Of a DNA stretch of 64,000 nucleotides, positions 1 through 64,000 are shown piece after piece; within the stretch, counting starts at the first letter, position 1, and the number at the start of each line of letters is the position of its first letter. Under the pieces are notes generated by a model. It had not been told where the DNA came from and searched no databases. It saw nothing but the letters and a program-made list of their open reading frames with translations. This stretch comes from Bacteroidaceae bacterium (lineage in GTDB: Bacteria > Bacteroidota > Bacteroidia > Bacteroidales > Bacteroidaceae): assembly GCA_963654235.1 (NCBI GenBank), contig CAVJZR010000001.1, positions 5,049 to 69,048 of the forward strand. The letters are read 5' to 3'. A program made the position numbers and the translations under genes.

Positions 1-1089
1 GTATTTACCATCGTAAACAACGATGAAAACACCCAAGCCTTCATCAATTATATCCACGTTAAGAACGGCGCCATTAACCAAAGCTTCACTTACGAATATC
101 ATAAGAAGCTCGATGAAACCAACGAAGAACTGCTCAACGAGGCTATTCTAGAGATTCGTGAACGCTTTCAGAGCGACGCCAAAGAGATTATCGTACCTTA
201 TATGCTGCCGTTTAAGATCAAAAACGCCGAATTCTTCGTACCCCAGCGAGGCGATAAGCACCACCTGTTGGAGCTCTCCGAGATGAATGCAAAGCAATAT
301 AAGTTTGACAGGTTGAAGCAAACGGAGAAGCTAAACCCTGAGCAGAAGCAGACAAGGCTGATGAAAGAGCTCCAGACGTTGCTCCATCTAGATCACCTCC
401 CCTACCAGATTGAATGCTTTGACAACTCAAACATCTCAGGCACAGACGCCGTTGCGGGCTGCATTGTATATAAAGGTATGAAACCATCGAGACGCGACTA
501 CCGCAAATACAACATCAAAACAGTCGTCGGACCCGACGATTATGCGTCCATGCAGGAGGTTGTGCGACGCCGATACAGCCGTATGAAGGAAGAAGGCACA
601 CCCCTTCCCGACCTTATCATCACCGATGGCGGCAAGGGACAGATGGACGTGGTCCATGCCGTAGTGGTCAAAGAGCTGCACCTCAACATCCCCATTGCGG
701 GCCTTGCAAAGGATGATCGGCACCGCACCAACCAACTTCTCTTCGGCATGCCGCCCGTCACAGTGACCATCGACGTCAAGAGCGAACTGTTTAAAGTCCT
801 CACACAGATCCAAGACGAGGTGCACCGGTATGCCATCACCTTCCATCGTGACAAGCGATCGAAGCACCAACTGCACAGTGCGCTAGACCAGATACCAGGC
901 ATCGGACCCAAGACTAAAGCCTTGATACTCAAGCATTACAAGAGCATCAAACGTGCACAACAAGCTGATTTACAATCGCTTACAGAATGTTTAGGCAAGA
1001 GCAAAGCCGAGATATTGTACCAATATTGGCACCAAGAAGCCACCGAGGGAGATAGCGAGCAAACCGATAACACCCCCATAGACCTATAA
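1..1089 (+). CDS. uvrC: Excinuclease ABC subunit C (UvrC), C-terminal part; 5' end lies outside the window
   Basis: Frame 1 is open from nt 1 into the listed ORF at 202..1089. The translation (IECFDNSNISGTD..., C-terminal GIGPKT helix-hairpin-helix region) looks like the UvrC endonuclease/HhH half. Confidence 0.88.
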   Translation, partial: VFTIVNNDENTQAFINYIHVKNGAINQSFTYEYHKKLDETNEELLNEAILEIRERFQSDAKEIIVPYMLPFKIKNAEFFVPQRGDKHHLLELSEMNAKQYKFDRLKQTEKLNPEQKQTRLMKELQTLLHLDHLPYQIECFDNSNISGTDAVAGCIVYKGMKPSRRDYRKYNIKTVVGPDDYASMQEVVRRRYSRMKEEGTPLPDLIITDGGKGQMDVVHAVVVKELHLNIPIAGLAKDDRHRTNQLLFGMPPVTVTIDVKSELFKVLTQIQDEVHRYAITFHRDKRSKHQLHSALDQIPGIGPKTKALILKHYKSIKRAQQADLQSLTECLGKSKAEILYQYWHQEATEGDSEQTDNTPIDL

Positions 1090-1159
1090 GCGCAGAGGCA
1101 AAGGGCAGAAACCGCACATAATCTTCGTTATTATCAGAAAATAAAAGTATCTTTGCACT

Positions 1160-1612
1160 ATGAGACTAGTGATACAACGCGTACAGAAAGCCTCCGTGAG
1201 CGTGTCCGGAGAGGTCAAAGGCGCCATAGACAAAGGGCTTCTGATCCTCATCGGTGTGGAAGATGCTGACACCCAAGACGATGCCGACTGGTTGGTGAAA
1301 AAGGTCGTAGGCCTTCGTATCTTTGACGATGAAAACGGCGTAATGAACGAAGATATCCGCCAAACAGGTGGTCAAATCCTTGTTATATCTCAGTTTACGC
1401 TCTTCGCCAGCTACAAGAAAGGCAACCGCCCCTCATGGTTTCGCGCCTCAAAAGGCAGTTATTCAGAGCCCCTATACGAGTATTTCTGCGCCGCTCTGAG
1501 CGATGCTTTGGGGCAAAAAGTGGCTCAGGGCGTCTTCGGAGCCGATATGAAGGTGTCGCTGATCAATGATGGTCCCGTGACCATCTGTATGGATACGAAG
1601 AACAAAGAATAA
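1160..1612 (+). CDS. dtd: D-aminoacyl-tRNA deacylase
   Basis: 150 aa. MRLVIQRV... start, SQFTLFA and GPVT motifs typical of Dtd. Confidence 0.9.
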   Translation: MRLVIQRVQKASVSVSGEVKGAIDKGLLILIGVEDADTQDDADWLVKKVVGLRIFDDENGVMNEDIRQTGGQILVISQFTLFASYKKGNRPSWFRASKGSYSEPLYEYFCAALSDALGQKVAQGVFGADMKVSLINDGPVTICMDTKNKE

Positions 1613-1614
1613 GC

Positions 1615-1938
1615 ATGACCATCCTTGAAGCACAACAACAGGTAGACCAATGGATCAAGACCTATGGCGTGAGATACTTCTCCGAGCTCACCAATATGGC
1701 TTGCCTGACCGAGGAAGTAGGCGAACTGGCACGTGTTATCGCCCGTCAGTATGGCGATCAGAGCTTCAAGGAGGGTGAGAGACCCAACCTTGGCGAAGAA
1801 ATGGCAGACGTGCTTTGGGTGCTTCTGTGCCTAGCCAACCAGACCGGCGTGGACCTAACAGAGGAACTACGCAAGAGTTTTGAGAAGAAAACCAAGCGTG
1901 ACGCCACCCGCCATCTCAGCAACGAGAAGCTCAGATAA
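1615..1938 (+). CDS. MazG-like nucleotide pyrophosphohydrolase
   Basis: 107 aa. EEVGELAR ... EEMADVLW acidic helix pair typical of small MazG-domain proteins. Starts 2 nt after the dtd stop, so probably coupled. Confidence 0.75.
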   Translation: MTILEAQQQVDQWIKTYGVRYFSELTNMACLTEEVGELARVIARQYGDQSFKEGERPNLGEEMADVLWVLLCLANQTGVDLTEELRKSFEKKTKRDATRHLSNEKLR

Positions 1939-2159
1939 GCGCCGAACAAGCCGCAAACGCCTCCCCTACACCACCTAACGCCCCATTCCATCGAACCATA
2001 GGGGTGACATAAAAGGATGAAAACGGTATAACAGAAGAACATGAAGTAGATAATAGAAAGACTATAAATATACTATAGAAGAACGATAAGTACATAATAA
2101 CAGAACGATAAAGGTCTAAAGGAAAAACAACAAATATCTAATAAAACAATCCAAACACA

Positions 2160-3101
2160 ATGGGAACAATCAAAGACACTGTCAATCAAGACATTCAAGC
2201 AGAATACAAACAGCAGAAAAGCAAGTACGAGTTGGCTTTAGAGAAGTACGACACCAACCTCGACGACCAGAAAGTGAGCAACAAGGTGAAAGAGATTATC
2301 GCCACAAAGGTGCATGAGAACGACACCTTAGAGGTCAAGAAGTTTCTCATGGGCAGCGTAGAGCTCACCTCTCTCCACACCACCGACAGCGACGTGAGCA
2401 TCATGCAGTTTACTGAGAACGTCAACCGCTTTGACGATCTGTACGCCGACCTGCCCCACGTAGCCACGATCTGCGTCTATCCATGCTTTGCTGAGACCGT
2501 GAAAGACACCCTAGACGTTGACGGTGTGCGCATTGCTTGCGTATCAGGGTCATTCCCTTCATCCCAAGCCGCTATCGAAGTGAAGGTAGCTGAGACCGCT
2601 CTTGCCGTGCGCGATGGTGCCGACGAGATCGACATCGTGATGCCCGTGGGTAAGTTTCTCACCGGTGATTATGAAGGAATGTGCGACGATATCAACGAAC
2701 TCAAGCAGACTTGTGGCCCCGATGTACCCATGAAGGTCATCCTAGAGACAGGCGACCTCGTTACGGCAAGTAACATCATGAAAGCCAGCATCTTATCTAT
2801 GTATGCTGGTGCCGACTATATCAAGACCTCAACGGGCAAAGAGAAGGTCTCTGCCACACCAGAGGCAGCCTACGTGATGTGCCAAGCCATCAAAGCCTAC
2901 TACGATGAAACCGGCGTACAGATCGGTTTCAAGCCCGCTGGCGGCATCAATACCGTGATGGATGCGGTGATATATTACACCATCGTCAAGGAAGTTTTGG
3001 GCGAGAAATGGCTCACCAACGAGTGGTTCCGCTTGGGTACCAGCCGCCTAGCCAACCTTCTTCTGAGTGAGATAGAAGGCCATGAGGTGAAGTTTTTCTA
3101 A
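2160..3101 (+). CDS. deoC: Deoxyribose-phosphate aldolase (long form)
   Basis: 313 aa. DEIDIVMPVG and the active-site Lys context IKTSTGK match DeoC-family class I aldolases. Confidence 0.85.
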   Translation: MGTIKDTVNQDIQAEYKQQKSKYELALEKYDTNLDDQKVSNKVKEIIATKVHENDTLEVKKFLMGSVELTSLHTTDSDVSIMQFTENVNRFDDLYADLPHVATICVYPCFAETVKDTLDVDGVRIACVSGSFPSSQAAIEVKVAETALAVRDGADEIDIVMPVGKFLTGDYEGMCDDINELKQTCGPDVPMKVILETGDLVTASNIMKASILSMYAGADYIKTSTGKEKVSATPEAAYVMCQAIKAYYDETGVQIGFKPAGGINTVMDAVIYYTIVKEVLGEKWLTNEWFRLGTSRLANLLLSEIEGHEVKFF

Positions 3102-3156
3102 GCAATTAGAAGACCGATAAAAGGCCGAGATTACATTCAATTCCATAAAAAAAGCA

Positions 3157-3198
3157 AAACATTCGCTACTTACCTCACGGTAACGGCGAATGTTTTTT
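3157..3198. terminator. Bidirectional hairpin terminator between convergent deoC and the polyprenyl synthetase gene
   Basis: AACATTCGC (3158-3166) pairs with GCGAATGTT (3186-3194), followed by a T-run. Confidence 0.6.
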
Positions 3199-3225
3199 AA
3201 TTCTATGTTAAAAAAATAAAGTATC

Positions 3226-4203
3226 CTACCATTTCCTCTCGCTCACAAAGTCGAGGTAGAGCGAGAGTGCTTTCTTCACTTCCGGATCTTGAACATACTG
3301 ATCTAGGAAGACGAGACAACGTTGATGGAAGTCGTTCATACGCTTCTCAGCATATTCGATACCGCCGTGACGCTTCGTGAAATCGACCAGTTGTGCGATT
3401 TCCTCCTTCGTCACCGTACCTTGTTTCACCTTTTTAGCCCATTCCATCGCTTGCTCGTCCTGCGTCGACTGCAACGCATAGATCACCGGAAGCGTTAGTT
3501 TTCCTTCCGCCATATCGTTGCCCGTGGGCTTTCCTATCAACTTATTGTCATAATAATCGAAGATATCATCGCGTATCTGGAAGATGATACCAAGGTCCTG
3601 TCCGAACGCTTTCGCCGCCTGTTCCTGCTCCTCATCCGCACCGACGGACAAGGCGCCGATGCCCGCACAAGCCTCAAAGAGCGCTGCTGTCTTGTTCTTG
3701 ATGATCTGATAGTAGACCTCCTCGCTGATAACAAACTGCTGAGTGCTAGACAGTTGTAGTATCTCCCCATCTGAAAGCACCTGTCCTAGACGCGCCAGAC
3801 GCTCCACGATACGCTGGTTCTTCGTGAATGCCACATTCAGCAACGCCGTAGAGAGGATGAAGTCGCCCACCAGCACAGCCACCTTATTGTTATATGTGGC
3901 GTTGACACTGTCCTGACCGCGTCGCTGCTCGGCTTCATCCACCACATCATCGTGCACCAGAGATGCCGTATGAAGCAACTCTAGACCCACCGCAGCGTGC
4001 TGAGTCACCTGTGTGATCTGCCCAAAGTTCTTTGCCATGAGCAAGATCAGCATCGGTCGCATACGCTTACCCGCACGTTGGCGGATGTGATGCAACACCG
4101 TGCCAAGCATACCATCCTGATGGGATAGTTGCTCATCAAAGAGTGCGATGAAATCGTTTAATTCTGAGGCAATGGGTTGCTTAATGAGAGATAAGGTATC
4201 CAT
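3226..4203 (-). CDS. Polyprenyl diphosphate synthase (trans-IPPS family)
   Basis: 325 aa with both Asp-rich motifs (LVHDDVVD and FQIRDDIFDY). Confidence 0.88.
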   Translation of the reverse strand: MDTLSLIKQPIASELNDFIALFDEQLSHQDGMLGTVLHHIRQRAGKRMRPMLILLMAKNFGQITQVTQHAAVGLELLHTASLVHDDVVDEAEQRRGQDSVNATYNNKVAVLVGDFILSTALLNVAFTKNQRIVERLARLGQVLSDGEILQLSSTQQFVISEEVYYQIIKNKTAALFEACAGIGALSVGADEEQEQAAKAFGQDLGIIFQIRDDIFDYYDNKLIGKPTGNDMAEGKLTLPVIYALQSTQDEQAMEWAKKVKQGTVTKEEIAQLVDFTKRHGGIEYAEKRMNDFHQRCLVFLDQYVQDPEVKKALSLYLDFVSERKW

Positions 4204-4292
4204 GGATGTCCGATATTTGATACAAAATTACGTAAACTTTCGGATAAAGTATTATTTTTTTTGTACTTTTACACTTAAAAATCGTTACGCAC

Positions 4293-7055
4293 ATGTCCAA
4301 ACTTCTACTCATCGATGCATACGCACTGATCTTCCGATCCTACTATGCCTTGATCCGCTCACCCCGAATCAACTCCAAGGGGCAGAACACCTCTGCCGTG
4401 ATGGGGTTCTGTAACACCTTGCAGGAAGTGCTCCGCACGATGAATCCCACCCATGTAGGTGTGGCGTTCGACCACGGCAAGACCTTCCGTCATGAGGCAT
4501 TCCCCGCCTATAAGGCACAGCGCGACGCCACTCCGGAGGATATCAAAGCCTCCGTACCTATCATTCAGAATATCCTCTCAGCTCTACATATACCCATCTA
4601 TCAGATCGATGGATTCGAGGCAGATGACATCATCGGCACCCTTGCCACCCAAGCCGGCGCGCAGGGCATCGACACCTTCATGCTCACACCCGACAAGGAC
4701 TACGCCCAACTGGTGGGTCCGCATGTGTATATGTACAAGCCAGGCTTCCGCGGAGGCTATGACACCTTAGGCGAGGCAGAGGTCACGGCTAAGTATGGCA
4801 TCGCGTCCACGGCTCAGGTCATTGACCTCCTTGCCCTCATGGGCGACTCGTCAGACAATTACCCCGGCTGTCCGGGCGTGGGAGAGAAGACCGCCGTCAA
4901 ACTGATCAACACCTATGGCAGCGTGGAAGGACTCCTCGCCCACACCACCGAGCTCAAAGGTAAGATGCGCGAGAAGGTGGAGACGGCTGCGGACGATATC
5001 CGGATGTCCTACTACCTTGCCACCATCCGTCGCGATGTACCCGTTGAGCTCAACCTCGATGAGATGCAACGCACCGAGCCCGATGCCGACCAACTGCGTT
5101 CACTGTTCGCCGAACTCGAGTTTAAAACGCTCTTGAGCAAGTTTGTTAACAACCCTGAAAAACCCAAAAAACTTGCTAATACCGAGCCCGACCTCTTCTC
5201 ACAATTCATTGACGAGAACCAAGAAACGCCAAAAACGTCAAGTTTTGAGACGCTTTCTACCACCCCACACACCTACCATCTCGTTGTGTCAGAGGAAGAT
5301 AAGCGTCGCCTTTGTGATTTTTTATTGACAAAGCAAATCCTTTCTTTAGACACAGAGACCACTTCTACGCACCCGATGGACGCCGAACTGGTGGGTTTGA
5401 GCTTCGCCGTGAGCGAACATGAGGCGTGGTACGTGCCCGTGAGCGCCAATCGTGAAGAAGCCTTAAAAACTGTTGCGATATTCAAACCAGCCTACGAGAG
5501 CACTGCCATCCTCAAGGTGGGGCAGAATATCAAGTATGACATCGAGGTGCTAAGCCAATATGATGTGCAGGTGAGCGGCACCCTGTTTGACACGATGCTC
5601 GCCCATTACATCATCCAACCCGAGCTCCATCACAACATGGACTACCTCGCTGAGGTGTACCTCGGCTATCAGACGGTGCACATCGACGAGCTGATTGGTC
5701 CGAAGGGAAAGCAGCAACGCTCCATGCGCGACTTGTCACCCGAGGCGGTGTACGAATACGCGTGCGAGGACGCCGACATCACCTTGCAACTATACCATTG
5801 CCTGCTACCCAAACTGAAAGAGGTCAATGGCGAAGACCTTTTTTGGAAAATAGAGATGCCCCTCGTCCCCGTGTTGGTGGATATGGAGCGCAGTGGCGTA
5901 CGACTAGATACGAACGCGCTGAAGGATACCTCTGCCGGCTTCACCCGACGGCTAAAGGAATACGAACAGATGATCTACGAAGAGGCGGGCGAGACGTTTA
6001 ACATCTCTAGCCCGAAGCAGGTGGGTGAGATCCTCTTCGGGAAGATGCACCTTGTGGACAAACCCAAGAAGACCCGCACGGGACAGTATGTCACCAGCGA
6101 GGAGGTGCTCCAGTCGCTCAGCGCCGCCCACCCCATCGTGGCGCATATCCTTGCTTACCGCGGACTGAAGAAGCTCCTATCCACATACATCGACGCCCTA
6201 CCCCGTCTGATCAATCCCCGCACAGGACATATCCACACATCGTTCAACCAAGCCGTGACTGCCACGGGGCGTCTCTCATCGAGCGATCCCAACCTGCAGA
6301 ATATCCCTGTGCGCGACGATGATGGCAAGGAGATCCGCCGTTGCTTCATCCCCGATGAAGGCCAACTGTTCTTCTCGGCTGATTATTCGCAGATAGAGCT
6401 CCGTATCATGGCGCATCTCAGTGGTGACGAGAACATGATTGAGGCGTTCCGTGAGGGCATCGATATCCACCGCGCCACGGCTGCGAAGATATGGAAAGTG
6501 GGGCTCGATGAGGTCACGGACGCCCAGCGAAAGAAAGCCAAACAAGCCAACTTCGGTATCATCTACGGCATCACGACATATGGTCTAGCCCAGCGCATGG
6601 GCATCCCCAACGGTGAGGCGCGCGCGTTGATAGACGATTATTTTGCCACCTTCCCCAAGGTGAAAGCCTATATGGAACAGGCCAAGGAAGAGGCTCGCCA
6701 GCACGGATATGCCACCACGCTGTTCGGGCGCCGCAGATATCTACCTGACATCCAGTCGCGCAACGCTACCGTGCGTGGATTTGCGGAGCGCAATGCCATC
6801 AACGCACCTATCCAGGGGTCAGAAGCTGACATCATCAAGGTGGCAATGATACGCATCCATCAGCGTTTCCAGACCGAAGGCATCCAGTCGAAGATGATTC
6901 TTCAGGTGCATGACGAGCTCAATTTCTCGGTACTCCCCGATGAGAAAGAACAGGTTCAACGCATCGTAACCGAAGAGATGCAAGCCGCCTACCAGCTCTC
7001 CGTACCCCTCCTAGCAGATGCCGGATGGGGGCACAACTGGCTCGAAGCGCATTAA
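4293..7055 (+). CDS. polA: DNA polymerase I
   Basis: 920 aa. 5'-nuclease N-terminus, 3'-5' exonuclease region (LSLDTETTS) and family A polymerase motifs (DYSQIELR, QVHDEL). Confidence 0.96.
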   Translation: MSKLLLIDAYALIFRSYYALIRSPRINSKGQNTSAVMGFCNTLQEVLRTMNPTHVGVAFDHGKTFRHEAFPAYKAQRDATPEDIKASVPIIQNILSALHIPIYQIDGFEADDIIGTLATQAGAQGIDTFMLTPDKDYAQLVGPHVYMYKPGFRGGYDTLGEAEVTAKYGIASTAQVIDLLALMGDSSDNYPGCPGVGEKTAVKLINTYGSVEGLLAHTTELKGKMREKVETAADDIRMSYYLATIRRDVPVELNLDEMQRTEPDADQLRSLFAELEFKTLLSKFVNNPEKPKKLANTEPDLFSQFIDENQETPKTSSFETLSTTPHTYHLVVSEEDKRRLCDFLLTKQILSLDTETTSTHPMDAELVGLSFAVSEHEAWYVPVSANREEALKTVAIFKPAYESTAILKVGQNIKYDIEVLSQYDVQVSGTLFDTMLAHYIIQPELHHNMDYLAEVYLGYQTVHIDELIGPKGKQQRSMRDLSPEAVYEYACEDADITLQLYHCLLPKLKEVNGEDLFWKIEMPLVPVLVDMERSGVRLDTNALKDTSAGFTRRLKEYEQMIYEEAGETFNISSPKQVGEILFGKMHLVDKPKKTRTGQYVTSEEVLQSLSAAHPIVAHILAYRGLKKLLSTYIDALPRLINPRTGHIHTSFNQAVTATGRLSSSDPNLQNIPVRDDDGKEIRRCFIPDEGQLFFSADYSQIELRIMAHLSGDENMIEAFREGIDIHRATAAKIWKVGLDEVTDAQRKKAKQANFGIIYGITTYGLAQRMGIPNGEARALIDDYFATFPKVKAYMEQAKEEARQHGYATTLFGRRRYLPDIQSRNATVRGFAERNAINAPIQGSEADIIKVAMIRIHQRFQTEGIQSKMILQVHDELNFSVLPDEKEQVQRIVTEEMQAAYQLSVPLLADAGWGHNWLEAH

Positions 7056-7056
7056 C

Positions 7057-7117
7057 GGGGTCACAGACCCTATAGATTCCAAGCGATGCGAAGCAAGACT
7101 AAAGGGGCTGTGCCCCC
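7057..7117. repeat. REP-like imperfect palindromic element just after the polA stop
   Basis: GGGGTCACAGACCCTATAG (7057-7075) faces AGACTAAAGGGGCTGTGCCCC (7096-7117). The unit is related to the tandem units at 22391-22446. Confidence 0.6.
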
Positions 7118-7193
7118 AAGGGTAAGTAAAAACTTTTATTAACAATCTGCCAAAAAACTTGGCATTATAAGAGGTTTTACTTACCTTTGCGTT

Positions 7194-8909
7194 ATGAAAT
7201 GGTACCGTTTTAGTCTAATATTACTTACAATATTTATTGTCAGTCCTTTGAGCGTATCCGGCGCAAAGGATCCTAAAACGACGCAGCTATATAAGCTTTG
7301 GAAGTCAGTACCCAGCGAGAAGCTAGAGAAGATAGCATGGGACTGCGAGATGAGCTACCACACCGATAGCGCTGTGACCGCTTATTCCATCCTCTCCAAC
7401 CGTTACAACATCGACAACGGCCATTGTCCGACCAACCATATCGCCACACATGCCATGCGTCGCCTGGGCTACCTCTACCAGTACGTGTTGTTCGATTACA
7501 GTTTGGCATACCTCAACCTGCAGAAGTGTCTCGACATCTCTGAGGCCGAAAACTATAAGGACAACATCCCCTATATCTATCTCCATTTTGCCAATATCGC
7601 CTATAACGACAGCCAGACTGCCATCAACGGCAACCCCTTTGAGAAGGCAATGCCCCTCTACCGCAAGGCGCTAGATGCTGCTGCAGATATCCGTCGTTGG
7701 GATATGTACCTCAACATCATGGGCAACGTGTTCACCATGGCGTTCGATTGCCGTCATGACGAACACGTCCAAGAGCTCAAGAAGCTGTTCTATCGCAGCG
7801 ATATAGACACCTCCACCCCGCTCTATCGCCATATGCATGCCGTGCTAGAAGCGCTTATCGCCACACATGAGGGGCGATATGAAGAAGCTTTGTCGTCACT
7901 GACCACGGCTGAAGAGGTCACAAAGCAGCTCTCGCGCCCACAATACTACGCCATGCGCACGCTGCGCCATCGGGCTGTGGTATATGCCGATATGCACCGA
8001 TATGACAAGGCGCAGCGATGCTTGCAGGAGCGGTTAAACCTTGCGCAACGCTATCATATAGAGGATGTACGCGTACAGACCTACCGCCTCATAGCCTCCG
8101 TGTTCTACCTACAGGGTGATAGCGCCACAGGTATGCGCTGGCAGATGACCTATTATCAGCAGAAAGACACCTTCCTCCGCAGCAGCCACCTGTTGCGTGT
8201 GGACCGCTTACAGTTTAGCGATATGCTAGCCAAAGCCAACCGCGAGAAGAACGAGCTGGCTCACCGCCACCAGCTAGAGGTTATCGCACTGGGTATCAAC
8301 TACTTCGTCCTAGCCCTCTTGGTGCTGCTTATCGTGTTGCTGACGATAAGCTATCGCAAAGTGCGGCAGAAGAACAAGGCGCTATATGCTAGCACCCAGA
8401 AGATTCTGCAACGTGAGGAGAGCTCCAAGCGCGAGCGCGATAAGATGAACAGGATCCTTGCGGCAGAGAATGAGGAAAACCTTCCCGACCCCACAACGGT
8501 GGTGGAAGATGTACATGCAGATGAGGACCGAAAGTATAAGACCTCAACCCTCACTGACCCTGACAAACTGCGGATCTATAACAGTCTGATTGATGTGATG
8601 AACCACTCGGTGGAGATCTTCTCACCCGACTTCACCATCCATCAGCTAGCCGAGCTCACGGGCATCTCTTCACGCAGCCTGTCTCAGGTGATCAACGAGC
8701 GCTGCGGCTACACCTTCAAGACCCTTCTCACACGCTACCGCATCCGTGAGGCATGCCACCGCTTAGGTGATGCAGACCACTACGGACACCTCTCCATTGA
8801 GGGTATTGCTGATAGCGTTGGCTTCAAGTCGCGCTCCAGCTTTGTTCAGGCGTTCAAGAGAGAGACTGGGCTCTCACCTTCAGATTATCAGAAAGAGGCC
8901 CGCAAATAG
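7194..8909 (+). CDS. Membrane-anchored transcriptional regulator: signal peptide, TPR-like region, one TM helix, C-terminal AraC-type HTH
   Basis: 571 aa. N-terminal hydrophobic signal, TM segment INYFVLALLVLLIVLLTISY, and a C-terminal AraC/XylS-like HTH (SIEGIADSVGFKSRSSFVQAFKRETGLSPSDY). The TAccTTTG box at 7180-7187 is only 6 nt from the ATG, so the mRNA is probably leaderless. Confidence 0.75.
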   Translation: MKWYRFSLILLTIFIVSPLSVSGAKDPKTTQLYKLWKSVPSEKLEKIAWDCEMSYHTDSAVTAYSILSNRYNIDNGHCPTNHIATHAMRRLGYLYQYVLFDYSLAYLNLQKCLDISEAENYKDNIPYIYLHFANIAYNDSQTAINGNPFEKAMPLYRKALDAAADIRRWDMYLNIMGNVFTMAFDCRHDEHVQELKKLFYRSDIDTSTPLYRHMHAVLEALIATHEGRYEEALSSLTTAEEVTKQLSRPQYYAMRTLRHRAVVYADMHRYDKAQRCLQERLNLAQRYHIEDVRVQTYRLIASVFYLQGDSATGMRWQMTYYQQKDTFLRSSHLLRVDRLQFSDMLAKANREKNELAHRHQLEVIALGINYFVLALLVLLIVLLTISYRKVRQKNKALYASTQKILQREESSKRERDKMNRILAAENEENLPDPTTVVEDVHADEDRKYKTSTLTDPDKLRIYNSLIDVMNHSVEIFSPDFTIHQLAELTGISSRSLSQVINERCGYTFKTLLTRYRIREACHRLGDADHYGHLSIEGIADSVGFKSRSSFVQAFKRETGLSPSDYQKEARK

Positions 8910-9029
8910 TTACGGATTATCGTATTTTAACGCGCTACATATATCCACTTAGTATCCTTTCACGTTAAAACACAATAAAAAGATAGATTTTCTTGTTTCA
9001 TTGATAATGATTCCTTACCTTTGCAGCAG

Positions 9030-9170
9030 ATGATTGGTAAGCGAACCAATACTATTACATTTAAGTATCATTTCATAATCAAATATTCATATGTCCGAGG
9101 AGGACATCGACTTACTTACCTATAAAGTTATACAGCAGGAGTTGCCGAGATGGCATTCTCCTGCTTTTTT
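9030..9170 (+). ncRNA. Candidate small RNA, unit A (own promoter and rho-independent terminator); family unknown
   Basis: TAccTTTG box at 9016-9023. Hairpin ATGTCC/GGACAT at 9091-9107. Terminator AGCAGGAG...CTCCTGCT plus T6 at 9134-9170. Paralogous to unit B. The 5' end is an estimate. Confidence 0.45.
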
Positions 9171-9634
9171 CATGTCATGTCTCACCCCTTGATTGACACA
9201 AAACCCTTACCAGACACCCCTAAAACCGCCAAAACAGGCATTGAAGCGGCTTTTTCGCCACTTGAAGCAGCCTTTTTCGGCATTGAAGCGTTTCACCACT
9301 TTGTCGCAATCATCCACAAGAGGTGTCACAATATCCTTTCCAGCTGTCACAAATGCCTCACACGCGCATCACAACAGCCATAGACAGCTAACCCTTTCAG
9401 CCACCCACAAACCGCGCCACAACGCGTCTTCAAGCCCGGAAACGTCCTATTCTTGTCACAAAACGTGTCACCATTTGAGCAAAGCGGCACGTCTCATCTT
9501 CCAAAGAAAAGCGACACCAACGACAAAAAGCATTGTGTCCTAATGCGAAAATATCATGAAAAGCAACTTAGAACACGTTAAAATATTACGATTTGTGTGT
9601 CTTTACACGTTAAAACACATAAATACGGCGGCTA

Positions 9635-9643
9635 CCCCCCCCC
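9635..9643. repeat. C9 homopolymer tract inside the promoter region of sRNA-like unit B
   Basis: Read directly: nine consecutive C between the CACGTTAAAACACA box (9606-9619) and the -7 box (9661-9668). Confidence 0.9.
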
Positions 9644-9674
9644 ATTTCGTTATATTTTATTACTTTTGCTGCAG

Positions 9675-9812
9675 ATGAAAGGAACGCATTCCGGCCATCT
9701 TAAGAGAAAGAACCAAGAAATAATCAAATATTCATAAGTCTGTGAAGACTCAACTTAATTACCTAAAAAGTTATACGAGCAGGGCACGTCGAGAGATGTT
9801 GCCCTGTTTTTT
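9675..9812 (+). ncRNA. Candidate small RNA, unit B (paralog of unit A)
   Basis: TActTTTG box at 9661-9668. Hairpin AGTCT-GTGA-AGACT at 9737-9750. Terminator CAGGGCA...TGCCCTG plus T6 at 9780-9812. Shares the blocks ATAATCAAATATTCATA and TTACCTAnAAAGTTATAC with unit A. The 5' end is an estimate. Confidence 0.45.
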
Positions 9813-9891
9813 GTTGGCCAAAACACGATGTGAAAGCACCGCTTTGACATTCCACCCAGGGCTCGTTTATCTGTCCGAACCAATCGTTTGA

Positions 9892-9969
9892 GAGAGAAAA
9901 ATAAATTAAAAGTCAGGAAAGAATAAATTAATCTTTTCCGAAAAATAAATTAATTTTCCACCCGAAAGG
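9892..9969 (+). repeat. Triple AAATAAATT-box intergenic element, copy S1
   Basis: Three GAAAAATAAATTAAT-like boxes about 22-24 nt apart, followed by CCACCCGAAAGG. Related copies at 30911-30982 (reverse) and 47431-47507. Confidence 0.7.
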
Positions 9970-10239
9970 ATTTCTTTTAGATTATAAAAGGACGGGCGGC
10001 GCATCATGAAAGGATAAGCGCAGCATCATAAGAAAACCACAGCGGCATCATTTCAAAATACATATTGAGGCTTATCTCGTTAAGTTTTTGTACTTTTGCA
10101 AGCAGAAACCATTCCACGCAGAAGCGCCCACGGTTGGCTCAACGATGAGCGAGGCACAGAGGGAAGCGCTGCAGTGAAGATGAAGTAGAACCGGTGCGCA
10201 CCTAAGAGAGACGCACCTCAATGATTAAGATAAAGACCA

Positions 10240-11343
10240 ATGGCATTAAAATGTGGTATTGTAGGATTGCCTAATGTGGGTAAATCTACCTTGTTCAACT
10301 GCCTCTCTAGTGCAAAGGCACAGGCAGCCAACTTCCCTTTCTGTACGATAGAACCCAACCTCGGTGTGATCACCGTGCCTGACGAGCGTCTCAACCGCTT
10401 GGCAGAGATAGTGCATCCAGGACGCATCGTTCCCGCCACCTGTGAGATTGTGGACATCGCCGGACTGGTGAAAGGAGCGTCCAAGGGTGAAGGCTTGGGT
10501 AACAAGTTCCTGGGCAACATCCGCGAGTGTGACGCCATCATCCATGTGATACGTTGCTTTGATGACGATAACGTGGTGCGCGAAGGCGGTGCGCCCGTTG
10601 ATCCGGCTGAGGACAAGAGCGTCATAGACACCGAGCTGCAGCTCAAGGACCTTGAGACCGTTGAGGGACAACTGGCCAAGCAGCAGAAGATGGCAGCAGC
10701 AGGCAACAAAGACGCCAAGACGCTGGTTACCGTGCTCGAGGCTTATAAAGAGGTGCTGGAGCAAGGCAAGAACGCTCGCACCGTCACCTTCGACTCAAAG
10801 GAAGAACAGCAAGCCGCACATGACCTGTTCCTACTCACCACCAAACCCGTGCTCTATGTGTGCAACGTGGACGAGGGCAGTGCCAAGGAGGGCAACGAGT
10901 ACAGCCGTCAGATAGAGCAGATCGCTGCCGAGGAAGGCGCCGAGGCGATGGTTATCGCCGCCAAGACCGAGGAAGACATCGCTTCGCTGGACACCTATGA
11001 GGACAAGCAGATGTTCCTAGAGGAGCTGGGCCTAGAGGAGAGCGGCGTCAATCGTCTCATTGAGAAGGCTTACCATCTGCTCAACCTTCAGACGTTCATC
11101 ACCGCAGGTGAGATGGAGGTCAAGGCGTGGACGTTCCACAAGGGTTGGAAAGCGCCCCAGTGTGCCGGTGTGATCCACACCGACTTTGAGAAAGGCTTCA
11201 TCCGCGCGGAGGTGATCAAGTATGCCGACTATCTCCAGTATGGCTCTGAGGCTGCCGTGCGCGAGGCTGGCAAGCTCGGCATCGAAGGTAAGGAGTATGT
11301 GGTACAGGATGGTGACATCATGCACTTCCGTTTCAACGTCTAA
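10240..11343 (+). CDS. ychF: Redox-regulated ATPase YchF
   Basis: 367 aa. GIVGLPNVGKSTLFN P-loop and a conserved C-terminal TGS-like end (DGDIMHFRFNV). Confidence 0.95.
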   Translation: MALKCGIVGLPNVGKSTLFNCLSSAKAQAANFPFCTIEPNLGVITVPDERLNRLAEIVHPGRIVPATCEIVDIAGLVKGASKGEGLGNKFLGNIRECDAIIHVIRCFDDDNVVREGGAPVDPAEDKSVIDTELQLKDLETVEGQLAKQQKMAAAGNKDAKTLVTVLEAYKEVLEQGKNARTVTFDSKEEQQAAHDLFLLTTKPVLYVCNVDEGSAKEGNEYSRQIEQIAAEEGAEAMVIAAKTEEDIASLDTYEDKQMFLEELGLEESGVNRLIEKAYHLLNLQTFITAGEMEVKAWTFHKGWKAPQCAGVIHTDFEKGFIRAEVIKYADYLQYGSEAAVREAGKLGIEGKEYVVQDGDIMHFRFNV

Positions 11344-11357
11344 TCACTCTCCATCGT

Positions 11358-12197
11358 ATGATATCACCTCTATATATCTATTGGCAACCCAGCGAGATAG
11401 CTTTTCAGGTAGGATCGCTTGCTGTGCGCTGGTACGGCTTATGCTGGCTCACCGGCTTGGTGCTAGGCTTCTTCCTCATGAAGTGGCTCTATCGCCAGCA
11501 TCGGTACAGCGAACAGCAGTTTGAACCGCTGTTTCTCTACGTCTTCATCGGCGTGCTCATCGGTGGACGCCTAGGCCACTGCCTCTTCTACGAGCCCGAC
11601 TATTTTCTCTCCTCTCCCACGCACATGGTGGAGATGGTGCTTCCCATCCACTTCCTTGAGGGTGGCGGATGGCGCTTCACGGGCTATGCGGGCTTAGCGA
11701 GTCACGGCGGCGTGATTGGCATGCTTGTCGGTTTGTATCTCTATCTGCGCCGCACCAAGATGCGTCCGTGGGTGGTGCTCGACTTTATGGGCGTCTGCTC
11801 ATGCATCACGGCAACGTTTATCCGCCTGGGCAACCTGATGAACTCAGAGATCATCGGTAACATCACGGACGTGCCTTGGGCGTTTATCTTCGCCCGTGTG
11901 GATCAGGCGCCACGCCATCCGGGGCAGCTCTATGAGGCATTGGCTTACTTCTGCTTCTTCTGGATCATCCTGGCGGTGTATCGATATAAGCGCAACAAGG
12001 TGGGCACAGGCTTCTTCTTCGGCTTGTGTCTGACGTTGGTCTTCGTGTTCCGCTTCGTGATCGAATACACCAAGGAGGTGCAAGAGAGCTTTGAGAGCGC
12101 GCTACCCATCGACATGGGACAGATTCTCTCCATCCCGTTCATCATCATCGGCATTTGGGCGATGGTGCAGAGCCGCGGCAAGCAAGGCGACGCATGA
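11358..12197 (+). CDS. lgt: Prolipoprotein diacylglyceryl transferase
   Basis: 279 aa polytopic membrane protein with GGRLGH and the Lgt signature HPGQLYEAL. Confidence 0.9.
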   Translation: MISPLYIYWQPSEIAFQVGSLAVRWYGLCWLTGLVLGFFLMKWLYRQHRYSEQQFEPLFLYVFIGVLIGGRLGHCLFYEPDYFLSSPTHMVEMVLPIHFLEGGGWRFTGYAGLASHGGVIGMLVGLYLYLRRTKMRPWVVLDFMGVCSCITATFIRLGNLMNSEIIGNITDVPWAFIFARVDQAPRHPGQLYEALAYFCFFWIILAVYRYKRNKVGTGFFFGLCLTLVFVFRFVIEYTKEVQESFESALPIDMGQILSIPFIIIGIWAMVQSRGKQGDA

Positions 12198-12270
12198 CGT
12201 TGCTACGCAACAACGGGGCATAACAACGCTTTTTTCATCTATTAATAATATGTAGAAGATACTCTTTGGC

Positions 12271-14934
12271 TTACTTGCCAAGGAGTATTTTTTTGATGTC
12301 ATTGAGCCTATTAAGCGCTTCCATCGGCGTGAGATTGTCAATATCCGTGTGCAGAATCTCGTCGCGTATCTGCGTGAGCACCGGATCGTCGAGCTGGAAG
12401 AACGACAGTTGGACACCTTCTTGTGGTTTGGTGGCTTGCGCAAGCTTATCGGGTGCACCCACAGCACCCACCTGTGCGTTATCAGCCTCTAGCTGGCGCA
12501 ACAGCACATTGGCACGCTTGACGATGCTGCGAGGCATACCTGCTATCTCAGCCACATGGATACCAAACGAGTGCTCGCTACCTCCGGGCTCGAGGCGACG
12601 CAGGAAGATCACCTTACCGCCCACCTCTTTCACGCTGACGTTATAGTTCCTGATGCGTGAAAAATGTTTCTCCATCTCGTTGAGCTCATGATAGTGGGTA
12701 GCGAAGAGCGTGCGCGCGGCAGCCTTCGGTTGCTCATGCAGATACTCCACGATGGCCCAAGCGATGGAGATACCGTCGTAGGTGGACGTGCCACGCCCCA
12801 GTTCGTCAAAGAGCACAAGGCTACGCGGCGTCACATTGTTAAGGATATTGGCAGCCTCGGTCATCTCTACCATGAACGTCGATTCGCCCAGCGAGAGGTT
12901 GTCTGATGCACCCACGCGCGTAAAGATCTTGTCCACCCATCCCACACGGGCGCTATCGGCAGGCACAAAGCATCCCACCTGCGCTAGGAGCACGATGAGG
13001 GCGGTCTGTCGGAGCAGTGCCGACTTACCCGCCATGTTAGGTCCGGTGATCATCATCACCTGTTGGCTGTCGCTATCCAGCAACACATCGTTGGGCACAT
13101 AGCGCTCGTCCATCGGCAGTTGGGTCTCTATCACGGGGTGACGACCCTGCTTGATGTCTATCACCGTGCTACCATCCACCACTGGTCGCACATAGCCGTG
13201 CTCCTCAGAGGTCTTGGCGAAGGACAGCAGACAGTCGAGATGTGCCACGAGGTTGGCATCGATCTGTATCTGCGGGATAAACGCTTGCATATCTGCAACC
13301 AGTTCGGCAAAGAGGCGTTGCTCAAGGGCTAGGATGCGTTCGTCAGCCCCAAGGATTTTCTCCTCATAGCTCTTGAGCTCCTCGGTGATGTATCGTTCGG
13401 CTTGCGCTAGGGTCTGCTTGCGTATCCATGTGGACGGCACGCGATCCTTGAACGTGTTACGCACCTCGAGATAATAGCCAAAGACATTGTTGAATCCTAT
13501 CTTCAGCGAGGGGATGCCCGTCTCTTCAGCCTCATGCTGCTGTATCTGCGCCAGATAGTCCTTACCGCCGTCGCGTATCTGCCGTAGCTCATCCAGTTCG
13601 GCATTGTATCCTGTGGCAATGACATTGCCCTTGTTCACCAGCAAGGGAGGGTCAGGCTGGATCTCCTGTTCGATGCGTTGGCGCAGCGAGTCGCACAGAG
13701 ACAGTTGCTCGCCGACGCGTTGCAGCGCCGCATCAGCGCTATCCACGCATGCCGTCTTCACGGGTCGCAGCGCCACCAGCGCCTGTCTGAGCTGCACCAC
13801 CTCACGCGGTGACACACGTCCCACGGCTGCCTTGGAAATGATACGTTCCAGATCGCCCACGCGATGGAACGCTTCGTCCACCACCGAGCGAAACTCCGGG
13901 TCACGGAAGAAGTGCTCCACGCCATCTTGTCGTTCCTTGATGGCACGCTCATCCTTCAGCGGGAACACCAGCCAGCGGCGCAGCATACGGCCACCCATCG
14001 GGGTGACGGTGCGGTCAATGACATCTAGGAGGCTGGCGCCATCGCTCTGCATGGGTTGGAGGAGCTCTAGGGAGCGGATGGTAAACTGATCCATACGGAC
14101 ATATTTCTCCTCCTCGATACGTGCCAGCGAGGTGATATGGGAGATGTGTGTGTGCTGGGTGATCTCCAGATACTGCATGATGGCACCTGCCGCCACCACG
14201 CCGTTGTGCAGATGATCCACGCCGAAGCCCTTCAGCGAACGTGTGCCGAAGTGCTTGAGGAGCTTTCCACGGGCTGTGGTCTCGGTGAACACCCAGTCGT
14301 CTAGCTCAAAGGTGCAGAGCTTATTGCCGAAGCATTGCTGGAAGAGGGTCTTCCGCTCGCGGTCATAGAGCACCTCCTTGGGTGAGAAGTTGCCGAGAAG
14401 CTTTTCCACATAGTCGTATGTGCCCTCGCCGGTAAGAAACTCGCCCGTGCTGATATCTAGGAAGCTCACACCGCAGGCGTTCTTTCCGAAGTGGACCGCA
14501 GCTAGGAAGTTGTTCTCCTTATAGTTGAGCACGTTGTCGTTGAGGGCTATACCGGGTGTCACCAGTTCGGTGATGCCACGCTTGACCATCTTGTCCATCT
14601 GGCTCAGCCCGCGCTTTCCCTTCATCGCGGCACGCTTCTTCTTCGGGTCTTCTAGCTGCTCACATATCGCCACACGCTTACCGCAGCGCACCAGTTTGGA
14701 CAGGTATGTGTCTAGCGCATGATGGGGGAAGCCTGCCATCTCGGTGCCGCTAGAGGCGCCGTTGTTGCGCCGGGTGAGGGTGATACCCAACAGGCGCGAT
14801 GCTTCAATGGCATCATCGCAGTAGGTCTCATAGAAGTCGCCACAACGGAAGAGCAACAGTGCCTCGGGGTGTTTGCGTTTCATCTCGAAAAACTGTCGCA
14901 TCATGGGGGTGAGTGCCTTATCGTCTTTTGCCAT
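12271..14934 (-). CDS. mutS: DNA mismatch repair protein MutS
   Basis: MutS N-terminus ([11 protein letters not shown]) and Walker A (GPNMAGKS). Start moved to MAKDD (14934) because a minus-strand TAccTTTG box (14968-14975) lies inside the longer ORF. Confidence 0.95.
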
Positions 14935-15303
14935 TGTATGAAGGGTTTGAGGGTGGTGGATTATTAGGCAAAGGTACAAATTATCGTGCAAACAACGTCT
15001 CTCTGCGGCGGATATTCTGCCTTGTTATATCCAAAAGGGGAAGAATAATGTTTCATTTGGATGAAAATTCAGTGCTAAAAAGAACGTTACTCTTGTGACA
15101 ATCGTTAATTCTTTGTAACTTTGCACCCGATTAATAGGGCGCTCATTATACATTAGCCCATATCTATAGTGCTATACGTTTCTACACTTGTTGTTCTGTA
15201 TCATAGCCGTGTGACGCTATTCTCCGCAGACGACAAGCCTTGATTTAGGTAAATAAAGATTAGAAATACTTATATAATATTAAAACTTAAAAGGTAAGTA
15301 AAG

Positions 15304-17361
15304 ATGAAACAACTTAGACTTTTATGCCTCTTTGGGGCAACTATGTGTTCATGGCTCGCTGGTCACGCGCAGACAGTGGAGCTGATTAACGACACCATTG
15401 CTACCATCACAACTACTGCTGCAGGACAGATTGGTACGCAGAGCGGTTTGAGTTATGCTTATGCTGACGGCGTGAAGAGCCAGCTCGGTAAGGGTCAGGC
15501 GAAATATTTCAGCGTGGAAGGACCTATCAATGATGCCGACGTGAACGCCATCCTTGATAACGGCGGCAAGAATAACGTGCTGACGCTGGACCTCTCAGGC
15601 GCTACCATCGATCACCTCGAGGAAGCGGGTGCCACTTCAGATAAAACTGAAAGCAAGGGTACATTCTACGTAGCTGCTAAGAATAGCAACTACCCTTTGA
15701 TTTACCTAGCACTACCCAAGATCACATCAACAACCCAGACCAACATCCCGACGTTTGTCATCTCGAATTATGAAAGCAAAATAGAAGAAACAGGTATTGC
15801 GCAATATGCTACCGTGAAATACCTTTCCAACCTCATCATCCCTGAAGGCTACACCAGCATTGACGATGGTGCTTTTGCATACACAATGGAGAGCGCAGCT
15901 ACAGATGTATCTCTGATCATTCCTGAAGGAGTCAAAAAGATTGGCAATTACGCTTTCAGTAAATGTAAAGTGGCAAACCTCACCCTACCCAAATCTCTAG
16001 AGACCATTGGCGATCAAGCCTTCCTATTTCACAAGTGTCAGCTTCTCGTATTCAAAGAGAACCTAAAATATCTAGGTGAAGAGGCTTTCCTTTCCAGTTC
16101 CAACGACTTGCAGGATGTTTACTTCCTAGGAAAGGATGCTCCTGAATGTGCCAATGACGTGTTCGGTAACGGACCATACACAGGATGGGGTGGACATACT
16201 AACTTTGGAGATCAAGACTACGCTACACGTGACAACTTTTACAACAATGGTCATTACTTCTGTATCCTCCACTATCGTCCTGACTTGACCGACGAGCAGC
16301 TCGCCAACTATTGGGACGTAACGCGCGAATATCACTACAAAGACCTTTACCTAGGCAGCGAACGTACATGGCCTAACCAGGCGGACTATAATAAGGCACA
16401 TGGTCCTCAAAAAGCAGACGATAGCAAGGTGGGCGCTATCAATGGTTACCTCTTTGACGGCAGCGAGATGACTGATGAGCAGAAGAAGCACATCGGTATC
16501 CTACGCTTCGTGCTGGGACGTGCCGATGCTCCTATCCCCGACCAACCATTGCCCGTGAAGGACAACAGCTGGTGGACCCTCTGTCTGCCTTACACCCTAA
16601 CCAAGGCAGAGATACAAGAGTACTTCGGCGATGAGACACAGGTATGGAAGTTTAACCGCGTCACACGCGACTATGACAACTTCAAGATCAACATCATCTT
16701 CCAGAACGAACTCTCTTCTGACGATGACTATATCATCAACGCATGGTATCCTTACGTGATCAAGCCAAGCAAGGAATTCACTGCCGATGACAAGATCATC
16801 ATCAACAAGGACCCAGAGCTCGGTTCAGCAAGAACTAATAGTTTTACGGCAACCAAAACGGGAAGCTACATCTCAGATACCGAATACAATTGGATATATA
16901 GCTTCCATGGCAGCTGCTCTGGTGTAGCTTCAGACCAGACCGGTATCCACTATCACCGCCCCAGCGCATGCTACTTCATGGGTGGTAAGGTAGTGAACGG
17001 CAAGACCGAGGTGAAGTTCTACTATCAGAACCTTGAGGAGACGCAGACCAATGGTAACATCTGGAATCCCTACACCTGCGTGCTGATTCCTTATAAGACA
17101 AGCCTCAAGACACAACTTGAAGAGGACGCTGACGATAGCTTCAAGACCTCTTCAGGCAACAGCGCCAAGAGCTACATCACCACATGGGGCGACGAGGAGA
17201 CCGACGCCATCTGGACGGTGAACATCGTCACACCTGACGACATGGTCAACGGCAACATCTATAACATGCAAGGTCAGCTGGTGAAGGCCAACGCAGATAG
17301 CACAGACGGTCTGCCTAAGGGCATGTATATCCACAATGGTAAGAAGATTGTGGTGAAATAA
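15304..17361 (+). CDS. Secreted BspA-type leucine-rich-repeat protein with a T9SS C-terminal sorting domain
   Basis: Signal peptide. LRR units of the IPEGVKKIGNYAFSKC / LPKSLETIGDQAF type. The C-terminus NIYNMQGQLV...LPKGMYIHNGKKIVVK resembles the Por/T9SS CTD. Confidence 0.75.
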   Translation: MKQLRLLCLFGATMCSWLAGHAQTVELINDTIATITTTAAGQIGTQSGLSYAYADGVKSQLGKGQAKYFSVEGPINDADVNAILDNGGKNNVLTLDLSGATIDHLEEAGATSDKTESKGTFYVAAKNSNYPLIYLALPKITSTTQTNIPTFVISNYESKIEETGIAQYATVKYLSNLIIPEGYTSIDDGAFAYTMESAATDVSLIIPEGVKKIGNYAFSKCKVANLTLPKSLETIGDQAFLFHKCQLLVFKENLKYLGEEAFLSSSNDLQDVYFLGKDAPECANDVFGNGPYTGWGGHTNFGDQDYATRDNFYNNGHYFCILHYRPDLTDEQLANYWDVTREYHYKDLYLGSERTWPNQADYNKAHGPQKADDSKVGAINGYLFDGSEMTDEQKKHIGILRFVLGRADAPIPDQPLPVKDNSWWTLCLPYTLTKAEIQEYFGDETQVWKFNRVTRDYDNFKINIIFQNELSSDDDYIINAWYPYVIKPSKEFTADDKIIINKDPELGSARTNSFTATKTGSYISDTEYNWIYSFHGSCSGVASDQTGIHYHRPSACYFMGGKVVNGKTEVKFYYQNLEETQTNGNIWNPYTCVLIPYKTSLKTQLEEDADDSFKTSSGNSAKSYITTWGDEETDAIWTVNIVTPDDMVNGNIYNMQGQLVKANADSTDGLPKGMYIHNGKKIVVK

Positions 17362-17404
17362 ACATTCATCCATCAACCCAAAACAATAATATAAAGACAA
17401 GAAA

Positions 17405-17623
17405 ATGAAAAAGATATATCAGCGCCCCATCACCCTCACCCATCTCATGAGCACCGAAGGACATCTCCTGAGTGGCTCGAAGATCAACGGCAAGACCGAC
17501 CGCTACTCTACCACAGGTAACGGAACTGAGCTCACCCCAACCGGAAAGGTGGACGTGTACACTGGTGACGGATCAATCATACAACGCTCAAAGGATAACA
17601 ATAGCGACATCTGGGACGAGTAA
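17405..17623 (+). CDS. Hypothetical 72-aa protein
   Basis: ORF only. It sits between the LRR gene and a strong terminator. No recognisable motif or signal peptide. Confidence 0.3.
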   Translation: MKKIYQRPITLTHLMSTEGHLLSGSKINGKTDRYSTTGNGTELTPTGKVDVYTGDGSIIQRSKDNNSDIWDE

Positions 17624-17651
17624 GGAACATCAATCGCACCTAGCTATATAA

Positions 17652-17682
17652 GGGAGACAACCTTCGTGGGTTGTCTCCCTTT
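17652..17682 (+). terminator. Rho-independent terminator
   Basis: GGGAGACAACC (17652-17662) pairs with GGTTGTCTCCC (17669-17679), then TTT. Confidence 0.75.
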
Positions 17683-17780
17683 GCGTTGATGTGTTCAAAG
17701 GAAACGATATTTAGAAGAGATGGCTTGGGGGAGAAACAATAATTTTGTAATTTTGCAGGCACAAAAACCACCTATCATCC

Positions 17781-19331
17781 ATGGCACAAGAACTGATACA
17801 GACCCAAGCCCAAAAGCAACAACAACTGCAGAAACTCACCGCGCAGCAGATGCTGCAGGTGAAGCTCTTGGAGATGCCCCTCACGGAGCTGGAGGAGAAC
17901 GTCCGTGCCGAACTGGATGACAACCCTGCGCTGGAAGTGGCGGGTGAGGCGGAGGATGCAGGCGAGGCTTACGACGTTGGCGCTGACAACGATACGCACA
18001 CCGACACGGACGACTATGAGCAAGCGCAGGAACGCGAGGAGCGACAGGATGCGCTGGATGCCGCCCTGGAACGGATGACGGGCGACGACAACGACCTGCC
18101 TACCTATGACGCGAAGAGCCACATGCAGGGTAACGCCGACTATGAAGAGATGGTCTACGGTGACACCACGTCGTTTATCGATAAGCTCAACGAGCAACTG
18201 GGTGTGCAGGACATCACGGATGAGGAACGCGAGATAGTGGAGTACCTCATCGGCTCGCTGGATGGCGACGGGTTGCTCAGAAAGGATCTGGACAGCATAG
18301 AGGATGAGCTTGCCATCTACCATAACATCAACGTCACAACGAAAGATATCAACAAGGCGCTAACGGTGCTGCAAGGCCTAGAGCCCGCTGGCATCGGCGC
18401 ACGGTCGCTACAAGAGTGCTTGTTGCTGCAGATCCACCACAAACAGGAGGAGCTGAAGCCGGTGAACACCACGCAGAAGAAGCAGATGGCGGTGATATAC
18501 AACCTGGTATATGTGGTGCTCAACGAGTATTGGGACGCCTTTGCCAAGAAGCACTGGGACAAGATACAAGCCGCGATGAAGCTCTCCGAGCCACAAGTGG
18601 AGCTCATCCAGCGTGAGATAAGAAAACTCAACCCGAAACCCGGCGCCTCAATGGGTGAGACGATGGGACGAAGCCTGGATCAGGTGACGCCCGACTTTAT
18701 TGTGGATACGAACGAGGATGGGACCATCACGTTCCAGCTCAACTATGGCGAACTGCCCCAGCTACAGGTGTCACCATCGTTCTCGGGGATGGTGCAAGCC
18801 TATAAGGACAACCGCCGCAGCATGAACCGCAAGGACAAGGAGGCGTTGCTCTACGCCAAGGAGAAGGTGGAGAAGGCACGAGGATATATCGAAGCCATAC
18901 GCCAACGGCGACAGACGCTCATCCTGACGATGCAGACCATCATAGACCTGCAGCGCCCGTTCTTCCTCGATGGGGACGAAGCGGACATCCGTCCGATGAT
19001 TCTCCAAGACATTGCGGACCGCACCGGGCTGGACAAGTCGACGATAAGCCGTGTGAGCAACATCAAGTATGCACAGACCAAGTGGGGCACGTTCCCGCTG
19101 CGTTTCTTCTTCTCGGACGACTATGTGACCGAGGATGGGAAGGTGGTGTCCACACGACAGATCAAGTTGGTGCTCAAGGAGATCATCGAAAGCGAAGACA
19201 AGAGCAACCCGATGAGCGACGAGGCGCTAGCTAAGGCACTGAAGGCACGCGGCCTCTCCATCGCACGCCGCACGGTGGCAAAGTACAGAGAGCAACTGGG
19301 GCAGCCCATCGCACGACTAAGGAAAGAATGA
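17781..19331 (+). CDS. rpoN: RNA polymerase sigma-54 factor
   Basis: 516 aa. Gln-rich N-terminus, acidic region and the C-terminal RpoN box ARRTVAKYRE. Confidence 0.95.
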   Translation: MAQELIQTQAQKQQQLQKLTAQQMLQVKLLEMPLTELEENVRAELDDNPALEVAGEAEDAGEAYDVGADNDTHTDTDDYEQAQEREERQDALDAALERMTGDDNDLPTYDAKSHMQGNADYEEMVYGDTTSFIDKLNEQLGVQDITDEEREIVEYLIGSLDGDGLLRKDLDSIEDELAIYHNINVTTKDINKALTVLQGLEPAGIGARSLQECLLLQIHHKQEELKPVNTTQKKQMAVIYNLVYVVLNEYWDAFAKKHWDKIQAAMKLSEPQVELIQREIRKLNPKPGASMGETMGRSLDQVTPDFIVDTNEDGTITFQLNYGELPQLQVSPSFSGMVQAYKDNRRSMNRKDKEALLYAKEKVEKARGYIEAIRQRRQTLILTMQTIIDLQRPFFLDGDEADIRPMILQDIADRTGLDKSTISRVSNIKYAQTKWGTFPLRFFFSDDYVTEDGKVVSTRQIKLVLKEIIESEDKSNPMSDEALAKALKARGLSIARRTVAKYREQLGQPIARLRKE

Positions 19332-19945
19332 ACCAGAAAAACATCATACTCATAGCAAGAATCGTAAGCTTGCTGTTCACCCCCTTCTACCTCCCTTTGG
19401 TAGCACTGGTAGCGCTCTTCGTGTTCAGCTATCTATCCGTGCTACCCCTGAGCTACAAGCTCTCCACGCTGTTCCTGGTGTATCTAGGAACGGTGCTGGT
19501 GCCTACGGTGATGATCCATGTGTATCGCCACTATCAGGGTTGGTCGCTCATCCAGTTGGGACAGAAGGAACGCCGCGTGATGCCTTACCTCATCTCTATC
19601 ATGTGTTACTTTGCTTGTTACTACATCGTCAACGTGCTGCATGAGCCTCACATGATAGGATCAATCCTCGTTGCTGGTCTCGCCATACAGATCCTCTGTG
19701 CACTGATCAATGTGAACTGGAAGGTGTCTACCCACTCGGCTGCCGTCGGAGGGATGACGGGCGGACTGTTGGCGTTCTCGGTGATCTTCAACTTCAACCC
19801 CGTGTGGTGGCTCTGTCTGTGCATCCTCGTAGGCGGACTGGTGGGCACGAGCAGGATGATTCTGCGTCAGCACACACTCGCACAGGTGGTGACAGGTTAC
19901 TTCATCGGGTTGCTCGGCACATTCGTTGTGATAATATTGGTATAG
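19328..19945 (+). CDS. PAP2-superfamily-like integral membrane protein
   Basis: 205 aa, about 6 TM segments. STHSA and SRMILRQH resemble PAP2 motifs 2 and 3. ATGA start/stop overlap with rpoN. Confidence 0.5.
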   Translation: MNQKNIILIARIVSLLFTPFYLPLVALVALFVFSYLSVLPLSYKLSTLFLVYLGTVLVPTVMIHVYRHYQGWSLIQLGQKERRVMPYLISIMCYFACYYIVNVLHEPHMIGSILVAGLAIQILCALINVNWKVSTHSAAVGGMTGGLLAFSVIFNFNPVWWLCLCILVGGLVGTSRMILRQHTLAQVVTGYFIGLLGTFVVIILV

Positions 19946-19979
19946 AAAGATCAACTTAAAACATATAATACATATAGAT

Positions 19980-20486
19980 ATGAAACCAATCGTCAGCATT
20001 ATTATGGGGTCAACAAGCGACCTGCCAGTGATGGAAAAGGCTTGCAAATGGTTGGAACAACAAGAGATTCCGTTTGAGGTGAACGCCCTCTCTGCACACC
20101 GCACACCGGCTGCCGTAGAGCAGTTTGCCCGTGAAGCACAGGGCCGTGGCGTAAAGGTGATCATCGCCGGAGCAGGAATGGCAGCAGCATTGCCAGGCGT
20201 GATAGCTGCATCAACCACCCTCCCCGTCATCGGCGTGCCTATCAAGGGAATGCTGGACGGCCTTGACGCCATGCTATCTATCATCCAGATGCCTCCCGGC
20301 ATACCCGTGGCTACAGTGGGCGTGAACGGTGCACAGAACGCTGCCATCCTCGCAGCAGAGATGATAGCCTTGGCTGACGAGGACATCGCACGCAAGGTGG
20401 CTGCATGGAAAGCAGGCTTGGGAGAAAAGATCGAGAAAGCCAACGCAGAGCTATCAGCCATCAGCGACTATCGTTTCAAGTGCTAA
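19980..20486 (+). CDS. purE: N5-carboxyaminoimidazole ribonucleotide mutase
   Basis: 168 aa. IIMGSTSD, SAHRTP and IAGAGMAAALPG motifs. Confidence 0.92.
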   Translation: MKPIVSIIMGSTSDLPVMEKACKWLEQQEIPFEVNALSAHRTPAAVEQFAREAQGRGVKVIIAGAGMAAALPGVIAASTTLPVIGVPIKGMLDGLDAMLSIIQMPPGIPVATVGVNGAQNAAILAAEMIALADEDIARKVAAWKAGLGEKIEKANAELSAISDYRFKC

Positions 20487-20509
20487 GCACAGTAAGAGAA
20501 GAGAACAAG

Positions 20510-22408
20510 ATGGTAGATTTATTCAACTATTCGCGTCGCGAGACGAAGGTGGTACATGTGGGTACGCTGGATATCGGTGGTGACAACCCCGTGCGTGTGC
20601 AGTCGATGACCACCACAAAGACGGACGACACGGCTTCCAGTGTGGCTCAAGCCGAGCAGATCATCGACGCTGGAGGCACATTGGTGCGCCTCACCACACA
20701 GGGCAAGAAGGAGGCGGAGAACATGAAAAACATCCGCGAGGCGCTGGACAAGGATGGTTATCGTGCGCCGATCTGTGCGGATGTCCACTTCAACGCGAAC
20801 GTGGCGGACATCGCTGCGCTATATGCGGAGAAGGTGCGTATCAACCCAGGCAACTACGTAGATCCTGCGCGTACGTTCAAGAAGCTAGAGTATACGGACG
20901 CTGAATATGCACAAGAGCTGCAGAAGATAGAAGAGCGTCTGAAGCCTTTCATCAAGATATGCAAGGAGCATCACACGGCGGTGCGCATCGGTGTGAACCA
21001 CGGCAGCCTGTCTGACCGCATTATGTCGCGCTATGGTGATACGCCTGAGGGCATCGTGGAGAGCTGCATGGAGTTTCTCCGTATCTTTAAGAAATATCAC
21101 TTCACCGACGTGGTGGTGTCTATCAAGGCTTCTAACACGGTGGTGATGGTGCGTTCGGTACGTCTACTGGTGGACGCGATGGAGAAGGAGAAGATGCAGT
21201 ATCCGCTGCATCTGGGTGTGACGGAAGCCGGCGAGGGCGAAGATGGACGCATCAAGAGCGCTGTGGGCATCGGTGCGTTGCTCGCTGACGGCATCGGTGA
21301 CACAATCCGTGTGTCGCTGAGCGAAGCGCCTGAGAACGAGATTCCGGTGGCTAAGCACCTGGCATGGTATCTGCGTCGGCACCAAGGGCATCTGATGATT
21401 CCCGCTACGGCATATAAGGGTTTTGATTATCTGCACCCTGAGCGTCGTAAGACTGAGGCGGTGTGCAACATCGGAGGCGATAACGCTCCAGTGGTGATTG
21501 TGTCGCAGCTAGGCGAAGAGCAATCAGCATCAGCTACGGATGCGTCGAAGCCTCGCCCCGACTATATCTATGTGGGGCAGAACGTACCAGAGCATCGGGT
21601 GGAAGGACAGGATTATATCGTCGACTTTAACGTGTTTGCGAAGCTCGCCATGGAGGACGCAAGCAGCGTGGACCACTTGTTCCCTATCTTCCCTTACAAT
21701 GCGATGCCTTACATCGCGGCGGCGCAGGAGACCAAGCCATTGTTCCTCGTGTTGCCGTATGGAGCGCCTTCGGAGGAGTATGTGGCGTGCTTGAAGTCGC
21801 ATCCTGAGGTGGTGGTTGTGGTTCCGACGCAGCATCAGAACCGACTAGGTGATCAGCGCGCATTGGTACACGACTTGATGTGTCACGGACTGAAGAACCC
21901 CGTGGTGTTTGTGGAGCAGTATAAGCACACGGCAGCGGAGCAGTCGCTCTTACAGATAGAGGCGGCAGCGGACATGGGTGCGCTGATGGTCGATGGTCTG
22001 ACGGACGGATTATGGTTGATGAACGACGGTGACATCGCACAAGAGGTGATCAGCGACACGGCTTTTGCCATCCTACAAGCAGGCAGACTGCGTATGGTGA
22101 AGACCGAATATATCTCATGCCCTGGCTGCGGGCGCACGCTCTACGACCTACGCACAACGATAGCACGCATCAAGGAAGCTACCGCGCATCTCAAAGGACT
22201 GAAGATCGGCATCATGGGATGCATCGTCAACGGACCAGGTGAGATGGCTGACGCTGACTACGGATACGTGGGCGCCGGACCACATAAGGTTTCGCTGTAC
22301 CGCAAAAAGGAATGTGTGGAAAAGAATATTCCCGAAGAAGAAGCAGTGGAGCATCTCCTTGCACTCATCGAGAATGATGGAGGCTCACAGGGGTCACAGA
22401 CCCTTTAG
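20510..22408 (+). CDS. ispG: 4-hydroxy-3-methylbut-2-enyl diphosphate synthase (long Bacteroidota form)
   Basis: Start moved to MVDLFNYSRRET (20510) because the listed ORF overlaps purE. VRVQSMTTT motif and C-terminal Cys cluster CPGCGRT...GCIVNGPGE. Confidence 0.9.
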   Translation: MVDLFNYSRRETKVVHVGTLDIGGDNPVRVQSMTTTKTDDTASSVAQAEQIIDAGGTLVRLTTQGKKEAENMKNIREALDKDGYRAPICADVHFNANVADIAALYAEKVRINPGNYVDPARTFKKLEYTDAEYAQELQKIEERLKPFIKICKEHHTAVRIGVNHGSLSDRIMSRYGDTPEGIVESCMEFLRIFKKYHFTDVVVSIKASNTVVMVRSVRLLVDAMEKEKMQYPLHLGVTEAGEGEDGRIKSAVGIGALLADGIGDTIRVSLSEAPENEIPVAKHLAWYLRRHQGHLMIPATAYKGFDYLHPERRKTEAVCNIGGDNAPVVIVSQLGEEQSASATDASKPRPDYIYVGQNVPEHRVEGQDYIVDFNVFAKLAMEDASSVDHLFPIFPYNAMPYIAAAQETKPLFLVLPYGAPSEEYVACLKSHPEVVVVVPTQHQNRLGDQRALVHDLMCHGLKNPVVFVEQYKHTAAEQSLLQIEAAADMGALMVDGLTDGLWLMNDGDIAQEVISDTAFAILQAGRLRMVKTEYISCPGCGRTLYDLRTTIARIKEATAHLKGLKIGIMGCIVNGPGEMADADYGYVGAGPHKVSLYRKKECVEKNIPEEEAVEHLLALIENDGGSQGSQTL

Positions 22409-22446
22409 TCTCGCTGCGGGGTCATAGACCCTTTAGTCTCGCTGCG
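22391..22446. repeat. Two tandem 28-nt units GGGTCA(C/T)AGACCCTTTAGTCTCGCTGCG
   Basis: Units at 22391-22418 and 22419-22446 differ at one base. The first unit overlaps the last ispG codons and its stop. Confidence 0.85.
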
Positions 22447-22586
22447 CCGCAAAGGGAAATGAGCCTTTTACCTTATTATATAAGCACAAAGGGAGATTAG
22501 TGGGCGACGTGTCTCACGTCGCAATCGTCTTGATAGCCATTAAGTGTGCAGTGGGACACTGCAAGCACTACAAGGCTTGTAAAACG

Positions 22587-22632
22587 CAACAGTGCGTTCG
22601 CCGATAAATGAAGTCGGACGAACGCACTGTTG
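22587..22632 (-). terminator. Terminator of the CPBP protease gene
   Basis: Perfect 14-bp stem CAACAGTGCGTTCG / CGAACGCACTGTTG, followed on the minus strand by GTTTT. Confidence 0.7.
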
Positions 22633-22653
22633 GTATAGGGGCTTAGAGGAACG

Positions 22654-23490
22654 TTAATCGTTGGGATGGCGCATGCGCTGAGCCAGTTGAAGAAGGCTGG
22701 GAACAAGGATGCACACAGAGAAGAGGATGCCAAGCCACATCGTGCGGTGGCTGCCATGGAAGAGATCGATGAGTTTGCCATCGGCCATCTGAGGCATAAG
22801 AGCAAACATCAGATAAGCCACGCTGTTGTTGACCCAGTGAACAATGATGCCGGGGACGATGCTTCCTGTACGATAATACATCCAACCAAGGATCAGACCG
22901 ATGAGGAACGCATGGACGCCTTGAGCGAAGTTGAGGTGGATAACGCCGAAGATCAGGGCAGAGATGGCTATCGCCACCCAATGACGACGAGCGCCCGTAA
23001 GGTGTAACAGCACACGCAGGACACCACCACGGAAGACCATCTCTTCAGCTATCGGGGCTAGGACGCCAATGGCAATGTATCCCCACGACTCTTTCATGAT
23101 GCTCTGATAGAGGTTTTGCATATTGGGATCAACGTGCATCTGCATACGTTCGTAGAGCCATTCTAGCGGTAAGATGGTGCCTAGAGCGAGCAACGCTGCC
23201 CAACACAGCACGCCCCAAGGACGCGAGCGGAGGTAGGTGCGGGTGAGCGGAGACCAATGGAGACGGGCAAAGAGGAGAATGGTGAGCAAACTCGAGATCA
23301 CGGTGGTGCCCGCCAAGAGCGCACCTAGTTTGCCTTCTTGTAACTGTAAAAGGATCTGTTGGTAGGTGGTATGCTCCACAAAGGAGTAGACGAAGCTGGC
23401 TGCGAGTTCCACCACAAACTGGATCAGCGCAAAGGTGATGACGAAAAGGATGACATCGAGGATGCCCGTCTTGAGTGTATATTGCTTCAT
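22654..23490 (-). CDS. CPBP-family (CAAX) intramembrane metalloprotease
   Basis: 278 aa polytopic protein with EEMVFRG, FGVIHL and HWVNN motifs. Confidence 0.8.
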   Translation of the reverse strand: MKQYTLKTGILDVILFVITFALIQFVVELAASFVYSFVEHTTYQQILLQLQEGKLGALLAGTTVISSLLTILLFARLHWSPLTRTYLRSRPWGVLCWAALLALGTILPLEWLYERMQMHVDPNMQNLYQSIMKESWGYIAIGVLAPIAEEMVFRGGVLRVLLHLTGARRHWVAIAISALIFGVIHLNFAQGVHAFLIGLILGWMYYRTGSIVPGIIVHWVNNSVAYLMFALMPQMADGKLIDLFHGSHRTMWLGILFSVCILVPSLLQLAQRMRHPND

Positions 23491-24470
23491 TCGTGTAGGT
23501 TGTTGAAATGATTGATTACTTGTTCTTTATCTTGAACCAACTGTTGGCGTAGGGTTTCAACGCTGGGAAAGGTTTGTTCATTGCGTATCTTGCTGTGAAA
23601 CGCCACGAGAAGGAGTTTGCCATAAAGGTCACCCGAATATTGGAAAAGGTGCACCTCTATAGTGGTTTGCTTACCGCCAAAGGTGGGTCGCGTACCGATA
23701 TTCATCATGCCTTGGTACCACGTCATGCCTTGTTGTAGGCGAACTTTCACCGCATAGACGCCCGATTGGGGCACCATCTGATGAATGGAAAGCGGATCGA
23801 GGTTGGCTGTGGGAAAGCCCATACGCCGTCCCTGTTGCTCGCCACCAATGACTCTGCCCACCAAGGTGTAGGCGTAACCTAAGCAACGATTGGCTTGCGC
23901 AATATCGCCTTGGGCTATCAAGCGGCGGCAGACGGACGAGCTCACGGGTTCAGCGCCGACGTTCAGAGCCGGATTTTGCACCACATTGATGCCCAAAGTT
24001 TTCCCATATTCCACATACTGAGGGAATCCTTCCGCACGGTTATGGCCGAAGCGGTGGTCATAACCGATATAGAGTGTCTTGACATGAAGTTGACGAAGGA
24101 GCACGTTTTGCATGAAATCGTATGCCGAGAGGTTAGCCAACGCCTCGTCAAAATGGAGCACAGCCACTGCATCTATGCCGGTACGGGAGAGGAGGATGAG
24201 TTTCTCATCAAGCGTGGTGAGCAGCTCCGGTTGGTAATCGGCATGGAGCACTTGGCGCGGATGACGGTCAAAGGTGATGACCAACGACTGTCGTCCTTCA
24301 CGTTTGGCAGCCTCTACGATATGCTGGATGAGGTATTGGTGACCCTGATGCACACCATCAAAGAACCCGATTGTGGCTACACTGTCAGAAAGATCGTCGT
24401 GGAAATCGTTGTTGAGATATATTGTCTTCAATGCATTTACGTCTTTTGCCACCCCTAACAACCTACCCAT
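23487..24470 (-). CDS. ribF: Bifunctional riboflavin kinase / FMN adenylyltransferase
   Basis: GFFDGVHQGHQ nucleotidyltransferase motif and a C-terminal riboflavin kinase region (GFPTANL). Start moved to M13 (24470) because a minus-strand TAccTTTG box (24504-24511) overlaps the first ATG. Confidence 0.88.
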   Translation of the reverse strand: MGRLLGVAKDVNALKTIYLNNDFHDDLSDSVATIGFFDGVHQGHQYLIQHIVEAAKREGRQSLVITFDRHPRQVLHADYQPELLTTLDEKLILLSRTGIDAVAVLHFDEALANLSAYDFMQNVLLRQLHVKTLYIGYDHRFGHNRAEGFPQYVEYGKTLGINVVQNPALNVGAEPVSSSVCRRLIAQGDIAQANRCLGYAYTLVGRVIGGEQQGRRMGFPTANLDPLSIHQMVPQSGVYAVKVRLQQGMTWYQGMMNIGTRPTFGGKQTTIEVHLFQYSGDLYGKLLLVAFHSKIRNEQTFPSVETLRQQLVQDKEQVINHFNNLHE

Positions 24471-24652
24471 AAGGCGGCAGAAGAGGCGTTCTAGATTCGG
24501 ATGCAAAGGTACTACGTTTTCTATACATAACCCTTTGGAAATACCGTTAAAGAAGAAAAAAAAGCCCGAACAAAGAAAAAATCAATATCATAGCTTCGTA
24601 TTTCTCAGAAAATAATGTTACTTTTGCAGTCGAATTGCACTTGCATTTCACT

Positions 24653-24726
24653 GGACTTGTAGCTCAGTTGGTTAGAGCAACAGACTCATAATCTGGAGGT
24701 CCTAGGTTCAAGCCCTAGCTGGTCCA
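24653..24726 (+). tRNA. tRNA with CAT anticodon (elongator Met or lysidine-modified Ile2; not resolved)
   Basis: Hand-folded cloverleaf: GGACTTG/TA/GCTC-AGTTGGTTA-GAGC/A/ACAGA-CTCATAA-TCTGG/AGGTC/CTAGG-TTCAAGC-CCTAG/CTGGTCC-A. One T-T mismatch in the acceptor stem. TActTTTG box about 30 nt upstream. Confidence 0.88.
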
Positions 24727-24732
24727 CATACT

Positions 24733-24770
24733 ACAGCGACTTACGAGCAGACGTAAGTCGCTGTCTTCTT
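24733..24770 (+). terminator. Hairpin after the tRNA
   Basis: ACAGCGACTTACG (24733-24745) pairs with CGTAAGTCGCTGT (24752-24764), then a T-rich run. Confidence 0.6.
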
Positions 24771-24922
24771 ATAGCGGCGTTACGTAGGAGCCCCCACTAA
24801 AGATACTTTCATATAAGGTTTAAACATGGGTTGTACGTGATTCTATACGCGGAAAAAGTGGCAATATTGCCAAAAAATCTGCGTAAGAACAGAACTATGC
24901 AAATTATATGTATACTTCAGTA

Positions 24923-24986
24923 AATGTAAATGATAAAGCAGAAGGAGCTACATTGCTGTAACTCCTTCTGCTTTATCATTTACATT
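24923..24986 (-). terminator. 25-bp perfect inverted repeat downstream of the RiPP-operon OMP gene
   Basis: AATGTAAATGATAAAGCAGAAGGAG (24923-24947) and its exact reverse complement (24962-24986), with a 14-nt loop. About 35 nt past the stop at 25022. Confidence 0.7.
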
Positions 24987-25021
24987 GGTGCGTGGGATGC
25001 GCTTGTCCCAACGAGGTTTCA

Positions 25022-27280
25022 TCAGAGAGAGATGCCCTTCTCTTGGCTCTTTATCTTGTTCTCATCAATATTGATCTTGCTTTTCTTATTCTTACGCATG
25101 GTCCATCGAACGGTCATGCGAAGTTCTCGGTTCGAATTGACAACATGACTGATACGGTCATATCCATCGACATGGTAGTGCTGATCGTATTTGGTCTTAC
25201 CAAATGTCTGGCTGCTACCGAGAATGAAGATAAGGTCTGGAGTGATGTTATAAGAAACATAGACGGCGCTAGAATATGGACCTCTATAACTTGTTTCTGC
25301 ATAAGGAGTATAGGACTTGTTCTGATAAGAAATATCGCTCTCGACATGGAAGCCCTTATAATTCCACATAACGTAAGCGGACAAGCTAAAATACTTCTTA
25401 CACTTCTCACCTAGATATTTGATTAACCCATATTTGGCTGAAGCCGAAAAGTCCAACGTCTTATAGCTATACGTAGCCGTTTGCGAAACCGAAAAGCCAT
25501 GATAGCTGCCATAGTTCTTATAAGTGGAGTAATAAATGCCTTTGTCGTAATAAGAATAAGGGAGTATGAGGTCCTTTGAATAAACATAATCTACGGACGT
25601 GGAGGAACTGAATCCTGAAACATATATGTATTCCTTAAGACTCAATGAATGGGTTCGCTCTGGAACAAGCAGAGGATTACCACTTGAGAATATCAACGAA
25701 TCGGTAGAAGTGTTGTATGGATTCAACTTATCTATAGCTGGTTGTGAATTGGTCAGTTTATATTCTAACGACGTTTCGGATATTCCTTTTTCATAAGAGA
25801 TGTCCGCTGATATATTAGGACGCAAATACGAGTTCTTTACACCTGCAGAATTGAGGTGCATATAGTCGGCTCCTGCAGACAAAACAGAAGAGAAATCGCC
25901 CAACGACATAGACAAGGCTGTATAGAAGTATTCGTTTAAACTTTTAAACTTAAACTGGTTGGCCAAGCTCTCCTGCTTAATTCTATTAGTGGAGTAGTCG
26001 GTAGCGTTTCCGAAATCTAAAGAAAAGACTTTGCTTATCTCCCACGACAAATCCAGTTCTTGACTTAAGAAATGCCTTTTGGTTGAAAACATATCATCGT
26101 CTTGTATATCAGCTTTGCCTAACTGTTGAACCTCACTATTTGTTTGACTGTTATTATTAATCGTGTATCTAGCAGTGTTCTCTAAGGATAAATTCTTACC
26201 AAACTGATGCTTGTAATACAAAGATGATGTATAGACATGAGACCTAACAACCGACTTCTCATAGGAAGAATACTTCAACGAGTCAGAATTGGCATTGACG
26301 TGCCAACCTTTACTATCTGCGTCAGATGTGCTATGATTGTCATCGCCTTGGAAGCTAACAATGAAATAATCTTTCTTTGTAGGTCTCCACTTGATCATGG
26401 TTTGGTAGCTAAAATCATGGTTTCTGTCGTTTATGGCAGAATTATAATCTCTACTATAATCCGTTGATCGAATGTTTTTACTGGAGGAAGCATGATTATA
26501 ACGTTTCCACGTAGGACCTAGAGTAACATAAAGCGACAACTTGCTATTGCCAACTTCAAAGGTCGGGCCCGTCCATCCTGATTTCCAAGGAAATGTGTTG
26601 CCATACCCTAAGCGTAGATATGTGTAGAGAGATTTGGTCTGTTTCAGATGAATATTAACAATACGCTGGGCACCAGACCTTATGTATTTGGAACTAACGA
26701 CATCTATCACCTCTACCGATTCAATCCTAGACGGAGATATGGGAGAAAGTCCGGTATTCATCTTTGCTCCATCTACTAGGAACAAGATGCTTTTGCCATC
26801 ATCAGAACTTAGGCCTTCATTTATATAATCACTCCGCAACTTCGGAATTTCTTGCAACGCAATGTATGGGTTATTGCTTTTTACAGCATCTTCTGAAAGA
26901 AAGTAGATATGACCATAAGGAGTCTTTATTGGACGCCTATGTCCAACAACCGTAACCGAATCCATGCTTATGGTTGTTTCTTTCATTATGCCGTAATAGT
27001 TATTTTTTTCATGCAAGTCTATACTATCAGTAAGGGTCTCATAACCCAAGCAATGTACAAATAGGGCCACCTTTGCGTCTGGTAAATCATCAATAGCATA
27101 AGAACCCTCACCATCACTACCTCCTATTGCGATCACAGAATCATTAAGCGAAACGATGATTGTTGCCTTTTCAATAGGAGTAAAGTTGTTAGTCAGAATC
27201 TTACCTGACAACTTTATCGATTGGGAAAAAGACAATGCACAATATAAAACACAAAAGACTAGAAATATTGTTCGCTTCAT
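25022..27280 (-). CDS. Outer-membrane beta-barrel protein, TonB-dependent-receptor-like (CarboxypepD_reg-like N-domain + plug-like region + barrel)
   Basis: 752 aa. Signal peptide; N-terminal KLSGKILTNNFTPIEKATIIV...GSYAIDDL fold-type motif; plug-like ALQEIPKL...LVDGAKM...IESVEVI; long alternating beta-strand-like C-terminal region. The ATG is 1 nt after the maturase stop. Confidence 0.7.
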   Translation of the reverse strand: MKRTIFLVFCVLYCALSFSQSIKLSGKILTNNFTPIEKATIIVSLNDSVIAIGGSDGEGSYAIDDLPDAKVALFVHCLGYETLTDSIDLHEKNNYYGIMKETTISMDSVTVVGHRRPIKTPYGHIYFLSEDAVKSNNPYIALQEIPKLRSDYINEGLSSDDGKSILFLVDGAKMNTGLSPISPSRIESVEVIDVVSSKYIRSGAQRIVNIHLKQTKSLYTYLRLGYGNTFPWKSGWTGPTFEVGNSKLSLYVTLGPTWKRYNHASSSKNIRSTDYSRDYNSAINDRNHDFSYQTMIKWRPTKKDYFIVSFQGDDNHSTSDADSKGWHVNANSDSLKYSSYEKSVVRSHVYTSSLYYKHQFGKNLSLENTARYTINNNSQTNSEVQQLGKADIQDDDMFSTKRHFLSQELDLSWEISKVFSLDFGNATDYSTNRIKQESLANQFKFKSLNEYFYTALSMSLGDFSSVLSAGADYMHLNSAGVKNSYLRPNISADISYEKGISETSLEYKLTNSQPAIDKLNPYNTSTDSLIFSSGNPLLVPERTHSLSLKEYIYVSGFSSSTSVDYVYSKDLILPYSYYDKGIYYSTYKNYGSYHGFSVSQTATYSYKTLDFSASAKYGLIKYLGEKCKKYFSLSAYVMWNYKGFHVESDISYQNKSYTPYAETSYRGPYSSAVYVSYNITPDLIFILGSSQTFGKTKYDQHYHVDGYDRISHVVNSNRELRMTVRWTMRKNKKSKINIDENKIKSQEKGISL

Positions 27281-27281
27281 A

Positions 27282-28550
27282 TTATTCTCTTTTAAGTTTA
27301 TTTGTAACCAAATACCTGAAGTATTCCTGTTTGCTTATATTAAGCGACTTCAGATAACATTCTGTATGACCAACTTTAATTTGATTGGGGCAAGGCCCAT
27401 AACAAGAAGGAAACCTTCTGCATGATAAACATTCATCTGGACTTTTCGTGGAGTAGTCATACGCCAGTTTTGATTCATTCCATATTATTTGCCCCGTCTG
27501 AGTATCCAATTTACCATAAGCATTTGTTTGATTAAAATCTGATATAGTTGTACATTTGAAGACTTGCCCGTCATAATTTATAACTGCTTCATTATAGCGT
27601 TCACCAAAACACAATTTTCCTTGAGTATAGTAATCAACACTAAAACCTTCTCCATTGAGTTTTTCAATTGTACTATTGACTATTTCATTATTAATATTTT
27701 CGTGATTTACTTGCCAAACTCTTTTTACAATAATAACAGTTCTACGCCTGTCTAATTCTTTGATTCTAGCCAATATCTCGTCAAAACTTTCTAACGTATT
27801 CTCATCAAAGTTGATTCTAAGGAACAACATAGATGAAGGAATCTTTTCTTGAATCAACTTCATATTCTGAAAAGTCAGAGTAAATAAATCTTTACTCCTA
27901 TCCTTTGTATGCTTTACCTTATTATGTTGTTCTTTATTACCATCAATAGTTATTTGAAATTGACATGATAAATCCGAAAGAAAATCTATGTTCTTTGCAT
28001 CTAGCAAGGTTCCGTTAGTGGTAAAATCAAGATATAACGAAATGCCTCTCTTGATGCAAACATTCTTCGCTCTTTCTATAATATCCTTTATTGCAGGATA
28101 GTTGTAGAAAGGTTCTCCTCCAAAGAAAGATAATTTTAATGTAGAGAAAGGCTCGTTATTACACTTCCAAATGATATGCTTTATAATACCATCAGACACT
28201 TCTTTGCTTATTTTGCTACCTTTATACCTTCGCTCGTAACAATACCAACAAGATAAGTTGCAGTCAAGCGTTGGATTGACAATTAAATGGTAAAGGGATT
28301 TATCATATAGTTCGGTGCTTCTTCTAAATTGTACTATATCTTTTTCATTATAATCATCCTCTACTATGAAATCCATTCTTTTAAGAGAATCCCATAAATC
28401 CTGATATTGCTCTACAGAGCTATTAGGTATGTTTTCATAAAATTCATGACCTTCATGGTCTAAGATAACAATTGCGCCATTAAAATAATTAATGTGTAAG
28501 AAAACGCCATCTTGTATCTCGCAACTATCTTGGTAATATATTTTTCTCAT
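27282..28550 (-). CDS. Radical SAM / SPASM-domain peptide maturase
   Basis: 422 aa. CX3CX2C at DCNLSCWYC. SPASM pattern C-x13-G-x4-C (CFGERYNEAVINYDGQVFKC) and CX2CX5CX3C (CLSCRRFPSCYGPC) plus a trailing Cys. Confidence 0.9.
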   Translation of the reverse strand: MRKIYYQDSCEIQDGVFLHINYFNGAIVILDHEGHEFYENIPNSSVEQYQDLWDSLKRMDFIVEDDYNEKDIVQFRRSTELYDKSLYHLIVNPTLDCNLSCWYCYERRYKGSKISKEVSDGIIKHIIWKCNNEPFSTLKLSFFGGEPFYNYPAIKDIIERAKNVCIKRGISLYLDFTTNGTLLDAKNIDFLSDLSCQFQITIDGNKEQHNKVKHTKDRSKDLFTLTFQNMKLIQEKIPSSMLFLRINFDENTLESFDEILARIKELDRRRTVIIVKRVWQVNHENINNEIVNSTIEKLNGEGFSVDYYTQGKLCFGERYNEAVINYDGQVFKCTTISDFNQTNAYGKLDTQTGQIIWNESKLAYDYSTKSPDECLSCRRFPSCYGPCPNQIKVGHTECYLKSLNISKQEYFRYLVTNKLKRE

Positions 28551-28579
28551 ATAATTGGAAGCGTGTGTTCTTTTATTTC

Positions 28580-28622
28580 AAAAAGTATTTCTCCTTTTTG
28601 TATGGTAGAAGAAATACTTTTT
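28580..28622 (-). terminator. Intra-operon hairpin between precursor and maturase genes (candidate partial terminator/attenuator)
   Basis: 13-bp stem AAAAAGTATTTCT (28580-28592) / AGAAATACTTTTT (28610-28622) with a 17-nt loop, in the 81-nt gap between the two genes. Confidence 0.5.
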
Positions 28623-28631
28623 GAATTGCTA

Positions 28632-28910
28632 TTAATAACACGTTTTATTGTCGTTGACAGCAGTACACATAGGCGTATTATTGATGCTGGAACATTCCTT
28701 GGCACTATTAATAGCTGAACAAGTATTGTTGTGATTAATGACTGAGCATATATCCTTGTTATTTATAACATCACAATGCTTTGCGTCATTACTTGCCGTA
28801 CACTTATTACCATTATTAATTTGATCATAAAGAGATTCTCCACCTCTTATAGCCAACATATGCTTCTTGGTCAATTCTTCTAATTCTTTTGCGTTGAATA
28901 TTTGCTTCAT
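28632..28910 (-). CDS. RiPP precursor peptide: double-glycine leader + Cys-x3-Asn nonapeptide-repeat core
   Basis: 92 aa. The leader MKQIFNAKELEELTKKHMLAIRGG has hydrophobic residues at -4, -7, -12 and -15. Core Cys at residues 37, 46, 55, 64, 73, 82 and 91 (exact period 9). Asn at Cys+4 in six repeats. Sits immediately upstream of the rSAM/SPASM gene. Confidence 0.8.
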   Translation of the reverse strand: MKQIFNAKELEELTKKHMLAIRGGESLYDQINNGNKCTASNDAKHCDVINNKDICSVINHNNTCSAINSAKECSSINNTPMCTAVNDNKTCY

Positions 28911-28979
28911 AAACTAATGTATCGGTTAACCGCCACCGAAAGCTTTAAATTATTAATAATATAAAGATGTATACTGGTG

Positions 28980-28987
28980 CAAAGTTA
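28980..28987 (-). promoter_or_regulatory. -7 promoter box (TAACTTTG on the minus strand) for the precursor operon
   Basis: Matches the Bacteroidota TAnnTTTG consensus about 70 nt upstream of the precursor ATG. Confidence 0.5.
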
Positions 28988-29015
28988 CGTCTTTTTTCTT
29001 CGTCCCTAAAATTTT

Positions 29016-29108
29016 ATATATCTAAAAACACTTCAAACGCATAATCAGATAACCTACTGTATTCCAACCGTTTAAACGAATATGTTACATTTTTAGATAT
29101 CTAAATGT
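29016..29108. promoter_or_regulatory. Candidate operator: three ATATCTAAA(AA) half-sites, including a near-palindrome centred on GATATC
   Basis: ATATCTAAAAA at 29018-29028. ACATTTTTAGATATCTAAATGT at 29087-29108 is a palindrome apart from 2 extra T. Confidence 0.3.
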
Positions 29109-29125
29109 GACATATTAGAAACTCC

Positions 29126-30691
29126 TTAGAAGTTTTCTATGAATTCTCTTGCCGAACCATCGCTTCTTCCTAATCCTAGTTTAGGTTTTATTAGATACAG
29201 CTTCTGTCTGACAGAACTTTCTTCAATGTGGTAAATCTTCGCTATTCTATGTATAGGTAATCTTAGCCTTATAAGCATAAGAAAACGAATATCTTTTTGT
29301 GTAAGGGAAGGGAAACTCTCTTTAAGTCTTTCTACAAAATGGTTGTCTGTATTATCTAGATAAGCTATAAGTTCGTCCCATTCTTCTGTGTTCAACACAA
29401 TCCGCTTCTCTTCTCCTTCATTCATTCTCTTGCTCTCCGCTTTTAACTTATTCACAACATCTACATTCTTCAAAAGAATATTACGAACGTTTACTATCTG
29501 CGATTCTTTGATTTCTACTTCCTTTTTGCATTTTACCATCTTCTCTTCTGTAGTTCTCTTTCTCACATAAAATAGTCTTAGGACAAGCAACATAACACCC
29601 CATGAAAGTATTAATAGTATACTTATAAAGATTATGACCCCTGAGTGCTCTCTTTGTGTTACGGAAGTCTTTTCTAAAAGGATTTGGCTATCTTTGGTTG
29701 CACGTTCCTTTGTGTATTTCCTATTTATATATAATTCTGTGGAATCAGCATAATCATCTACTTGTTTATAGTTCTTTTCAGACAATGCGATGAATTGTCG
29801 TAATGAGAATAAGATATCACCGTAATCAGCATAATCTTCCTGTTTAATATGAGAGAGCAAAGACTTTGCAGCCCCTAACGAGTCTGCTTGACAAAAAGCA
29901 TTTTCCAAAGACAATAAAGAGATAATATCCTTTGATGGGTTGTATGAGAAGGATTCTTTTGCCATCTTCACGGCAGAACCTTCATTACCACACATTCGAT
30001 AGAACACTGATAGGTGATGAAAAACATCAGAGATGGCAGAAGAATCATTGATTTCTTTAGCATATTCGAGAATGTTTCTCGCCAACAAGATGCTTTTCTC
30101 TCTTTCGCTAGGCTTGGAAGCGTAACATTGAGCTAAGTTCAAGACCATATATACCTTATTAGCATCACGATTGCCTTTGATATGATCATATACATCGCAA
30201 GCTAACTGCGCATAGTTTATTGCTTTATCAGCATCATAACCTCTGAGAACAACTGACGTTTGAACGTAACACTTGCTTTGCGTCAAATAATCGTGGTTTC
30301 GTTTGGCGGCAGTAGCAGAACGACTAAAAAGATTCAGCGCTTTTGAGGTATTACCATTCAAAGCATAGTGCTTGCCCATATAGTACATGCTTTTGGCATA
30401 AAGAGAATCCTCTGACCTATCTTTATAATAAGCATAAGCGACGAGAAGAAGCGAATCGTTGTTGCTTTCTATCCCTAACTTATCTTGAGCCATTGTATAT
30501 ACAAGCGCATACATTGCCATATTGCTATCCGAAAGTCGGGTTTGATCAACTTGGTTTAGCAATGCAATTGCACTATCAGGCTTTTGTTCTACCAAAGATA
30601 ACGCGGCCGAGATGCGTGTGTTGTTTTGAGCACAAGACATTATAACAGCAAGCCCAAGTGCTAAAGCCAACATCTTGTTTAAACTTTTCAT
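29126..30691 (-). CDS. Membrane-anchored regulator: lipoprotein signal, TPR-like domain, one TM helix, C-terminal LuxR/GerE-like HTH
   Basis: 521 aa. LAVIMSC lipobox-like signal, TM VIIFISILLILSWGVMLLVLRLF, C-terminal LTQKDIRFLMLIRLRLPIHRIAKIYHIEESSVRQKLYLIKPKLG. Minus-strand TAATTTTG box at 30720-30727. Confidence 0.7.
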   Translation of the reverse strand: MKSLNKMLALALGLAVIMSCAQNNTRISAALSLVEQKPDSAIALLNQVDQTRLSDSNMAMYALVYTMAQDKLGIESNNDSLLLVAYAYYKDRSEDSLYAKSMYYMGKHYALNGNTSKALNLFSRSATAAKRNHDYLTQSKCYVQTSVVLRGYDADKAINYAQLACDVYDHIKGNRDANKVYMVLNLAQCYASKPSEREKSILLARNILEYAKEINDSSAISDVFHHLSVFYRMCGNEGSAVKMAKESFSYNPSKDIISLLSLENAFCQADSLGAAKSLLSHIKQEDYADYGDILFSLRQFIALSEKNYKQVDDYADSTELYINRKYTKERATKDSQILLEKTSVTQREHSGVIIFISILLILSWGVMLLVLRLFYVRKRTTEEKMVKCKKEVEIKESQIVNVRNILLKNVDVVNKLKAESKRMNEGEEKRIVLNTEEWDELIAYLDNTDNHFVERLKESFPSLTQKDIRFLMLIRLRLPIHRIAKIYHIEESSVRQKLYLIKPKLGLGRSDGSAREFIENF

Positions 30692-30910
30692 CTTATATTT
30701 TTTCTTGGATACGCTGCTGCAAAATTACATCTAAAATCTTAATTATTCTCATTTCGTTTCTGTTTTTTAGATTCTTTCGTTTTAAAAACGCACCTCGATT
30801 CGGGACAAGAATGCCTTGAAGCCTCCTAGCAAGAGCATTATACGTCTGCGGCACTTATTCTTTCGAGTGTTCATATCATCATTCTCACCCTCTGAAAGCG
30901 CCCGATGCTA

Positions 30911-30982
30911 AACAAAAAATAAATTGATTTTTGCTGAGAAATAATTTATTTTCTTTCAGAAATCAATTTATTTTTCTCTGCC
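30911..30982 (-). repeat. Triple AAATAAATT-box element, copy S2 (reverse orientation)
   Basis: The reverse complement aligns box for box with S3 (47431-47507). Confidence 0.7.
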
Positions 30983-31202
30983 ATACCTACCCTTCTATCT
31001 CTTCATATACCTCATTTTGGAATACAACTTAGCGTATCCGTCACTTTCTTCGAAGGAAGCCTGAACGTACTATGTCCTTGTTTGGCAATGCGGTAATGCC
31101 TTTCAAAGGGAGTGCGTTTCCCGAACTGGGGTAAACGTAGATTAATCATATCGCTATAATTGGTTACTTAATGCGCTCACTGAAACTTTGTGACAACGCA
31201 AA

Positions 31203-33749
31203 CTAGATTGAACAACTGATTTTACAAAGTATTGCACGCGGGCGAAGCGTATTGATGGTAAACGTCCGAAGATAGTCACTTATTACTGTTCGTTCATAAT
31301 GGATTGTTCCAAAAACATTGGTGCATGAAAGCCCCAGTTCATAGCTTTTGGTACGATAGCTTACGTTTACATCACAGAAATAATTGTTACTGATCGTTGC
31401 GTCATTGCTATGGTAATATTCATTTCTCCATTCTATTTGCCATTTGCCTGGCATGAAGATCACGTCAACGGAATGGCAGAAATAGTTCAAGGCAGAACGG
31501 CTGATAGCTTGATCGGGAGATTTCTGAACAATATTGTTCCATCTGCTTTTCCCTTCTACGGATAGCCATGTGCTCGGATGCCACAATAGTTCCAACCCCA
31601 TATAGCCTTTGCGTTGTTTCATCAGCGTTTTATTTCCGCTTATCATAAGGTAGTACTGATACCAACTGATGTTACCTGTTAGAGCTAACGATAGCTTTCC
31701 CCAACCTATCGACTTAGCAATTCGACCGTTAAGGATGTAAGAGCTGGTATTACCTTCGTTCGTCGTCGCTCTTCTAACGTAGATTCCATCCATATACGAA
31801 CTGCTATAAAGTATATTGTTGCTAGAACGGTTATAAGAGAAAGACGTACTAGCAGAAAAGCCATGAACAGGATTGGTATATTGCCAATTGTTGCTCACAA
31901 GATGAACGTTTGAACTTACAAGTCGTCCAAGCCCCTCCACCAATGTAATATAATCAGTATAGATGGGTGACGACGAAATGGCATCCAACGAACCGGGACT
32001 CCATATATAAAGGTAATCAAGATGCGTTTTGAGATATGGACTTAAGCTATACTCCAACGACACTGTTGGTTCAAAAGCTATGTGTTGTTTGTTGGCTTCA
32101 TTGAAACATCTGCTATTCCAACTTAGTTTTGCTATGGCGCTTAAGCTAAGCAATCTTGACTTATAGGAAAATGATGGACTGGCATAAAGTTTCAGCAAGC
32201 TATATCTGTCTTTGTTACTAGTATAATGGTTTTCTATGCCTTGATGATAGTTGTCATATTCTTCGCCAATGGTCCATGCGATGTAAGATCTAGCAACCTT
32301 ATGTCTAAAATACGCAGACGTTTTCACAGATAGGTGATGAATTCCAAGATATTCCCCACTTCCATTCATCAATAGGACGTAGCCCGGAAGGAAGCTGTAC
32401 CTTAACTTGGTGTTAAAGGAAACACTATGCCCACCATAAAGATTTCTGATAAGCCGAAGGGTGTTAGCAATATATCGTTTTCTTGGTTCTACGTCTTGTT
32501 TTACATCTGAGCCATTCAGCAAGGTTGCTCCTCGTGAGTAGTTAAAGTCCATGTATCCTTTAAGACTATTGCTCAGATATGTTTTATCCGAGTTCAACTT
32601 ATAAAGCAGTTCGCCTTTCCATTCATTGCGTTTGCTGAATGCATTTCTGCTTTCAGAGATCATCGCTCCGTCCGATGTGGCATCTAGGAAAGTAGTCTGT
32701 CTGAACATATTCTGTTGAGTCTTATCTAAGAGTCCATCTAGTTGAAATCGAAGGTCAGCATTATCGGTTGGTTTGAAAAGCCAGTTGGTTGCAAAAACAC
32801 GCGAATCATTGAATGCGTACCTTTTCATCTCTAGCGATGGCGCTTGAATGATGATAGAGCTAAGACGTTCTCCGTCATCGGTCATCAAGTCGTTAGCTGA
32901 CAAATCGGTTATTTCATGTCCGATGTCCTTACCCGTGTTATTGGTCTTATACATGCTTATGCTTTGGCGTTTATGAGCAAAAAGCATGGCCATAAGTCTT
33001 GCATCACGAAGCCATTCGCCTTTGCCTTGCAACGTATGTCCACCTGCGACATCAAGCACCCCTTGCCAAACATTCTTAGCATCGTCTTTCAACACAATAT
33101 TCAATGCGGCTTGATCACTAAAACTAACATCACGCAGCGCGCGTACTGGTTGATGATTATTAAGCACTTGTACCTTACTCACTTTGGTAGCATCGATATT
33201 TTCGCTTGCTAAAGAGTATTTGCCGCCTAGCAAGTCCATGCCTTCAATATAGAATTTGTTTATCGGTTGATCATTGACAACAATCTGCCCGCTCGGTCTC
33301 ACTTCGACACCTGGTATTTTGGAAAGCACATCAGCAATACTACGATCTTGCTTCTGCATATACGCTGAGACAAGATAAGTAACCGTGTCACCCTCTATCT
33401 TTGCCCTGTCTGGCATGACCTTTACTTCCTTTAACTCGAATGCTTTTTCATGAAGAATGTATGTAGCGCCTTCTTTGAATTTATCCAAAGGCAATGTAAT
33501 ATCCGCATAGCCCATCTTCCGAAGCCGAATAGATTGTGTCTGCTTCTTTTCTGGACAAACCACCATGAAGCTTCCGTCTTGTTTGCTTTGCGCATAAGCT
33601 ACAGGACAATTGTTGTAAAGCAAGGCTATCGTTACACCCGAAAGAGCATTGCCTATCGTATCTACAATGACGCCACGATATCTTTGCGCAGAGCTAAGGG
33701 TGACTCCGAGCACATTTAAGAAAAATACGATGGCAAATAATCTTCTCAT
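31203..33749 (-). CDS. Outer-membrane beta-barrel protein, TonB-dependent-receptor-like (second copy of the CarboxypepD_reg/plug/barrel architecture)
   Basis: Start set at MRRLFAIVFFLNVLGV (signal peptide); the ORF extends to 33782. YRGVIVDTIGNALSGVTIAL N-domain and a plug-like region (SIADVLSKIPGVEV...FYIEGMDLLGGKY). Confidence 0.7.
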   Translation of the reverse strand: MRRLFAIVFFLNVLGVTLSSAQRYRGVIVDTIGNALSGVTIALLYNNCPVAYAQSKQDGSFMVVCPEKKQTQSIRLRKMGYADITLPLDKFKEGATYILHEKAFELKEVKVMPDRAKIEGDTVTYLVSAYMQKQDRSIADVLSKIPGVEVRPSGQIVVNDQPINKFYIEGMDLLGGKYSLASENIDATKVSKVQVLNNHQPVRALRDVSFSDQAALNIVLKDDAKNVWQGVLDVAGGHTLQGKGEWLRDARLMAMLFAHKRQSISMYKTNNTGKDIGHEITDLSANDLMTDDGERLSSIIIQAPSLEMKRYAFNDSRVFATNWLFKPTDNADLRFQLDGLLDKTQQNMFRQTTFLDATSDGAMISESRNAFSKRNEWKGELLYKLNSDKTYLSNSLKGYMDFNYSRGATLLNGSDVKQDVEPRKRYIANTLRLIRNLYGGHSVSFNTKLRYSFLPGYVLLMNGSGEYLGIHHLSVKTSAYFRHKVARSYIAWTIGEEYDNYHQGIENHYTSNKDRYSLLKLYASPSFSYKSRLLSLSAIAKLSWNSRCFNEANKQHIAFEPTVSLEYSLSPYLKTHLDYLYIWSPGSLDAISSSPIYTDYITLVEGLGRLVSSNVHLVSNNWQYTNPVHGFSASTSFSYNRSSNNILYSSSYMDGIYVRRATTNEGNTSSYILNGRIAKSIGWGKLSLALTGNISWYQYYLMISGNKTLMKQRKGYMGLELLWHPSTWLSVEGKSRWNNIVQKSPDQAISRSALNYFCHSVDVIFMPGKWQIEWRNEYYHSNDATISNNYFCDVNVSYRTKSYELGLSCTNVFGTIHYERTVISDYLRTFTINTLRPRAILCKISCSI

Positions 33750-33760
33750 GCAGTAAGCGT

Positions 33761-34564
33761 TTATGGTTTCTCTATAAGGCACGCTTCCTTATTTCGAGGC
33801 GATTTGCGGTTTCCTTGAGCATCATACGTAGTGCCACGAAATCCCCAAACTCGTTGCATAGCTGCATCCTCGTCTTTAGCCTCAAGGGTAAGAAGGTTGG
33901 CAAGCTGTTTAGCATCACAATGCTTGTATTCTTTCTTTATCGGTTCGAACGTGCTACGCTTGTTGTTACCTTCTATCCCAATAGCGTCAAAGACAAAGTC
34001 CCCTTCTATATCCTTCGCATAAAGAATAAGTCCTGGCAAACCACATAGCTTCCAAGGCCCGTCATCAATAGCTATATCTGGCGTATAGTAAACTATCCAT
34101 GTACGTCCTCGATACGTCGTTTCTGCTTTATAAGCAGCATATCCCAATATAATGGTATCGCTATCTATCAAACGCCATTCAAACTGTGGCATTGGTTCTT
34201 CGTACTTAAAATCATCCCATACCTTGCTGATGTAAGTAAGTGTGCCAGTAGAAGGATAGTTTTTAAACACCTCGATATTAGTGTTCTGCCGTAGTAAATC
34301 CATCTTTTTAAGAACGCTTATAACGTCATAACCGCTATAACCTAAGCGTAACAGACTATCCTTAACTACCTCTCCACGATAATTATCTAGACAATAAAAA
34401 CAAGAAACATCGTCTGAAATATCAAGAACGTTAGTACAAACCATTGGGCTCGCATCGTTTTTGTATTTATGGAAAGTAGTGCTGTACGTCACGCTTATCC
34501 CCCAACATACATTGTAGGAGAAAAGAATCATAAAGAGGAATAATATATTAATTATCTTTGGCAT
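33761..34564 (-). CDS. GLPGLI family protein
   Basis: 267 aa with a signal peptide. Contains the family-defining motif (WKLCGLPGLILYA). Confidence 0.8.
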   Translation of the reverse strand: MPKIINILFLFMILFSYNVCWGISVTYSTTFHKYKNDASPMVCTNVLDISDDVSCFYCLDNYRGEVVKDSLLRLGYSGYDVISVLKKMDLLRQNTNIEVFKNYPSTGTLTYISKVWDDFKYEEPMPQFEWRLIDSDTIILGYAAYKAETTYRGRTWIVYYTPDIAIDDGPWKLCGLPGLILYAKDIEGDFVFDAIGIEGNNKRSTFEPIKKEYKHCDAKQLANLLTLEAKDEDAAMQRVWGFRGTTYDAQGNRKSPRNKEACLIEKP

Positions 34565-34635
34565 ATGCTAATTGAATAAAAGCATTCCACGTTCGTCACG
34601 TTTTTACAAGAGACAAACGTGGAATGCATTCTTAT

Positions 34636-34851
34636 TTAGAACATTCCATATTCTGGATGTTCAGAATACCAAGCCTGATAGATACTAATAATCTGTTCGT
34701 TTGTAAGTACACAATCAAACACTATGTAATCTCCATTTTCAAACACTACCACAGTTCTTTGCGGCTCATCTCTATTGGTAGCATTAGCCGTTGAAAAAGG
34801 ATTGCCCAAAAGTGCTAATGCTAAACCAAGTGTTAATATAAATCTTTTCAT
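34636..34851 (-). CDS. Small secreted hypothetical protein (72 aa from the MKRFILTLGLALALLG start)
   Basis: Clear signal peptide at the internal Met; the longer listed ORF (to 34929) overlaps the upstream gene. Confidence 0.4.
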   Translation of the reverse strand: MKRFILTLGLALALLGNPFSTANATNRDEPQRTVVVFENGDYIVFDCVLTNEQIISIYQAWYSEHPEYGMF

Positions 34852-34909
34852 TGTTTTAACTTTTTTAAAAATGTAATTGTTATAGCGTTGTGCACTTCGC
34901 TTGTTTTGT

Positions 34910-35284
34910 TCATAAGTCCAAACAACCATAGTAGTTGATGTTTTCTTTGTTTACTTGTACATAATACCTACCTTTAAACAAGGTTGGCAAAACAACATAT
35001 TCTTGAGAAACATCAACGTCTAAAGAGCAGACGACTTCTCCCTCGGTAGTTACAATCTCTAGATGACTTGGTTTCAACGTTTCATTAAGCCAAATCCGTT
35101 CACCATCATAATACACATATGCATCATTTGCGTTGGGCATCCGTTGAAGTGGCTTGCTAGACTTTGTATCATCGACGTAATAAGTACGCATTACTATTAC
35201 GTAAATGTCACCATTCTGTCTAGTTTGGGCTTGTAATAGGAAGATTGGTGCAAATAGTATAACCAACAATACTTTCCTTATCAT
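34910..35284 (-). CDS. Small secreted protein; the C-terminal part resembles a T9SS-CTD/DUF3244-type beta-sandwich (tentative)
   Basis: 124 aa. Signal peptide MIRKVLLVILFAPIFLLQAQ. C-terminal LPTLFKGRYYVQVNKENINYYGCLDL. Minus-strand TATTTTTG box about 35 nt upstream. Confidence 0.45.
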   Translation of the reverse strand: MIRKVLLVILFAPIFLLQAQTRQNGDIYVIVMRTYYVDDTKSSKPLQRMPNANDAYVYYDGERIWLNETLKPSHLEIVTTEGEVVCSLDVDVSQEYVVLPTLFKGRYYVQVNKENINYYGCLDL

Positions 35285-35455
35285 CCTTTTATCTTTATCA
35301 TTATATGTTATTATATTGCAAAAATAAAGATAAAAGATTAAGCGGTAAACTTTAATGAGTACACTTAGTACACTTTACGCAAAAGAAGAGTTCTACTTCT
35401 TGTCAGCAAATCCGTGTATCTTAGACAACTAACTCTAGAAATACACATTGTACAC

Positions 35456-37177
35456 CTACAATCCTGTTTTATAAATATTAGAAGTAAATGTTTTAGAGCC
35501 CATATCCCCAAACAATGTTTTGTTTAGTTTTGCACGAAGATTCGTCATTCTCTGCTTAGAAATATCAAGTAATACGGAAATTTCAGATGGTATAAAGTGT
35601 AATCTTGTGAGGATACACACTTTTCTTTCCTGTTCTGTTAATGAAAAGTTTTTGTCGTCAATAAAGTCGTAAAATTTAAACAATGACACCTTTACAATAT
35701 CGTAAAGTTCTTCCCATTCCATATTCGTTGGCCGTTTTATAGTTGAAGCATACTTATGAAATTGTAATACCATCGTATGCTCCATAAGATTTCTTTCAGC
35801 CTCTTTATCAGAAGCGAGAAACTTTCCTGTGTACGATGATAATAGGGTTGAAAGCCTGTTGATTTGATCTTCCTTGTCCTTCTTACTTTTTTCAACATCC
35901 ACTTCCAATTTCCGTAGTTCTTCCAATGCCGCATAATATTGCTGAAGTATCTCTATGTATTTTAAATTATAGATTCTCAGTTCTTGTTTTCGCTTCTTCT
36001 TCCTACTATTGATCAAGAAGCTAGTAGCTACAACTATTACAATCAATAATAATATTAGTAAGATGCAGTAAAAATGATATTCTTTCGCTTCAGCAGCTTT
36101 TTTATCAGCTACTTTTTGCTTTTCTGAGTAATTATAAAGGGATTGCGCTTTGCTAATCTCATCGGCAGAATGAATCACATTGGCAGAATCATTAATAATA
36201 GTAAAGAGCTTTGCGTATTTTACTACAGAATCGATCTCATTCAATTGGGAATAGTCTTCCATGAGTCCTCTATACGCATTTTCTTGACTGTTTAGGTCTG
36301 TAGAACAAGAGGCTAGCTTTCTATAATAGTATAAAGAAGAATCTAGATTGAGCGTTTCTTTATAATAGCGTCCCATATAATAATAGAAGAACTCATGTCC
36401 TTGTGTTAGCTCTCCATTACTAAAAAGCCCAGAATGAAGTATGTACTCAGTAATCTGCTTCTTTGCTAAATTCAGATGTTTGTTCTCTATATTATTATCA
36501 ATTTGGATACCAAGCGATGCGGCAGCATAGTCCTTTCTGCCTATTTTCTTATATTCATTATATGTATCCTTCGCCACCTTCAAGGCTTTGGATTTATTTC
36601 CCCACAAAAGATATGCGCCTACACATCGCTCCTTTAACTGAATAGCCATTAATGTATCACTACACATGAGAGCATATTTTCGTGCCATATTCCAATAATA
36701 CATTTCTTCCTGAGGCATTCTTTGTTCATGAAACAAAGATGCTATTTGCCCATATATTCTAGGAAGTTCTTTTGAAGGACTTACTGTATCTGCAACCTCC
36801 ACAGCTTTCAAATAAAACTTAATTGCAGAAGGACAATCACCTTTATCACGATAGACGCATCCCATCATATAGGATGCATTCATTGTTTCTATTTCGCTAC
36901 CATTCGAATCATAATAACGTAGTACTTCATCCATGAAAGATATCGTATCCATCGGGATATATGCTTTATTCATTGCTTCTGCGTATATCAGTAGGTATTT
37001 CATTCGGTTTCGACGACTGAAGTTCTTTAGACTACTCCATTTGTTCTTTAGGATGACGTATGCTGAATCAGGTTGCTTTTCTAATAAGGAAGAAGCTTCT
37101 ACTATCACCTTAGGTGTTGTAGGATTCTCGCAAGAAACCATAAGAATAAAAAACAAAAAATATAGTATGCGTTTCAT
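35456..37177 (-). CDS. Membrane-anchored regulator, paralog of 29126..30691 (lipoprotein signal, TPR-like, TM, LuxR/GerE-like HTH)
   Basis: 573 aa. FILMVSC signal, TM FYCILLILLLIVIVVATSFLI, coiled-coil region, C-terminal LTEQERKVCILTRLHFIPSEISVLLDISKQRMTNLRAKLNKTLFG. Confidence 0.7.
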   Translation of the reverse strand: MKRILYFLFFILMVSCENPTTPKVIVEASSLLEKQPDSAYVILKNKWSSLKNFSRRNRMKYLLIYAEAMNKAYIPMDTISFMDEVLRYYDSNGSEIETMNASYMMGCVYRDKGDCPSAIKFYLKAVEVADTVSPSKELPRIYGQIASLFHEQRMPQEEMYYWNMARKYALMCSDTLMAIQLKERCVGAYLLWGNKSKALKVAKDTYNEYKKIGRKDYAAASLGIQIDNNIENKHLNLAKKQITEYILHSGLFSNGELTQGHEFFYYYMGRYYKETLNLDSSLYYYRKLASCSTDLNSQENAYRGLMEDYSQLNEIDSVVKYAKLFTIINDSANVIHSADEISKAQSLYNYSEKQKVADKKAAEAKEYHFYCILLILLLIVIVVATSFLINSRKKKRKQELRIYNLKYIEILQQYYAALEELRKLEVDVEKSKKDKEDQINRLSTLLSSYTGKFLASDKEAERNLMEHTMVLQFHKYASTIKRPTNMEWEELYDIVKVSLFKFYDFIDDKNFSLTEQERKVCILTRLHFIPSEISVLLDISKQRMTNLRAKLNKTLFGDMGSKTFTSNIYKTGL

Positions 37178-37438
37178 TGATTCATTTTATAGTTCTATAA
37201 TGCCGAATTGCAAAAATAGCAAATTTCATTCAAACACATACAATGATGCAGACATATATTTCTAAGAACTAAATGCGAGTAATATTTTATAACCATGACT
37301 ATCTTAAACCAAATAGATTGCGCCCTTTTCTATATAGGAAAGTTTCATCACATCCAAAAACAAACTATCAGTGTATGAGCTATTTTGAAAAGAAAATGTT
37401 ATCTTTGCAAGAGAGTCTCGCTTAAAGCGAAGAACGCT

Positions 37439-38689
37439 ATGAAAAATAACCAACTACCTAATGATAAGAGGATGAAAGCAGAAGCATTACAGCCCACATA
37501 CGTATCAGAGATGTCACCTCAAGAGAGACAACCTGCGCAAGTGATTACATCGTCAGGGTTTGAAAAGCTAGACCAGTGGGCAGCCGACTGTATTGCTCAG
37601 AAGAAGATTTCGTTCGGTTATCCAGGCAACCACGATATCAAACTGCAAGAGTTTTACAAGTGGTACACCGATAACCATCTCGAATCGATGATTATCAACA
37701 ATGCAGGTGACCCCTTTTCCACCGGTGACCATCCACTTTCGTCCCTTGATTTTGAGCGGGAGGTTATTGAGCATTTTGGTCCGAAATATGGATTTGACGT
37801 AGATAACCTATGGGGACTGGTCACCATGAGCGGTACAGATGGCAACAACCACGGCATCTATTTCGGTGTCAGTTATCTGAAGAAACTCACAGGCAAAATG
37901 CCCATTGTGTATGTTTCAGATGAAGCCCACTATAGCAACTATCGTCTCTGCGACCAGCAACACCTAGACATCAGGCTGGTAAGAAGCGATAACATGGGAC
38001 GTATGCTTCCCGAAGCGTTAGAAGAAGTTCTTGACACGACACGTCCTTGTTTGATGATTTACGCAATGGGGTCAACGCTCAAGGGAGCCATTGACGATCA
38101 AAAGGCACTCAACAAAGTGTTGGCACAACATAGCGATATGGCAGTGTATCGTCATGTGGATGCCGCTCTCTTCGGAGGCTACCTACCATTCACCCAACAT
38201 AGAGATTTAGTTGACCGCAGGGTATCCGATTTCGATTCGATCAGCATCAGCGGGCATAAGTTTTTCGGTATTGACAATCCTTGTGGCTTGTTCATCACCT
38301 CACGCAGCAGATACGAAGATCTATCCACGAACGACGTTCCTTATCTCAACTCGGACATGCGCATGATCAATTGCTCACGTTCTGGCATAGACCCCATCAA
38401 GTTTTGGTGGCTCATCCAGACCATCGGAGATAAGGGATGGAGCCAACAAGCTGAGCAGATTATACAGAACACGCAATACCTCAAATCACAGCTAGAAAGC
38501 ATCCATTGGCCCTATTGGCAAAACCGATATAGCAACACCATCCTCTTCAAGCGCCCTGCCGATGAGATTATAAGCAGATACAACCTTGCTTGTGGCAAGA
38601 TTGACGATCAGGAGGTGTCACACATCGTTGTCATGCAACACGTCACACGGGATGCCATCGATATGCTCATAGCCGACTTGAAGCAATGA
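37439..38689 (+). CDS. PLP-dependent group II decarboxylase, histidine decarboxylase-like
   Basis: Block-wise resemblance to Gram-negative HdcA as I recall it: FGYPGN, INNAGDPF, LDFEREVIEHF, SGTDGN, GAIDD, HVDAALFGGYLPF and the PLP-Lys motif SISGHKFFG. Start set at MKNNQL, downstream of the TAtcTTTG box near 37398-37410. Confidence 0.78.
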   Translation: MKNNQLPNDKRMKAEALQPTYVSEMSPQERQPAQVITSSGFEKLDQWAADCIAQKKISFGYPGNHDIKLQEFYKWYTDNHLESMIINNAGDPFSTGDHPLSSLDFEREVIEHFGPKYGFDVDNLWGLVTMSGTDGNNHGIYFGVSYLKKLTGKMPIVYVSDEAHYSNYRLCDQQHLDIRLVRSDNMGRMLPEALEEVLDTTRPCLMIYAMGSTLKGAIDDQKALNKVLAQHSDMAVYRHVDAALFGGYLPFTQHRDLVDRRVSDFDSISISGHKFFGIDNPCGLFITSRSRYEDLSTNDVPYLNSDMRMINCSRSGIDPIKFWWLIQTIGDKGWSQQAEQIIQNTQYLKSQLESIHWPYWQNRYSNTILFKRPADEIISRYNLACGKIDDQEVSHIVVMQHVTRDAIDMLIADLKQ

Positions 38690-38771
38690 TCGTCAAGCGG
38701 TTCTTCCTTATATACCTCATTGTCATGGTGGCCGTCAGTAGCCTCCACCTTAAGAAATAGAGAGGTCTCCT

Positions 38772-40322
38772 ATGTCTGCAACCCGTCATTTTCCACTTCT
38801 TCCTGACCGCTGTCCGTTGCTCTTGCCTTTGCTTTCGCTTGTCTGCGGCATTCTGATGGGGCGACATTGGCTCAGTGTGGTTACGCCGTGGATGTGGTTG
38901 GCTGGTGGCACCATCGCTGTGGTAATGTGCTTGTTGATACGCCGCCAACAACAACTAGCCTCTCTCCTTCTGCTTATAGCCACTGCGTTGGTAGGTGCAT
39001 TGCTTTCCTCGATGTCGTTCCGGAGTATTTATCGTCCCCTACCTACCACCCAAAAATCTTATCAGGCCGTAGTGATGAGCAATCCCGTGCGCCACGGCAA
39101 GATGGTTCAGTGTGACCTATTGGTACTCGGCCAAGGCAAACCCATCCTCACCAAAGCATCGTTTCTGCGTGACACCATCTCTGCACAACCGCTCACCTTA
39201 CGCATAGGTGAGGGTATCAGCGCCACATCTTACCTTGAACCACCGCACAACTATGCCGACGCAACGTTCGACTATGCCCAGTGGCTGCGCCTTCATGGTT
39301 ATCAAGCTGAGACCTTTGTGCGATGTGGTGATTGGCAACCCCAAGTGGTTTCATTGCGGCCGTTATCCCTGTTTCAGCGTGCGTTGCTCCGTTCGCGTAT
39401 AGTGCGACAGCGGTTAGTGGACCATCTGCACACCCTCCCCCTTACTGCTGATGATGTGGCAGTGACCATCGCGATGTCCCTTGGCGATCGATCATCGCTC
39501 TCACGCAAGGTAAAAGACGACTATTCGCTGTCGGGAGCATCACACGTCTTGGCACTCTCAGGCTTGCATCTTGGTATCATCTACGCATTACTGATGATGC
39601 TCTTTGCACGATGGCATGACAGTTTCTTAACGCAACTATTGGTCATGACTGCCATCTGGAGCTACGTCTTCCTTGTAGGAATGTCACCCTCGGTGCTGCG
39701 TGCCGCAACAATGCTCACGGTATGTACTGTTGTTTCGATGCTCCATCGCTACGCCATGTCGGTCAACAACTTGCTCGTTTCGGCAACCGTGTTGCTAGCG
39801 GTATCACCGCAGACGTTGTTTGATAGCAGTTTCCAGCTATCATTCCTTGCCGTATGCGGCATTGTCTTGTTTGTCCCCAACCTTGAGCATTGGCTTCCAT
39901 CCCGATTGCAACGCTTCGCCATCGTGCGTCTATTGTGGCAGATGACGCTCGTCTCTATAGCCGCCCAACTCACCACCGCACCTCTAGTGGCTTATGTCTT
40001 CCATCAAGCATCCCCATGTTTCTTGTTGACCAACTGGGTTGTGGTGCCCTGCGCCACACTCATCCTCTATCTCCTCGTGGCTACAATCCTTCTCTCATGG
40101 TGTGCCATAGCCCAACAAGCAATGGTGTGGTTATTGGCCTTTGTGGTATCAGCGATGAATCGTTTCCTTGCTTGGGTATCGTCATTGCCCCTTGCCTCTG
40201 TAACCGATCTACATCCATCAGCCGTGCAGTTGGTGGCGATGTATATGCTCATAGCCGTGACATGGCTCATCGTCTATCGTCTCGAAGATATCAGACGTCA
40301 GAAAGCCGAACTGGCAGCTTAG
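38772..40322 (+). CDS. ComEC/Rec2 family competence channel protein (no metallo-beta-lactamase domain)
   Basis: 516 aa polytopic membrane protein with the ComEC competence-domain motif SGASHVLALSGLHLGIIY. Confidence 0.85.
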   Translation: MSATRHFPLLPDRCPLLLPLLSLVCGILMGRHWLSVVTPWMWLAGGTIAVVMCLLIRRQQQLASLLLLIATALVGALLSSMSFRSIYRPLPTTQKSYQAVVMSNPVRHGKMVQCDLLVLGQGKPILTKASFLRDTISAQPLTLRIGEGISATSYLEPPHNYADATFDYAQWLRLHGYQAETFVRCGDWQPQVVSLRPLSLFQRALLRSRIVRQRLVDHLHTLPLTADDVAVTIAMSLGDRSSLSRKVKDDYSLSGASHVLALSGLHLGIIYALLMMLFARWHDSFLTQLLVMTAIWSYVFLVGMSPSVLRAATMLTVCTVVSMLHRYAMSVNNLLVSATVLLAVSPQTLFDSSFQLSFLAVCGIVLFVPNLEHWLPSRLQRFAIVRLLWQMTLVSIAAQLTTAPLVAYVFHQASPCFLLTNWVVVPCATLILYLLVATILLSWCAIAQQAMVWLLAFVVSAMNRFLAWVSSLPLASVTDLHPSAVQLVAMYMLIAVTWLIVYRLEDIRRQKAELAA

Positions 40323-40380
40323 CTCTTGATAGATGCTAAAACTTGCACAGTTCGGCTTTCTGACGTTATTTGTTTCCGGT

Positions 40381-41388
40381 TTATTTCACTTCCCAAGTAT
40401 CGTTGGTCTCAAGCAGTTCGGCAAAGGTATGATAAGGTTTCTTTGCCTTCACCTCTTCTATCTGATCATTGACACACTGATCATAGGTAGGTGCTTCCAC
40501 ATCGCGGATCACGCCAAGCGCTATCGGAAAACCATGTTCGTTATCCATCATAGCAAGCTTGAGCTGCAACGTGTTGTCCTGGCAGTGAGCATCATGTACC
40601 AACACATCGTCAAGGGTGTACCCGTCCTCACCTATCTTGACCACCTTCAGACCGAATCCTTCCTGCACCAATCCGTATTCGTTATCTTCGCCGAACACCA
40701 GTTTCTCTCCGTGCTTCACGTAGATGGCGTTCTTCTTACGACCTTCACGATTGTAGATTGGCTCATAACATCCGTTGTTGAAGATCATACAGTTTTGCAG
40801 AATCTCGCAAACCGATGCGCCCTTATGTCTATATGCCGCCTTCAGAATCTCCACGGTCTCTGATCCGTCAGTGGCCACAGAGCGAGCAAAGAATCGTCCA
40901 CGCGCACCAAAACAGAGTTCGGCAGGACGGAAGGGATCCTCCACGGTGCCGTAAGGACTCGACTTGGATACAAATCCACGAGGAGATGTAGGCGAATATT
41001 GTCCTTTGGTCAAGCCATAGATACGATTGTTAAGCAAGATCATGTTTAGGTCTATGTTTCGTCTCATGGCATGGATGAAGTGGTTACCGCCGATAGCCAA
41101 TCCGTCACCATCGCCTGACACCTGCCATACGGTGAGCTCGGGGTTCACAATCTTGGTTCCCGTAGCTACCGCTGCCGCACGTCCGTGAATGGTCTGCATG
41201 GCATAGGTGTTCATATAATAAGGTAAACGGCTCGAGCATCCGATACCCGATATCACCGCTGTCTGATGGGGTGGCACGCCTATCTCGGCCATAGCCTTCT
41301 GCAGACTAGCCAGGAAGAAATGATCACCGCAACCAGGACACCATCTAGGTTGTCCTTTCTTAAAGTCTTTTGCTGTATATTGAGTCAT
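40381..41388 (-). CDS. korB: 2-oxoacid:ferredoxin oxidoreductase, beta subunit
   Basis: TPP-binding subunit motifs (WCPGCGDH, GDGDGLAIGGNH). Start set at MTQYTAKDF (41388), 22 nt after the korA stop; the ORF extends to 41481. Confidence 0.85.
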   Translation of the reverse strand: MTQYTAKDFKKGQPRWCPGCGDHFFLASLQKAMAEIGVPPHQTAVISGIGCSSRLPYYMNTYAMQTIHGRAAAVATGTKIVNPELTVWQVSGDGDGLAIGGNHFIHAMRRNIDLNMILLNNRIYGLTKGQYSPTSPRGFVSKSSPYGTVEDPFRPAELCFGARGRFFARSVATDGSETVEILKAAYRHKGASVCEILQNCMIFNNGCYEPIYNREGRKKNAIYVKHGEKLVFGEDNEYGLVQEGFGLKVVKIGEDGYTLDDVLVHDAHCQDNTLQLKLAMMDNEHGFPIALGVIRDVEAPTYDQCVNDQIEEVKAKKPYHTFAELLETNDTWEVK

Positions 41389-41410
41389 GGTGTGAATGCT
41401 TTTGCTGTTG

Positions 41411-43312
41411 TTATTCGATGATTCGTTCATAGTAGGTCTCGCCCGGAGTCTCAGGTTCCTTGATCTCAAGCACGTGCTCAAAGCTCTTCACCAGTTCGCT
41501 CACCACAAAGGGTTGACCTTTCACTTGGTTATATTGATAAGGTGCAAAGTTGTTCACACGGATACGAAGCAAGGATGCCAACTGACCTAGATTCTGCTCT
41601 GCCACCACCACTTTCTTGTAGCTTAGCAACACGTCTGCGGTGTTGTTAGGTAGCGGGTTGATATACTTAAACTGTGCCAGCGCCACCTTGTGTCCCTTCT
41701 TACGCAGTTCTTGCATAGCCGAATAGAGATGACCATAAGTGGAACCAAATCCCACAATCAGCAGATCGGCATCCTCGTCGCCCTCCACCTGTAATGCGGG
41801 AGGATTGATCTGTTGCACCTTCTCATAGCGTAGGTGATCCATGAGGTTGTGATTCTCGGGCTCGGTAGAGATACTTCCGGTCTCGCCATCTTTCTCTAGA
41901 CCACCTAAGATATGCGTGTACCCTTCCTGTCCGGGTATAGCCCAGTAGCGTACGCAGCTCTTCGGGTCACGCTGATAAGGCGTGTACTTATACTTCTGAT
42001 CCTTGGTCACATAGTGAGGATGAATCTCGGGCAGGTCTTCGATGTTGGGCAGACGCCATGCTGCCGAACCATTGGCGATGAAGGCGTCGGTTAAGAGCAC
42101 CACCGGAGTCATGTGTTCCAAGGCTATCTTACATGCCATGAATGCGGCATCAAAACAGTCAGTGGGACTAGTTGCTGCGATGACAGGCATCGGACTCTCA
42201 CCATTACGGCCATAGAGCACCTGCAACAAGTCGGTCTGCTCGCTCTTGGTGGGCAATCCGGTGGATGGTCCACCACGCTGCACGTCAATCACTACCAAGG
42301 GCAACTCGTCTATCACAGCAAGGTTGAGCGCCTCGCTCTTTAGGCAGATACCTGGTCCTGAGGTGGAAGTGGCTGCCAATGCTCCAGCAAACGAGGCTCC
42401 GATGGCACTCGCGCACGCCGATATTTCGTCTTCACATTGTACCGTAATCACGCCAAGCGACTTATGCTTGGACAGCTCATGAAGGATGTCGGTAGCTGGG
42501 GTGATGGGGTAAGAACCTAGATATAGCTTCAGTCCGGCACGCTCAGCAGCGGCAATCAAACCATAAGCGGTGGCTTTGTTACCAGTGATGTCCATATATC
42601 GACCGGGCACCTTGTGCTTGGATTCGATACGATAAGTAGCGGGGACAGATGATTGTGAGTTGTAACCATAGTCGTATCCAGCTGCCACCACCTTGATGTT
42701 AGCTTCAGCAATGGCAGGTTTCTTACGAAACTTCTCGCGTAGGAAGTTGTTGACTAGCTCCAAGTCGCGATTGAACAACCAGCACACCAGTCCTAAGGCA
42801 AACATGTTGCGACACTTGAGCACGGCTTTGTTATCCATCCCCGTGTCTGCCAAGCAGTGCTTCACCATCTTGGTGATGGGGCAAGCCACTACGCGATCAG
42901 GATCGATACCCATCTCGCCTAGATAGTCGTCGCTCTTAAACTGTGCTTTCTTCAGGTCGTCGGGACCGAAGCTATCCGTGTCAATGATGATGGTAGCTTG
43001 CGGTTTGGTGTAGCGATATTGGGTCTTCAGTGCGGCAGCATTCATTGCTACGAGCACGTCACACTTGTCTCCTGGCGTATAGACCTTACCTGCACCGATG
43101 TGCACCTGGAATCCACTCACACCCGTAAGCGATCCTTGCGGGGCACGGATGTCTGCTGGATAGTCGGGGAAGGTTGAGATACCATTGCCAACGGTAGCCG
43201 ATACGGTGGAGAAAATGTTTCCCGCCAACTGCATACCATCGCCTGAGTCGCCCGAAAAACGAACCACTACTTGCTCTAATTCTTTTACATCTAATTCGTC
43301 TGGCATAGCCAT
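41411..43312 (-). CDS. korA: 2-oxoacid:ferredoxin oxidoreductase, alpha subunit
   Basis: 633 aa. SGDSGDGMQ N-terminus and the PFOR domain I/III-like regions typical of KorA. Confidence 0.88.
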   Translation of the reverse strand: MAMPDELDVKELEQVVVRFSGDSGDGMQLAGNIFSTVSATVGNGISTFPDYPADIRAPQGSLTGVSGFQVHIGAGKVYTPGDKCDVLVAMNAAALKTQYRYTKPQATIIIDTDSFGPDDLKKAQFKSDDYLGEMGIDPDRVVACPITKMVKHCLADTGMDNKAVLKCRNMFALGLVCWLFNRDLELVNNFLREKFRKKPAIAEANIKVVAAGYDYGYNSQSSVPATYRIESKHKVPGRYMDITGNKATAYGLIAAAERAGLKLYLGSYPITPATDILHELSKHKSLGVITVQCEDEISACASAIGASFAGALAATSTSGPGICLKSEALNLAVIDELPLVVIDVQRGGPSTGLPTKSEQTDLLQVLYGRNGESPMPVIAATSPTDCFDAAFMACKIALEHMTPVVLLTDAFIANGSAAWRLPNIEDLPEIHPHYVTKDQKYKYTPYQRDPKSCVRYWAIPGQEGYTHILGGLEKDGETGSISTEPENHNLMDHLRYEKVQQINPPALQVEGDEDADLLIVGFGSTYGHLYSAMQELRKKGHKVALAQFKYINPLPNNTADVLLSYKKVVVAEQNLGQLASLLRIRVNNFAPYQYNQVKGQPFVVSELVKSFEHVLEIKEPETPGETYYERIIE

Positions 43313-43544
43313 AATGTTAGGGATTAGTATTGTTTAAAGTTAAAAGACGGGACAAAAGTGCGAAGAAATATCGACAACACAAAATTTTTTCTATAGAATT
43401 TTCATGCGCCTTCCATTTAAGTCGGTGATGCGGTTGTTTCTTAAAAGCCGTTTTTTTACTAAAACATTCTTAACATATGATGTCTCTTTCGAAGGAAAAC
43501 GTTATCTTTGCAACTGATAATATCTTATCATTATCTACCCGTTT

Positions 43545-43883
43545 ATGCAAGAAACTAACCATATATTAGCAATATTGGACCACTATCTCCATGACAATCC
43601 GGATGAGATTGCCACGGAGATAGCCCACGATTTCAGACGGCGAAGGATAGAGAAGAACTTGACACGCGAACAAGTGGCTGACAAGTCGGGGGTAGCCGTG
43701 AGCAACATCACCCGCTTCGAACAGAAAGGATTGATTTCGCTTAAGAACTTGATAGGCATAGCCATTGCTTTGGAATACACTTCAGAGATAAGACATATCT
43801 TCTCTGAAGCCAAGTACTCTACCATGGAGGAGTTGCAGCAAATCAAGCGGAATGCCAACAAGAAAAAAGCATATAGGCAATGA
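43545..43883 (+). CDS. XRE-family helix-turn-helix protein
   Basis: 112 aa. LTREQVADKSGVAVSNITRFEQ is a Cro/C1-type HTH. TAtcTTTG box at about 43503-43510. Confidence 0.7.
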   Translation: MQETNHILAILDHYLHDNPDEIATEIAHDFRRRRIEKNLTREQVADKSGVAVSNITRFEQKGLISLKNLIGIAIALEYTSEIRHIFSEAKYSTMEELQQIKRNANKKKAYRQ

Positions 43884-43962
43884 TATGACGTCGGGATATT
43901 TACGAAGAAGTGAGAATCGAAATCATCCACTTATAATATCAATTAGCAATTGATTATTAAGA

Positions 43963-45216
43963 TCATACCTCCAACACCCATTTCCAAACGGGGATTAACT
44001 CGATGGTTAAACCATTACGCTGCAACAAGCCTTCGTCTTCATATGTTATAATGAGCGCCTTCTTGAGAGGAGAGAAGGTGTGAAGAGCTTCCAAAGCCTT
44101 TGCTTCTCTCTCCAATGTTGCCTCGTCGCTCATCCGGTAACACGCTTGGACGGCTAGTCCTTCGTCTGGTATGTAAAAATCCACCTCGACACTCCGGTTG
44201 TAATAATACAAACTATTGCCGTATTTCTTGTATAAGGTAATGGCGCAGAGGTTCTCTAGCAGTAAGGTGTCTGGATTGTTAATGAATAGATGCAGCAAGC
44301 CATTGTCTGTGAAATAATGTTTTTTGATAGTTTCTTTTTCTACAAACTTCGAAGCATAGTTGTCTAAGGAAATCAATATGCACGACTCCTGTAGATAGCG
44401 CACATATTCCATGATGGTAGAAGTACTGCATGAAGCGCCTGTTGACTTAACCAAATTACACAATCGATTGAGCGAGCAAGGTTGCATAACGCTTTCGGCC
44501 AAGCGACGAATGCAAAGACGTAGAGCATCTTCTTTCTTGATTTTGTGGCGCACCACCAAATCGTTAAAAAAGATACGGTTATACAAACTGTTAAGCCAGA
44601 TTCTCTTCTCTCGGAAATTTACCAGTTCTGGGAACCCACCCCATTCAAAATAAGTTCTGAAATGACGCTGCAGTTCATTGGCTTTTCTCCCATATTGCCA
44701 CCCCTTCGTCAGTGTAACACCATTTGCTAACAAGTACTCCTTAAAGTTGTAAGGAAAGACTTTCAAGTCTAGGAATCTACCACCAAGCACCGTTTCGATA
44801 TCTCTGCTCAGCATCTTTGCATTGCTTCCCGTGATGTAAACTCGATATTTTCGGTTTGCAAGTCTTCTTGCAAAATTGGCCCACCCATCTACATTCTGTA
44901 TTTCGTCAAAGAACAATACAGGACTACCTTCGTTCATGCTATGGTACGCTTGGAGTATGAAATCGAAGTCAGCCGCATTCATATCCTTTAAACGTTCATC
45001 ATCAAAGTTGACATAAACGATATCTTCCATTTTCGTTCCTGTCTCTATCATTTGCTGTATACGTTGATAAAGTAAGTAGGATTTGCCCGCTTGTCTCACA
45101 CCAACAAAAACATAATTGCCGTTTTCTTCTAATGTGACGGGGCGCTTAACCAAGTTGATATCACCAATATATTCTTGATTCTCTGATATGATGGCTCTAA
45201 ACAATTCTATGTTCAT
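43963..45216 (-). CDS. AAA-type ATPase with a DUF4143-like C-terminus
   Basis: Walker A GVRQAGKS and Walker B LFFDEIQ. Start set at MNIELFRAI (45216). Confidence 0.72.
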   Translation of the reverse strand: MNIELFRAIISENQEYIGDINLVKRPVTLEENGNYVFVGVRQAGKSYLLYQRIQQMIETGTKMEDIVYVNFDDERLKDMNAADFDFILQAYHSMNEGSPVLFFDEIQNVDGWANFARRLANRKYRVYITGSNAKMLSRDIETVLGGRFLDLKVFPYNFKEYLLANGVTLTKGWQYGRKANELQRHFRTYFEWGGFPELVNFREKRIWLNSLYNRIFFNDLVVRHKIKKEDALRLCIRRLAESVMQPCSLNRLCNLVKSTGASCSTSTIMEYVRYLQESCILISLDNYASKFVEKETIKKHYFTDNGLLHLFINNPDTLLLENLCAITLYKKYGNSLYYYNRSVEVDFYIPDEGLAVQACYRMSDEATLEREAKALEALHTFSPLKKALIITYEDEGLLQRNGLTIELIPVWKWVLEV

Positions 45217-45466
45217 GACTTTGCTTTTGGGTGTAAAATTAATTATTTTATTCGATGCCACCGAATAAAAAACGATAATTTTATTCAGTGGCATCGAATA
45301 AAAAAATCTTAATAATACATTTTCTATACTTTCCTAGGGGCGCTTTCGGCTTAATAATACACTTTTCTAGGGCTGTATACCGTTGGTTGTTAGAGCATAA
45401 CGTTTATTTCTAGGCGGGGAAGGCCTCCTTGATATTATCTTTAATAATGGAAAGAAAACACAAATA

Positions 45467-45502
45467 CCATAGTTTTATCTTTTACGGAAGACAAAACTAT
45501 GG
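45467..45502 (-). terminator. Terminator of the kinase-like gene
   Basis: CCATAGTTTTATCTT / AAGACAAAACTATGG (15 bp, one mismatch), followed by a T-rich run on the minus strand. Confidence 0.6.
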
Positions 45503-45575
45503 TAGGTCAAGACACACATGAGCGGTGTTTGCAGCACCACAGGAGGAGTGGCTATCTAAGCTAGAACAGTTGGAC

Positions 45576-47237
45576 TTAATACTTGAACGAGCTTCCTCCT
45601 AGGAACTCCCTGATAAGCGAGGTGGGCGGCAAGGTACGGTTGGGGATAGGATGAATGTATCCCAAGAACTTACGGAGGCGATAAGCTTCGGCATATTCGG
45701 GGCAGTTTTCGGGCACCTGTTCGAGGAGCGGTTCGGCTTGCTGCTTGATCACTGCGAGCTCAAAGAGCATGGCGGTGTTAAACATTGCGTCGGCATTCTC
45801 TTGATAAGGGAAGATCCACTTGTTCTCGCCAGCACGCACCGAAGGCCATCGGTGGATGGTTTCCTGTGCATTGACACCACGATACTTGTAGTCGCGGATG
45901 ATGCGGCGAAGCAGTCGGTTGTCGGTGGTAGGGATATAGTTGTGGTCATCCAGCAGAATGGTGGTCAGCGCAGAGATATACACCCGAAACTTCTTATCCT
46001 CACTTATCTGTGCCGTGAGTTCGGGATTGAGGGCATGGATACCCTCCACCACCAACACCTGATTGGCTTCAAGATGCAGTTTCTTACCGCTGCGTTCGCT
46101 CTTACCCGTTTGGAAGTTGTACTTAGGTAGCTCCACTGTTTCGCCGTTGAATAGCTGTTGTAGCTGTTGGTTGATCAGCGGGATGTTCAGCGCATAGATG
46201 CTCTCATAGTCGTATTCGCCATTGGCATCCTTGGGCGTCTGCTCTCGGTTGACAAAATAGTCGTCTAGGGAGATCTGCACCGGCCTGATGCCATTGGTGA
46301 CAAGCTGGATGGAGAGACGCTTACAGAAGGTAGTCTTGCCTGACGAACTAGGACCGGCGATGAGCACCATCCGTGTGCCCTTGCGAGAGGCTATCTGATC
46401 GGCGATGAGCGAGATTTTCTTTTCTTGCAAGGCTTCACTGACATTGATCAGATCGGTAGAGAAACCCGCTTTCACGGCGGTGTTAAAGTCGCCCACGGTA
46501 CTGATGCCTAGGATGCGATTCCAGCGGTGTTGCTCCTTAAAGATATCAAACATCTTGTCCTGCTTGATCATCTCGCCAAGGCGTGAAGGATCTTCTCGGG
46601 ACGGGATACGCAGCAGCAGACCATCAAAATAAGGTTCTACGCCATAGAGCGTGAGCTGCGAGGTGTTGGTCAGCAAGGCCCCGTAGTAATAGTCCACATA
46701 GTTGTCCAGCTGATAATAAGTGGTGTATAGCTTGCCCGTACTCTTGAGTAGGCGCACCTTAGAGGTGTTGCCGCGTTCCTCAAAGAGCCTTATGGCTTCG
46801 TCGGTTGGCACTTCGAACCGACGGATGGGCAACTTCGCTTCTACGATCTGTTGCATACGGCGGCGTATCTTCTCTATATCGTCTTGCGTGATGGCGTGAC
46901 CTATGTTTAGATAGCAGTAGTAGCCATTGCTGACGGGAGTGTCGATGACCGTCTGTGCGGTGGGAAAAAGGTCGTGCACAGCCTTGCAGAGCACCATGAA
47001 GAGCGTACGCGTATAGGTGCGAGAGCCCGATGAGGTGGTGATGTCTTGGTATTCCACATCCTTGTTGTGATACAATCGGTAGTGGAGACCCTCCACCTTG
47101 TTGTTGACCATCGCATTGATGGGTGTGTGCTTCATGTTGAGCTGAAGCAGCGTATAGGCTTCAGAGAGCGTGCTGCCCACTGGTATCTCTAGGGTCTGAC
47201 CATTGTTCTTACAACGTATCTGTATCGTATGTTTCAT
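45576..47237 (-). CDS. Uridine/nucleoside kinase-family protein with an N-terminal TGS-like extension
   Basis: 553 aa. P-loop IAGPSSSGKTTF in the C-terminal half and a PRK/uridine-kinase-like layout. Confidence 0.68.
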   Translation of the reverse strand: MKHTIQIRCKNNGQTLEIPVGSTLSEAYTLLQLNMKHTPINAMVNNKVEGLHYRLYHNKDVEYQDITTSSGSRTYTRTLFMVLCKAVHDLFPTAQTVIDTPVSNGYYCYLNIGHAITQDDIEKIRRRMQQIVEAKLPIRRFEVPTDEAIRLFEERGNTSKVRLLKSTGKLYTTYYQLDNYVDYYYGALLTNTSQLTLYGVEPYFDGLLLRIPSREDPSRLGEMIKQDKMFDIFKEQHRWNRILGISTVGDFNTAVKAGFSTDLINVSEALQEKKISLIADQIASRKGTRMVLIAGPSSSGKTTFCKRLSIQLVTNGIRPVQISLDDYFVNREQTPKDANGEYDYESIYALNIPLINQQLQQLFNGETVELPKYNFQTGKSERSGKKLHLEANQVLVVEGIHALNPELTAQISEDKKFRVYISALTTILLDDHNYIPTTDNRLLRRIIRDYKYRGVNAQETIHRWPSVRAGENKWIFPYQENADAMFNTAMLFELAVIKQQAEPLLEQVPENCPEYAEAYRLRKFLGYIHPIPNRTLPPTSLIREFLGGSSFKY

Positions 47238-47430
47238 AAGGTTTGGGGTTAGGATTGATTGTTTATAGTTCTAAAGGGGGTTGACTATGCAAAGATAGGA
47301 TATTAATCGTCCCTTTACAAGTCATCCATAGGTATTTAACGATATTTTACCCCTTATCCATTTCTTCGTCATACGATAGCTTTCACAGCGTCATCACTGC
47401 CCTTTTATCATCCGATAGAGGCATGAATGG

Positions 47431-47507
47431 AAGGAAAAATAAATTATTCTTTGGAGAAAAATAAATTAATTTTCCTAGAAAAACAATTTATTTTTCCATC
47501 CGAAAGC
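47431..47507 (+). repeat. Triple AAATAAATT-box element, copy S3
   Basis: GGAAAAATAAATTATTC / GAGAAAAATAAATTAATTTTCC / AAAAACAATTTATTTTTCC, followed by ATCCGAAAGC. Confidence 0.7.
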
Positions 47508-47674
47508 AACCTTACAAGAAGGTGAAAGTTAGCATTTTGCCCGTTAAGAAAGCCGATAACGGACAATGTTCAAATATTTACGGGAAAACATTTGCAAGTA
47601 TCTTTGAGATTCATTACTTTTGCTTGCATATTGTAAATAGACGAACCTTCCTTATTAAACAAAACACATACCTT

Positions 47675-48160
47675 ATGGAAAATATAGATAAGTTAGACCG
47701 AAAAATACTTGGCATATTGTCAACCAACGCACGTCTACCTTTCAAGGACGTAGCCGCTCAATGCGGCGTGTCACGCGCCGCCATTCACCAACGTGTACAA
47801 CGACTGGTTGACGATGGCGTGATTGTAGGCAGCGGCTTCCACATCAACCCTAAGAGTCTAGGCTATTACACCTGCACCTATATCGGTATCAACCTGGAAC
47901 GCGGTTCGATGTATCGCGAGGTGGTGGACCGATTGATGTCCATTCCCGAGATAGTGGAGTGTCACTTCACCACTGGTCCTTACACGATGTTGGTGAAGCT
48001 CTACGCCAAGGACAACGAGCAGCTCATGGAGTTGCTCAACGATCAGTTGCAGTCGATACCCGGTGTGGTCAACACGGAGACCCTTATCTCGCTGGAGCAA
48101 AGCATCAAACGCGAGATTCCTATCTCTCCTGAACCTTCTAAACCCAAGGCTGACAAATAA
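47675..48160 (+). CDS. Lrp/AsnC family transcriptional regulator
   Basis: Start set at MENIDKLDRKILGIL, downstream of TAnnTTTG boxes at 47599-47622. HTH_AsnC plus a RAM-like C-terminal domain. Confidence 0.85.
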   Translation: MENIDKLDRKILGILSTNARLPFKDVAAQCGVSRAAIHQRVQRLVDDGVIVGSGFHINPKSLGYYTCTYIGINLERGSMYREVVDRLMSIPEIVECHFTTGPYTMLVKLYAKDNEQLMELLNDQLQSIPGVVNTETLISLEQSIKREIPISPEPSKPKADK

Positions 48161-48183
48161 CTATAAAGCACGATTAAGAAGAA

Positions 48184-50085
48184 ATGAACTTTTCGCTTGA
48201 TAACCATCTGGACACGTTCTACACACGCTTCCCAGAGGGAAATCGTCAGCCCGTGATTGGGTTGACAGCCAACTTTAATGACGGTAACGCACTGCTCAGC
48301 GAGCGCTATTATCAGCAAGTGATTGATGCGGGAGGCACGCCAGTGCTCATTCCGCCTACAGCAACACCCGATGTGCTAATCAACATCTTGGATCATATAG
48401 ATGGATTGCTGCTCACGGGTGGGGCTGACATTAACCCGCTATGGGCAGGGGAGCAACCCTCCACACACCTCCACGGCATCAACGCCAAGCGCGATCTATC
48501 CGAGCTGTTGCTCACACGGCTAGCTTACAATCGGCAGATACCTATGTTGGGCATCTGTCGAGGCATACAAACCCTCGTGACGGCACTGGGCGGCAAGGTG
48601 CAACAGGATATCTATGAGGATTATATCCCTCATGCCACCATGCCTGAGAAGAGCAAGAGCGGCGCGACATTGGGTTCACCATTTGCACCAGCAACCATCA
48701 AGCACAGTCAGGATGCCGACCGCTCTGAACCTACCCATAGCGTACAGGTTGTGGCTGGCACCATGCTCGCCAACATCTATCATGCTGAGACGCTCTACGT
48801 CAACTCATTCCACCATCAAGCGGTGAAGGAGACGGGCAAGCGTTTTCGCATCTCAGCTAGATCGACGGATGGCGTGATAGAAGCCATCGAGAGCCGCGAG
48901 TTTAAGGGTATCATTGGTGTGCAGTGGCATCCGGAATGTCTCGGTGCTGAAGGACAGAGGCTCTTTGCTTGGCTGGTGGATCAAGCACGATGCTTCAGCG
49001 ATGCCAAACGCATACACAGCAAGACCTTGACGCTCGACACCCACTGCGATACGCCGATGTTCTTCCCACAAGGTGTGGCGTTCGATCAGCGTGATGAGCG
49101 CATTTTGGTAGACCTGCATAAGATGACCGATGGCAGACAAGACGCGGTGACTATGGCGGCTTACCTACCCCAACCCAATATAGGTGAGACGTTCTCGTCC
49201 AAGATTGATCTTGCGGGTATCATGAAATACAACGCCCAATTGGCTTCCAAGTATATCAGGCGGAAGGCGGGTGCATCAGCCAAAGAGCCCGAGCAGCTCT
49301 CTATCTCGCCCTTACAGTATGCCGACTTGATATTTGACAAGATTGAGGAAACGGTCAAGCAGAACAGTCGTTACCTAAGTATTGCCCGCACACCATCTGA
49401 TGTGTATGAGGACAAACGGAAGGGTCGTAAGTCTATTCTCTTTGCTATCGAGAACGGATTGGCGCTCGAGGGCAACCTTGCCAATGTGAAGTATTTTGCC
49501 CAGCGAGGTGTGACCTATATCACGTTGTGCCACAATGGGGACAACGATATATGCGACTCGGCACGCGGATGCAACACTCATGGCGGTGTGAGCCGATTTG
49601 GACGACAGGTGATAGAGGAGATGAACCATAACGGCATCATGGTGGATCTGAGCCACGGAGCCGAGAAGAGTTTCTGGGACGCGCTTGAGATCAGTGCTAC
49701 ACCTATCGTTTGCAGTCATGCCAACTGCCGTGCGCTATGTGATCACCCACGCAACCTCACCGATGATCAGCTGCGCGCATTGGCCAAGAAAGGCGGTGTG
49801 GCACACATCACGCTCTACCACGGATTTCTGAAAAAAGAGGGTGAAGCTACCGTGCGTGACGCGCTTGCTCACCTGGAGCATGCCATCGAGGTGGCAGGCA
49901 TCGATCATGTGGGTATCGGAACCGACTTTGATGGTGACGGAGGTGTACGCGGCTTTGCCGATGCATCAGAGATGATACAGTTTACCATGCACCTGATGCG
50001 CCGAAAATATAGCGAGAAAGACATAGAAAAGATATGGGGTGGCAACTGGCTAAGAGTGATGTCTAAGGTGCAACGACAGCGATAA
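48184..50085 (+). CDS. Fusion protein: class I glutamine amidotransferase/peptidase C26-like N-domain + membrane dipeptidase (M19) C-domain
   Basis: GICRGIQ nucleophile elbow and WHPE in the N-terminal half. LDTHCDTP, VDLSH and GTDFDGDGG dipeptidase motifs in the C-terminal half. Confidence 0.8.
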   Translation: MNFSLDNHLDTFYTRFPEGNRQPVIGLTANFNDGNALLSERYYQQVIDAGGTPVLIPPTATPDVLINILDHIDGLLLTGGADINPLWAGEQPSTHLHGINAKRDLSELLLTRLAYNRQIPMLGICRGIQTLVTALGGKVQQDIYEDYIPHATMPEKSKSGATLGSPFAPATIKHSQDADRSEPTHSVQVVAGTMLANIYHAETLYVNSFHHQAVKETGKRFRISARSTDGVIEAIESREFKGIIGVQWHPECLGAEGQRLFAWLVDQARCFSDAKRIHSKTLTLDTHCDTPMFFPQGVAFDQRDERILVDLHKMTDGRQDAVTMAAYLPQPNIGETFSSKIDLAGIMKYNAQLASKYIRRKAGASAKEPEQLSISPLQYADLIFDKIEETVKQNSRYLSIARTPSDVYEDKRKGRKSILFAIENGLALEGNLANVKYFAQRGVTYITLCHNGDNDICDSARGCNTHGGVSRFGRQVIEEMNHNGIMVDLSHGAEKSFWDALEISATPIVCSHANCRALCDHPRNLTDDQLRALAKKGGVAHITLYHGFLKKEGEATVRDALAHLEHAIEVAGIDHVGIGTDFDGDGGVRGFADASEMIQFTMHLMRRKYSEKDIEKIWGGNWLRVMSKVQRQR

Positions 50086-50127
50086 GCACCGCCTACCCAG
50101 TAATATGGAAGTAACAATAAAACAATA

Positions 50128-51189
50128 ATGAAACGACCAACAACAATGAAGATAATAGTCGTTGTGGTGCTCGTGGCGCTGATCGGAGCTTTCACAACGG
50201 GTTGGAAACAGCTATCTGGCTCTCATGATGCTGACGATAGCGAAACAGATACGGCAATGGTAGCAAAACCCCTAGGACCTAAGTTTGACGCTGACTCGGC
50301 TTACACGTTCTGCGCAGCACAATGCGCCTTTGGTGAACGCGTCATGAACAGCCCCGCACACGAGAAGTGTGGCCAATGGATTGTGAACAAATTCAAGCAA
50401 TACGGCTGCGAGGTGACCGAGCAGAAGGTGGATCTCAAGGGTTATGACGGCACCGTGCTCAAGACCACAAACATCATTGCGCAATACAATCCCAAAGCCA
50501 CGCGACGCGTGATGCTCTGCGCTCACTGGGACGCTCGCCCTTGGGCTGACAACGATCCCGACTCTACCAAGCACCACATGCCCGTGATGGCTGCCAATGA
50601 TGGCGCTAGCGGTGTGGGCGTATTGCTCGAGGTGGCTCGCCAACTCAACCTCATGGCAACCTCGAAGGGCAAAGAGGCGGAGGCTTTACCACGCGACCTC
50701 GGTGTAGACTTTGTTTGTTTCGACGCTGAGGACTGGGGTTTGCCACAGTGGGTGACCGACTATCAAGGTCAGGATGACACTTGGGCGCTGGGCGCACAGC
50801 ATTTCTCTAAAAACTATCCATTGCCCGTCAAACCGATGTTCAGTGTGCTGCTGGATATGGTAGGGGGCGAAGGCGCACAGTTCTACCGCGAGGGTATGTC
50901 GGTAGAATACGCTTCAGACGTGGTCAACCGCGTTTGGCAAGCAGCTAAGAACGCCGGTTATGCCAACTACTTCCCTGACGAACAGGGTGGCATGGTAACC
51001 GATGACCATATTCCTCTGAACCAAAACGCAGGCATTCCGACGGCAGATGTGATAGCCTACTACCCCGATTGCCAACAGAGCAGCTTCGGTCCTACATGGC
51101 ACACGGTGTCTGACACGATGGATCACATAGACCGCAACACCTTGCAAGCAGTGGGTCAAACGATGATTCAGATGCTTTGGGAAATCTGA
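50128..51189 (+). CDS. M28-family zinc peptidase fold, glutaminyl-peptide cyclotransferase-like
   Basis: 353 aa with an N-terminal anchor/signal. HWDARPWAD, DGASGVGVLLE and FDAEDWG motifs. Confidence 0.72.
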   Translation: MKRPTTMKIIVVVVLVALIGAFTTGWKQLSGSHDADDSETDTAMVAKPLGPKFDADSAYTFCAAQCAFGERVMNSPAHEKCGQWIVNKFKQYGCEVTEQKVDLKGYDGTVLKTTNIIAQYNPKATRRVMLCAHWDARPWADNDPDSTKHHMPVMAANDGASGVGVLLEVARQLNLMATSKGKEAEALPRDLGVDFVCFDAEDWGLPQWVTDYQGQDDTWALGAQHFSKNYPLPVKPMFSVLLDMVGGEGAQFYREGMSVEYASDVVNRVWQAAKNAGYANYFPDEQGGMVTDDHIPLNQNAGIPTADVIAYYPDCQQSSFGPTWHTVSDTMDHIDRNTLQAVGQTMIQMLWEI

Positions 51190-51212
51190 TCGGAGATTTT
51201 TCACTAAAAAAA

Positions 51213-51258
51213 TCGCCCGAGTATCGTCTGCCAAACGATACTCGGGCGAAATGCTTTT
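51213..51258 (+). terminator. Rho-independent terminator
   Basis: 15-bp stem TCGCCCGAGTATCGT / ACGATACTCGGGCGA with a 7-nt loop. Confidence 0.75.
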
Positions 51259-51504
51259 ATACAACGTCCACCACTAAAAATCTTCACTCTTCCTTGCCTT
51301 CTCGCACCTTGAGATTCTCTCTTGAGCCCCTGCTATACCACTGATATTAACCTTTTTTATCGTGTTACGAATCATTATCAGCGATTTTGGTAATTCTAAC
51401 CGGAAATTATTTATCATCTGTTAGGTATAAAAGGTCTAATTTTGCAAGCGTAAGATATTCGTTATTGACATCTCATGTTTCACCTCTTTATATATTATAA
51501 CACG

Positions 51505-52122
51505 ATGAGAAGAATCTTTTACACGCTAGTAGTGATGATGATGGCTACGTTCCATCTCTCTTCCTGCGCTCAAAACAAATCACAAGAACAAAACACTGGT
51601 AATATGAAATCGACAAAAACGCTCGTTGTCTACTACTCACGCACCGGTAACAATTATGGTGTGGGTAACATCAAGGAGGGCAACACCCAAGTGATGGCTC
51701 AGATGATTGCTGACGAATGGGGTGCCGATCTGTTCCAAGTGGAGCCTGTCAAGGAGTATCCCGCTGACTATACCGCTTGCACCGAGGTGGCCAAGACGGA
51801 GCATAACAGCAACGCTCGCCCTGAGATCAAAGCCGATAAGGACATCGCCGCTTATGACACCATCTTCATCGGATACCCCATCTGGTGGGGCGATGCACCG
51901 ATGCCGCTATACACGTTCATAGAGAAGCACCAATGGAACGGCAAGACCGTCATCCCGTTCTGTACGCATGAGGGTAGCGGTCTGTGCAACGAGGATGACA
52001 TCCAGAGCGCTTGCAAGGGCGCCACACTGCTCAAGGGCCTTGATATGTATGGCCATGTGGCTCAGAACAATCGCAACGAAGCCCGTCAACAGGTGCATCA
52101 GTGGTTGAACAATATCAGATAG
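51505..52122 (+). CDS. Flavodoxin-like protein with a lipoprotein-type signal
   Basis: Start set at MRRIFYTLVVMMMATFHLSSC. LVVYYSRTGNN and IFIGYPIWWG flavodoxin-fold motifs. Confidence 0.62.
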   Translation: MRRIFYTLVVMMMATFHLSSCAQNKSQEQNTGNMKSTKTLVVYYSRTGNNYGVGNIKEGNTQVMAQMIADEWGADLFQVEPVKEYPADYTACTEVAKTEHNSNARPEIKADKDIAAYDTIFIGYPIWWGDAPMPLYTFIEKHQWNGKTVIPFCTHEGSGLCNEDDIQSACKGATLLKGLDMYGHVAQNNRNEARQQVHQWLNNIR

Positions 52123-52157
52123 AACGCAATATTATAAACCTCAAAGATACTACTACA

Positions 52158-53099
52158 ATGAAGAAGTTGTTGATGATTTGCAGCGCGATGATGCTCTTCT
52201 TGACGGCATCGGCGCAACCCAAAGTGTATATGACACGAGAGATCAGTGCCGAATCATTGGTCCGAATATACAAGGCGCTCGGTGTGCCTGCTACTGGACG
52301 AGTGGCTATCAAGATCAGCACGGGCGAACAAGGGGGTAACAACTACCTGAAGCCCACGCTCATCCGAGGCCTTGTGGATGAGGTCAACGGCACGCTGGTG
52401 GAGTGTTGCACCGCCTACGGAGGAAGCAGACAGGACAAAGGAAAGCACTGGCAGACGGTGCACAATCATGGTTTCGACTCGATAGCCGCAGTGGATATCA
52501 TGGACGAATATGGTCAGATTCGCATCCCCGTACAGGACAAGAAGCACATCAAGTATGACATCGTGGGTGACCATCTGGCTCATTATGACTTCATGATCAA
52601 CCTTGCCCACTTTAAGGGACACGCCATGGGAGGATTTGGTGGCGTTCTCAAGAACCAGTCTATCGGTGTGGCTTCCACTGCTGGCAAAGCTTATATCCAC
52701 TCTGCTGGTAAGACGCAGTATGCCGATTCGCTATGGCAGAACATTGCCCAACAGGACGATTTCCTTGAGAGTATGGCTGCTGCAGCACAAGGTGTGGCCC
52801 AGTATTTCGGCAAGAATATTATCTATATAAACGTGATGAACAACATGAGTGTGGACTGCGACTGCGATGCGCACCCAGCCGATCCTATGCTAAAGGACAT
52901 GGGTATCCTTGCTTCCACTGACCCAGTGGCGCTGGATCAGGCTTGCCTGGACCTTGTGTTCAATCACAAAGCTACTCCGGGAGATGACGAGAAACCGCTC
53001 ATCGAACGCATCAACCGCCAGCACGAAACCTACATCACAGATTATGCGGAAAAGATAGGGCTCGGAAGCAAGAAGTATGAGCTGGTGATGATTCCTTAA
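52158..53099 (+). CDS. DUF362-like protein with a signal peptide
   Basis: Start set at MKKLLMICSAMMLFLTASAQ. The AHFKGHAMGGFGGVLKNQSIG block resembles DUF362 as I recall it. Confidence 0.5.
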   Translation: MKKLLMICSAMMLFLTASAQPKVYMTREISAESLVRIYKALGVPATGRVAIKISTGEQGGNNYLKPTLIRGLVDEVNGTLVECCTAYGGSRQDKGKHWQTVHNHGFDSIAAVDIMDEYGQIRIPVQDKKHIKYDIVGDHLAHYDFMINLAHFKGHAMGGFGGVLKNQSIGVASTAGKAYIHSAGKTQYADSLWQNIAQQDDFLESMAAAAQGVAQYFGKNIIYINVMNNMSVDCDCDAHPADPMLKDMGILASTDPVALDQACLDLVFNHKATPGDDEKPLIERINRQHETYITDYAEKIGLGSKKYELVMIP

Positions 53100-53289
53100 G
53101 AACCAATTGTTTCAATCATGATAGGCTTGTGCCTGCTGTCTATGCAGGCCTTGCCACCTTCCTTAAGCAAGACCCTAGAAGGTCCTGCTAGGGGCATTCA
53201 ATCTCAATAGAAAACTTATTTTTCAGTCTCTTGGATAAGGGAAAGTCCATTTTTAATACAGATTATTCAATCTCAAAAAGCTAGAAAGA

Positions 53290-55191
53290 ATGAAATTCAG
53301 TTCTCCAATAATAGTGTGTATATCTATGTGTGCAGTCGGTATCGCAACCTTCTCTTGCGTCTGCGAGGCTTATGCAGCAGACAAGAGAGAGGTTGCTCAT
53401 ACCGATTCACTCTTCACACATCCGCTGGATGAAGTGGTGGTAACGGGTAGCAACAACGCCACCTCTCGCAACCTATTGCCTTACACGGTTTCGGTGGTGG
53501 GTAGCAGACAACTGGAATCGACCGGCCACACCCAACTGCTATCAGCCTTGTCCGGTGAGATACCAAGCCTGTTTGTTTCCCAACGCAGCATGTTGGGCTT
53601 CGGCGTGAGCAACGGCGGCAGTGGCGGTATCAAGATTCGCGGTGTGGGAGGCTCCCCTACCAACGCCATCTTGATGATGGTGGACGGACAACCGCAGTTT
53701 GCTGGCATCTACTCACACCACGTAGCCGACTTCTACCAGACCGAGAATGTGGATCATGTAGAGGTGCTTCGTGGTCCTGGATCGGTGCTCTATGGCTCTA
53801 ACGCAATGGGCGGTGTGGTAAATGTAATCACGAAACAAGCGCAAGCTGATGGCGTAAAGACCACCCTCACGTCCCAATATGGCTCTTATAACACGTGGCA
53901 GACTTCTCTGACCAATATGATTCGCAAAGGACGTTTCTCTTCTTTGGTGTCGCTAGGATACGATCGCACCGATGGTACACAGGATCAGTTCGACTTCAAG
54001 CAAAGTTCGCTTTATGCCAAACTGGGTTACGATCTCACATCGCACCTCACGCTCTCGGCAGATTATTCGTTAATGAACTTTGTGGGTAACGACCCTATCT
54101 ATGCCAAGCTATCCAATCCGGAATCGACCGATATCTACCACCAAGATGTGATTCGGGGTGAGAGTTCGCTGTCATTGACTAACCGATCGGCATCGACCAA
54201 TGGCGCAGTGAGGGTTTATTACAGCTATGGCAACCACTTTATCGATGACCCACGCCACTTCCATAGCTTGGATGATCGGTTCGGTGTGTTGGCTTATCAG
54301 AACTTCAAGCCATGGAAAGCGGCACAAGCCACAGTGGGTTTCGACTTTGATACCTACACCGGTAAGATTCCCGTTTCGGGCGGAAGAGAGCATCAAGAAG
54401 GGTCGCTCTCCACGATGAACCGCAAGAGCATCACCGAATATTCGCCTTACATCACGCTGTCACAAGACTTATGGGAAGGACTGCTGACGCTCAATGGCGG
54501 ACTGCGTATGGCCAACAGCGACCGCTTTGGCACGCATTATGTTCCTCAACTGGGTTTCGCTCTGCATCCCACCGAGGCGCTGAACGTGAAGGTTTCCATG
54601 GCGAAAGGTTACCGCAACCCGTCGTTCCGCGAGATGTATCTGTATCGCACAGCCAACGAAGACCTTGATCCGGAAAGGTTAACCAACTATGAGGTGGGCG
54701 TGAGTTACCAGTTTGGGCGTTATCTCATAGCCGATCTGACGGGCTATTTCAGCCAAGGCAGCAACCTCATCCAAACCGTTGAGATGAAGAACGTGAACAC
54801 GGGGCGATTTATAAATAAAGGTATCGAACTGTCATTGCAGAGCCATCCCGTGGAGAATGTGCTCCTACGTGCCTCATACAGTTATCTGCATAGCAACCTG
54901 AACAACCTCACCGCAGCTCCGAAGAACCAATACTTCTTTGGCGTTACATGGGAGGCGCTGCCACAACTATCCATTGATGCCAACCTCAAAGGCGTAGGTG
55001 GTCTGTATGTTTCTGATGCTATGGCACACCAAAACTATGTGTTGTTACAGATGAAAACTGCTTATCGGGTGATGCGCTGGGCAGAGCTATTTGTCAATCT
55101 CGACAATCTCACCAACGCCAAGTACACCATCAACCGCGGATATGAGATGCCTGGAACCACCATCTCGGGCGGTTTCAAACTCCACTTCTAA
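53290..55191 (+). CDS. TonB-dependent receptor
   Basis: 633 aa. Signal peptide, TonB-box-like DEVVVTGS, plug motif VEVLRGPGSVLYGSNAMGGVVNVITK and a C-terminal aromatic residue (KLHF). Confidence 0.85.
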   Translation: MKFSSPIIVCISMCAVGIATFSCVCEAYAADKREVAHTDSLFTHPLDEVVVTGSNNATSRNLLPYTVSVVGSRQLESTGHTQLLSALSGEIPSLFVSQRSMLGFGVSNGGSGGIKIRGVGGSPTNAILMMVDGQPQFAGIYSHHVADFYQTENVDHVEVLRGPGSVLYGSNAMGGVVNVITKQAQADGVKTTLTSQYGSYNTWQTSLTNMIRKGRFSSLVSLGYDRTDGTQDQFDFKQSSLYAKLGYDLTSHLTLSADYSLMNFVGNDPIYAKLSNPESTDIYHQDVIRGESSLSLTNRSASTNGAVRVYYSYGNHFIDDPRHFHSLDDRFGVLAYQNFKPWKAAQATVGFDFDTYTGKIPVSGGREHQEGSLSTMNRKSITEYSPYITLSQDLWEGLLTLNGGLRMANSDRFGTHYVPQLGFALHPTEALNVKVSMAKGYRNPSFREMYLYRTANEDLDPERLTNYEVGVSYQFGRYLIADLTGYFSQGSNLIQTVEMKNVNTGRFINKGIELSLQSHPVENVLLRASYSYLHSNLNNLTAAPKNQYFFGVTWEALPQLSIDANLKGVGGLYVSDAMAHQNYVLLQMKTAYRVMRWAELFVNLDNLTNAKYTINRGYEMPGTTISGGFKLHF

Positions 55192-55272
55192 TATTCATTT
55201 CATCCTAAAGCCTTCATTTTCATTCAGTGTTAGTGTGAATAAGGTTTATATTTAAGAGGTTTATGTTTATCG

Positions 55273-55320
55273 GATCCTACTCTGGCAGAAAGCGTTCTGC
55301 GGAGTAGGATCTTTTGTTTT
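55273..55320 (+). terminator. Rho-independent terminator
   Basis: GATCCTACTC...GAGTAGGATC with an inner GCAGAA/TTCTGC pairing, then a T-run. Confidence 0.75.
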
Positions 55321-55387
55321 GTTCTGTTTCTGAAAATTAAAAAAGGGGAAAGGTTCGTTCGTTGTACCTTTCTACATATGGAGAATA

Positions 55388-56617
55388 TCACTCGGTGAGT
55401 TTCTTACTCATATATTTCACAGGATAATAGATGGCGAGCCAACCCACCACTATCACCGTGAGGAATACCCCCACCACGTCCGTTGGATGTACGCTGACGG
55501 GATAAGCATCCACCACATAGTTGCCTGCCGAACTGCCGAGGTGCACCAGTCCGTATCGTTGCTGCAACAAGCAGAGCAACAGACCGAGCGCAATGCCTAC
55601 CACCGCACCTGCGATGGCTATCATTCGCCCCTCAAAGAGGAAGATCTGACAGATCTGTCGGTTGGTAGCACCGATGTTACGGAGTGTTCGCACATCGTTT
55701 TTCTTATCAATGATCAGCATCGAGAGCGACCCTACGATGTTGAAACTAGCCACCAAGAGGATAAACGTGAGGAAGATATAAGCAAAGAGCTTCTCTATCT
55801 TCATAATCTTGAAGTTGTCCGCTTGTTGCTCATAGCGATCCATCACGGTGTATTTGTCACCTAAAGACTGCTGTATCTCTTCCTTAGCTTGATTGATATC
55901 CACACCCGGTTTCATACGCAGTTCGAGCGAGGTGAGCTCACCTTGCCGGTTAAACATGCGTCGCGCAAAGGGCAGACTGGTCAAGATATAATGCTTGTCA
56001 TACTTGTTTTGCTTTACTTGGAACACCACGCCGGGTGACAGCACCGAGTCCTCCACGAACGCGTTGGACGGATTGCTCATGTCATACTGCCCCTTACGTT
56101 GTGGCGCATAGATATGGAGATAATCTCTCCAATCCACTCCGGTACCCAACTCCTTAGCTATCCATATGCCCAACACGGCGTACTCCAAGTTGGCAGTGTG
56201 CAGATCGAACGTCCCATCGCCGTAAAGGATGTTACGGATGTTGGTCAGCGAGTCGAAGTTGTCTTCCACTCCCTTAATCGTTATCATCTGTTGCTTTCCA
56301 TGATACACCGCCAACGCCTGATCCTCCACACACGCGGTGGACACCATCACGTCCGGTCGCTGCCGCACCTGGGTGAGCAACGGGTCATCCGCAGCTACAG
56401 CCTTACCGCTGACGGGTTGGATCTTAAGTTGGGGATCAAACTCGGTAAAGAATGAAGCGATAAGGTCTGAGAATCCATTAAAGCTACTGAGCACCACCAC
56501 CATCGCCATCGTTGCCACGGCAACGCCTATCACCGAGATGATACTGATGAGGTTGATGGCATGCGTACTCTTCTTAGCAAAGAGATAACGCTTAGCTATA
56601 TAGAATGGAAAGTTCAT
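55388..56617 (-). CDS. FtsX-like ABC transporter permease (LolC/E-like)
   Basis: 409 aa. N-terminal FYIAKRYLFAKK motif, large periplasmic loop and a C-terminal FtsX 3-TM bundle. Confidence 0.8.
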   Translation of the reverse strand: MNFPFYIAKRYLFAKKSTHAINLISIISVIGVAVATMAMVVVLSSFNGFSDLIASFFTEFDPQLKIQPVSGKAVAADDPLLTQVRQRPDVMVSTACVEDQALAVYHGKQQMITIKGVEDNFDSLTNIRNILYGDGTFDLHTANLEYAVLGIWIAKELGTGVDWRDYLHIYAPQRKGQYDMSNPSNAFVEDSVLSPGVVFQVKQNKYDKHYILTSLPFARRMFNRQGELTSLELRMKPGVDINQAKEEIQQSLGDKYTVMDRYEQQADNFKIMKIEKLFAYIFLTFILLVASFNIVGSLSMLIIDKKNDVRTLRNIGATNRQICQIFLFEGRMIAIAGAVVGIALGLLLCLLQQRYGLVHLGSSAGNYVVDAYPVSVHPTDVVGVFLTVIVVGWLAIYYPVKYMSKKLTE

Positions 56618-56676
56618 GGATATTCACGTCAAAAATACAATCGTCACTCCTTCATTGTCTGAGGAGTGACGGCTCG

Positions 56677-57012
56677 TTATTGTTTCAGAAGGTTGTCGAT
56701 GCGCTCGATATAGTCGAGTGAGTCATCGATAAAGAATCTCAGTTCAGGAATGATGCGTAGCTGATTGTGCACGCGCCGTCCCAGTTCGTAACGTATCTGC
56801 TTCTCGTTAGCATTGATATTCTTCAGCAGTTCCTCTCCTTTCTCAGATGGGAAGATGCTCAGATACGAGGTGCAGATGCTCAAGTCGGGACTCACACGGA
56901 CGCGAGTGACGCTCACGAGCACTCCATGCATCATGCGTGTCTGACTTTGGAAGATCGTTGCGAGTTCTTTCTGTAACAGTCGTGCGATGCGATTTTGTCT
57001 TGTTTCTTGCAT
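56677..57012 (-). CDS. rbfA: Ribosome-binding factor A
   Basis: 111 aa. RIARLLQKELATIF and VTRVRVSPDLS motifs. Confidence 0.9.
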   Translation of the reverse strand: MQETRQNRIARLLQKELATIFQSQTRMMHGVLVSVTRVRVSPDLSICTSYLSIFPSEKGEELLKNINANEKQIRYELGRRVHNQLRIIPELRFFIDDSLDYIERIDNLLKQ

Positions 57013-57098
57013 GTATGATATTGTTATTAACTATGCAAAGTTAAGCAATATTACTGATTTGCCCAAACATTTGCTTTGTGTTTCGTTTCTCTCTGTGG

Positions 57099-57737
57099 CT
57101 AAGGCTTCTTGCGGATGAGCGTCAGTCCGTCACGGATAGGGAGGATAACCTTCTCTACACGTGGGTCGGCGGCAATGGCATCGTTGAACGTGCGGATGCC
57201 TTTGGTTTGGCTATCGTGGTCATATGCGGGGTCTATGACGTGCCCATCCCACAGGGTGTTGTCAGCGAGGATAAATCCGCCGGGACGCAACAGTCCTAAC
57301 ACCATCTCACAGGTAGACAGGTATGTGCGCTTATCTCCATCGACAAAAGCCATATCAAAGGTCACTCCGAGCTTCGGCGCTTCGATGTTTGCGTCACCGA
57401 TACGGAAGTCGATGCGGTCAGCATAAGGCGAACGTTCTATCCACGGACGCGTGAAGTCTTCCATCTCGTCATTGATTTCGAACGTATACACCTTACCGCC
57501 GGGTTGCAATCCCTCTGCCATGCACAGGGCGCTATACCCACTGAACGTGCCCACCTCAAGGATATTGGTGGGACGAATCATCTCCACCATCATCTTGAGC
57601 AGTCGTCCTTGCAGATGTCCGGAAGCCATACGGCCGTGCACGGTGTGGATATTCGTAGCGCGCCACAGCCGATAGAGGTAGTCGCCTTCGGCATCGATAT
57701 GGTCAGAGATATACTGATCGAGTTGTTCGTCCATCAT
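57099..57737 (-). CDS. Class I SAM-dependent O-methyltransferase (family 3, caffeoyl-CoA OMT-like)
   Basis: 212 aa. ILEVGTFSGYS SAM-binding motif and FVDGDK. Confidence 0.8.
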   Translation of the reverse strand: MMDEQLDQYISDHIDAEGDYLYRLWRATNIHTVHGRMASGHLQGRLLKMMVEMIRPTNILEVGTFSGYSALCMAEGLQPGGKVYTFEINDEMEDFTRPWIERSPYADRIDFRIGDANIEAPKLGVTFDMAFVDGDKRTYLSTCEMVLGLLRPGGFILADNTLWDGHVIDPAYDHDSQTKGIRTFNDAIAADPRVEKVILPIRDGLTLIRKKP

Positions 57738-58171
57738 GATTGTCTTTCAAGGGTGATTGCTTTGAGCGCCTCCACTGCCAGTCGATAACTATCCAAACCG
57801 AAGCCTTGGATGGTTCCTACACACGCTGGGGTTATCATAGAATGGTGTCTAAACTCTTCTCTGCCGCTAATATTGCTGATATGAACCTCCACTACGGGTG
57901 TGGTGATGGAACGGATACAGTCGCGCAAGGCTACGCTGGTATGGGTGTAACCGCCCGCATTGAGCACCACGCCATCGTAGCTGAATCCCACTTCTTGTAG
58001 CTTATTGATCAATTCACCTTCTATATTGCTCTGAAAGTAGTGCAAGGTCACATCGGGAAAGGTCTTGATCAGATGATCCATACACGCATCCATCGACTTC
58101 TTTCCGTATATATCGGGTTCGCGAACGCCTAACAGATTGAGGTTAGGACCATTGAGAATTAATATCTTCAT
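57734..58171 (-). CDS. aroQ: Type II 3-dehydroquinate dehydratase
   Basis: 145 aa. ILILNGPNLNLLGVREPDIYG signature. ATGA overlap with the methyltransferase gene. Confidence 0.92.
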   Translation of the reverse strand: MKILILNGPNLNLLGVREPDIYGKKSMDACMDHLIKTFPDVTLHYFQSNIEGELINKLQEVGFSYDGVVLNAGGYTHTSVALRDCIRSITTPVVEVHISNISGREEFRHHSMITPACVGTIQGFGLDSYRLAVEALKAITLERQS

Positions 58172-58334
58172 CGGCTTAATTTATCCAAAATAAATGGTTA
58201 TCTTTGCATGACTCATGCATGATTTTCTTATTGCAAAGATAATGCAAATAGGTCAAGAAACAAAATATTTGTTATCTGTTTTTATGGCTTGTAGAATACC
58301 TATGAGTGAATATGTCAATATAAATTGAATAGCT

Positions 58335-59312
58335 ATGTCCGTCAATACCTCGTCATCCACATCCATGTTTGATCGTTATCGTCAGTATCTGAAGTTAGAA
58401 AAGGGCTATTCTCCCAACACCATTGATGCTTACATTCGCGACCTGGACAAGCTATTGCGTTTTCTCAAGGACGAACAAACGGATGTGTTGGATGTCAAAC
58501 TGAGCCATCTTCAGTTGTTTGCCGCTACCATCTCGAGCATCGGTATCGGTGCGCGGTCACTGGCTCGCATCCTTAGTGGCGTACGACAGTTTTACCGTTT
58601 CTTGGTGCTAGACGATTATCTGGAGAACGATCCCACCGAACTGCTTGAGTCGCCGAAGCTGCCGCAGCATCTGCCTGAGGTTCTATCGACCGCTGAGGTG
58701 GATTTGCTCGAGGGCGCTATCGACCTTACCAAGTGGGAGGGACAGCGTAACAAAGCCATCATCGAGATGCTCTTCTCATGCGGTTTGCGTGTCAGCGAAC
58801 TGGTAAATCTTAAGTTTGCCGACCTGTTCTTGGAGGATCAGTATCTCCGCGTGTTGGGTAAAGGCTCTAAGGAACGCTTGGTGCCTATCTCGGAGCGCGC
58901 CATTGACGAACTGCAAGCTTGGTTCATGGATCGTTCTGCCATGAATATCAAGCCCGGCGAGCAAGAGTATGTGTTCCTTAATCGCCGCGGCCATCACCTC
59001 ACCCGTACCATGATTCTCATCATGATCAAGCGTTATGCTGTCGAAGCGGGCATCCGCAAGACCATCTCACCGCACACCCTCAGACATAGTTTTGCCACCG
59101 CACTACTCGAAGGGGGCGCTGACCTCCGTGCTATCCAAGCGATGCTCGGGCACGAATCGATTAGCACCACGGAGATCTACACCCACGTCAGCACCACCAC
59201 GCTGCGTGAAGAGATTCTCCTCCATCACCCTCGCAACATCATGTATCAGCATCATCAAGATACAGCCAGTCAGCTTCCGTCTGACGAGCCTATCTCTCAT
59301 AACGATTGCTAA
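58335..59312 (+). CDS. xerD: Tyrosine site-specific recombinase XerD-like
   Basis: 325 aa. GLRVSEL, HTLRHSFAT and GHESISTTEIYTHV catalytic motifs. Confidence 0.85.
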   Translation: MSVNTSSSTSMFDRYRQYLKLEKGYSPNTIDAYIRDLDKLLRFLKDEQTDVLDVKLSHLQLFAATISSIGIGARSLARILSGVRQFYRFLVLDDYLENDPTELLESPKLPQHLPEVLSTAEVDLLEGAIDLTKWEGQRNKAIIEMLFSCGLRVSELVNLKFADLFLEDQYLRVLGKGSKERLVPISERAIDELQAWFMDRSAMNIKPGEQEYVFLNRRGHHLTRTMILIMIKRYAVEAGIRKTISPHTLRHSFATALLEGGADLRAIQAMLGHESISTTEIYTHVSTTTLREEILLHHPRNIMYQHHQDTASQLPSDEPISHNDC

Positions 59313-59488
59313 AATATCAAACAAACCGAAAAATATCCGTGAAATTTATATAAAATAAGGAGTATTCTTTGCGTTTCACCGATATTTGCGTACTTTTGCA
59401 ACGTTATATTAGGCATAATCTATGTCCTTTTATGCCATTAGGAACAGTATCAAAAGTAATCGAGAAATATCAACCAAGTATTAATAAT

Positions 59489-62302
59489 ATGAAACTGAAA
59501 CAACTTTTTGTAGTGGTTTTGCTTTCCATTGCAGCCATGGCGTCTGCACAGATGCCTAAGATTCCAGTTGACCCTAACGTGAAAATAGGCCATCTGGACA
59601 ATGGATTGACTTATTACATCCGCCAGAACAACTGGCCTGAACACGTTGCCAACTTCTATATCGCGCAACGTGTAGGTTCCATTCAGGAGAACGAAGACCA
59701 GCGTGGTTTGGCCCACTTCTTGGAGCACATGGCTTTCAACGGAAGTGAACACTTCCCTGACAGCACGCTCTTAGATTACACACGTTCTATCGGTGTCGAG
59801 TTTGGTAGCGACCTGAACGCCTACACTGGTATCGACCAAACGGTGTACCGCATCTGTAATGTGCCTACCCAGCGCGAGTCAGCACTCGACTCTTGTCTCT
59901 TGATTTTGAAAGACTGGAGCAACGGTCTGACCCTTGACGATAAAGAGATAGACCAGGAACGTGGTGTGATTCACCAGGAATGGCAGATGCGTAGCAGCGG
60001 TAGCATGCGTATCTTCGAACGTTTGCTTCCTAAGTTGTACCCTGGTTCTAAGTACGGCGAGCGTCTTCCTATCGGTCTGATGTCTGTGGTGGACAACTTC
60101 AAGTACAAAGAACTGCGCGACTACTACCACAAATGGTATCGTCCAGACAACCAAGCCATCATCGTGGTGGGTGACATTGACCCTGCCAAAGTAGAGGCAC
60201 AGATCAAAGAACTGTGGAAGGACGCTGTCACACCAGCCGATGCTGCCAAGGTGGTAGACGAACCCGTACCTGACAACGACAAAGCTATCTACCTCTTTGA
60301 TAAGGATAAGGAGATGCCTTACAACCTCGTCAGCGTAGCCATGAAGCACGACGTGACTACCAACGAAGAGAAGGAGAGTTTCGGATACCTCTTTAGCAAC
60401 TACTTCAAGAACATCGTTGCGATGATGCTCAACCAACGTCTCAGCGATGCAGCGCAGAAAGCTGACTGTCCTTTCATCCAAGCTTCAGGTAGCGACGGAC
60501 AGTTTATCTACTCTAAGACCAAAGATGCATTCAGCCTAGACGCTGTTGCCAAGGAAGGCAAGATATGCGAAACACTTGAGGCTGTGTACCGTGAAGCACA
60601 ACGCGCACGCCAGTTTGGTTTCACAGCAGGCGAGTATGACCGTATGAAAGCTGAATACCTATCACAGCTCGAGTCTGCTTACACCAACCGTAACAAGATC
60701 AAGAACGACCAGTATGGTGACGAATACCGTGACCACTTCCTCGATAACGAACCTATCCCTGGCATCGAGGTAGAGTATCAGGTGATGAAACAGCTCATCA
60801 GCATGCCTGATCTGTCTGTTGATGTCATTAATGAAGATCTCAAGGAACTGATCTCTGACAATGATACCAACCTCGTGGTGTATGTCATGGGACAGGAGAA
60901 GGACGGCGCTACCTATCCTTCTGAGGCTGACCTTGCCAACAGCATTGCTAAGGTTCGTGGCGAAAAGCTCGAAGCTTACGTTGATAACGTGAAGAACGAA
61001 CCGCTCGTTGACGTTACCACACTGCCTAAGAAGGGTAAGATCGTTAAGGAAACAGAGAACAAGACCTTGGGTTATAAGGAACTGACGCTGTCTAACGGCG
61101 CTCGCGTGATTCTGAAGAAGACCGACTACAAGGACAACCAAGTATTGTTCCAGGCTATGGCCAAAGGTGGTAAGGGTCTCTATGGCAGCAAGGATTATGT
61201 CAATCTGAAACTCTTTGATGACGTGATTGGTGCCAGCGGATTGGGCGAATTCTCTAACAACGAGCTCAGCAAGGCTCTCCTCGGCAAGCAAGCTAACGTG
61301 GCTTGTCAGCTCAGTAGCTACTACCAATCACTCGGTGGATCATGCGTTCCTAAGGATATCGAAACCCTGTTGCAGCTTGTTTACCTCAACTTCAAGAGCG
61401 TAAAGAAGGATATGGACTCTTATAACAGTCTCATGCAGCAGTACGAGGTACAGCTCAAGAGCAAGGGTCTCTCTCCTGAATCAGCCTTCGGCGATTCTGT
61501 AACCACCACACTCTATGGACACAACCCACGTACCGCACCTCTCGAACTGAGCGATTTGAGCAAGGTCAACTATGATCGCATCCTCCAGATTCAGAAGGAA
61601 CGTTTTGCCAACGCAGGTCAGTTTGTTTACTATTTCATTGGTAACTTCGACGAAGCAACGCTCCGTCCACTCATCGAACAGTACATCGGTTGTCTGCCTA
61701 AGGGCAAAGCTGAGAAGTGGAAAGATGCTCCTGAGTTTGCAAAAGGTATCGTTGTGAACAACTTCAAGCGCAAGATGGAGACGCCTAAGGCCATCGCTCT
61801 TGACGTTTATCACCAGCCAATGGCTTACAACGTGGACAATGCCGTGCTCGTTGACGCTGCTGCACAAGTGCTGACGATGGTTTATCTCAAGACCATACGT
61901 GAAGATGCATCTGCAGCTTACTCTGTTGGAGCAGGCGGATCACTTCAGCGTCGTGGCGATAAGGCCATCGCCCTCATTCAGGACTATTGCCCAATGGATC
62001 CTAACAAGTGTGACCAAGCTATCGGTCTGCTCGAGTCGGGTATGAAGGACAACACCGTTAGCGTTGACGCTGACAAGGTGGAGAAGATCAAGACCGCCAT
62101 GCTTAAGAACCTCGATGAGCAGTTGAAGACCAACGGCTTCTGGCTTGACAACATCGACGAGTATGTATGGACAGGCGTAGACCTCGTTTCTGGTTATCGC
62201 AACGCTGTTGAGTCGCTCACTCCAGCTAAGATTGCAGCCTTCTTGAAGGGCTTGGTTAACACCAACAACCACGTTCAGGTCATCATGCTTCCTGAGAAAT
62301 AA
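59489..62302 (+). CDS. M16-family (insulinase/pitrilysin-like) zinc peptidase, secreted
   Basis: Start set at the MKLKQLFVVVLLSIAAMASAQ signal peptide. Inverted zinc motif HFLEHMAFNG. Confidence 0.85.
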   Translation: MKLKQLFVVVLLSIAAMASAQMPKIPVDPNVKIGHLDNGLTYYIRQNNWPEHVANFYIAQRVGSIQENEDQRGLAHFLEHMAFNGSEHFPDSTLLDYTRSIGVEFGSDLNAYTGIDQTVYRICNVPTQRESALDSCLLILKDWSNGLTLDDKEIDQERGVIHQEWQMRSSGSMRIFERLLPKLYPGSKYGERLPIGLMSVVDNFKYKELRDYYHKWYRPDNQAIIVVGDIDPAKVEAQIKELWKDAVTPADAAKVVDEPVPDNDKAIYLFDKDKEMPYNLVSVAMKHDVTTNEEKESFGYLFSNYFKNIVAMMLNQRLSDAAQKADCPFIQASGSDGQFIYSKTKDAFSLDAVAKEGKICETLEAVYREAQRARQFGFTAGEYDRMKAEYLSQLESAYTNRNKIKNDQYGDEYRDHFLDNEPIPGIEVEYQVMKQLISMPDLSVDVINEDLKELISDNDTNLVVYVMGQEKDGATYPSEADLANSIAKVRGEKLEAYVDNVKNEPLVDVTTLPKKGKIVKETENKTLGYKELTLSNGARVILKKTDYKDNQVLFQAMAKGGKGLYGSKDYVNLKLFDDVIGASGLGEFSNNELSKALLGKQANVACQLSSYYQSLGGSCVPKDIETLLQLVYLNFKSVKKDMDSYNSLMQQYEVQLKSKGLSPESAFGDSVTTTLYGHNPRTAPLELSDLSKVNYDRILQIQKERFANAGQFVYYFIGNFDEATLRPLIEQYIGCLPKGKAEKWKDAPEFAKGIVVNNFKRKMETPKAIALDVYHQPMAYNVDNAVLVDAAAQVLTMVYLKTIREDASAAYSVGAGGSLQRRGDKAIALIQDYCPMDPNKCDQAIGLLESGMKDNTVSVDADKVEKIKTAMLKNLDEQLKTNGFWLDNIDEYVWTGVDLVSGYRNAVESLTPAKIAAFLKGLVNTNNHVQVIMLPEK

Positions 62303-62330
62303 ACCTTTCTGAAAGATCCCTATAAATCGA

Positions 62331-62375
62331 GTAGGAGATAAACGCTTATGAGCTGCGTTTATCTCCTACTTTTTG
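62331..62375 (+). terminator. Rho-independent terminator
   Basis: 15-bp stem GTAGGAGATAAACGC / GCGTTTATCTCCTAC, followed by T5. Confidence 0.8.
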
Positions 62376-62453
62376 TTTTGATAGGTACAGACATCGAGTT
62401 AGATACTGCACATATCTGTAATTGATGGTTTGAGTTATTTTCTTACTATGTTT

Positions 62454-63344
62454 TTACAATAGTTTCTTTACTTCATTCATAGGCATTGAGGTAGCGATAG
62501 AAACCTGTTCGGGCGTAAATCCAGCAGAAAGCATTCGTTTTGCAGTAGCCACTTTTTCGCTGTTAGCACCTTCTGCCATACCTTCTGCTCTACCTTCTGC
62601 TCTACCTTCTGCCCGTCCTTCGGCTCTGCCTTCTTGATAACTGTCGTGTTGGAGAGTCTTCTCCACCCTTACGCTATCCCAAAACTTATCATACGCACGC
62701 AACTCTTCCTCATTGAATGCAGACACCTTCACTTCTTCTAGAGCCTTGCTTATTTCTGAGTTGTTAAGCAAATCGGCAGAAACTTCTTGGGTATTGACGT
62801 CTATCTCGGTGAGAAAACGAAGCCAAAGCACCATCATGCGCTTATCGGATATGCTATGCGGTGTAAACTTAGGCAGTTCGATGAAGGTGAAATGGAGTCC
62901 TTCTATCACCTTATCACTATCTTTATCGTGTACGATGCTATAGTTATGGATAAAACATTCGGGCATATCGTGCTCAAATATATCATTCACGAGATTAAGA
63001 GAATAGACGGGTTGAAGCTCGCTATACTTCTCTTTCCGCATGGCTTGGGTGACGTATAGTTTAGAGGCATTAAAGAGAACACGTTGCTTGAAAGAGTTGC
63101 TCCATTCCATTTGCATCTCCACACAGAACTTCCTACCCATGATATCCTCACATAGTACGTCCACAATGGAGTTCTTGTGTTGGTATAACTCAGGTACAAG
63201 TTCGGTGGGCAAATACTTGATACGACGTATTTGTTCACTCTCACCAAGGGGCAACAAGGCATTAAGAAGGCTTATTAGCAAGTCGGGATGTTTGCCAAAT
63301 ATCTTCTTAAAGGTCAAGTCTGCTTTTGGATCTAAATATTTCAT
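62454..63344 (-). CDS. Rpn-family recombination-promoting nuclease / putative transposase (PD-(D/E)XK, YhgA-like)
   Basis: 296 aa. The N-terminus MKYLDPKADLTFKKIFG is characteristic of this family. C-terminal (EGRA)n repeat. Confidence 0.8.
   Translation of the reverse strand: MKYLDPKADLTFKKIFGKHPDLLISLLNALLPLGESEQIRRIKYLPTELVPELYQHKNSIVDVLCEDIMGRKFCVEMQMEWSNSFKQRVLFNASKLYVTQAMRKEKYSELQPVYSLNLVNDIFEHDMPECFIHNYSIVHDKDSDKVIEGLHFTFIELPKFTPHSISDKRMMVLWLRFLTEIDVNTQEVSADLLNNSEISKALEEVKVSAFNEEELRAYDKFWDSVRVEKTLQHDSYQEGRAEGRAEGRAEGRAEGMAEGANSEKVATAKRMLSAGFTPEQVSIATSMPMNEVKKLL
62568..62632. repeat. 12-nt in-frame tandem repeat (about 5 units) inside the Rpn-family gene
   Basis: ACCTTCTGCCAT / ACCTTCTGCTCT x2 / ACCTTCTGCCCG / TCCTTCGGCTCT encode EGRAEGRAEGRAEGRAEGMAEG on the minus strand. 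Confidence 0.85.
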
Positions 63345-63476
63345 ACGTTACGCCTATTATAATGTGTTGTGGCAAAAATACTAATAATCTTTGATAATGC
63401 CAACTTTTGGCAATAGTAAATATTTGATTATCTCATCGCTTTTGATTATCTTTGCATAACTAAAAAAATTCTTCGC

Positions 63477-64000
63477 ATGGAATCGATCAAGAATATTTTC
63501 AGAATAGGTAAAGGTCCTTCATCCAGTCACACGATGGGGCCCAACCACGCCGCAACCATCTACTCGCAGCGTCATCCCGAAGCCAAATCGTTTGAAGTGA
63601 CGCTCTATGGCTCTCTTGCCGCTACAGGAAAAGGTCACCTCACGGACGTGGCTGTGACCGAAGCGTTAGCGCCGCGCCCCGTTAAAATCATCTGGAAACC
63701 CTCTGTGTTTCTACCCTTCCACCCCAACGGTATGCAGTTTGTCGCCGTGGATGGCTTTGGCAATAAGTCGGACGAGTGGACCGTGTTCAGCGTGGGAGGC
63801 GGTGCGCTTTCTGAAGGCAAGGGATTCAATGATCGATTCTATTCCCAACCCGTCTATGAGATGCATTATCTCAAGGACATCCAGCAATGGTGCGAGGCCC
63901 ACGGACGTGGTTACTGGGAGTATGTGGAGCAATGTGAGGAGAGCGATATATGGGATTATCTCCATGAGGTATGGATGGCAATGAAGGAGAGTGTGCGCCG
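63477..64000 (+). CDS. sdaA: L-serine ammonia-lyase (iron-sulfur type), N-terminal part; continues past the window end
   Basis: Absent from the ORF track because no stop is reached. The frame is open from ATG 63477 to 64000: MESIKNIFRIGKGPSSSHTMGP...GSLAATGKGH matches the SDH beta domain. TAtcTTTG box about 25 nt upstream. Confidence 0.85.
   Translation, partial: MESIKNIFRIGKGPSSSHTMGPNHAATIYSQRHPEAKSFEVTLYGSLAATGKGHLTDVAVTEALAPRPVKIIWKPSVFLPFHPNGMQFVAVDGFGNKSDEWTVFSVGGGALSEGKGFNDRFYSQPVYEMHYLKDIQQWCEAHGRGYWEYVEQCEESDIWDYLHEVWMAMKESVR

Follow-up and report, generated by a model that had tools for sequence, protein, structure and literature searches.

What product is made by a Bacteroidales locus in which a short Cys-rich peptide, a radical SAM (rSAM)/SPASM enzyme and an outer-membrane protein (OMP) are encoded one after the other, and by which route might it leave the cell? 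The locus lies in a stretch of 64 kb, analysed at its full length and called here the window.

Organization of the operon

The RiPP operon shows the following features:

28980..28987 (-): promoter box, Bacteroidetes-type -7, TAACTTTG (69 nt before the start codon of the precursor gene)
28632..28910 (-): precursor peptide gene, 92 aa (leader residues 1-24 and a 68-aa core)
28577..28625 (-): RNA hairpin between the precursor and maturase genes, 19-bp stem (folding energy)
27282..28550 (-): rSAM/SPASM peptide maturase gene, 422 aa (Pfam and NCBIfam scans, AF2, Foldseek)
25022..27280 (-): gene for the predicted TonB-dependent-transporter (TBDT)-like OMP, 752 aa (PF14905, PF13715, AF2)
24923..24986 (-): terminator, perfect 25-bp inverted repeat (arms 24923-24947 and 24962-24986, 14-nt loop)

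The precursor and maturase genes are separated by 81 nt and the maturase and OMP genes by 1 nt, and the terminator, which starts 35 nt past the OMP stop, closes the unit. The original prediction had seen here a three-gene transcription unit of precursor, maturase and OMP that makes an rSAM-modified peptide in a Bacteroidales host similar to Prevotella, and this reading is supported: the position of the promoter box, the peptide gene, the size of the gap and its hairpin, the enzyme gene with CX3CX2C and a complete SPASM Cys pattern, the OMP gene one nucleotide after its stop and the perfect hairpin at the end were all recovered as described.

The TAnnTTTG motif shows 52 copies in the window, where 36.8 +/- 6.4 are expected, so a single copy alone is weak evidence. 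The motif recurs upstream of the ORFs of a low-GC island that contains the operon, with four minus-strand boxes located 27-69 nt from the downstream ORF start. By its sequence the operon is transcribed from a sigma-AB-type promoter and stops at a strong terminator. The hairpin between precursor and maturase genes has a folding energy of -22.4 kcal/mol (z = -6.5; 0 of 200 shuffles as stable), and about 19 of 23 related loci show a comparable hairpin, unrelated in sequence, at this junction. The window hairpin is likely an intra-operon attenuator or transcript stabiliser and, placed 3' of the precursor gene, probably leads to an excess of precursor mRNA.

Precursor peptide and its repeats

No gene is called for the 92-aa precursor ORF, and the homologous precursors found upstream of the maturase in at least 27 related loci are all "hypothetical" in public records. 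The leader shows hydrophobic residues at -4, -7, -12 and -15 followed by GG and, by its sequence, is of the PCAT-type double-glycine class. The core contains seven Cys with an exact period of 9 and an Asn at -5 of each. Precursors of the family show a double-glycine leader and then three to eight tandem N-x4-C units, in which the spacing between Cys is 9 or 10 and the Asn-Cys distance is constant. Asn(-5) accompanies 95% of the 128 Cys in the family cores, among them the first one in each core, and conservation is as strong (96%) for Asn at +4 counted from the preceding Cys; the last Cys of a core usually has no Asn after it. Apart from Cys and Asn, which occur one to one, no core residue is invariant. 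The first reading of this DNA had missed the N-x4-C logic of these repeats.

The maturase

The maturase shows an RRE-like domain (residues 7-81), an rSAM core with CX3CX2C at 97-104 and a 7-Cys SPASM domain (314-398). The SPASM Cys at 314, 333, 374, 377, 383, 387 and 398 form the pattern C-x13-G-x4-C ... CX2CX5CX3C ... C and all seven are invariant among 25 homologues; the Pfam SPASM model scores 21.2 bits, slightly below its cut-off of 21.5. By sequence and model the enzyme is an RRE-containing rSAM/SPASM protein whose 7-Cys pattern is typical of thioether-forming enzymes, and SPASM domains with seven Cys are present in CteB, QhpD and Tte1186 (PMC10352776). The AF2 model (pLDDT 88.9) has CteB, TigE, SuiB and anSME as best Foldseek matches: the CteB match spans the whole protein, RRE-like domain included, while the anSME match covers the core only. 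In the NCBIfam scan the best matches were all RiPP rSAM/SPASM maturases (89-118 bits), and no curated family cut-off was reached (TIGR04463, 117 of 525 bits; PapB, 97 of 340). The anSME models scored 41-58 bits against cut-offs of 349-441, outranked by 14 RiPP maturase families, and with TIGR03942 at 58 bits the enzyme stands apart from the anaerobic sulfatase maturases, as the original prediction required. The RRE-like domain, the seven invariant SPASM Cys and the CteB-like predicted fold together support the RiPP reading of the locus.

The TIGRFAMs GG-Bacteroidales class (TIGR04148/04149/04150), to which the locus had been linked at first, shares with it a host among the Bacteroidetes, a precursor with a GG leader and a neighbouring rSAM/SPASM maturase. 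Membership was not borne out: the maturase scores 70 bits against the TIGR04148 cut-off of 300, the precursor does not match TIGR04149 even at E<=10, and no pseudo-rSAM (TIGR04150) gene was found. The window family is a sibling of that class, not a member.

The outer-membrane protein and the export genes

The OMP contains a signal peptide, a CarboxypepD_reg beta-sandwich (22-99), a plug-like domain (117-212) and a large barrel (219-730). Its linker carries a TonB-box-like SMDSVTVVG (family consensus LDEVxVxA), and its C-terminal tail is hydrophilic, conserved and ends in ...EKGISL. PF14905 scores 47 bits and PF13715 37 bits, and the Pfam Plug model reaches 18.3 bits, under its cut-off of 23.9. 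All of the 50 best PDB fold matches of the AF2 model (pLDDT 84.5) are TBDTs. The signal peptide and barrel described earlier are therefore present, but a generic barrel is too vague a description, and the predicted fold is that of a TBDT. The OMP gene is immediately 3' of the maturase gene in 44 of 47 related loci, with junctions mostly of -29 to +25 nt, and comparative genomics shows that the OMP is a core component conserved alongside the maturase throughout the family.

The canonical order of the family locus is regulator, DUF3244, precursor, rSAM, OMP, C39-peptidase ABC transporter (PCAT) and short HlyD. In the wider family the PCAT gene follows that of the OMP, their stop and start codons often overlapping. 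PCAT and the short HlyD adaptor (156-167 aa only) accompany the OMP in about 26 loci, and a TolC-type gene was found in none of the related loci. Neither PCAT nor HlyD was found anywhere in the 64-kb window, whose locus also lacks DUF3244 and is a PCAT-less sub-lineage. The OMP is retained beside precursor and maturase without PCAT in the window, L083, L084 and about nine other loci, and this layout is kept in relatives with OMPs 63-97% identical and in several other lineages. The original statement that an OMP takes the place of a protease/ABC exporter in the operon holds for the window, which has no exporter genes, but not for the family, where the OMP is present in addition to the C39 ABC transporter and HlyD. 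Tandem OMP duplications are found in L017, L042, L043 and L084. PF14905 or TonB-linked OMPs in Bacteroidetes RiPP loci have been mentioned in passing (PMC8939145; PMC10352776).

Regulator, second module and low-GC island

The RiPP cluster sits 3' of a regulator gene, inside a 13-kb low-GC island:

24653..24727 (+): tRNA-Met, lower border of the island
29126..30727 (-): probable cluster regulator, 521 aa (TPR_12, TM scan, family alignment, HTH profile match)
31203..37218 (-): second module of the island (two-module layout common to L083 and L084)
35456-37177 (-): paralogous TPR/LuxR-type regulator, second module
33761-34564 (-): GLPGLI protein, second module
31203-33782 (-): second TBDT-like OMP, second module

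The 521-aa protein is a probable membrane-anchored regulator of the cluster, with a lipoprotein-type signal and a TPR region predicted to be periplasmic, followed by a single TM helix (about 352-371), a coiled coil and, at the C-terminus, an HTH of the LuxR/GerE type; the HTH matches GerE with 92.7% probability (hhalign), and its PDB profile matches are exclusively LuxR-family HTH domains. The gene has its own TAnnTTTG box (30720-30727), and homologues are found upstream of the precursor in at least 12 related loci. Two-component systems or predicted periplasmic-TPR regulators flank many loci. The second module also encodes secreted proteins of 124 and 97 aa. Both the regulator and the island with its OMP/GLPGLI module had been missed in the first reading. 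In L083 the adjacent OMP2 gene is apparently split in two.

Proposed pathway and alternative readings

We propose, with somewhat better than even confidence in the whole, that the locus makes a multiply cross-linked RiPP with Cys-Asn thioether rings that leaves through the OMP, powered by TonB; ring formation and exit are both inferred. The maturase would bind the leader through its RRE and link the sulfur of every Cys to a carbon in the side chain of its Asn(-5), most likely as the beta-thioether that NxxcB makes from Cys to an upstream Asn (PMC9389541). The product would carry seven rings in tandem, each of six residues and none overlapping another, with a total mass change of about -14 Da. 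Since PCAT and HlyD are absent from the window, export and leader removal depend on a gene outside it: an ABC exporter with a C39 peptidase, its gene lying in another part of the genome, would cleave after GG and deliver the peptide to the periplasm, and the TonB-energised OMP would move it across the outer membrane, a two-step, TolC-independent route such as that of Oar for PopC in Myxococcus. The upstream membrane-anchored TPR/LuxR-type protein would control the operon.

The type and position of the cross-link are inferred, and a different modification, such as a sactionine (S-C-alpha), a gamma-thioether, a C-x3-N ring or a non-thioether change of Asn or Cys, is somewhat unlikely. Sactisynthases and ranthisynthases interleave, and rSAM/SPASM chemistry is unreadable from sequence (PMC10288494); the maturase is far under every family cut-off, and TigE and SuiB, which form C-C and ether cross-links, are also among its Foldseek matches. 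Since Asn(+4) is as conserved as Asn(-5), internal units may pair as C-x3-N, like the C-x3-D of PapB. The first Cys of every core, however, has Asn(-5) without an earlier Cys, which favours N-x4-C, and the exclusive one-to-one pairing of Cys and Asn and the thioether-type SPASM pattern also agree with the proposed rings. That the rSAM instead acts like anSME or matures a cofactor, the small ORF and the OMP being chance neighbours, is scarcely credible: anSME is among its sequence and fold matches, but its scores and core-only coverage, the absence of any sulfatase gene nearby and an adjacency of precursor and OMP kept in dozens of loci across families effectively refute it.

TBDTs are canonically importers, and the OMP might be an uptake receptor rather than an exit duct, the peptide leaving otherwise and being re-imported to the periplasm, either to be sensed by the TPR domain of the regulator in an autoinduction (quorum-sensing-like) loop or as a scavenger that the cell recovers, in the way that MbnT recovers methanobactin. 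We consider this unlikely. All structural neighbours of the OMP import, it has a plug and a TonB-box-like motif, its tandem duplications and the predicted periplasmic TPR sensors or two-component systems beside many loci would suit uptake, and its retention without PCAT points to a link with the peptide independent of the exporter. Against this, the OMP gene is flanked by those of maturase and PCAT, often with codon overlap, an arrangement expected of components that form a single machine; no second outer-membrane exit is encoded in the clusters, where HlyD is no more than a stub; the loci have neither a periplasmic binding protein nor an inner-membrane importer as a conserved component; and a signal peptide and a single TM helix are the only basis for predicting that the TPR domain is periplasmic. 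It is quite improbable that the window copy is a decaying remnant which lost PCAT, HlyD and DUF3244 and no longer makes a secreted product. The canonical loci do carry the exporter genes missing here, the cluster is in a foreign low-GC island, and the apparently split OMP2 of L083 could suggest decay; but none of the three ORFs is broken, every catalytic Cys is present, the repeat register is perfect, promoter box, attenuator hairpin and terminator are kept, and conservation of the PCAT-less layout across relatives and lineages argues for selection, with an exporter acting in trans.

Comparison with known systems

The systems of PapA/PapB (freyrasin) and CteA/CteB (thermocellin) show, like the window, an RRE-rSAM-SPASM maturase with a 7-Cys SPASM beside a Cys-rich precursor. 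Both in sequence and in fold the best match is CteB, and the six C-x3-D rings of freyrasin resemble the tandem, evenly spaced Cys/acceptor units. The window differs in its score with the PapB HMM, its conserved acceptor Asn at -5 upstream instead of Asp or Thr, its diderm Bacteroidales host and an operon that includes a TBDT-like OMP. NxxcA/NxxcB (PMC9389541), likened by pattern, has a conserved upstream Asn as likely acceptor and an rSAM enzyme, as proposed here, but NxxcA shows a single N-x2-C unit in a shp/rgg-regulated streptococcal peptide, against three to eight N-x4-C units and a GG-type leader.

Methanobactin operons encode MbnA and MbnBC with the TBDT MbnT, which imports the metal-loaded product. 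They are, like the window operon, RiPP operons encoding their own TonB-dependent transporter; their maturation enzymes are unrelated to the window maturase, and the window core shows no sign of metal binding once its Cys are cross-linked. Bacteroidetes graspetide (ATP-grasp + SPASM) loci share the accessory set of PF14905 OMP, TPR proteins, PCAT and HlyD, and an export role was predicted for their OMPs (Makarova et al. 2022, PMC8939145). They differ in the ATP-grasp ligase, absent from the window locus, and in the precursor type, and in the window family the OMP is near-obligate and placed between maturase and PCAT. Secretion of PopC needs a TBDT, Oar (PMC6434023), which is likened to the window OMP by proposed outward direction; its cargo is a folded protease, whereas that of the OMP would be a RiPP.

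The locus belongs to a large Bacteroidales family without a name, widespread in gut Bacteroidales, of which the window copy looks, by its sequence, to be a functional member, and the peptide that it makes probably serves in antagonism or in signalling.

Gene organization and transcription signals

The cluster is a radical SAM (rSAM)/SPASM RiPP locus, a well-known class, and shows a precursor gene, a maturase gene and a gene encoding an outer membrane protein (OMP), all of them on the minus strand, between a promoter box and an inverted repeat:

28980-28987, minus strand: promoter box TAACTTTG, from motif reading
28632-28910, minus strand: precursor ORF, 92 aa, from ORF listing and direct reading
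27282-28550, minus strand: maturase ORF, 422 aa, from ORF listing and direct reading
25022-27280, minus strand: OMP ORF, 752 aa, from ORF listing and direct reading
24923-24947 / 24962-24986: perfect 25-bp inverted repeat closing the unit

The intergenic gaps are of 81 nt between the precursor and maturase genes and of 1 nt between the maturase and OMP genes. The original prediction had described these three ORFs and both junctions, the promoter box, a hairpin in the 81-nt gap and the perfect 25-bp terminator hairpin, and all of them were recovered. The hairpin of the 81-nt gap has a 19-bp stem (dG -22.4 kcal/mol, z = -6.5), and a hairpin downstream of the precursor gene recurs, with unrelated sequences, in about 19 of 23 loci, which suggests transcript attenuation or stabilisation in favour of the precursor. 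The enrichment of the motif TAnnTTTG in the window is slight (52 copies, 36.8 +/- 6.4 expected). The low-GC island that contains the cluster shows four minus-strand copies (28987, 30727, 35326 and 37218), each located 27-69 nt upstream of an ORF start, and these therefore delimit four transcription units. A sigma-70 promoter scan (29 sites, 23.7 expected) was dropped as uninformative, because the Bacteroidetes promoter consensus differs.

The maturase

The maturase shows the rSAM motif C97-x3-C101-x2-C104 and the SPASM pattern C314-x13-G328-x4-C333 ... C374-x2-C377-x5-C383-x3-C387 ... C398. This CX3CX2C plus full SPASM pattern had already been noticed in the sequence, and all its cysteines, as well as G328, are invariant across 25 homologues (39-74% identical). 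Two further cysteines outside both motifs, C165 and C196, are also invariant in the 25-sequence family alignment. In Pfam, the Radical_SAM check suggested in the original prediction (PF04055) gave 54.6 bits, above the cut-off of 29.5, which places the enzyme in the superfamily, and Fer4_12 gave 49.6 bits. The Pfam SPASM model reached 21.2 bits, marginally below its cut-off of 21.5, and several homologues are above it. SPASM domains (PF13186 / TIGR04085) are defined by seven or eight C-terminal cysteines in the arrangement Cx9-15Gx4C ... Cx2Cx5Cx3C ... C and by two auxiliary clusters, and the enzyme belongs among them by its complete Cys motif and its fold matches to CteB and anSME.

The 14 top-scoring NCBIfam families are all peptide maturases, among them TIGR04463 (118 bits), geopeptide (116), Clo7bot (115), CefB (113) and PapB (97.3), and none of these best models comes near its cut-off (340-600 bits). 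The ranthipeptide families were rejected by HMM, since PapB (NF047865) requires 340 bits and SCIFF (TIGR03974) gave 73.8 against 425. The class TIGR04148-04150, to which the cluster had been provisionally compared, does not fit either: the maturase scores 70.1 bits against the TIGR04148 cut-off of 300, the precursor matches no curated NCBIfam or Pfam family even at E<=10, and the window contains no second rSAM-like ORF, so that the TIGR04149 and TIGR04150 partners are missing. Grouping with the anaerobic sulfatase maturases (anSME), which would have spoken against a RiPP function, was not seen: TIGR03942 gave 58.1 bits against 349, an RRE-like domain is present and no sulfatase gene is located nearby. 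By HMM, the enzyme is thus a member of none of the TIGR04148-04150, PapB, SCIFF, CteB-type and anSME families.

The AlphaFold (AF2) model, built from 25 input sequences, has a pLDDT of 88.9. In this model, the N-terminal domain (residues 7-81) contains strands 7-13, 16-21 and 26-31 and helices 32-39, 50-58 and 69-81, a predicted RiPP recognition element (RRE) topology. This RRE-like winged helix and the conserved precursor gene upstream are those of a RiPP-type maturase. Foldseek placed CteB on top, aligned over the full length including the RRE-like domain (E 1e-17, TM 0.63-0.67), followed by TigE, SuiB and then anSME, whose alignment is limited to the core; CteB was again the best match of the sequence profile. 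The maturase is a RiPP-type rSAM/SPASM enzyme outside every curated family. The SPASM domains of CteB, QhpD and Tte1186 also have seven cysteines (PMC10352776), and the seven-Cys pattern fits a cluster with an open site for a substrate thiolate.

The precursor family and the predicted cross-link

A total of 1367 relatives of the maturase were found at E<=1e-10, all with unspecific labels (e.g. 'radical SAM protein [uncultured Prevotella sp.]'), and the homologues of the window proteins point to Prevotella/Segatella. When genomes representing single species were scanned, 80 loci (designated L002, L083 and so on) were obtained, from Prevotella/Segatella (including S. copri and S. bryantii), Muribaculaceae (including Lepagella muris), Parabacteroides, Bacteroides, Porphyromonas levii and Proteiniphilum. 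The family is also present in cultured strains, and carriers of the complete cassette include Lepagella muris NM04_E33 (L010), Segatella copri HF1825 (L028) and Parabacteroides distasonis (L082). The sample consists of one genome per species and of metagenome contigs, many of them truncated, which makes the counts of absent genes approximate. The cluster is real, widespread and experimentally tractable, not a near-unique oddity.

At least 27 of the closer loci show, upstream of the maturase gene, a peptide of 55-98 aa with a double-glycine leader and three to eight evenly spaced cysteines. The leader of the window precursor, ...L10..L13....M18..I21RGG24, has hydrophobic residues at -4, -7, -12 and -15 before the GG; in the family the GG is invariant and M18 (Met-7) is at least 90% conserved. 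This leader type was read from the sequence, and the bacteriocin-signal HMM gave no match on the precursor. A precursor profile search retrieved only 28 clusters, all named 'hypothetical protein', and the public collection lacks a gene call for the window ORF. In 28 precursors with 128 cysteines, neighbouring cysteines are spaced by 9 (59 cases) or 10 (37 cases). Asn at -5 is conserved for 95% of the 128 cysteines, including the first Cys of every core, and Asn at +4 for 96% of the non-terminal cysteines; it is usually missing after the last Cys, and in the window precursor a single Tyr separates this last Cys from the stop codon.

The most economical unit is N-x4-C, because there is one Asn(-5) per Cys and its distance is fixed while the period varies. 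The maturase would join each Cys to the Asn five residues upstream as a thioether, and the product of the window core would carry seven six-residue rings (about -14 Da). This proposal is modelled on NxxcB, its direct precedent, which forms a beta-thioether between Cys and an upstream Asn via an auxiliary cluster-bound thiolate (PMC9389541); the tandem C-x3-D rings of PapB offer a topological analogy. In cores of period 9 the rings may instead be C-x3-N, in agreement with the conserved Asn(+4) of the non-terminal cysteines, but the first Cys of every core is preceded by Asn(-5) and the last one usually lacks Asn(+4). In such cores the N-x4-C and C-x3-N assignments are inseparable, unlike in precursors of period 10 (for example L022 or L028), where both Asn are distinct residues; what has been seen so far is the conserved Cys/Asn pairing only.

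The precursors of sister maturase subfamilies (L013, L015, L016, L018, L035; L055-L079) are of other types: one has a short core ending in ...NEGNGCNVEGALNKGTGCGC, and another has a long leader (..FIESLP.. and then GG) and an irregular Cys-rich core. These sister subfamilies retain the order rSAM, OMP and C39-peptidase ABC exporter (PCAT).

The outer membrane protein

Both Pfam families proposed for the OMP in the original prediction were found, OMP_b-brl_3 (PF14905) with 47.1 bits against a cut-off of 27 and CarbopepD_reg_2 (PF13715) with 36.7 against 32.2; the Plug domain gave 18.3 bits, below its cut-off of 23.9. A sequence search of the PDB found no relative, so structure prediction was needed. 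The AF2 model (60 input sequences, pLDDT 84.5) shows a signal peptide, a beta-sandwich (22-99), a disordered linker, a plug-like alpha/beta domain (117-212) and a large barrel (219-730). With Foldseek, all 50 of the 50 best PDB matches are TonB-dependent transporters (TBDTs), including PirA, OprC, PhuR, ChuA, Cir, FepA and BtuB (E down to 3e-19, probability 1.0, TM 0.43-0.62). TBDTs are defined by a plug domain inside a 22-strand barrel. The OMP has a predicted TBDT fold, which specifies further the signal-peptide beta-barrel protein of 752 aa recognized earlier, whose ORF and barrel both stand. The linker before the plug carries the family consensus LDEVxVxA (SMDSVTVVG in the window), which, judged by eye against known TonB boxes, we take to be TonB-box-like.

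An OMP homologue is located directly downstream of the maturase gene and on the same strand in 44 of the 47 close-family loci with enough sequence, mostly with junctions of -29 to +25 nt, and the maturase-OMP order is also shared by distant maturase subfamilies whose precursors differ greatly. The OMP is a core component of the RiPP locus.

All the RiPP-linked OMPs (window and L002-L047) show a hydrophilic extension of 20-25 aa past the last barrel strand. In the window it comprises residues 731-752 approximately (25022-25090) and is disordered in the model (pLDDT <50). Its end varies with the subfamily: ExGISL in the window clade, and EKIKL, KxPxM or EINRL in others. This tail may be a periplasmic docking tail. 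Two OMP homologues of 845-851 aa (P0136 and P0143) have an extra STN domain (PF07660, secretin/TonB N-terminal), which is the signalling domain of TonB-dependent transducers. Tandem genes encoding TBDT-like OMPs follow the maturase gene in L017, L042, L043, L044 and L084, mostly loci without PCAT.

Exporter genes and the canonical locus

In about 26 loci, the OMP gene is followed by a gene encoding a PCAT of about 730 aa with Peptidase_C39 (112 bits), ABC_membrane and ABC_tran domains, and then by a gene encoding a short HlyD-type adaptor. The stop codon of the OMP gene and the start codon of the PCAT gene often overlap, as in an annotated record of Parabacteroides distasonis, which lists the genes as 'radical SAM protein', 'outer membrane beta-barrel protein' and 'peptidase domain-containing ABC transporter'. 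A tblastn search of plasmids with the PCAT yielded one annotated Parabacteroides example among more than 5000 generic and mostly uninformative ABC matches. The adaptor has 156-167 aa in most complete cases (246 aa in one) and matches only the C-terminal part of TIGR01843. Such short adaptors (e.g. L002:9112-9582, L022:11855-12337, L016 and L028-L030) consist of a TM helix and a C-terminal beta domain and have no long coiled-coil hairpin. No gene of the TolC family was found in any of the approximately 80 loci. A type I tripartite exporter (ABC, HlyD and TolC) was rejected, as the TolC gene is absent and the adaptors are short.

Upstream of the precursor gene, many loci show a gene encoding a TPR/TM/HTH protein and then one for a small secreted DUF3244 protein; other loci have a divergent two-component system. 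From these recurrent neighbours the canonical locus is regulator, DUF3244, precursor, rSAM, OMP, PCAT and short HlyD.

The 64-kb window contains neither PCAT nor HlyD by tblastn and HMM, and hence no cognate exporter. The closest relatives of the window locus, L083 (OMP 97% identical) and L084 (63%), are likewise without PCAT, as are about nine more loci, several of them with two tandem OMPs, so this layout is a recurrent variant and not a one-off truncation. An OMP in place of a protease/ABC exporter, as described in the original prediction, is therefore correct for the window but not for the family, where about 26 loci have both OMP and PCAT. The window cluster probably relies on an exporter encoded elsewhere.

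The regulator and the low-GC island

The cluster is located in an island of 12.5 kb (approximately 24.8-37.3 kb) with 32-44% GC, versus about 52% in the flanks:

29126-30691, minus strand: regulator, 521 aa, directly upstream of the precursor
24653-24727: tRNA-Met, which with ribF borders the island on one side
Other border: PLP-dependent decarboxylase and ComEC

The island shows neither an integrase gene nor direct repeats at its flanks. The regulator shows a lipoprotein-type signal, TPR repeats, one TM helix (approximately 352-371) and a C-terminal LuxR/GerE-type HTH. A single-sequence HTH search (Pfam) gave no significant match and only profile methods detected the HTH: hhalign against GerE gave 92.7% probability, and a profile search of the PDB gave StyR, VraR, DosR, NarL and GerE, all of the LuxR family (E 0.002-0.3). 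By these profiles the regulator carries a C-terminal LuxR-type HTH, with putative DNA binding. The regulator type shows a weak resemblance to BT_3442, as DUF3244 does to BT_3441, and the pair BT_3442/BT_3441 heads the MACPF cluster of B. thetaiotaomicron (PMC2954219); both genes therefore look like a generic Bacteroidales cassette before secreted cargo.

A DUF3244 (Ig-like) secreted protein is encoded between the regulator and precursor genes in L008 (L008:5223-5570), L010 (L010:5121-5471), L022 (L022:5309-5674), L044 (L044:5266-5631) and others, and the RiPP module of the window lacks this gene. A second module (31203-37218, minus strand), headed by a paralogous TPR/LuxR-type regulator, contains genes encoding secreted proteins of 124 and 97 aa, a GLPGLI protein (TIGR01200, 141 bits) and a TBDT-like OMP of 859 aa. 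The 124-aa protein (34910-35284) occupies the DUF3244 position and has no significant DUF3244 match. The two-module layout is also present in L083 and L084; in L083 the second OMP gene is split into two calls (305 + 541 aa). A gene encoding an Rce1/CPBP-type membrane protease (PF02517, 80 bits; 22654-23490, minus strand) lies 1.5 kb past the terminator in high-GC host DNA, with no link to the island. CPBP proteins are sometimes bacteriocin immunity factors.

Direction of transport

The firm parts of the model, which come from sequence, structure models and comparative genomics, are the operon, the leader/core logic, the RRE-rSAM-SPASM architecture, the predicted TBDT fold and the PCAT/HlyD synteny. 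Leader cleavage and inner-membrane export would be performed by a PCAT acting in trans, and the peptide would then pass outward through the TBDT-like OMP. That the OMP works in export is given roughly even chances. This outward role is favoured because the OMP gene is placed, with coupled junctions, between the maturase and PCAT genes, no other route across the outer membrane is encoded in the cluster and the short adaptor lacks the TolC-docking part, and also because a TBDT is required for PopC secretion (PMC6434023) and PF14905 OMPs are predicted to export Bacteroidetes graspetides (PMC8939145). In a related reading, the TBDT may serve, in all Bacteroidales, as an outward gate driven by TonB that takes the place of TolC for peptides exported by PCATs, which, if true, would be unprecedented for RiPPs.

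Import, the main rival, is the canonical direction of TBDTs, and the OMP persists in loci without PCAT; the TBDT could then be the producer's own receptor and feed the periplasmic TPR sensor, a role that the gene order and coupled junctions with the PCAT make less likely than export. A complete circuit, in which the secreted peptide would be re-imported by its dedicated TBDT, bound by the periplasmic TPR domain and turn the operon on via the cytoplasmic HTH, is more doubtful still; if true, it would be a diderm counterpart of Gram-positive RRNPP peptide quorum sensing, made from a RiPP and a TBDT.

Significance

Among the RiPP-like loci of Bacteroidales, those with a single rSAM are the commonest, some clusters of this order show PCAT and an 'OMP' without a fusion protein, and none of its modified peptides, whether class I bacteriocin or RiPP, has been characterised (PMC10352776). 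In Bacteroidetes, graspetide loci come with PF14905/TonB-linked OMPs and TPR proteins (PMC8939145). In human microbiomes, rSAM-modified RiPPs are the most abundant and the largest uncharacterised class, and most RiPP precursor families are uncharacterised (PMC11953309). The literature search found no report on the precursor family, the N-x4-C logic, the product or a tested role of the OMP, and on a characterised product, the function of DUF3244/BT3441-3442 or TBDT-RiPP links it found bioinformatic mentions only.

The locus offers a probable new thioether topology, tandem N-x4-C rings, and a defined precursor/maturase pair for co-expression. It is also a genetic handle on TolC-less peptide passage across the outer membrane of diderm Bacteroidales, be it outward through a TBDT or by re-import into the producer. 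Bacteroidales dominate the gut, and either answer bears on interbacterial competition and signalling there.

What the first reader, a model, noticed from the sequence alone, without database searches (positions are those of the whole stretch)
25022..27280. No C39 peptidase/ABC exporter for a double-glycine leader; an outer-membrane barrel is translationally coupled instead
**Established knowledge.** Double-glycine leaders are normally removed by the C39 peptidase domain of a dedicated ABC exporter (PCAT).

**Seen in the sequence.** I recognise no C39, ABC or other protease gene anywhere in the 24.8-37.3 kb island or the rest of the window. The gene fused to the maturase by a 1-nt gap is a TonB-dependent-receptor-like barrel: CarboxypepD_reg-like N-domain, plug-like segment, and no obvious TonB box.

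**Inference.** One of three things holds. Processing and export are encoded elsewhere. The OMP is the export, uptake or immunity component. Or the peptide acts in the periplasm or at the cell surface. Each would be an unusual layout for a RiPP.
Basis: partly seen in the sequence, partly recalled or inferred. Interest (0 to 1): 0.65.

Follow-up and report, generated by a model that had tools for sequence, protein, structure and literature searches.

The report
TonB-type barrel in peptide gene cluster
The outer-membrane gene joined to the peptide-modifying enzyme is a TonB-dependent-transporter-type protein that regularly accompanies this family of gut-bacterial modified peptides, and the "missing" leader-cutting exporter normally sits right behind it in related genomes but has been lost from this copy.

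Summary
The gene at 25022-27280 (-) is real, intact and starts 1 nt after the radical-SAM maturase stop. Its model is a TonB-dependent transporter (TBDT): N-terminal beta-sandwich, plug, large barrel. No C39/ABC sequence exists in any frame of the window, but four or five unrelated peptidase genes do.

In 40 species-level relatives the rule is regulator, GG-leader precursor(s), rSAM, this OMP, a full C39-ABC exporter (PCAT), then a reduced HlyD-like adaptor. The OMP directly follows the rSAM in 35 of 39 loci. A PCAT follows in 30 of 38. So the OMP accompanies the PCAT rather than replacing it.

The window, like its closest relatives and about one locus in five, is a PCAT-less "precursor-rSAM-OMP" triad that ends at a strong terminator. 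The triad is under purifying selection, so a PCAT encoded elsewhere most likely processes the peptide.

The OMP co-diversifies with the rSAM far more than the PCAT does. Functional orphan copies also exist. I therefore read it as the peptide-specific outer-membrane gate. I favour TonB-driven uptake and sensing (about 0.45) over Oar-like export (about 0.3). The layout is already noted bioinformatically; moderate interest.

The parts
25022..27280 (-). TonB-dependent-transporter-family outer-membrane protein, 752 aa (PF14905 OMP_b-brl_3). Third and last gene of the precursor-rSAM-OMP operon.
   Evidence: ORF. Pfam. AF2 model pLDDT 85. Foldseek top 50 hits are all TBDTs. SusC-homologue profile hit.
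27218..27280 (-). Signal peptide (MKRTIFLVFCVLYCALSFSQS). Cleavage would expose Gln, which fits the Bacteroidetes Q-rule.
   Evidence: Hydropathy segment at aa 4-22. Sequence. The Q-rule papers appear only as titles and abstracts in the listing (PMC5837995, PMC10653852).
26984..27217 (-). N-terminal extension: CarboxypepD_reg-like beta-sandwich (aa 22-99), periplasmic.
   Evidence: Pfam CarbopepD_reg_2 at aa 24-111. Seven strands at pLDDT about 90. Aligns with the SusC N-terminal domain.
26933..26965 (-). TonB-box-like motif MDSVTVVGHRR (aa 106-116) in the disordered linker.
   Evidence: Column counts over 54 homologues: L48 D35 E38 V40 x V45 x A32/G19 D36 R40. Aligns with DEVVVTG of SusC homologue 5t3r_D.
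26645..26914 (-). Plug-like domain (aa 123-212).
   Evidence: Pfam Plug at 18.3 bits, below the cut-off. Secondary structure. Profile alignment to the plugs of SusC homologues and of the colicin I receptor.
25091..26626 (-). Beta-barrel (aa 219-730; about 22-24 DSSP strands).
25025..25090 (-). C-terminal tail after the last strand (aa 731-752). Low model confidence, but it ends in a family-conserved E-x-G-I-S-L.
   Evidence: E747, G749 and I750 are nearly invariant. pLDDT below 50 at aa 732-745.
24923..24986 (-). Strong terminator hairpin (30-bp stem) 36 nt after the OMP stop. This is the end of the operon.
   Evidence: -53.5 kcal/mol, z = -11.7. Terminator scan.
27282..28550 (-). Radical SAM/SPASM peptide maturase, 422 aa, with CX3CX2C. 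Its stop lies 1 nt before the OMP start.
   Evidence: Pfam Radical_SAM, Fer4_12, SPASM. NCBIfam best hits are Cys-rich-peptide maturases, all below their cut-offs. 1367 homologues.
28577..28625 (-). 19-bp-stem hairpin between the precursor and rSAM genes. Likely a partial terminator that sets the precursor-to-enzyme ratio (inference).
   Evidence: -22.4 kcal/mol, z = -6.5.
28632..28910 (-). Precursor peptide, 92 aa. Leader ends ...KKHMLAIRGG. The core has six C-x3-N motifs at a 9-residue period plus a final Cys.
   Evidence: Sequence. The same leader and repeat plan is seen in about 40 relatives.
28980..28987 (-). Bacteroidetes-type -7 promoter motif TAACTTTG upstream of the precursor. No such motif lies before the rSAM or OMP genes.
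   Evidence: Five motif hits on this strand in the island. Four are intergenic and lie just upstream of gene starts.
29126..30691 (-). One-component membrane regulator. It has a lipoprotein-type signal with an invariant Cys20, a periplasmic TPR domain, a TM helix at aa 352-370 and a cytoplasmic LuxR-type HTH.
   Evidence: AF2 model pLDDT 84.6. TPR fold matches include the Rap and NprR peptide receptors. The C-terminal profile hits only NarL/VraR/ChrA-type HTH domains, weakly, at E 0.015-1.7. Conserved next to the cluster in relatives.
24653..24727 (+). tRNA-Met marking the downstream edge of the low-GC island. ribF follows. There is no room for a PCAT.
31203..37177 (-). Second module of the island: a TPR/TM regulator (35456-37177), two small secreted proteins (34910-35284 and 34636-34929), a GLPGLI protein (33761-34564) and a second, distant TBDT-like OMP (31203-33782) with a FELKEVKVMPDR motif.
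   Evidence: The same GLPGLI-OMP2 pair is followed by a PCAT in Segatella bryantii L042.

Best explanation
**What it is (shown).** The gene encodes a TonB-dependent-transporter-family outer-membrane protein. In order it has a signal peptide, a CarboxypepD_reg-like N-terminal domain, a TonB box, a plug and a barrel. It is the last gene of a three-gene operon, GG-leader precursor then radical-SAM/SPASM maturase then OMP. This triad is a recurrent module of a large family of Bacteroidales (mostly Prevotellaceae) modified-peptide clusters.

**The canonical cluster and this copy (shown).** In the canonical cluster the triad is followed directly by a full C39-ABC exporter (PCAT) and a reduced, hairpin-less HlyD-like adaptor. 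It is preceded by a membrane regulator with a periplasmic TPR domain. In this window the PCAT and adaptor are absent, and the operon stops at a strong terminator.

**How the leader is removed (inferred, about 0.7).** The double-glycine leader is cut, and the peptide is moved across the inner membrane, by a PCAT encoded elsewhere in the genome. PCATs in this family are conserved, recognise the shared leader and can serve several triads.

**What the OMP does (inferred).** It is the component specific for the mature cross-linked peptide.

**Direction I commit to (about 0.45).** TonB-energised uptake of the mature peptide into the periplasm. There the TPR/LuxR-type regulator senses it and drives the operon. 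This is the logic of Bacteroidetes SusC-plus-periplasmic-sensor loci and of siderophore or methanobactin receptors encoded next to biosynthesis. How the peptide first leaves the producer is then not encoded here.
For: **Anatomy**
- establish the TBDT fold, the conserved TonB box and the homology to the SusC N-terminal domain and plug.

**One operon**
- There is a 1-nt gap between rSAM and OMP.
- The only Bacteroidetes -7 motifs lie before the precursor and the regulator genes; none lies before rSAM or OMP.
- There is a hairpin after the precursor and a terminator after the OMP.

**Linkage across 40 species-level loci**
- The OMP directly follows the rSAM in 35 of 39 loci. The median gap is 2 nt and 17 are overlaps.
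- A PCAT is present in 30 of 38. Its domains are confirmed by Pfam.

**Reduced HlyD adaptor**
- It lies right after the PCAT in 21 of 26 close loci.
- It hits TIGR01843 and TIGR01000.

**PCAT acting in trans is plausible**
- PCAT-less triads recur (window, L001, L002, L095, L011, L016, L022, L035, L045) with housekeeping genes downstream. They keep intact GG leaders.
- rSAM dN/dS against L001 is 0.075. For the OMP against a 97% relative, pN is 0.014 and pS 0.21.
- One PCAT is flanked by two or three triads in L087, L088 and L171.

**Specificity lies in the OMP**
- Mean pairwise identity is rSAM 0.41, OMP 0.25, PCAT 0.59.
- Mantel r is 0.85 for rSAM-OMP against 0.48 for rSAM-PCAT.

**Uptake rather than export**
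- Every solved relative is an importer.
- The TonB box is conserved.
- A PF14905 protein of Flavobacterium johnsoniae is treated as a nutrient TBDT (PMC8115612).
- Orphan copies 77-85% identical to a cluster-linked OMP exist without rSAM or PCAT and are under purifying selection, with dN/dS 0.12. This resembles orphan siderophore receptors.
- The conserved regulator has a periplasmic, Rap/NprR-like TPR domain.
- Bacteroidetocins, which also carry GG leaders, are released without any cluster-encoded OMP (PMC6671954).
Against: - No experiment bears on direction.
- An uptake role leaves the peptide's exit across the outer membrane unexplained. In the canonical operon, by contrast, every step of an export route is encoded: PCAT, an adaptor remnant and an OMP.
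- The OMP sits between the maturase and the exporter genes.
- The orphan copies could serve clusters located elsewhere in those genomes. The metagenome set is also highly redundant: 49 of 80 loci fall in one 80%-identity cluster.
- TPR similarity to Rap and NprR is generic for TPR superhelices.
- The HTH assignment rests on weak hits, E 0.015-1.7. Pfam saw none.
- I could not search the rest of the source genome for a PCAT, so 'in trans' is not shown.
- The Plug domain is below the Pfam threshold, and I could not count the barrel strands exactly.
Confidence: 0.45

Rival explanations
1. **Export gate (Oar-like).** The PCAT cuts the leader and releases the peptide into the periplasm. The TBDT-family OMP, energised by TonB, then lets the cross-linked peptide out across the outer membrane. 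It takes the place of TolC in a two-step route. The reduced HlyD protein is a leftover accessory of the PCAT.
For: - Canonical operon order is precursor, rSAM, OMP, PCAT, mini-HlyD, with tiny intergenic gaps.
- No TolC or full-length membrane-fusion protein was seen among the genes I examined in these loci, apart from L066.
- An adaptor without the alpha-hairpin would fit a partner that has no TolC-like periplasmic tunnel (inference).
- There is a precedent with the same architecture (CarboxypepD_reg extension, TonB box, plug, barrel). [quoted passage not shown]
- How Bacteroidales GG-peptides cross the outer membrane is an acknowledged gap (PMC6671954; PMC10352776).
Against: - Oar is the only known exporting TBDT.
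- An exit duct does not need to be product-specific, yet the OMP is the fastest-diverging part and the one that co-diversifies with the rSAM.
- Functional orphan copies without cargo genes exist.
- In many loci the adaptor is reduced to a 50-88 aa stub, so no envelope-spanning complex is implied.
Confidence: 0.3
2. **Decaying or silent remnant.** Having lost its PCAT and adaptor, the window's cluster no longer yields a processed, exported peptide. The OMP persists only because it has some other, peptide-unrelated transport role typical of its large family.
For: - No PCAT or adaptor is in the window.
- Relatives show clear decay: an ISL3 insertion in the OMP (L003), a PCAT truncated after its C39 domain (L004-L006, L009), frameshifted rSAM or PCAT genes (L044, L048, L050, L053), and an OMP without a callable rSAM (L092-L094).
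- OMP homologues occur in many non-RiPP contexts.
Against: - All three genes of the triad are intact, along with the regulator, the promoter motif and the terminator.
- Selection on rSAM and OMP is strongly purifying.
- The GG leader is conserved between PCAT-less and PCAT-bearing relatives.
- The same PCAT-less layout is kept in at least two different genomic neighbourhoods.
Confidence: 0.12
3. **Immunity or decoy.** The OMP protects the producer. For example, it could be a receptor variant that binds but does not admit the peptide, or one that pumps it out of the periplasm.
For: - RiPP and bacteriocin operons usually carry an immunity function, and none is recognisable here.
- The OMP is specific to each precursor/rSAM type.
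Against: - I know of no TBDT that acts as an immunity protein.
- A conserved TonB box argues for active transport.
- It is not known that the peptide is toxic.
Confidence: 0.05

Closest known systems
Bacteroidales RiPP gene clusters with rSAM, PCAT and an 'OMP' but no recognised membrane-fusion protein (Front Microbiol 2023, PMC10352776)
   Same: Same order of bacteria. Both have GG-leader precursors, a radical-SAM maturase, a PCAT and an outer-membrane protein gene in the cluster, plus TPR-domain genes nearby. That paper itself asks how export works without an MFP.
   Different: That paper did not characterise the OMP. Here it is shown to be TBDT-like with a conserved TonB box. A reduced HlyD-like gene is found after the PCAT in relatives. 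The window itself lacks both PCAT and adaptor. I could not tell whether any of that paper's nine clusters is the same family as this one.
Oar, the TonB-dependent transporter needed for PopC secretion in Myxococcus xanthus (PMC6434023)
   Same: Same domain order: CarboxypepD_reg-type N-terminal extension, TonB box, plug, barrel. It offers a possible outward direction for a TBDT.
   Different: Oar's cargo is a 50-kDa protease with no leader and no PCAT, and Oar is not encoded next to it in an operon. The barrel here belongs to PF14905, not PF00593. No evidence for export exists here.
Cognate TBDT receptors encoded with biosynthesis genes: methanobactin MbnT and siderophore receptors such as FpvA (my own knowledge, not checked here)
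   Same: A product-specific TBDT sits next to the genes that make the product. The receptor co-diversifies with biosynthesis. Orphan receptors occur in non-producers. An envelope-spanning regulator is coupled to the receptor.
   Different: Those products are metal chelators. Here the core is a 66-residue Cys/Asn-rich repeat peptide that is probably thioether-bridged, with no sign of metal binding. The regulator here is a TPR/LuxR-type one-component protein, not a sigma/anti-sigma pair.
Colicin V / class II microcin export (CvaB PCAT + CvaA MFP + TolC)
   Same: Double-glycine leader and a PCAT in relatives. An HlyD-family gene follows the PCAT.
   Different: The adaptor has lost its lipoyl and coiled-coil hairpin part, or is only a TM stub. 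The outer-membrane partner encoded in the cluster is a plugged TBDT, not TolC. In the window neither PCAT nor adaptor is present.
Ranthipeptide systems with repeated Cys motifs (PapA/PapB C-x3-D, NxxC peptides; my own knowledge)
   Same: rSAM/SPASM enzyme. The best NCBIfam hits are to Cys-rich-peptide maturases, including PapB and CefB. The core has six evenly spaced C-x3-N motifs.
   Different: All NCBIfam scores are far below the family cut-offs, for example 117.6 against 525. The partner residue would be Asn. The chemistry is untested. Known ranthipeptide clusters are mostly from Firmicutes and lack an OMP.

Membership tests
TonB-dependent transporter (TBDT) superfamily | Large (22-strand) beta-barrel closed by an N-terminal plug domain | tested here: met
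   AF2 model, pLDDT 85. The top 50 Foldseek PDB hits are all TBDTs, E 7.7e-19 to 2.7e-15, TM-score per target 0.45-0.62. The strand count from DSSP is about 22-24 and was not resolved exactly.
TonB-dependent transporter (TBDT) superfamily | TonB box just before the plug | tested here: met
   DSVTVVG at aa 107-113. The family motif LDEVxVxADR is conserved in 54 homologues. It aligns with DEVVVTG of SusC homologue 5t3r_D.
TonB-dependent transporter (TBDT) superfamily | Pfam Plug (PF07715) and TonB_dep_Rec (PF00593) above gathering score | tested here: not met
   Plug scores 18.3 bits against 23.9, and PF00593 gives no hit for the window protein. Some homologues do carry PF00593 or PF07715 hits. 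Membership therefore rests on fold and motif.
TonB-dependent transporter (TBDT) superfamily | Transport depends on TonB-ExbBD and proton-motive force | not testable with these tools
   Needs genetics or a transport assay.
Pfam PF14905 OMP_b-brl_3 with CarbopepD_reg_2 N-terminal domain | Scores above the gathering thresholds of both models | tested here: met
   47.1 bits against 27, and 36.7 bits against 32.2.
PCAT-dependent double-glycine peptide system | Leader ending in GG with the upstream hydrophobic pattern | tested here: met
   ...ELTKKHMLAIRGG|ES. The same pattern L-x3-M-x2-(V/I)-x-GG is seen across relatives. This is by inspection; no leader model scored it.
PCAT-dependent double-glycine peptide system | C39-peptidase ABC exporter encoded in the cluster | tested here: not met
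   Absent from all six frames of the 64-kb window. Present in 30 of 38 related loci.
PCAT-dependent double-glycine peptide system | HlyD-family adaptor next to the PCAT (Gram-negative systems) | tested here: not met
   None in the window, best E 1.6. Relatives carry reduced versions.
Radical SAM/SPASM thioether (ranthipeptide-type) maturase system | CX3CX2C radical SAM core plus a SPASM auxiliary-cluster domain | tested here: met
   CX3CX2C is present. Radical_SAM scores 54.6 bits. SPASM scores 21.2 against a 21.5 cut-off, so it is borderline. The C-terminal Cys residues are invariant across 12 homologues.
Radical SAM/SPASM thioether (ranthipeptide-type) maturase system | Reaches the cut-off of a named NCBIfam maturase family | tested here: not met
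   The best hit is TIGR04463 at 117.6 bits against 525. PapB scores 97.3 against 340.
Radical SAM/SPASM thioether (ranthipeptide-type) maturase system | Cys-to-carbon thioether links in the product | not testable with these tools
   Needs co-expression and mass spectrometry or NMR.
Oar-type secretion TBDT | CarboxypepD_reg N-terminal extension plus TonB box plus plug | tested here: met
   Oar architecture from PMC6434023. SusC-like importers share this architecture, so it is not diagnostic.
Oar-type secretion TBDT | Cargo secretion requires the TBDT | not testable with these tools
   Needs a deletion mutant and fractionation.

The most novel reading that the evidence does not exclude
A TonB-dependent transporter, a periplasmic-TPR/LuxR one-component regulator and a thioether-peptide triad together form a peptide-pheromone circuit in a Gram-negative bacterium. 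The modified peptide would be actively imported across the outer membrane and sensed in the periplasm. Orphan receptors would let non-producers listen in. An equally new alternative is that the same barrel is the dedicated TonB-powered exit for PCAT-exported peptides in Bacteroidota.
Probability: 0.25. Interest if true: 0.8.

Novelty: new variant of a known kind. Interest (0 to 1): 0.5.

Why it matters
**Why the system is worth attention**
- Prevotellaceae and other Bacteroidales are major gut, oral and rumen bacteria. Their modified peptides are almost unstudied.
- How any of their double-glycine peptides cross the outer membrane is an open question (PMC6671954, PMC10352776).

**What this locus family offers**
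- It provides a concrete, testable candidate: a plugged, TonB-box-bearing barrel that travels and co-evolves with each precursor/maturase pair.
- It also shows that the "missing" fusion protein exists in a shrunken form, and that the PCAT is a shareable, dispensable-in-cis part.

**Practical lesson for genome mining**
- A PCAT-less "precursor-rSAM-TBDT" triad should not be discarded as incomplete.
- The outer-membrane gene can serve as a marker for this RiPP family.

Tried and rejected
1. **Stand-alone C39 peptidase.** The first related loci (L004-L006, L009) showed a 156-aa C39 protein after the OMP. I rejected a stand-alone peptidase as the family norm. Homology to full PCATs stops at about aa 147, unrelated DNA follows, and all four contigs break within 110 nt. 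Other species have full 720-740-aa PCATs.

2. **My first ABC screen.** The Walker A plus LSGGQ regex was too strict and missed most PCATs in the loci. I replaced it with profile searches.

3. **Integration scars for the island.** I found no direct repeat of the tRNA-Met end at the far border and no integrase in the island.

4. **Sigma-70 promoter scan.** Uninformative: 30 hits against 25 expected. I used the Bacteroidetes TAnnTTTG motif instead.

5. **HTH in the TPR proteins.** Pfam sees none, even at E = 10. Only a family profile against PDB gave consistent but weak LuxR-type hits.

6. **'BT3442 family' lead.** This lead for the second TPR protein went nowhere in the literature.

7. **Source organism and sample.** The exact rSAM is otherwise found only on a 3.7-kb Logan contig. 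The look-up of a Prevotella lacticifex homologue was not on record.

8. **Scan from the OMP side.** The metagenome scan returned a very redundant set. It shows that orphan copies exist but gives no usable frequencies.

9. **PF14905 literature.** One paper only, treating such a protein as a nutrient TBDT.

10. **Ranthipeptide papers.** They did not cover this Bacteroidales family.


Full report
**1. What is at the coordinates**

The minus strand of 24.8-37.3 kb is a low-GC island, GC 0.33-0.42 against about 0.5 in the flanks. Its last three genes are:
- a 92-aa precursor at 28632-28910;
- a 422-aa radical SAM/SPASM protein at 27282-28550;
- a 752-aa protein at 25022-27280.

The junction between the second and third genes reads GAA TAA T ATG, which is a 1-nt gap.

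The precursor has a leader ending ...KKHMLAIRGG. Its core carries six C-x3-N motifs at a 9-residue period.

The 752-aa protein scores above threshold for CarbopepD_reg_2 and OMP_b-brl_3 (PF14905). It scores below threshold for Plug.

**2. The OMP is a TonB-dependent-transporter-type protein, and it has a TonB box**

I built an AlphaFold2 model on 54 homologues (pLDDT 85, pTM 0.72). In order it shows a signal helix, a beta-sandwich (aa 22-99), a disordered linker, a plug-like domain (123-212) and a large barrel (219-730).

The 50 best PDB fold matches are all TonB-dependent transporters, among them PirA, Cir, PhuR, OprC, FepA, BtuB and FecA. E-values run from 7.7e-19 to 2.7e-15.

The linker contains M-D-S-V-T-V-V-G-H-R. 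Across the family this is L-D-E-V-x-V-x-A-D-R, with 35-48 of 54 sequences agreeing at each conserved position.

A family profile aligns the N-terminal domain, this motif and the plug to SusC homologue 5t3r_D at E 3.5e-11. The motif falls on its DEVVVTG.

**3. No PCAT in the window, but other peptidases are present**

- No ORF combines Walker A and the ABC signature.
- tblastn with a C39 domain finds only noise.
- A profile built from 49 PCATs of related clusters finds nothing in any of the six frames, best E 1.5.
- Directly after the OMP stop comes a 30-bp-stem hairpin at -53.5 kcal/mol, z = -11.7. Then come tRNA-Met and ribF. The cluster is therefore complete at this end and is not cut by the window.

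Outside the island Pfam finds four further peptidase genes: Rce1-like/CPBP, M19+C26, M28 and M16. It also finds an ordinary TBDT and an FtsX permease. So 'no other protease' is not correct, although none of these is linked to the cluster.

**4. One operon**

On the coding strand of the island, the Bacteroidetes -7 motif TAnnTTTG occurs five times. Four of these lie in intergenic DNA just upstream of the two regulator genes, the small-protein gene and the precursor gene. None precedes the rSAM or OMP genes.

A 19-bp-stem hairpin lies between precursor and rSAM (z = -6.5). This is as in many peptide operons where the precursor must outnumber the enzymes; that comparison is my inference.

I see no sign of one.

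**5. What relatives look like**

The rSAM has 1367 homologues at E <= 1e-10. The few that carry names are from Prevotella. I fetched 80 loci from species-representative genomes with an rSAM alignment and scored them with profiles.

In the 40 closest loci:
- the OMP directly follows the rSAM in 35 of 39, with a median gap of 2 nt and 17 overlaps;
- a gene starting with a C39 domain follows in 30 of 38;
- where Pfam annotation is available, that gene is Peptidase_C39 + ABC_membrane + ABC_tran and about 730 aa long.

The first related loci seemed to have a 156-aa stand-alone C39 protein. That turned out to be a PCAT cut off after the peptidase domain at a contig break.

Right after the PCAT, 21 of 26 close loci carry a small gene. 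It comes as a 146-167-aa form, a 50-88-aa stub, a 246-aa form, and once as a 433-aa full HlyD protein.

The alignment shows an HlyD N-terminus and TM helix joined to the HlyD C-terminal beta-barrel part. The lipoyl and coiled-coil hairpin is deleted. NCBIfam supports this, with hits to TIGR01843 and TIGR01000.

The canonical cluster is therefore: regulator, precursor(s), rSAM, TBDT-like OMP, PCAT, reduced HlyD. The window has neither of the last two.

**6. The window is a recurrent PCAT-less variant**

- The closest relatives share the order GLPGLI, OMP2, TPR, precursor, rSAM, OMP, and then run into convergent unrelated genes. These are L001 and L002 (rSAM 74%, OMP 63% identical) and L095.
- Six of 34 close loci with an adjacent OMP lack a PCAT, and two more distant ones do too.
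- In the five of these I inspected (L011, L016, L022, L035, L045), the genes after the OMP are housekeeping genes or another OMP.
- These loci keep intact GG-leader precursors.
- Selection is purifying. rSAM dN/dS is 0.075 against L001. For the OMP against a 97% relative, pN is 0.014 and pS 0.21.
- Conversely, one PCAT can sit between two or three precursor-rSAM-OMP triads (L087, L088, L171).

I conclude that the triad is the module and the PCAT is a shareable part. Here the PCAT most likely acts from elsewhere in the genome. I could not check the rest of the genome.

**7. Which part is specific**

In 21 loci with all three genes, mean pairwise identity is 0.41 for rSAM, 0.25 for OMP and 0.59 for PCAT. 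The rSAM and OMP distance matrices correlate with Mantel r = 0.85. For rSAM and PCAT r = 0.48.

The OMP thus diverges fastest and tracks the maturase. That is what one expects of the component that recognises the mature product. The PCAT, by contrast, sees the conserved leader.

**8. Looking from the OMP side**

A metagenome scan with the OMP alignment gave 80 loci, and these are very redundant. It does show that homologues about 30% identical to the window OMP also occur alone, in tandem pairs, or near ECF-sigma/TBDT genes.

Within one Segatella-like group, orphan copies 77-85% identical to a cluster-linked OMP lack rSAM and PCAT nearby. They are still under purifying selection, with dN/dS 0.12.

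**9. The regulator**

The 521-aa gene upstream of the precursor has these features:
- a lipoprotein-type signal whose Cys20 is invariant in 37 homologues;
- a TPR domain;
- one TM helix at aa 352-370;
- a cytoplasmic tail of about 150 aa.

The TPR part resembles peptide-binding TPR proteins, including Rap and NprR. This is a generic fold match.

A profile of the tail hits only LuxR/NarL-type DNA-binding domains, and weakly. Pfam saw none.

Such regulators accompany the cluster in many relatives.

**10. Mechanism**

*Shown:*
- the anatomy of the OMP;
- its operon membership;
- its family-wide linkage to rSAM and PCAT;
- the absence of PCAT and adaptor here.

*Inferred:*
- that a PCAT acts in trans;
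- that the OMP handles the mature peptide;
- the direction of transport.

*For uptake and sensing:*
- every characterised structural relative imports;
- the TonB box is conserved;
- the OMP shows product-level specificity;
- functional orphan copies exist;
- the regulator senses the periplasm, as in SusC-type loci;
- bacteroidetocins get out without a cluster OMP.

*For export:*
- the canonical operon encodes a complete outward route and no other outer-membrane path;
- Oar shows that a TBDT of the same architecture can export.

I put uptake and sensing at about 0.45, export at 0.3, a silent remnant at 0.12 and immunity at 0.05. The rest is unassigned.

**11. Comparison with what is known**

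Bacteroidales clusters with rSAM, PCAT and an 'OMP' but no recognised fusion protein, together with TPR genes, were described in 2023 (PMC10352776). The layout is therefore known at the annotation level.

What I add:
- the TBDT nature of the OMP and its TonB box;
- the shrunken HlyD gene;
- the triad-plus-shared-PCAT organisation;
- the orphan copies.

The window itself is one more member of the family, in the PCAT-less form.

The finding as written, 'an OMP instead of a PCAT', is largely explained. The family behind it remains uncharacterised by experiment and is of moderate interest.

Noticed in passing
L007:9112-9582, L027:15855-16337, L032:8060-8530, L066:6444-7745 and about 30 other loci: A small gene directly after the PCAT is a shrunken HlyD-family adaptor. 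It keeps the N-terminus, the TM helix and the C-terminal beta-barrel part, without the coiled-coil hairpin. In many loci it is only a 50-88-aa TM stub, and in one locus it is full length (433 aa). This may answer the published question of the 'missing MFP'.
   Followed up: yes
L155:7001-9304, L128:2727-5012 (compare L142:3923-6205): Orphan copies of the OMP, 77-85% identical to a cluster-linked copy, sit without rSAM or PCAT next to toxin-antitoxin-like genes, other TBDTs or ECF sigma/anti-sigma genes. They are under purifying selection (dN/dS about 0.12).
   Followed up: partly
window 31203-37177 (-): A second module lies in the same island: a TPR/TM regulator, two small secreted proteins, a GLPGLI-family protein (TIGR01200) and a distant TBDT-like OMP with its own TonB-box-like motif (FELKEVKVMPDR). 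No precursor or rSAM is recognised in it. In Segatella bryantii (L042:16549-20981) a GLPGLI-OMP2 pair is followed by a PCAT.
   Followed up: partly
window 25025-25090 (-); alignment A2: The OMP family ends in a tail after the last barrel strand with a nearly invariant E-x-G-I-S-L. Ordinary TBDTs, as far as I know, end at the last strand with an aromatic residue. It is possibly a periplasmic docking peptide. It is found in orphan members too.
   Followed up: no
window 28577-28625 (-): A 19-bp-stem AT-rich hairpin lies between the precursor and the rSAM gene (z = -6.5). It is likely an attenuator or processing site.
   Followed up: partly
window 22654-23490 (-): An Rce1-like/CPBP intramembrane protease gene overlaps ribF by 4 nt, 1.5 kb beyond the cluster and outside the low-GC island. 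To my knowledge, CPBP proteins are often annotated as bacteriocin self-immunity proteins. There is no evidence of a link here.
   Followed up: no
window 7194-8909 (+): Another signal peptide + TPR + C-terminal AraC-type HTH protein (Pfam HTH_18, 69.6 bits). It has the same sensor-outside, DNA-binding-inside plan as the island's regulators.
   Followed up: no
L003:11302-13053; L004:12370-12840; L091:3576-6115: There are signs of turnover in relatives: an ISL3 transposase cuts the OMP at codon 326, a PCAT is truncated right after its C39 domain, and OMP2 is split into two ORFs in a 97% relative of the window.
   Followed up: partly
L003:9198-9545, L013:9223-9570, L022:8882-9256, L027:9309-9674, L041:3032-3436, L047:9266-9631; window 34910-35284: A small (115-134 aa) signal-peptide-bearing protein of no known family recurs just upstream of the precursor in many loci. 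By eye it looks beta-rich. The window's 124-aa ORF looks similar by eye.
   Followed up: no
window 43963-45294 (-), 58335-59312 (+), 62454-63344 (-): An AAA_14/DUF4143 ATPase, a tyrosine recombinase (XerC/D-like) and a PD-(D/E)XK 'transposase' family gene lie elsewhere in the window. None adjoins the island.
   Followed up: no

What the first reader, a model, noticed from the sequence alone, without database searches (positions are those of the whole stretch)
28632..28910. Precursor core is a strict 9-residue repeat: seven Cys at exact period 9, six in C-x3-N motifs
**Seen in the sequence.**
- After the leader ...LAIRGG, the core reads NKCTASNDA-KHCDVINNK-DICSVINHN-NTCSAINSA-KECSSINNT-PMCTAVNDN-KTCY.
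- Cys lies at residues 37/46/55/64/73/82/91, and Asn at 41/50/59/68/77/86, always Cys+4.
- The DNA shows a degenerate 27-nt periodicity (ATTATTGATGCTGGAACA / CTATTAATAGCTGAACA / TGATTAATGACTGAGCA), which suggests internal duplication.

**Established knowledge, from memory.**
- Freyrasin-type ranthipeptides carry repeated C-x3-D motifs crosslinked Cys-S to Asp C-beta.
- An NxxC system forms Cys-Asn beta-thioethers.

**Inference.** There are six tandem Cys-to-Asn macrocycles, possibly with a free or capping C-terminal Cys. That would be a CX3N variant not known from Bacteroidota. The leader's hydrophobic residues at -4/-7/-12/-15 fit the double-glycine leader consensus.
Basis: partly seen in the sequence, partly recalled or inferred. 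Interest (0 to 1): 0.85.

Follow-up and report, generated by a model that had tools for sequence, protein, structure and literature searches.

The report
Asn–Cys repeat peptide with radical-SAM maturase
This small gene encodes the precursor of an undescribed, widespread family of gut-Bacteroidales modified peptides, built from repeated Asn-x4-Cys units that the neighbouring radical-SAM enzyme probably ties into a string of small sulfur-bridged rings.

Summary
The 92-aa ORF (28632-28910, minus strand) has Cys at 37/46/55/64/73/82/91, each of the first six followed by Asn at +4.

It is a double-glycine-leader precursor. It heads a three-gene operon: precursor, radical SAM/SPASM enzyme (27282-28550), outer-membrane beta-barrel (25022-27280).

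In 81 distinct homologous precursors (381 Cys):
- Asn lies 5 residues before the Cys in 91%.
- The first Cys has Asn at -5 in 71/81.
- The last Cys has Asn at +4 in only 7/81.
- Where the spacing stretches to 11-12 residues, Asn follows the downstream Cys.

So the unit is [I/V]-N-x4-C. The window peptide has seven complete units (N32-C37 to N86-C91) and no spare Cys.

The enzyme reaches no curated NCBIfam cut-off. Its closest solved fold is the thioether-forming CteB. No family model, source annotation or paper found describes these precursors.

Most likely product, inferred and not shown: seven tandem Cys-S-to-Asn thioether rings. Relatives in Prevotella, Segatella copri, Parabacteroides and Muribaculaceae add a C39 peptidase or peptidase-transporter; this window has none.

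This is a new variant of a known kind and a good experimental lead.

The parts
29126..30691 (-). 521-aa putative one-component regulator: N-terminal signal or lipoprotein-like sequence, TPR region, one hydrophobic segment (about residues 350-375), and a C-terminal helix-turn-helix-like tail.
   Evidence: Translation. Only a weak TPR_12 Pfam hit. TPR-regulator homologues lie upstream of the precursor/rSAM in L001, L002, L018, L033, L034, L082-L086 and L089-L091. The TM and HTH assignments come from reading the sequence and are inferred.
29079..29116 (.). Inverted repeat (14-nt arms, 93% complementary, 10-nt spacer) between the regulator stop codon and the precursor promoter. Possibly an operator or the end of the regulator transcript.
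   Evidence: I2. Function not tested.
28980..28987 (-). TAACTTTG, a match to the Bacteroides-type -7 promoter box TAnnTTTG, 69 nt upstream of the precursor ATG.
   Evidence: The consensus is from my own knowledge of Bacteroides promoters. This is a motif match only.
28839..28910 (-). Double-glycine leader, residues 1-24 (MKQIFNAKELEELTKKHMLAIRGG).
   Evidence: The family leader consensus is [LI]-L-E-x-h-S-x-[ED]-[GH]-M-x-x-h-x-G-G across 81 precursors.
28635..28838 (-). Core peptide, residues 25-92. The stop codon is at 28632-28634.
28638..28817 (-). Seven tandem [I/V/S]-N-x4-C units: N32-C37, N41-C46, N50-C55, N59-C64, N68-C73, N77-C82, N86-C91.
   Evidence: The unit register comes from 81 homologues.
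28577..28625 (-). 19-bp perfect stem-loop in the 81-nt gap between precursor and rSAM gene. Probably a partial terminator or transcript-stabilising hairpin that raises the precursor-to-enzyme ratio.
   Evidence: -22.4 kcal/mol, z = -6.5, 0 of 200 shuffles fold as well. The role is inferred.
27282..28550 (-). 422-aa radical SAM/SPASM peptide maturase with an N-terminal RRE-like domain (three strands then three helices, residues about 7-81). It carries the CX3CX2C motif (C97, C101, C104) and a 7-Cys SPASM pattern (C314, C333, C374, C377, C383, C387, C398).
   Evidence: (invariant Cys in 28 homologues).
25022..27280 (-). 752-aa outer-membrane beta-barrel (CarboxypepD_reg-like N-domain, weak Plug, OMP_b-brl_3). 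Its start lies 1 nt after the rSAM stop.
   Evidence: A homologue follows the rSAM gene directly in about 30 loci and in L082-L091.
24932..24977 (-). 20-bp stem-loop followed by a T-rich tail, 45 nt after the OMP stop. Probably the operon terminator.

Best explanation
The ORF is the precursor of a ribosomally made, post-translationally modified peptide.

**Proposed pathway**
1. The N-terminal RRE-like domain of the adjacent radical SAM/SPASM enzyme binds the double-glycine leader (residues 1-24).
2. The enzyme then works along seven independent [I/V]-N-x4-C units.
3. In each unit it most likely joins the Cys sulfur to the Asn five residues upstream, at C-beta (as NxxcB does) or at C-alpha.
4. 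The product would be a 'beads on a string' peptide of seven six-residue thioether rings, 14 Da lighter than the precursor and with no free thiol.
5. A C39 peptidase or peptidase-containing ABC transporter cuts after GG. Relatives encode one in the cluster; this genome must encode it outside the window.
6. The conserved outer-membrane barrel moves the peptide across the outer membrane. Export is the more likely direction; re-uptake or sensing is possible.

**Shown**
- The repeat itself and the family-wide N(-5)-C register.
- The precursor-rSAM-OMP synteny.
- The enzyme's cluster motifs and its CteB-like fold.

**Inferred**
- That the enzyme modifies this peptide.
- That the modification is a thioether, and that Asn is the acceptor.
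- The atom attacked, the cleavage site, the direction of transport and the biological role.
For: **Register**
- In 81 distinct precursors with 381 Cys, Asn is at Cys-5 in 346 and Asp in 8.
- The first Cys has Asn at -5 in 71/81. The last Cys has Asn at +4 in 7/81 (smaller sets).
- In spacings of 11-12, Asn tracks the downstream Cys in 5 of 6 cases.
- N32 is a nearly invariant alignment column.

**Independent units**
- Near-identical alleles differ by whole 9-residue units: L006 has 5 Cys, P0174 has 4 and P0178 has 3. This fits independent, non-nested rings.

**Enzyme**
- CX3CX2C plus the 7-Cys SPASM pattern are invariant in 28 homologues.
- Radical_SAM and Fer4_12 Pfam hits pass their cut-offs.
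- The best NCBIfam neighbours are Cys-rich-peptide maturases, including PapB and the SCIFF maturase.
- The best PDB sequence hit is CteB, 5wgg, E 5.5e-20.
- The AF2 model has pLDDT 89. Its top fold hits are CteB, E 4e-16 and TM 0.62-0.67.

**Context**
- Precursor-rSAM-OMP order recurs in about 30 genome loci.
- C39 or PCAT genes complete the cluster in L085-L091.
- The operon is bounded by a promoter box and a terminator hairpin.

**Chemical precedent**
- NxxcB links Cys to the beta-carbon of an Asn that lies N-terminal of the Cys, and it tolerates Asp (PMC9389541, read).
Against: - No chemistry is shown. Sequence cannot tell a thioether from other radical SAM reactions.
- The second-best fold match, TigE, makes cyclopropylglycine on a repeat peptide (title of PMC9062424 listed). 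A repeat substrate plus a SPASM fold therefore does not prove a thioether.
- Identity to CteB is only about 20%. Every NCBIfam score is far below its cut-off (118 bits or less, against 300-855).
- The Pfam SPASM score (21.2) is just under the gathering score of 21.5.
- In period-9 units one Asn is both Cys+4 and Cys-5. The register argument rests on terminal units and on the minority of longer spacings.
- Two period-10/11 units break the -5 rule: L001 CDTINSAKKDC and L014 CDVINNSTSDNC.
- Asn could be a recognition or turn residue rather than the acceptor.
- No C39 or PCAT gene is detectable anywhere in the 64-kb window (tblastn), so leader removal here is unexplained.
Confidence: 0.5

Rival explanations
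1. Six Cys(i)-to-Asn(i+4) rings (C-x3-N, five-residue rings, freyrasin-like orientation), with C91 free or capping.
For: Within the window alone the data fit equally well, because each interior Asn is both +4 and -5. Freyrasin/PapB sets a precedent for C-x3-D (my own knowledge; the PapB abstract states Cys/Asp links). In period-10 units Asn is present at +4 in 36/42.
Against: The last Cys lacks Asn at +4 in 74/81 precursors, while the first Cys has Asn at -5 in 71/81. In spacings of 11 or more, +4 is kept in 1 of 6 and -5 in 5 of 6. This model leaves one conserved Cys and one conserved Asn (N32, at least 90% conserved) without a role in every family member.
Confidence: 0.12
2. Thioether rings from Cys to some residue other than Asn, for example a sactionine to a variable C-alpha acceptor. 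The Asn would serve only as a recognition or turn element that positions each unit in the active site.
For: Sactipeptide acceptors are not conserved in type (my own knowledge). The enzyme is about as distant from sactisynthases (RumMC, 55 bits) as from ranthisynthases. Positions -6/-7 (I/V/T) and -2 (G) are also biased.
Against: Asn(-5) is the only non-Cys position conserved above 90%. Its most frequent replacements are Asp and Ser (8 each). Asp is chemically like Asn and is a known thioether acceptor, and NxxcB accepts it in place of Asn.
Confidence: 0.15
3. The rSAM enzyme does non-thioether chemistry on the repeats. Examples: epimerisation, C-C or C-O cross-link, a side-chain rearrangement such as TigE's cyclopropylglycine at the I/V before Asn, or Cys-derived heterocycles. 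The Cys would be left for disulfides or metal binding.
For: TigE (8vpo) is the second-best structural neighbour and acts on a repeat peptide. Close NCBIfam neighbours such as TIGR04463, geopeptide, Clo7bot and CefB have no product chemistry known to me. The I/V at -6 is common in the period-9 clade.
Against: The I/V is not conserved in the period-10 NNGxGxC clade, whereas Cys and Asn are. Units are defined by Cys, and unit number equals Cys number. The 7-Cys SPASM pattern with a single Cys ahead of the G-x4-C element resembles CteB-type enzymes more than the 8-Cys anSME type. That comparison is pattern-level inference, plus the statement in PMC10352776 that CteB has 7 SPASM Cys.
Confidence: 0.15
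4. Not a substrate at all. The small ORF would be an unmodified Cys/Asn-rich secreted peptide, or a spurious ORF, and the rSAM enzyme would act on something else.
For: The exact 92-aa sequence is absent from the 15-billion-protein collection. A single-sequence word search found nothing.
Against: The gene was called on the Logan contig L081. 37 relatives appear in an exhaustive phmmer search and 30 in a profile search. A homologous GG-leader peptide sits directly upstream of the homologous rSAM in dozens of loci. The leader and the unit register are under clear purifying selection.
Confidence: 0.04

Closest known systems
NxxC RaS-RiPP system (NxxcA/NxxcB, Streptococcus)
   Same: A radical SAM/SPASM enzyme acts on a precursor. 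The acceptor Asn lies N-terminal of the donor Cys. The Cys-S to Asn-C-beta thioether is a documented reaction, and Asp is tolerated at the acceptor site (PMC9389541). This parallels the occasional Asp at -5 here.
   Different: The spacing is N-x4-C, not N-x2-C. There are three to eight tandem units rather than a single motif. The host is Gram-negative Bacteroidales, with a GG leader, an OMP and a C39/PCAT context rather than a streptococcal quorum-sensing operon. No NxxcB model appears among the 25 NCBIfam hits shown out of 57; direct sequence comparison with NxxcB was not possible.
Freyrasin / PapB ranthipeptides (Paenibacillus)
   Same: Several tandem, non-nested small thioether rings on a repeat core. 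Cys pairs with an Asx-type acceptor. PapB is among the nearer NCBIfam neighbours (97 bits).
   Different: The PapB model cut-off is 340 bits, so it is not met. Freyrasin's motif is C-x3-D with the donor N-terminal; here the conserved register is N-x4-C with the donor C-terminal. The acceptor is Asn, not Asp. The host is Bacteroidales, and the operon carries an outer-membrane barrel.
CteB / thermocellin and SCIFF-type ranthipeptide maturases
   Same: CteB is the best solved-structure match by sequence (E 5.5e-20) and by fold (TM 0.62-0.67). Both have an N-terminal RRE-like domain, a radical SAM core and a 7-Cys SPASM domain.
   Different: Identity is about 20%. The SCIFF maturase model scores 74 bits against a cut-off of 425. 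SCIFF precursors have six Cys in 45 residues without the N-x4-C repeat, and they occur in Clostridia.
GG-Bacteroidales rSAM system (NCBIfam TIGR04148 maturase, TIGR04149 target peptide)
   Same: Same phylum. GG-leader peptide plus radical SAM maturase.
   Different: The enzyme scores 70 bits against a cut-off of 300. None of eight family precursors hits TIGR04149 or any other NCBIfam model, even at E up to 10. This is a different clade.
Cys-repeat rSAM target families without known chemistry (CefA/CefB 'Cys-every-fifth', CXXX-repeat, TIGR04463 C-rich)
   Same: Regularly spaced Cys repeats next to SPASM maturases. These are the top NCBIfam neighbours (113-118 bits).
   Different: All scores are far below their cut-offs (525-600). 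The period here is 9-10, with an obligatory Asn.

Membership tests
Double-glycine (GG) leader peptides | A 15-25 residue leader ending in GG, with hydrophobic residues at -4, -7, -12 and -15. | tested here: met
   G23-G24; I21 (-4), M18 (-7), L13 (-12), L10 (-15). The family consensus keeps h(-4), M(-7), h(-12), L(-15) and E(-14) in 81 sequences.
Double-glycine (GG) leader peptides | A cognate C39 peptidase or peptidase-containing ABC transporter in the cluster. | tested here: not met
   tblastn of the L085 C39 protein and the L087 PCAT against the whole window found nothing at E up to 0.01. The operon ends at a terminator after the OMP. The feature is met in relatives L085-L091.
Radical SAM / SPASM peptide maturases | CX3CX2C radical SAM cluster motif. 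| tested here: met
   C97-x3-C101-x2-C104, invariant in 28 homologues. Radical_SAM scores 54.6 bits against a cut-off of 29.5.
Radical SAM / SPASM peptide maturases | C-terminal SPASM domain with the seven-Cys pattern C-x9-15-G-x4-C ... C-x2-C-x5-C-x3-C ... C. | tested here: met
   C314-x13-G328-x4-C333; C374-x2-C377-x5-C383-x3-C387; C398. All seven Cys are invariant. The Pfam SPASM score is borderline, 21.2 against 21.5. The fold matches CteB and anSME.
Radical SAM / SPASM peptide maturases | N-terminal RiPP recognition element (three strands plus three helices). | tested here: inconclusive
   The AF2 model has strands 7-13, 16-21 and 26-31, then helices 32-39, 47-58 and 69-81, at pLDDT 84-95. 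The full-length alignment to CteB includes its N-domain. No dedicated RRE model was run.
Ranthipeptides, PapB/freyrasin type | The maturase reaches the PapB family model (NF047865, cut-off 340 bits). | tested here: not met
   97.3 bits.
Ranthipeptides, PapB/freyrasin type | Repeated C-x3-D (donor first) motif in the core. | tested here: not met
   The acceptor-type residue is Asn. The conserved register is N-x4-C, donor last.
Ranthipeptides / sactipeptides in general | A Cys-S to carbon thioether (non-alpha or alpha) in the mature peptide. | not testable with these tools
   Needs MS and NMR on the modified peptide.
SCIFF system (TIGR03973 / TIGR03974) | The maturase reaches the TIGR03974 cut-off (425 bits), and the precursor is of the six-Cys-in-45 type. 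| tested here: not met
   73.8 bits. No NCBIfam hit for the precursor.
NxxC RaS-RiPPs | N-x-x-C motif, with Asn N-terminal of Cys. | tested here: not met
   The orientation matches but the spacing is N-x4-C. Asn is at Cys-3 in only about 10% of Cys.
NxxC RaS-RiPPs | Sequence membership of the enzyme in the NxxcB family. | not tested
   No NxxcB sequence was at hand. It is not among the 25 listed NCBIfam neighbours.
GG-Bacteroidales system (TIGR04148 / TIGR04149) | The maturase reaches the TIGR04148 cut-off (300 bits), and the precursor hits TIGR04149. | tested here: not met
   70.1 bits. No precursor hit at E up to 10 for eight family members.

The most novel reading that the evidence does not exclude
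These peptides would define a new RiPP class that is abundant in human and animal gut Bacteroidales, including Segatella copri. A single radical SAM enzyme would install three to eight tandem Asn-to-Cys six-residue thioether macrocycles on an N-x4-C repeat, a ring size, orientation and acceptor combination not described before. Unit number would vary between strains. The system would have its own TonB-receptor-like outer-membrane barrel and a periplasm-sensing TPR regulator. That would make it a dedicated Gram-negative secretion-and-sensing circuit for a modified peptide, acting as a signal or as a narrow-spectrum antagonist.
Probability: 0.35. Interest if true: 0.8.

Novelty: new variant of a known kind. 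Interest (0 to 1): 0.62.

Why it matters
- **Little is known in this group.** Radical-SAM-modified peptides are well studied in Firmicutes. Surveys of Bacteroidales report few, and none with this motif (PMC10352776; PMC13289728).
- **The family is common.** One precursor (P0169) occurs in 597 blocks of the assembly index. One maturase (P0094) occurs in 754 blocks. Members sit in Segatella copri, Prevotella, Parabacteroides, Bacteroides and Muribaculaceae.
- **It is unannotated.** It has no family model, and the only name any source gives it is 'hypothetical protein'.
- **The corrected register gives a sharp experiment.** It predicts seven rings and no free thiol, against six rings and one free thiol.
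- **If the chemistry holds,** it adds a new thioether topology and a modular, copy-number-variable scaffold. It would also be a peptide natural product from dominant gut Gram-negatives, with a conserved, dedicated outer-membrane component whose role could then be studied.

Tried and rejected
**Searches that found nothing**
- Tandem Repeats Finder on the DNA gave no array even at score 30. The repeat is a protein-level constraint or an old duplication, not a recent DNA repeat.
- A word-indexed search with the single precursor found nothing, not even itself. The exact sequence is not in the collection. The exhaustive phmmer search and a profile search were needed.
- NCBIfam and Pfam gave no hit on the precursor or on seven relatives, even at E up to 10.
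- A regex scan of all six frames found no other N-x4-C repeat peptide in the window.
- tblastn found no C39/PCAT gene and no DUF3244-like gene in the window.

**Literature (nine searches, six papers read)**
- Nothing describes an N-x4-C or C-x3-N Bacteroidales family.
- The one DUF3244 + radical SAM paper (PMC10434189) was irrelevant.
- The library lacks most subscription-journal papers, so prior description elsewhere cannot be excluded.

**Ideas dropped**
- Filing the enzyme under PapB, SCIFF, GG-Bacteroidales, CefB or TIGR04463 was rejected. All scores are far below their cut-offs.
- The three 633-aa ORFs in the window might have been a paralogous family. They are unrelated.
- The sigma-70-type promoter scan is uninformative here: 29 sites against 23.5 expected.
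Full report
**1. The observation**

The minus-strand ORF 28632-28910 translates to a 92-residue peptide:

MKQIFNAKELEELTKKHMLAIRGG-ESLYDQ-INNGNKC-TASNDAKHC-DVINNKDIC-SVINHNNTC-SAINSAKEC-SSINNTPMC-TAVNDNKTC-Y

- Equal spacing of seven Cys among 68 positions has a chance probability of about 4e-7. None of 200,000 shuffles of the core put Asn at -5 of every Cys.
- The quoted DNA strings are correct reverse complements.
- DNA self-identity peaks at lags 27 and 54 (0.49, against 0.22-0.40 elsewhere). The 27-nt units are only 52% identical on average, and Tandem Repeats Finder reports nothing. The DNA periodicity is real but weak.
- One slip matters. Ten residues (ESLYDQINNG) were skipped, and they contain N32.

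**2. Surroundings**

The peptide gene sits in a compact minus-strand unit.

| Element | Coordinates | Evidence |
|---|---|---|
| 521-aa TPR protein with one hydrophobic segment and an HTH-like tail | 29126-30691 | |
| Bacteroides-type TAnnTTTG box | 28980-28987 | |
| Precursor | 28632-28910 | |
| 19-bp hairpin (-22.4 kcal/mol, z = -6.5) | 28577-28625 | |
| 422-aa radical SAM/SPASM enzyme | 27282-28550 | |
| 752-aa CarboxypepD_reg/OMP_b-brl_3 outer-membrane barrel, starting 1 nt after the rSAM stop | 25022-27280 | |
| 20-bp terminator-like hairpin | 24932-24977 | |

- Downstream lie ribF and a CAAX protease, which are unrelated.
- The 64-kb window contains no C39 peptidase or peptidase-containing transporter.
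- Window GC is 47.4%. The nearest relatives of the enzyme are from uncultured Prevotella, so the source is a Bacteroidales bacterium, probably a Prevotellaceae. It is rare in public data: the enzyme cluster has two members.

**3. The enzyme**

- It has C97-x3-C101-x2-C104 and the seven-Cys SPASM pattern (C314, G328, C333; C374, C377, C383, C387; C398). All are invariant in an alignment of 28 homologues.
- No NCBIfam model reaches its cut-off. The best are TIGR04463 (118 bits against 525), geopeptide, Clo7bot, CefB, FlmE/OhkG and PapB (97 against 340). SCIFF scores 74 against 425, and GG-Bacteroidales TIGR04148 scores 70 against 300.
- The best solved structure by sequence is CteB (E 5.5e-20).
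- An AlphaFold2 model (pLDDT 89.3) matches CteB best (E 4e-16, TM 0.62-0.67). Next come TigE and anSME.
- The model's N-terminal three-strand, three-helix domain has the topology of a leader-binding RRE.

**4. Related loci and the repeat register**

- The enzyme has more than 1,300 relatives.
- A scan of one genome per species returned 80 loci. Almost every locus whose enzyme is at least 36% identical has a GG-leader, Cys/Asn-repeat peptide just upstream.
- The closest one (74% enzyme identity, L082) has seven units and the same regulator-precursor-rSAM-OMP order.
- An exhaustive phmmer search of 1.84 billion representatives with the window peptide found 37 hits, of which 32 were kept as GG-leader repeat precursors and 5 were set aside as unrelated repeat proteins or frameshifted fragments. 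A profile search added more.

The combined set has 81 distinct precursors with 381 core Cys.

| Measure | Result |
|---|---|
| Cys-to-Cys spacing | 9 (226 times), 10 (54), 11 (7), 12 (5) |
| Residue at Cys-5 | Asn in 346 (91%), Asp in 8 |
| First Cys | Asn at -5 in 71/81, Asp in 4 more |
| Last Cys | Asn at +4 in 7/81 |
| Intervals of 11 or more (30-sequence subset) | Asn at -5 of the next Cys in 5 of 6; at +4 of the previous Cys in 1 of 6 |

- Examples of the stretched intervals are CGGKVNNGSGKC and CNVEGALNKGTGC.
- N32 of the window peptide is a column at least 90% conserved.
- The conserved unit is therefore [I/V/T]-N-x4-C. The window peptide has seven complete units, N32-C37 through N86-C91, and C91 is not a spare residue.
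- Two sub-clades exist. One is a period-9 'C-x-x-I-N' type, which includes the window. The other is a period-10 'N-N-G-x-G-x-C' type.
- Enzymes below about 36% identity go with quite different cores, such as CGCGCG or G-x-G-C repeats. The motif co-varies with the enzyme clade.
- Near-identical alleles differ by whole 9-residue units: L006 has 5, P0174 has 4 and P0178 has 3.

**5. Conserved context**

- An OMP homologue directly follows the enzyme gene in about 30 loci.
- TPR-regulator homologues are frequent upstream.
- Many loci have a small DUF3244 protein between regulator and precursor. The window does not.
- In L085/L086 a stand-alone C39 peptidase follows the OMP. In L087-L091 a full C39-ABC transporter does.
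- The canonical cluster is regulator / DUF3244 / precursor / rSAM / OMP / C39 or PCAT. The window carries a reduced version.

**6. Most likely mechanism**

Shown:
- A GG-leader repeat peptide is co-inherited with a CteB-like SPASM enzyme and an outer-membrane barrel.
- The only conserved core residues are Cys and the Asn five residues before it.

Inferred:
- The enzyme binds the leader and makes one Cys-S to Asn thioether per unit. That would give seven six-residue rings, 14 Da lighter, with no free thiol.
- The leader is then cut after GG by a C39 domain encoded elsewhere, and the barrel passes the product through the outer membrane.
- The precedent is NxxcB, which links Cys to the beta-carbon of an Asn N-terminal of it and accepts Asp (PMC9389541).

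My estimates:
- About 0.85 that this is a genuine rSAM-modified precursor.
- About 0.5 for the full statement, including Asn-Cys thioethers in the N-x4-C register.

**7. Comparison with known systems**

- It works most like the NxxC and freyrasin systems. It is not a member of either, nor of SCIFF, nor of the GG-Bacteroidales family, because their defining models and motifs were tested and not met.
- Sources give the precursors no name other than 'hypothetical protein', and they have no Pfam domain.
- Surveys of Bacteroidales RiPPs (PMC10352776), rumen bacteriocins (PMC13289728) and human-microbiome RiPPs (PMC11953309) do not describe this motif.
- The paper library is incomplete, so prior description in a subscription journal cannot be excluded.

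**8. Verdict**

- The finding is real and non-random. It belongs to a large, unannotated family.
Its register and ring count should be corrected.
- It is a new variant of a known kind. Interest is moderate to high, mainly as a directly testable lead in abundant gut bacteria.

Noticed in passing
window 28577-28625 (minus strand): A perfect 19-bp stem-loop lies between the precursor stop and the rSAM start (-22.4 kcal/mol, z = -6.5). It is not followed by a clean U-run. It could attenuate read-through or stabilise the precursor transcript.
   Followed up: partly
window 31203-37177 (minus strand): A second cassette with a parallel layout lies just upstream. It has a 573-aa TPR protein (a weak paralogue of the 521-aa one), a 124-aa protein, a 267-aa Porph_ging/GLPGLI-like protein and an 859-aa protein with no Pfam hit. 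It has no rSAM gene and no repeat peptide. Homologues of the 859-aa protein follow the more distant rSAM enzymes in L044-L058 and lie upstream of the regulator in L082.
   Followed up: partly
L006 3621-3902; P0170, P0174, P0178: Near-identical precursor alleles differ only by exact 9-residue DVINNxxxC units, giving 5, 4 and 3 Cys. This is unit copy-number polymorphism within one lineage.
   Followed up: partly
L087 5629-19812 and L088 3936-18041: One very common gut contig (the enzyme P0094 is listed in 754 index blocks) carries three consecutive pairs of an rSAM gene followed by a large protein (one a recognised OMP_b-brl_3 barrel, two with no Pfam hit) and a single PCAT. Only the middle pair has an N-x4-C precursor.
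   Followed up: no
L041-L079, upstream of the rSAM match: Enzymes only 28-35% identical sit next to GG-leader peptides with other Cys cores. Examples are CGCGCGCG (L043), GLGCGNGCGSGCGGC (L048, L059, L079), NCRCNGDNCDCNG (L061, L062), and longer Cys-rich cores (L045-L047). This looks like a wider Bacteroidales superfamily of uncharacterised rSAM peptides.
   Followed up: no
window 29079-29116: A 14-nt inverted repeat (AATATGTTACATTT / AAATGTGACATATT, 10-nt spacer) lies between the regulator stop and the precursor promoter. It may be an operator or a transcript end.
   Followed up: no
L006, L011, L040, L060 (record titles): Contigs carrying this Bacteroidales-type cluster are labelled Clostridia bacterium, Oribacterium, Alistipes and Roseburia MAGs. 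These are probably binning errors rather than horizontal transfer.
   Followed up: no
L085 7983-8336; L018 3309-3674; other loci: A small secreted DUF3244 protein (about 105-125 aa) often sits between the TPR regulator and the precursor. The window cluster lacks it.
   Followed up: partly
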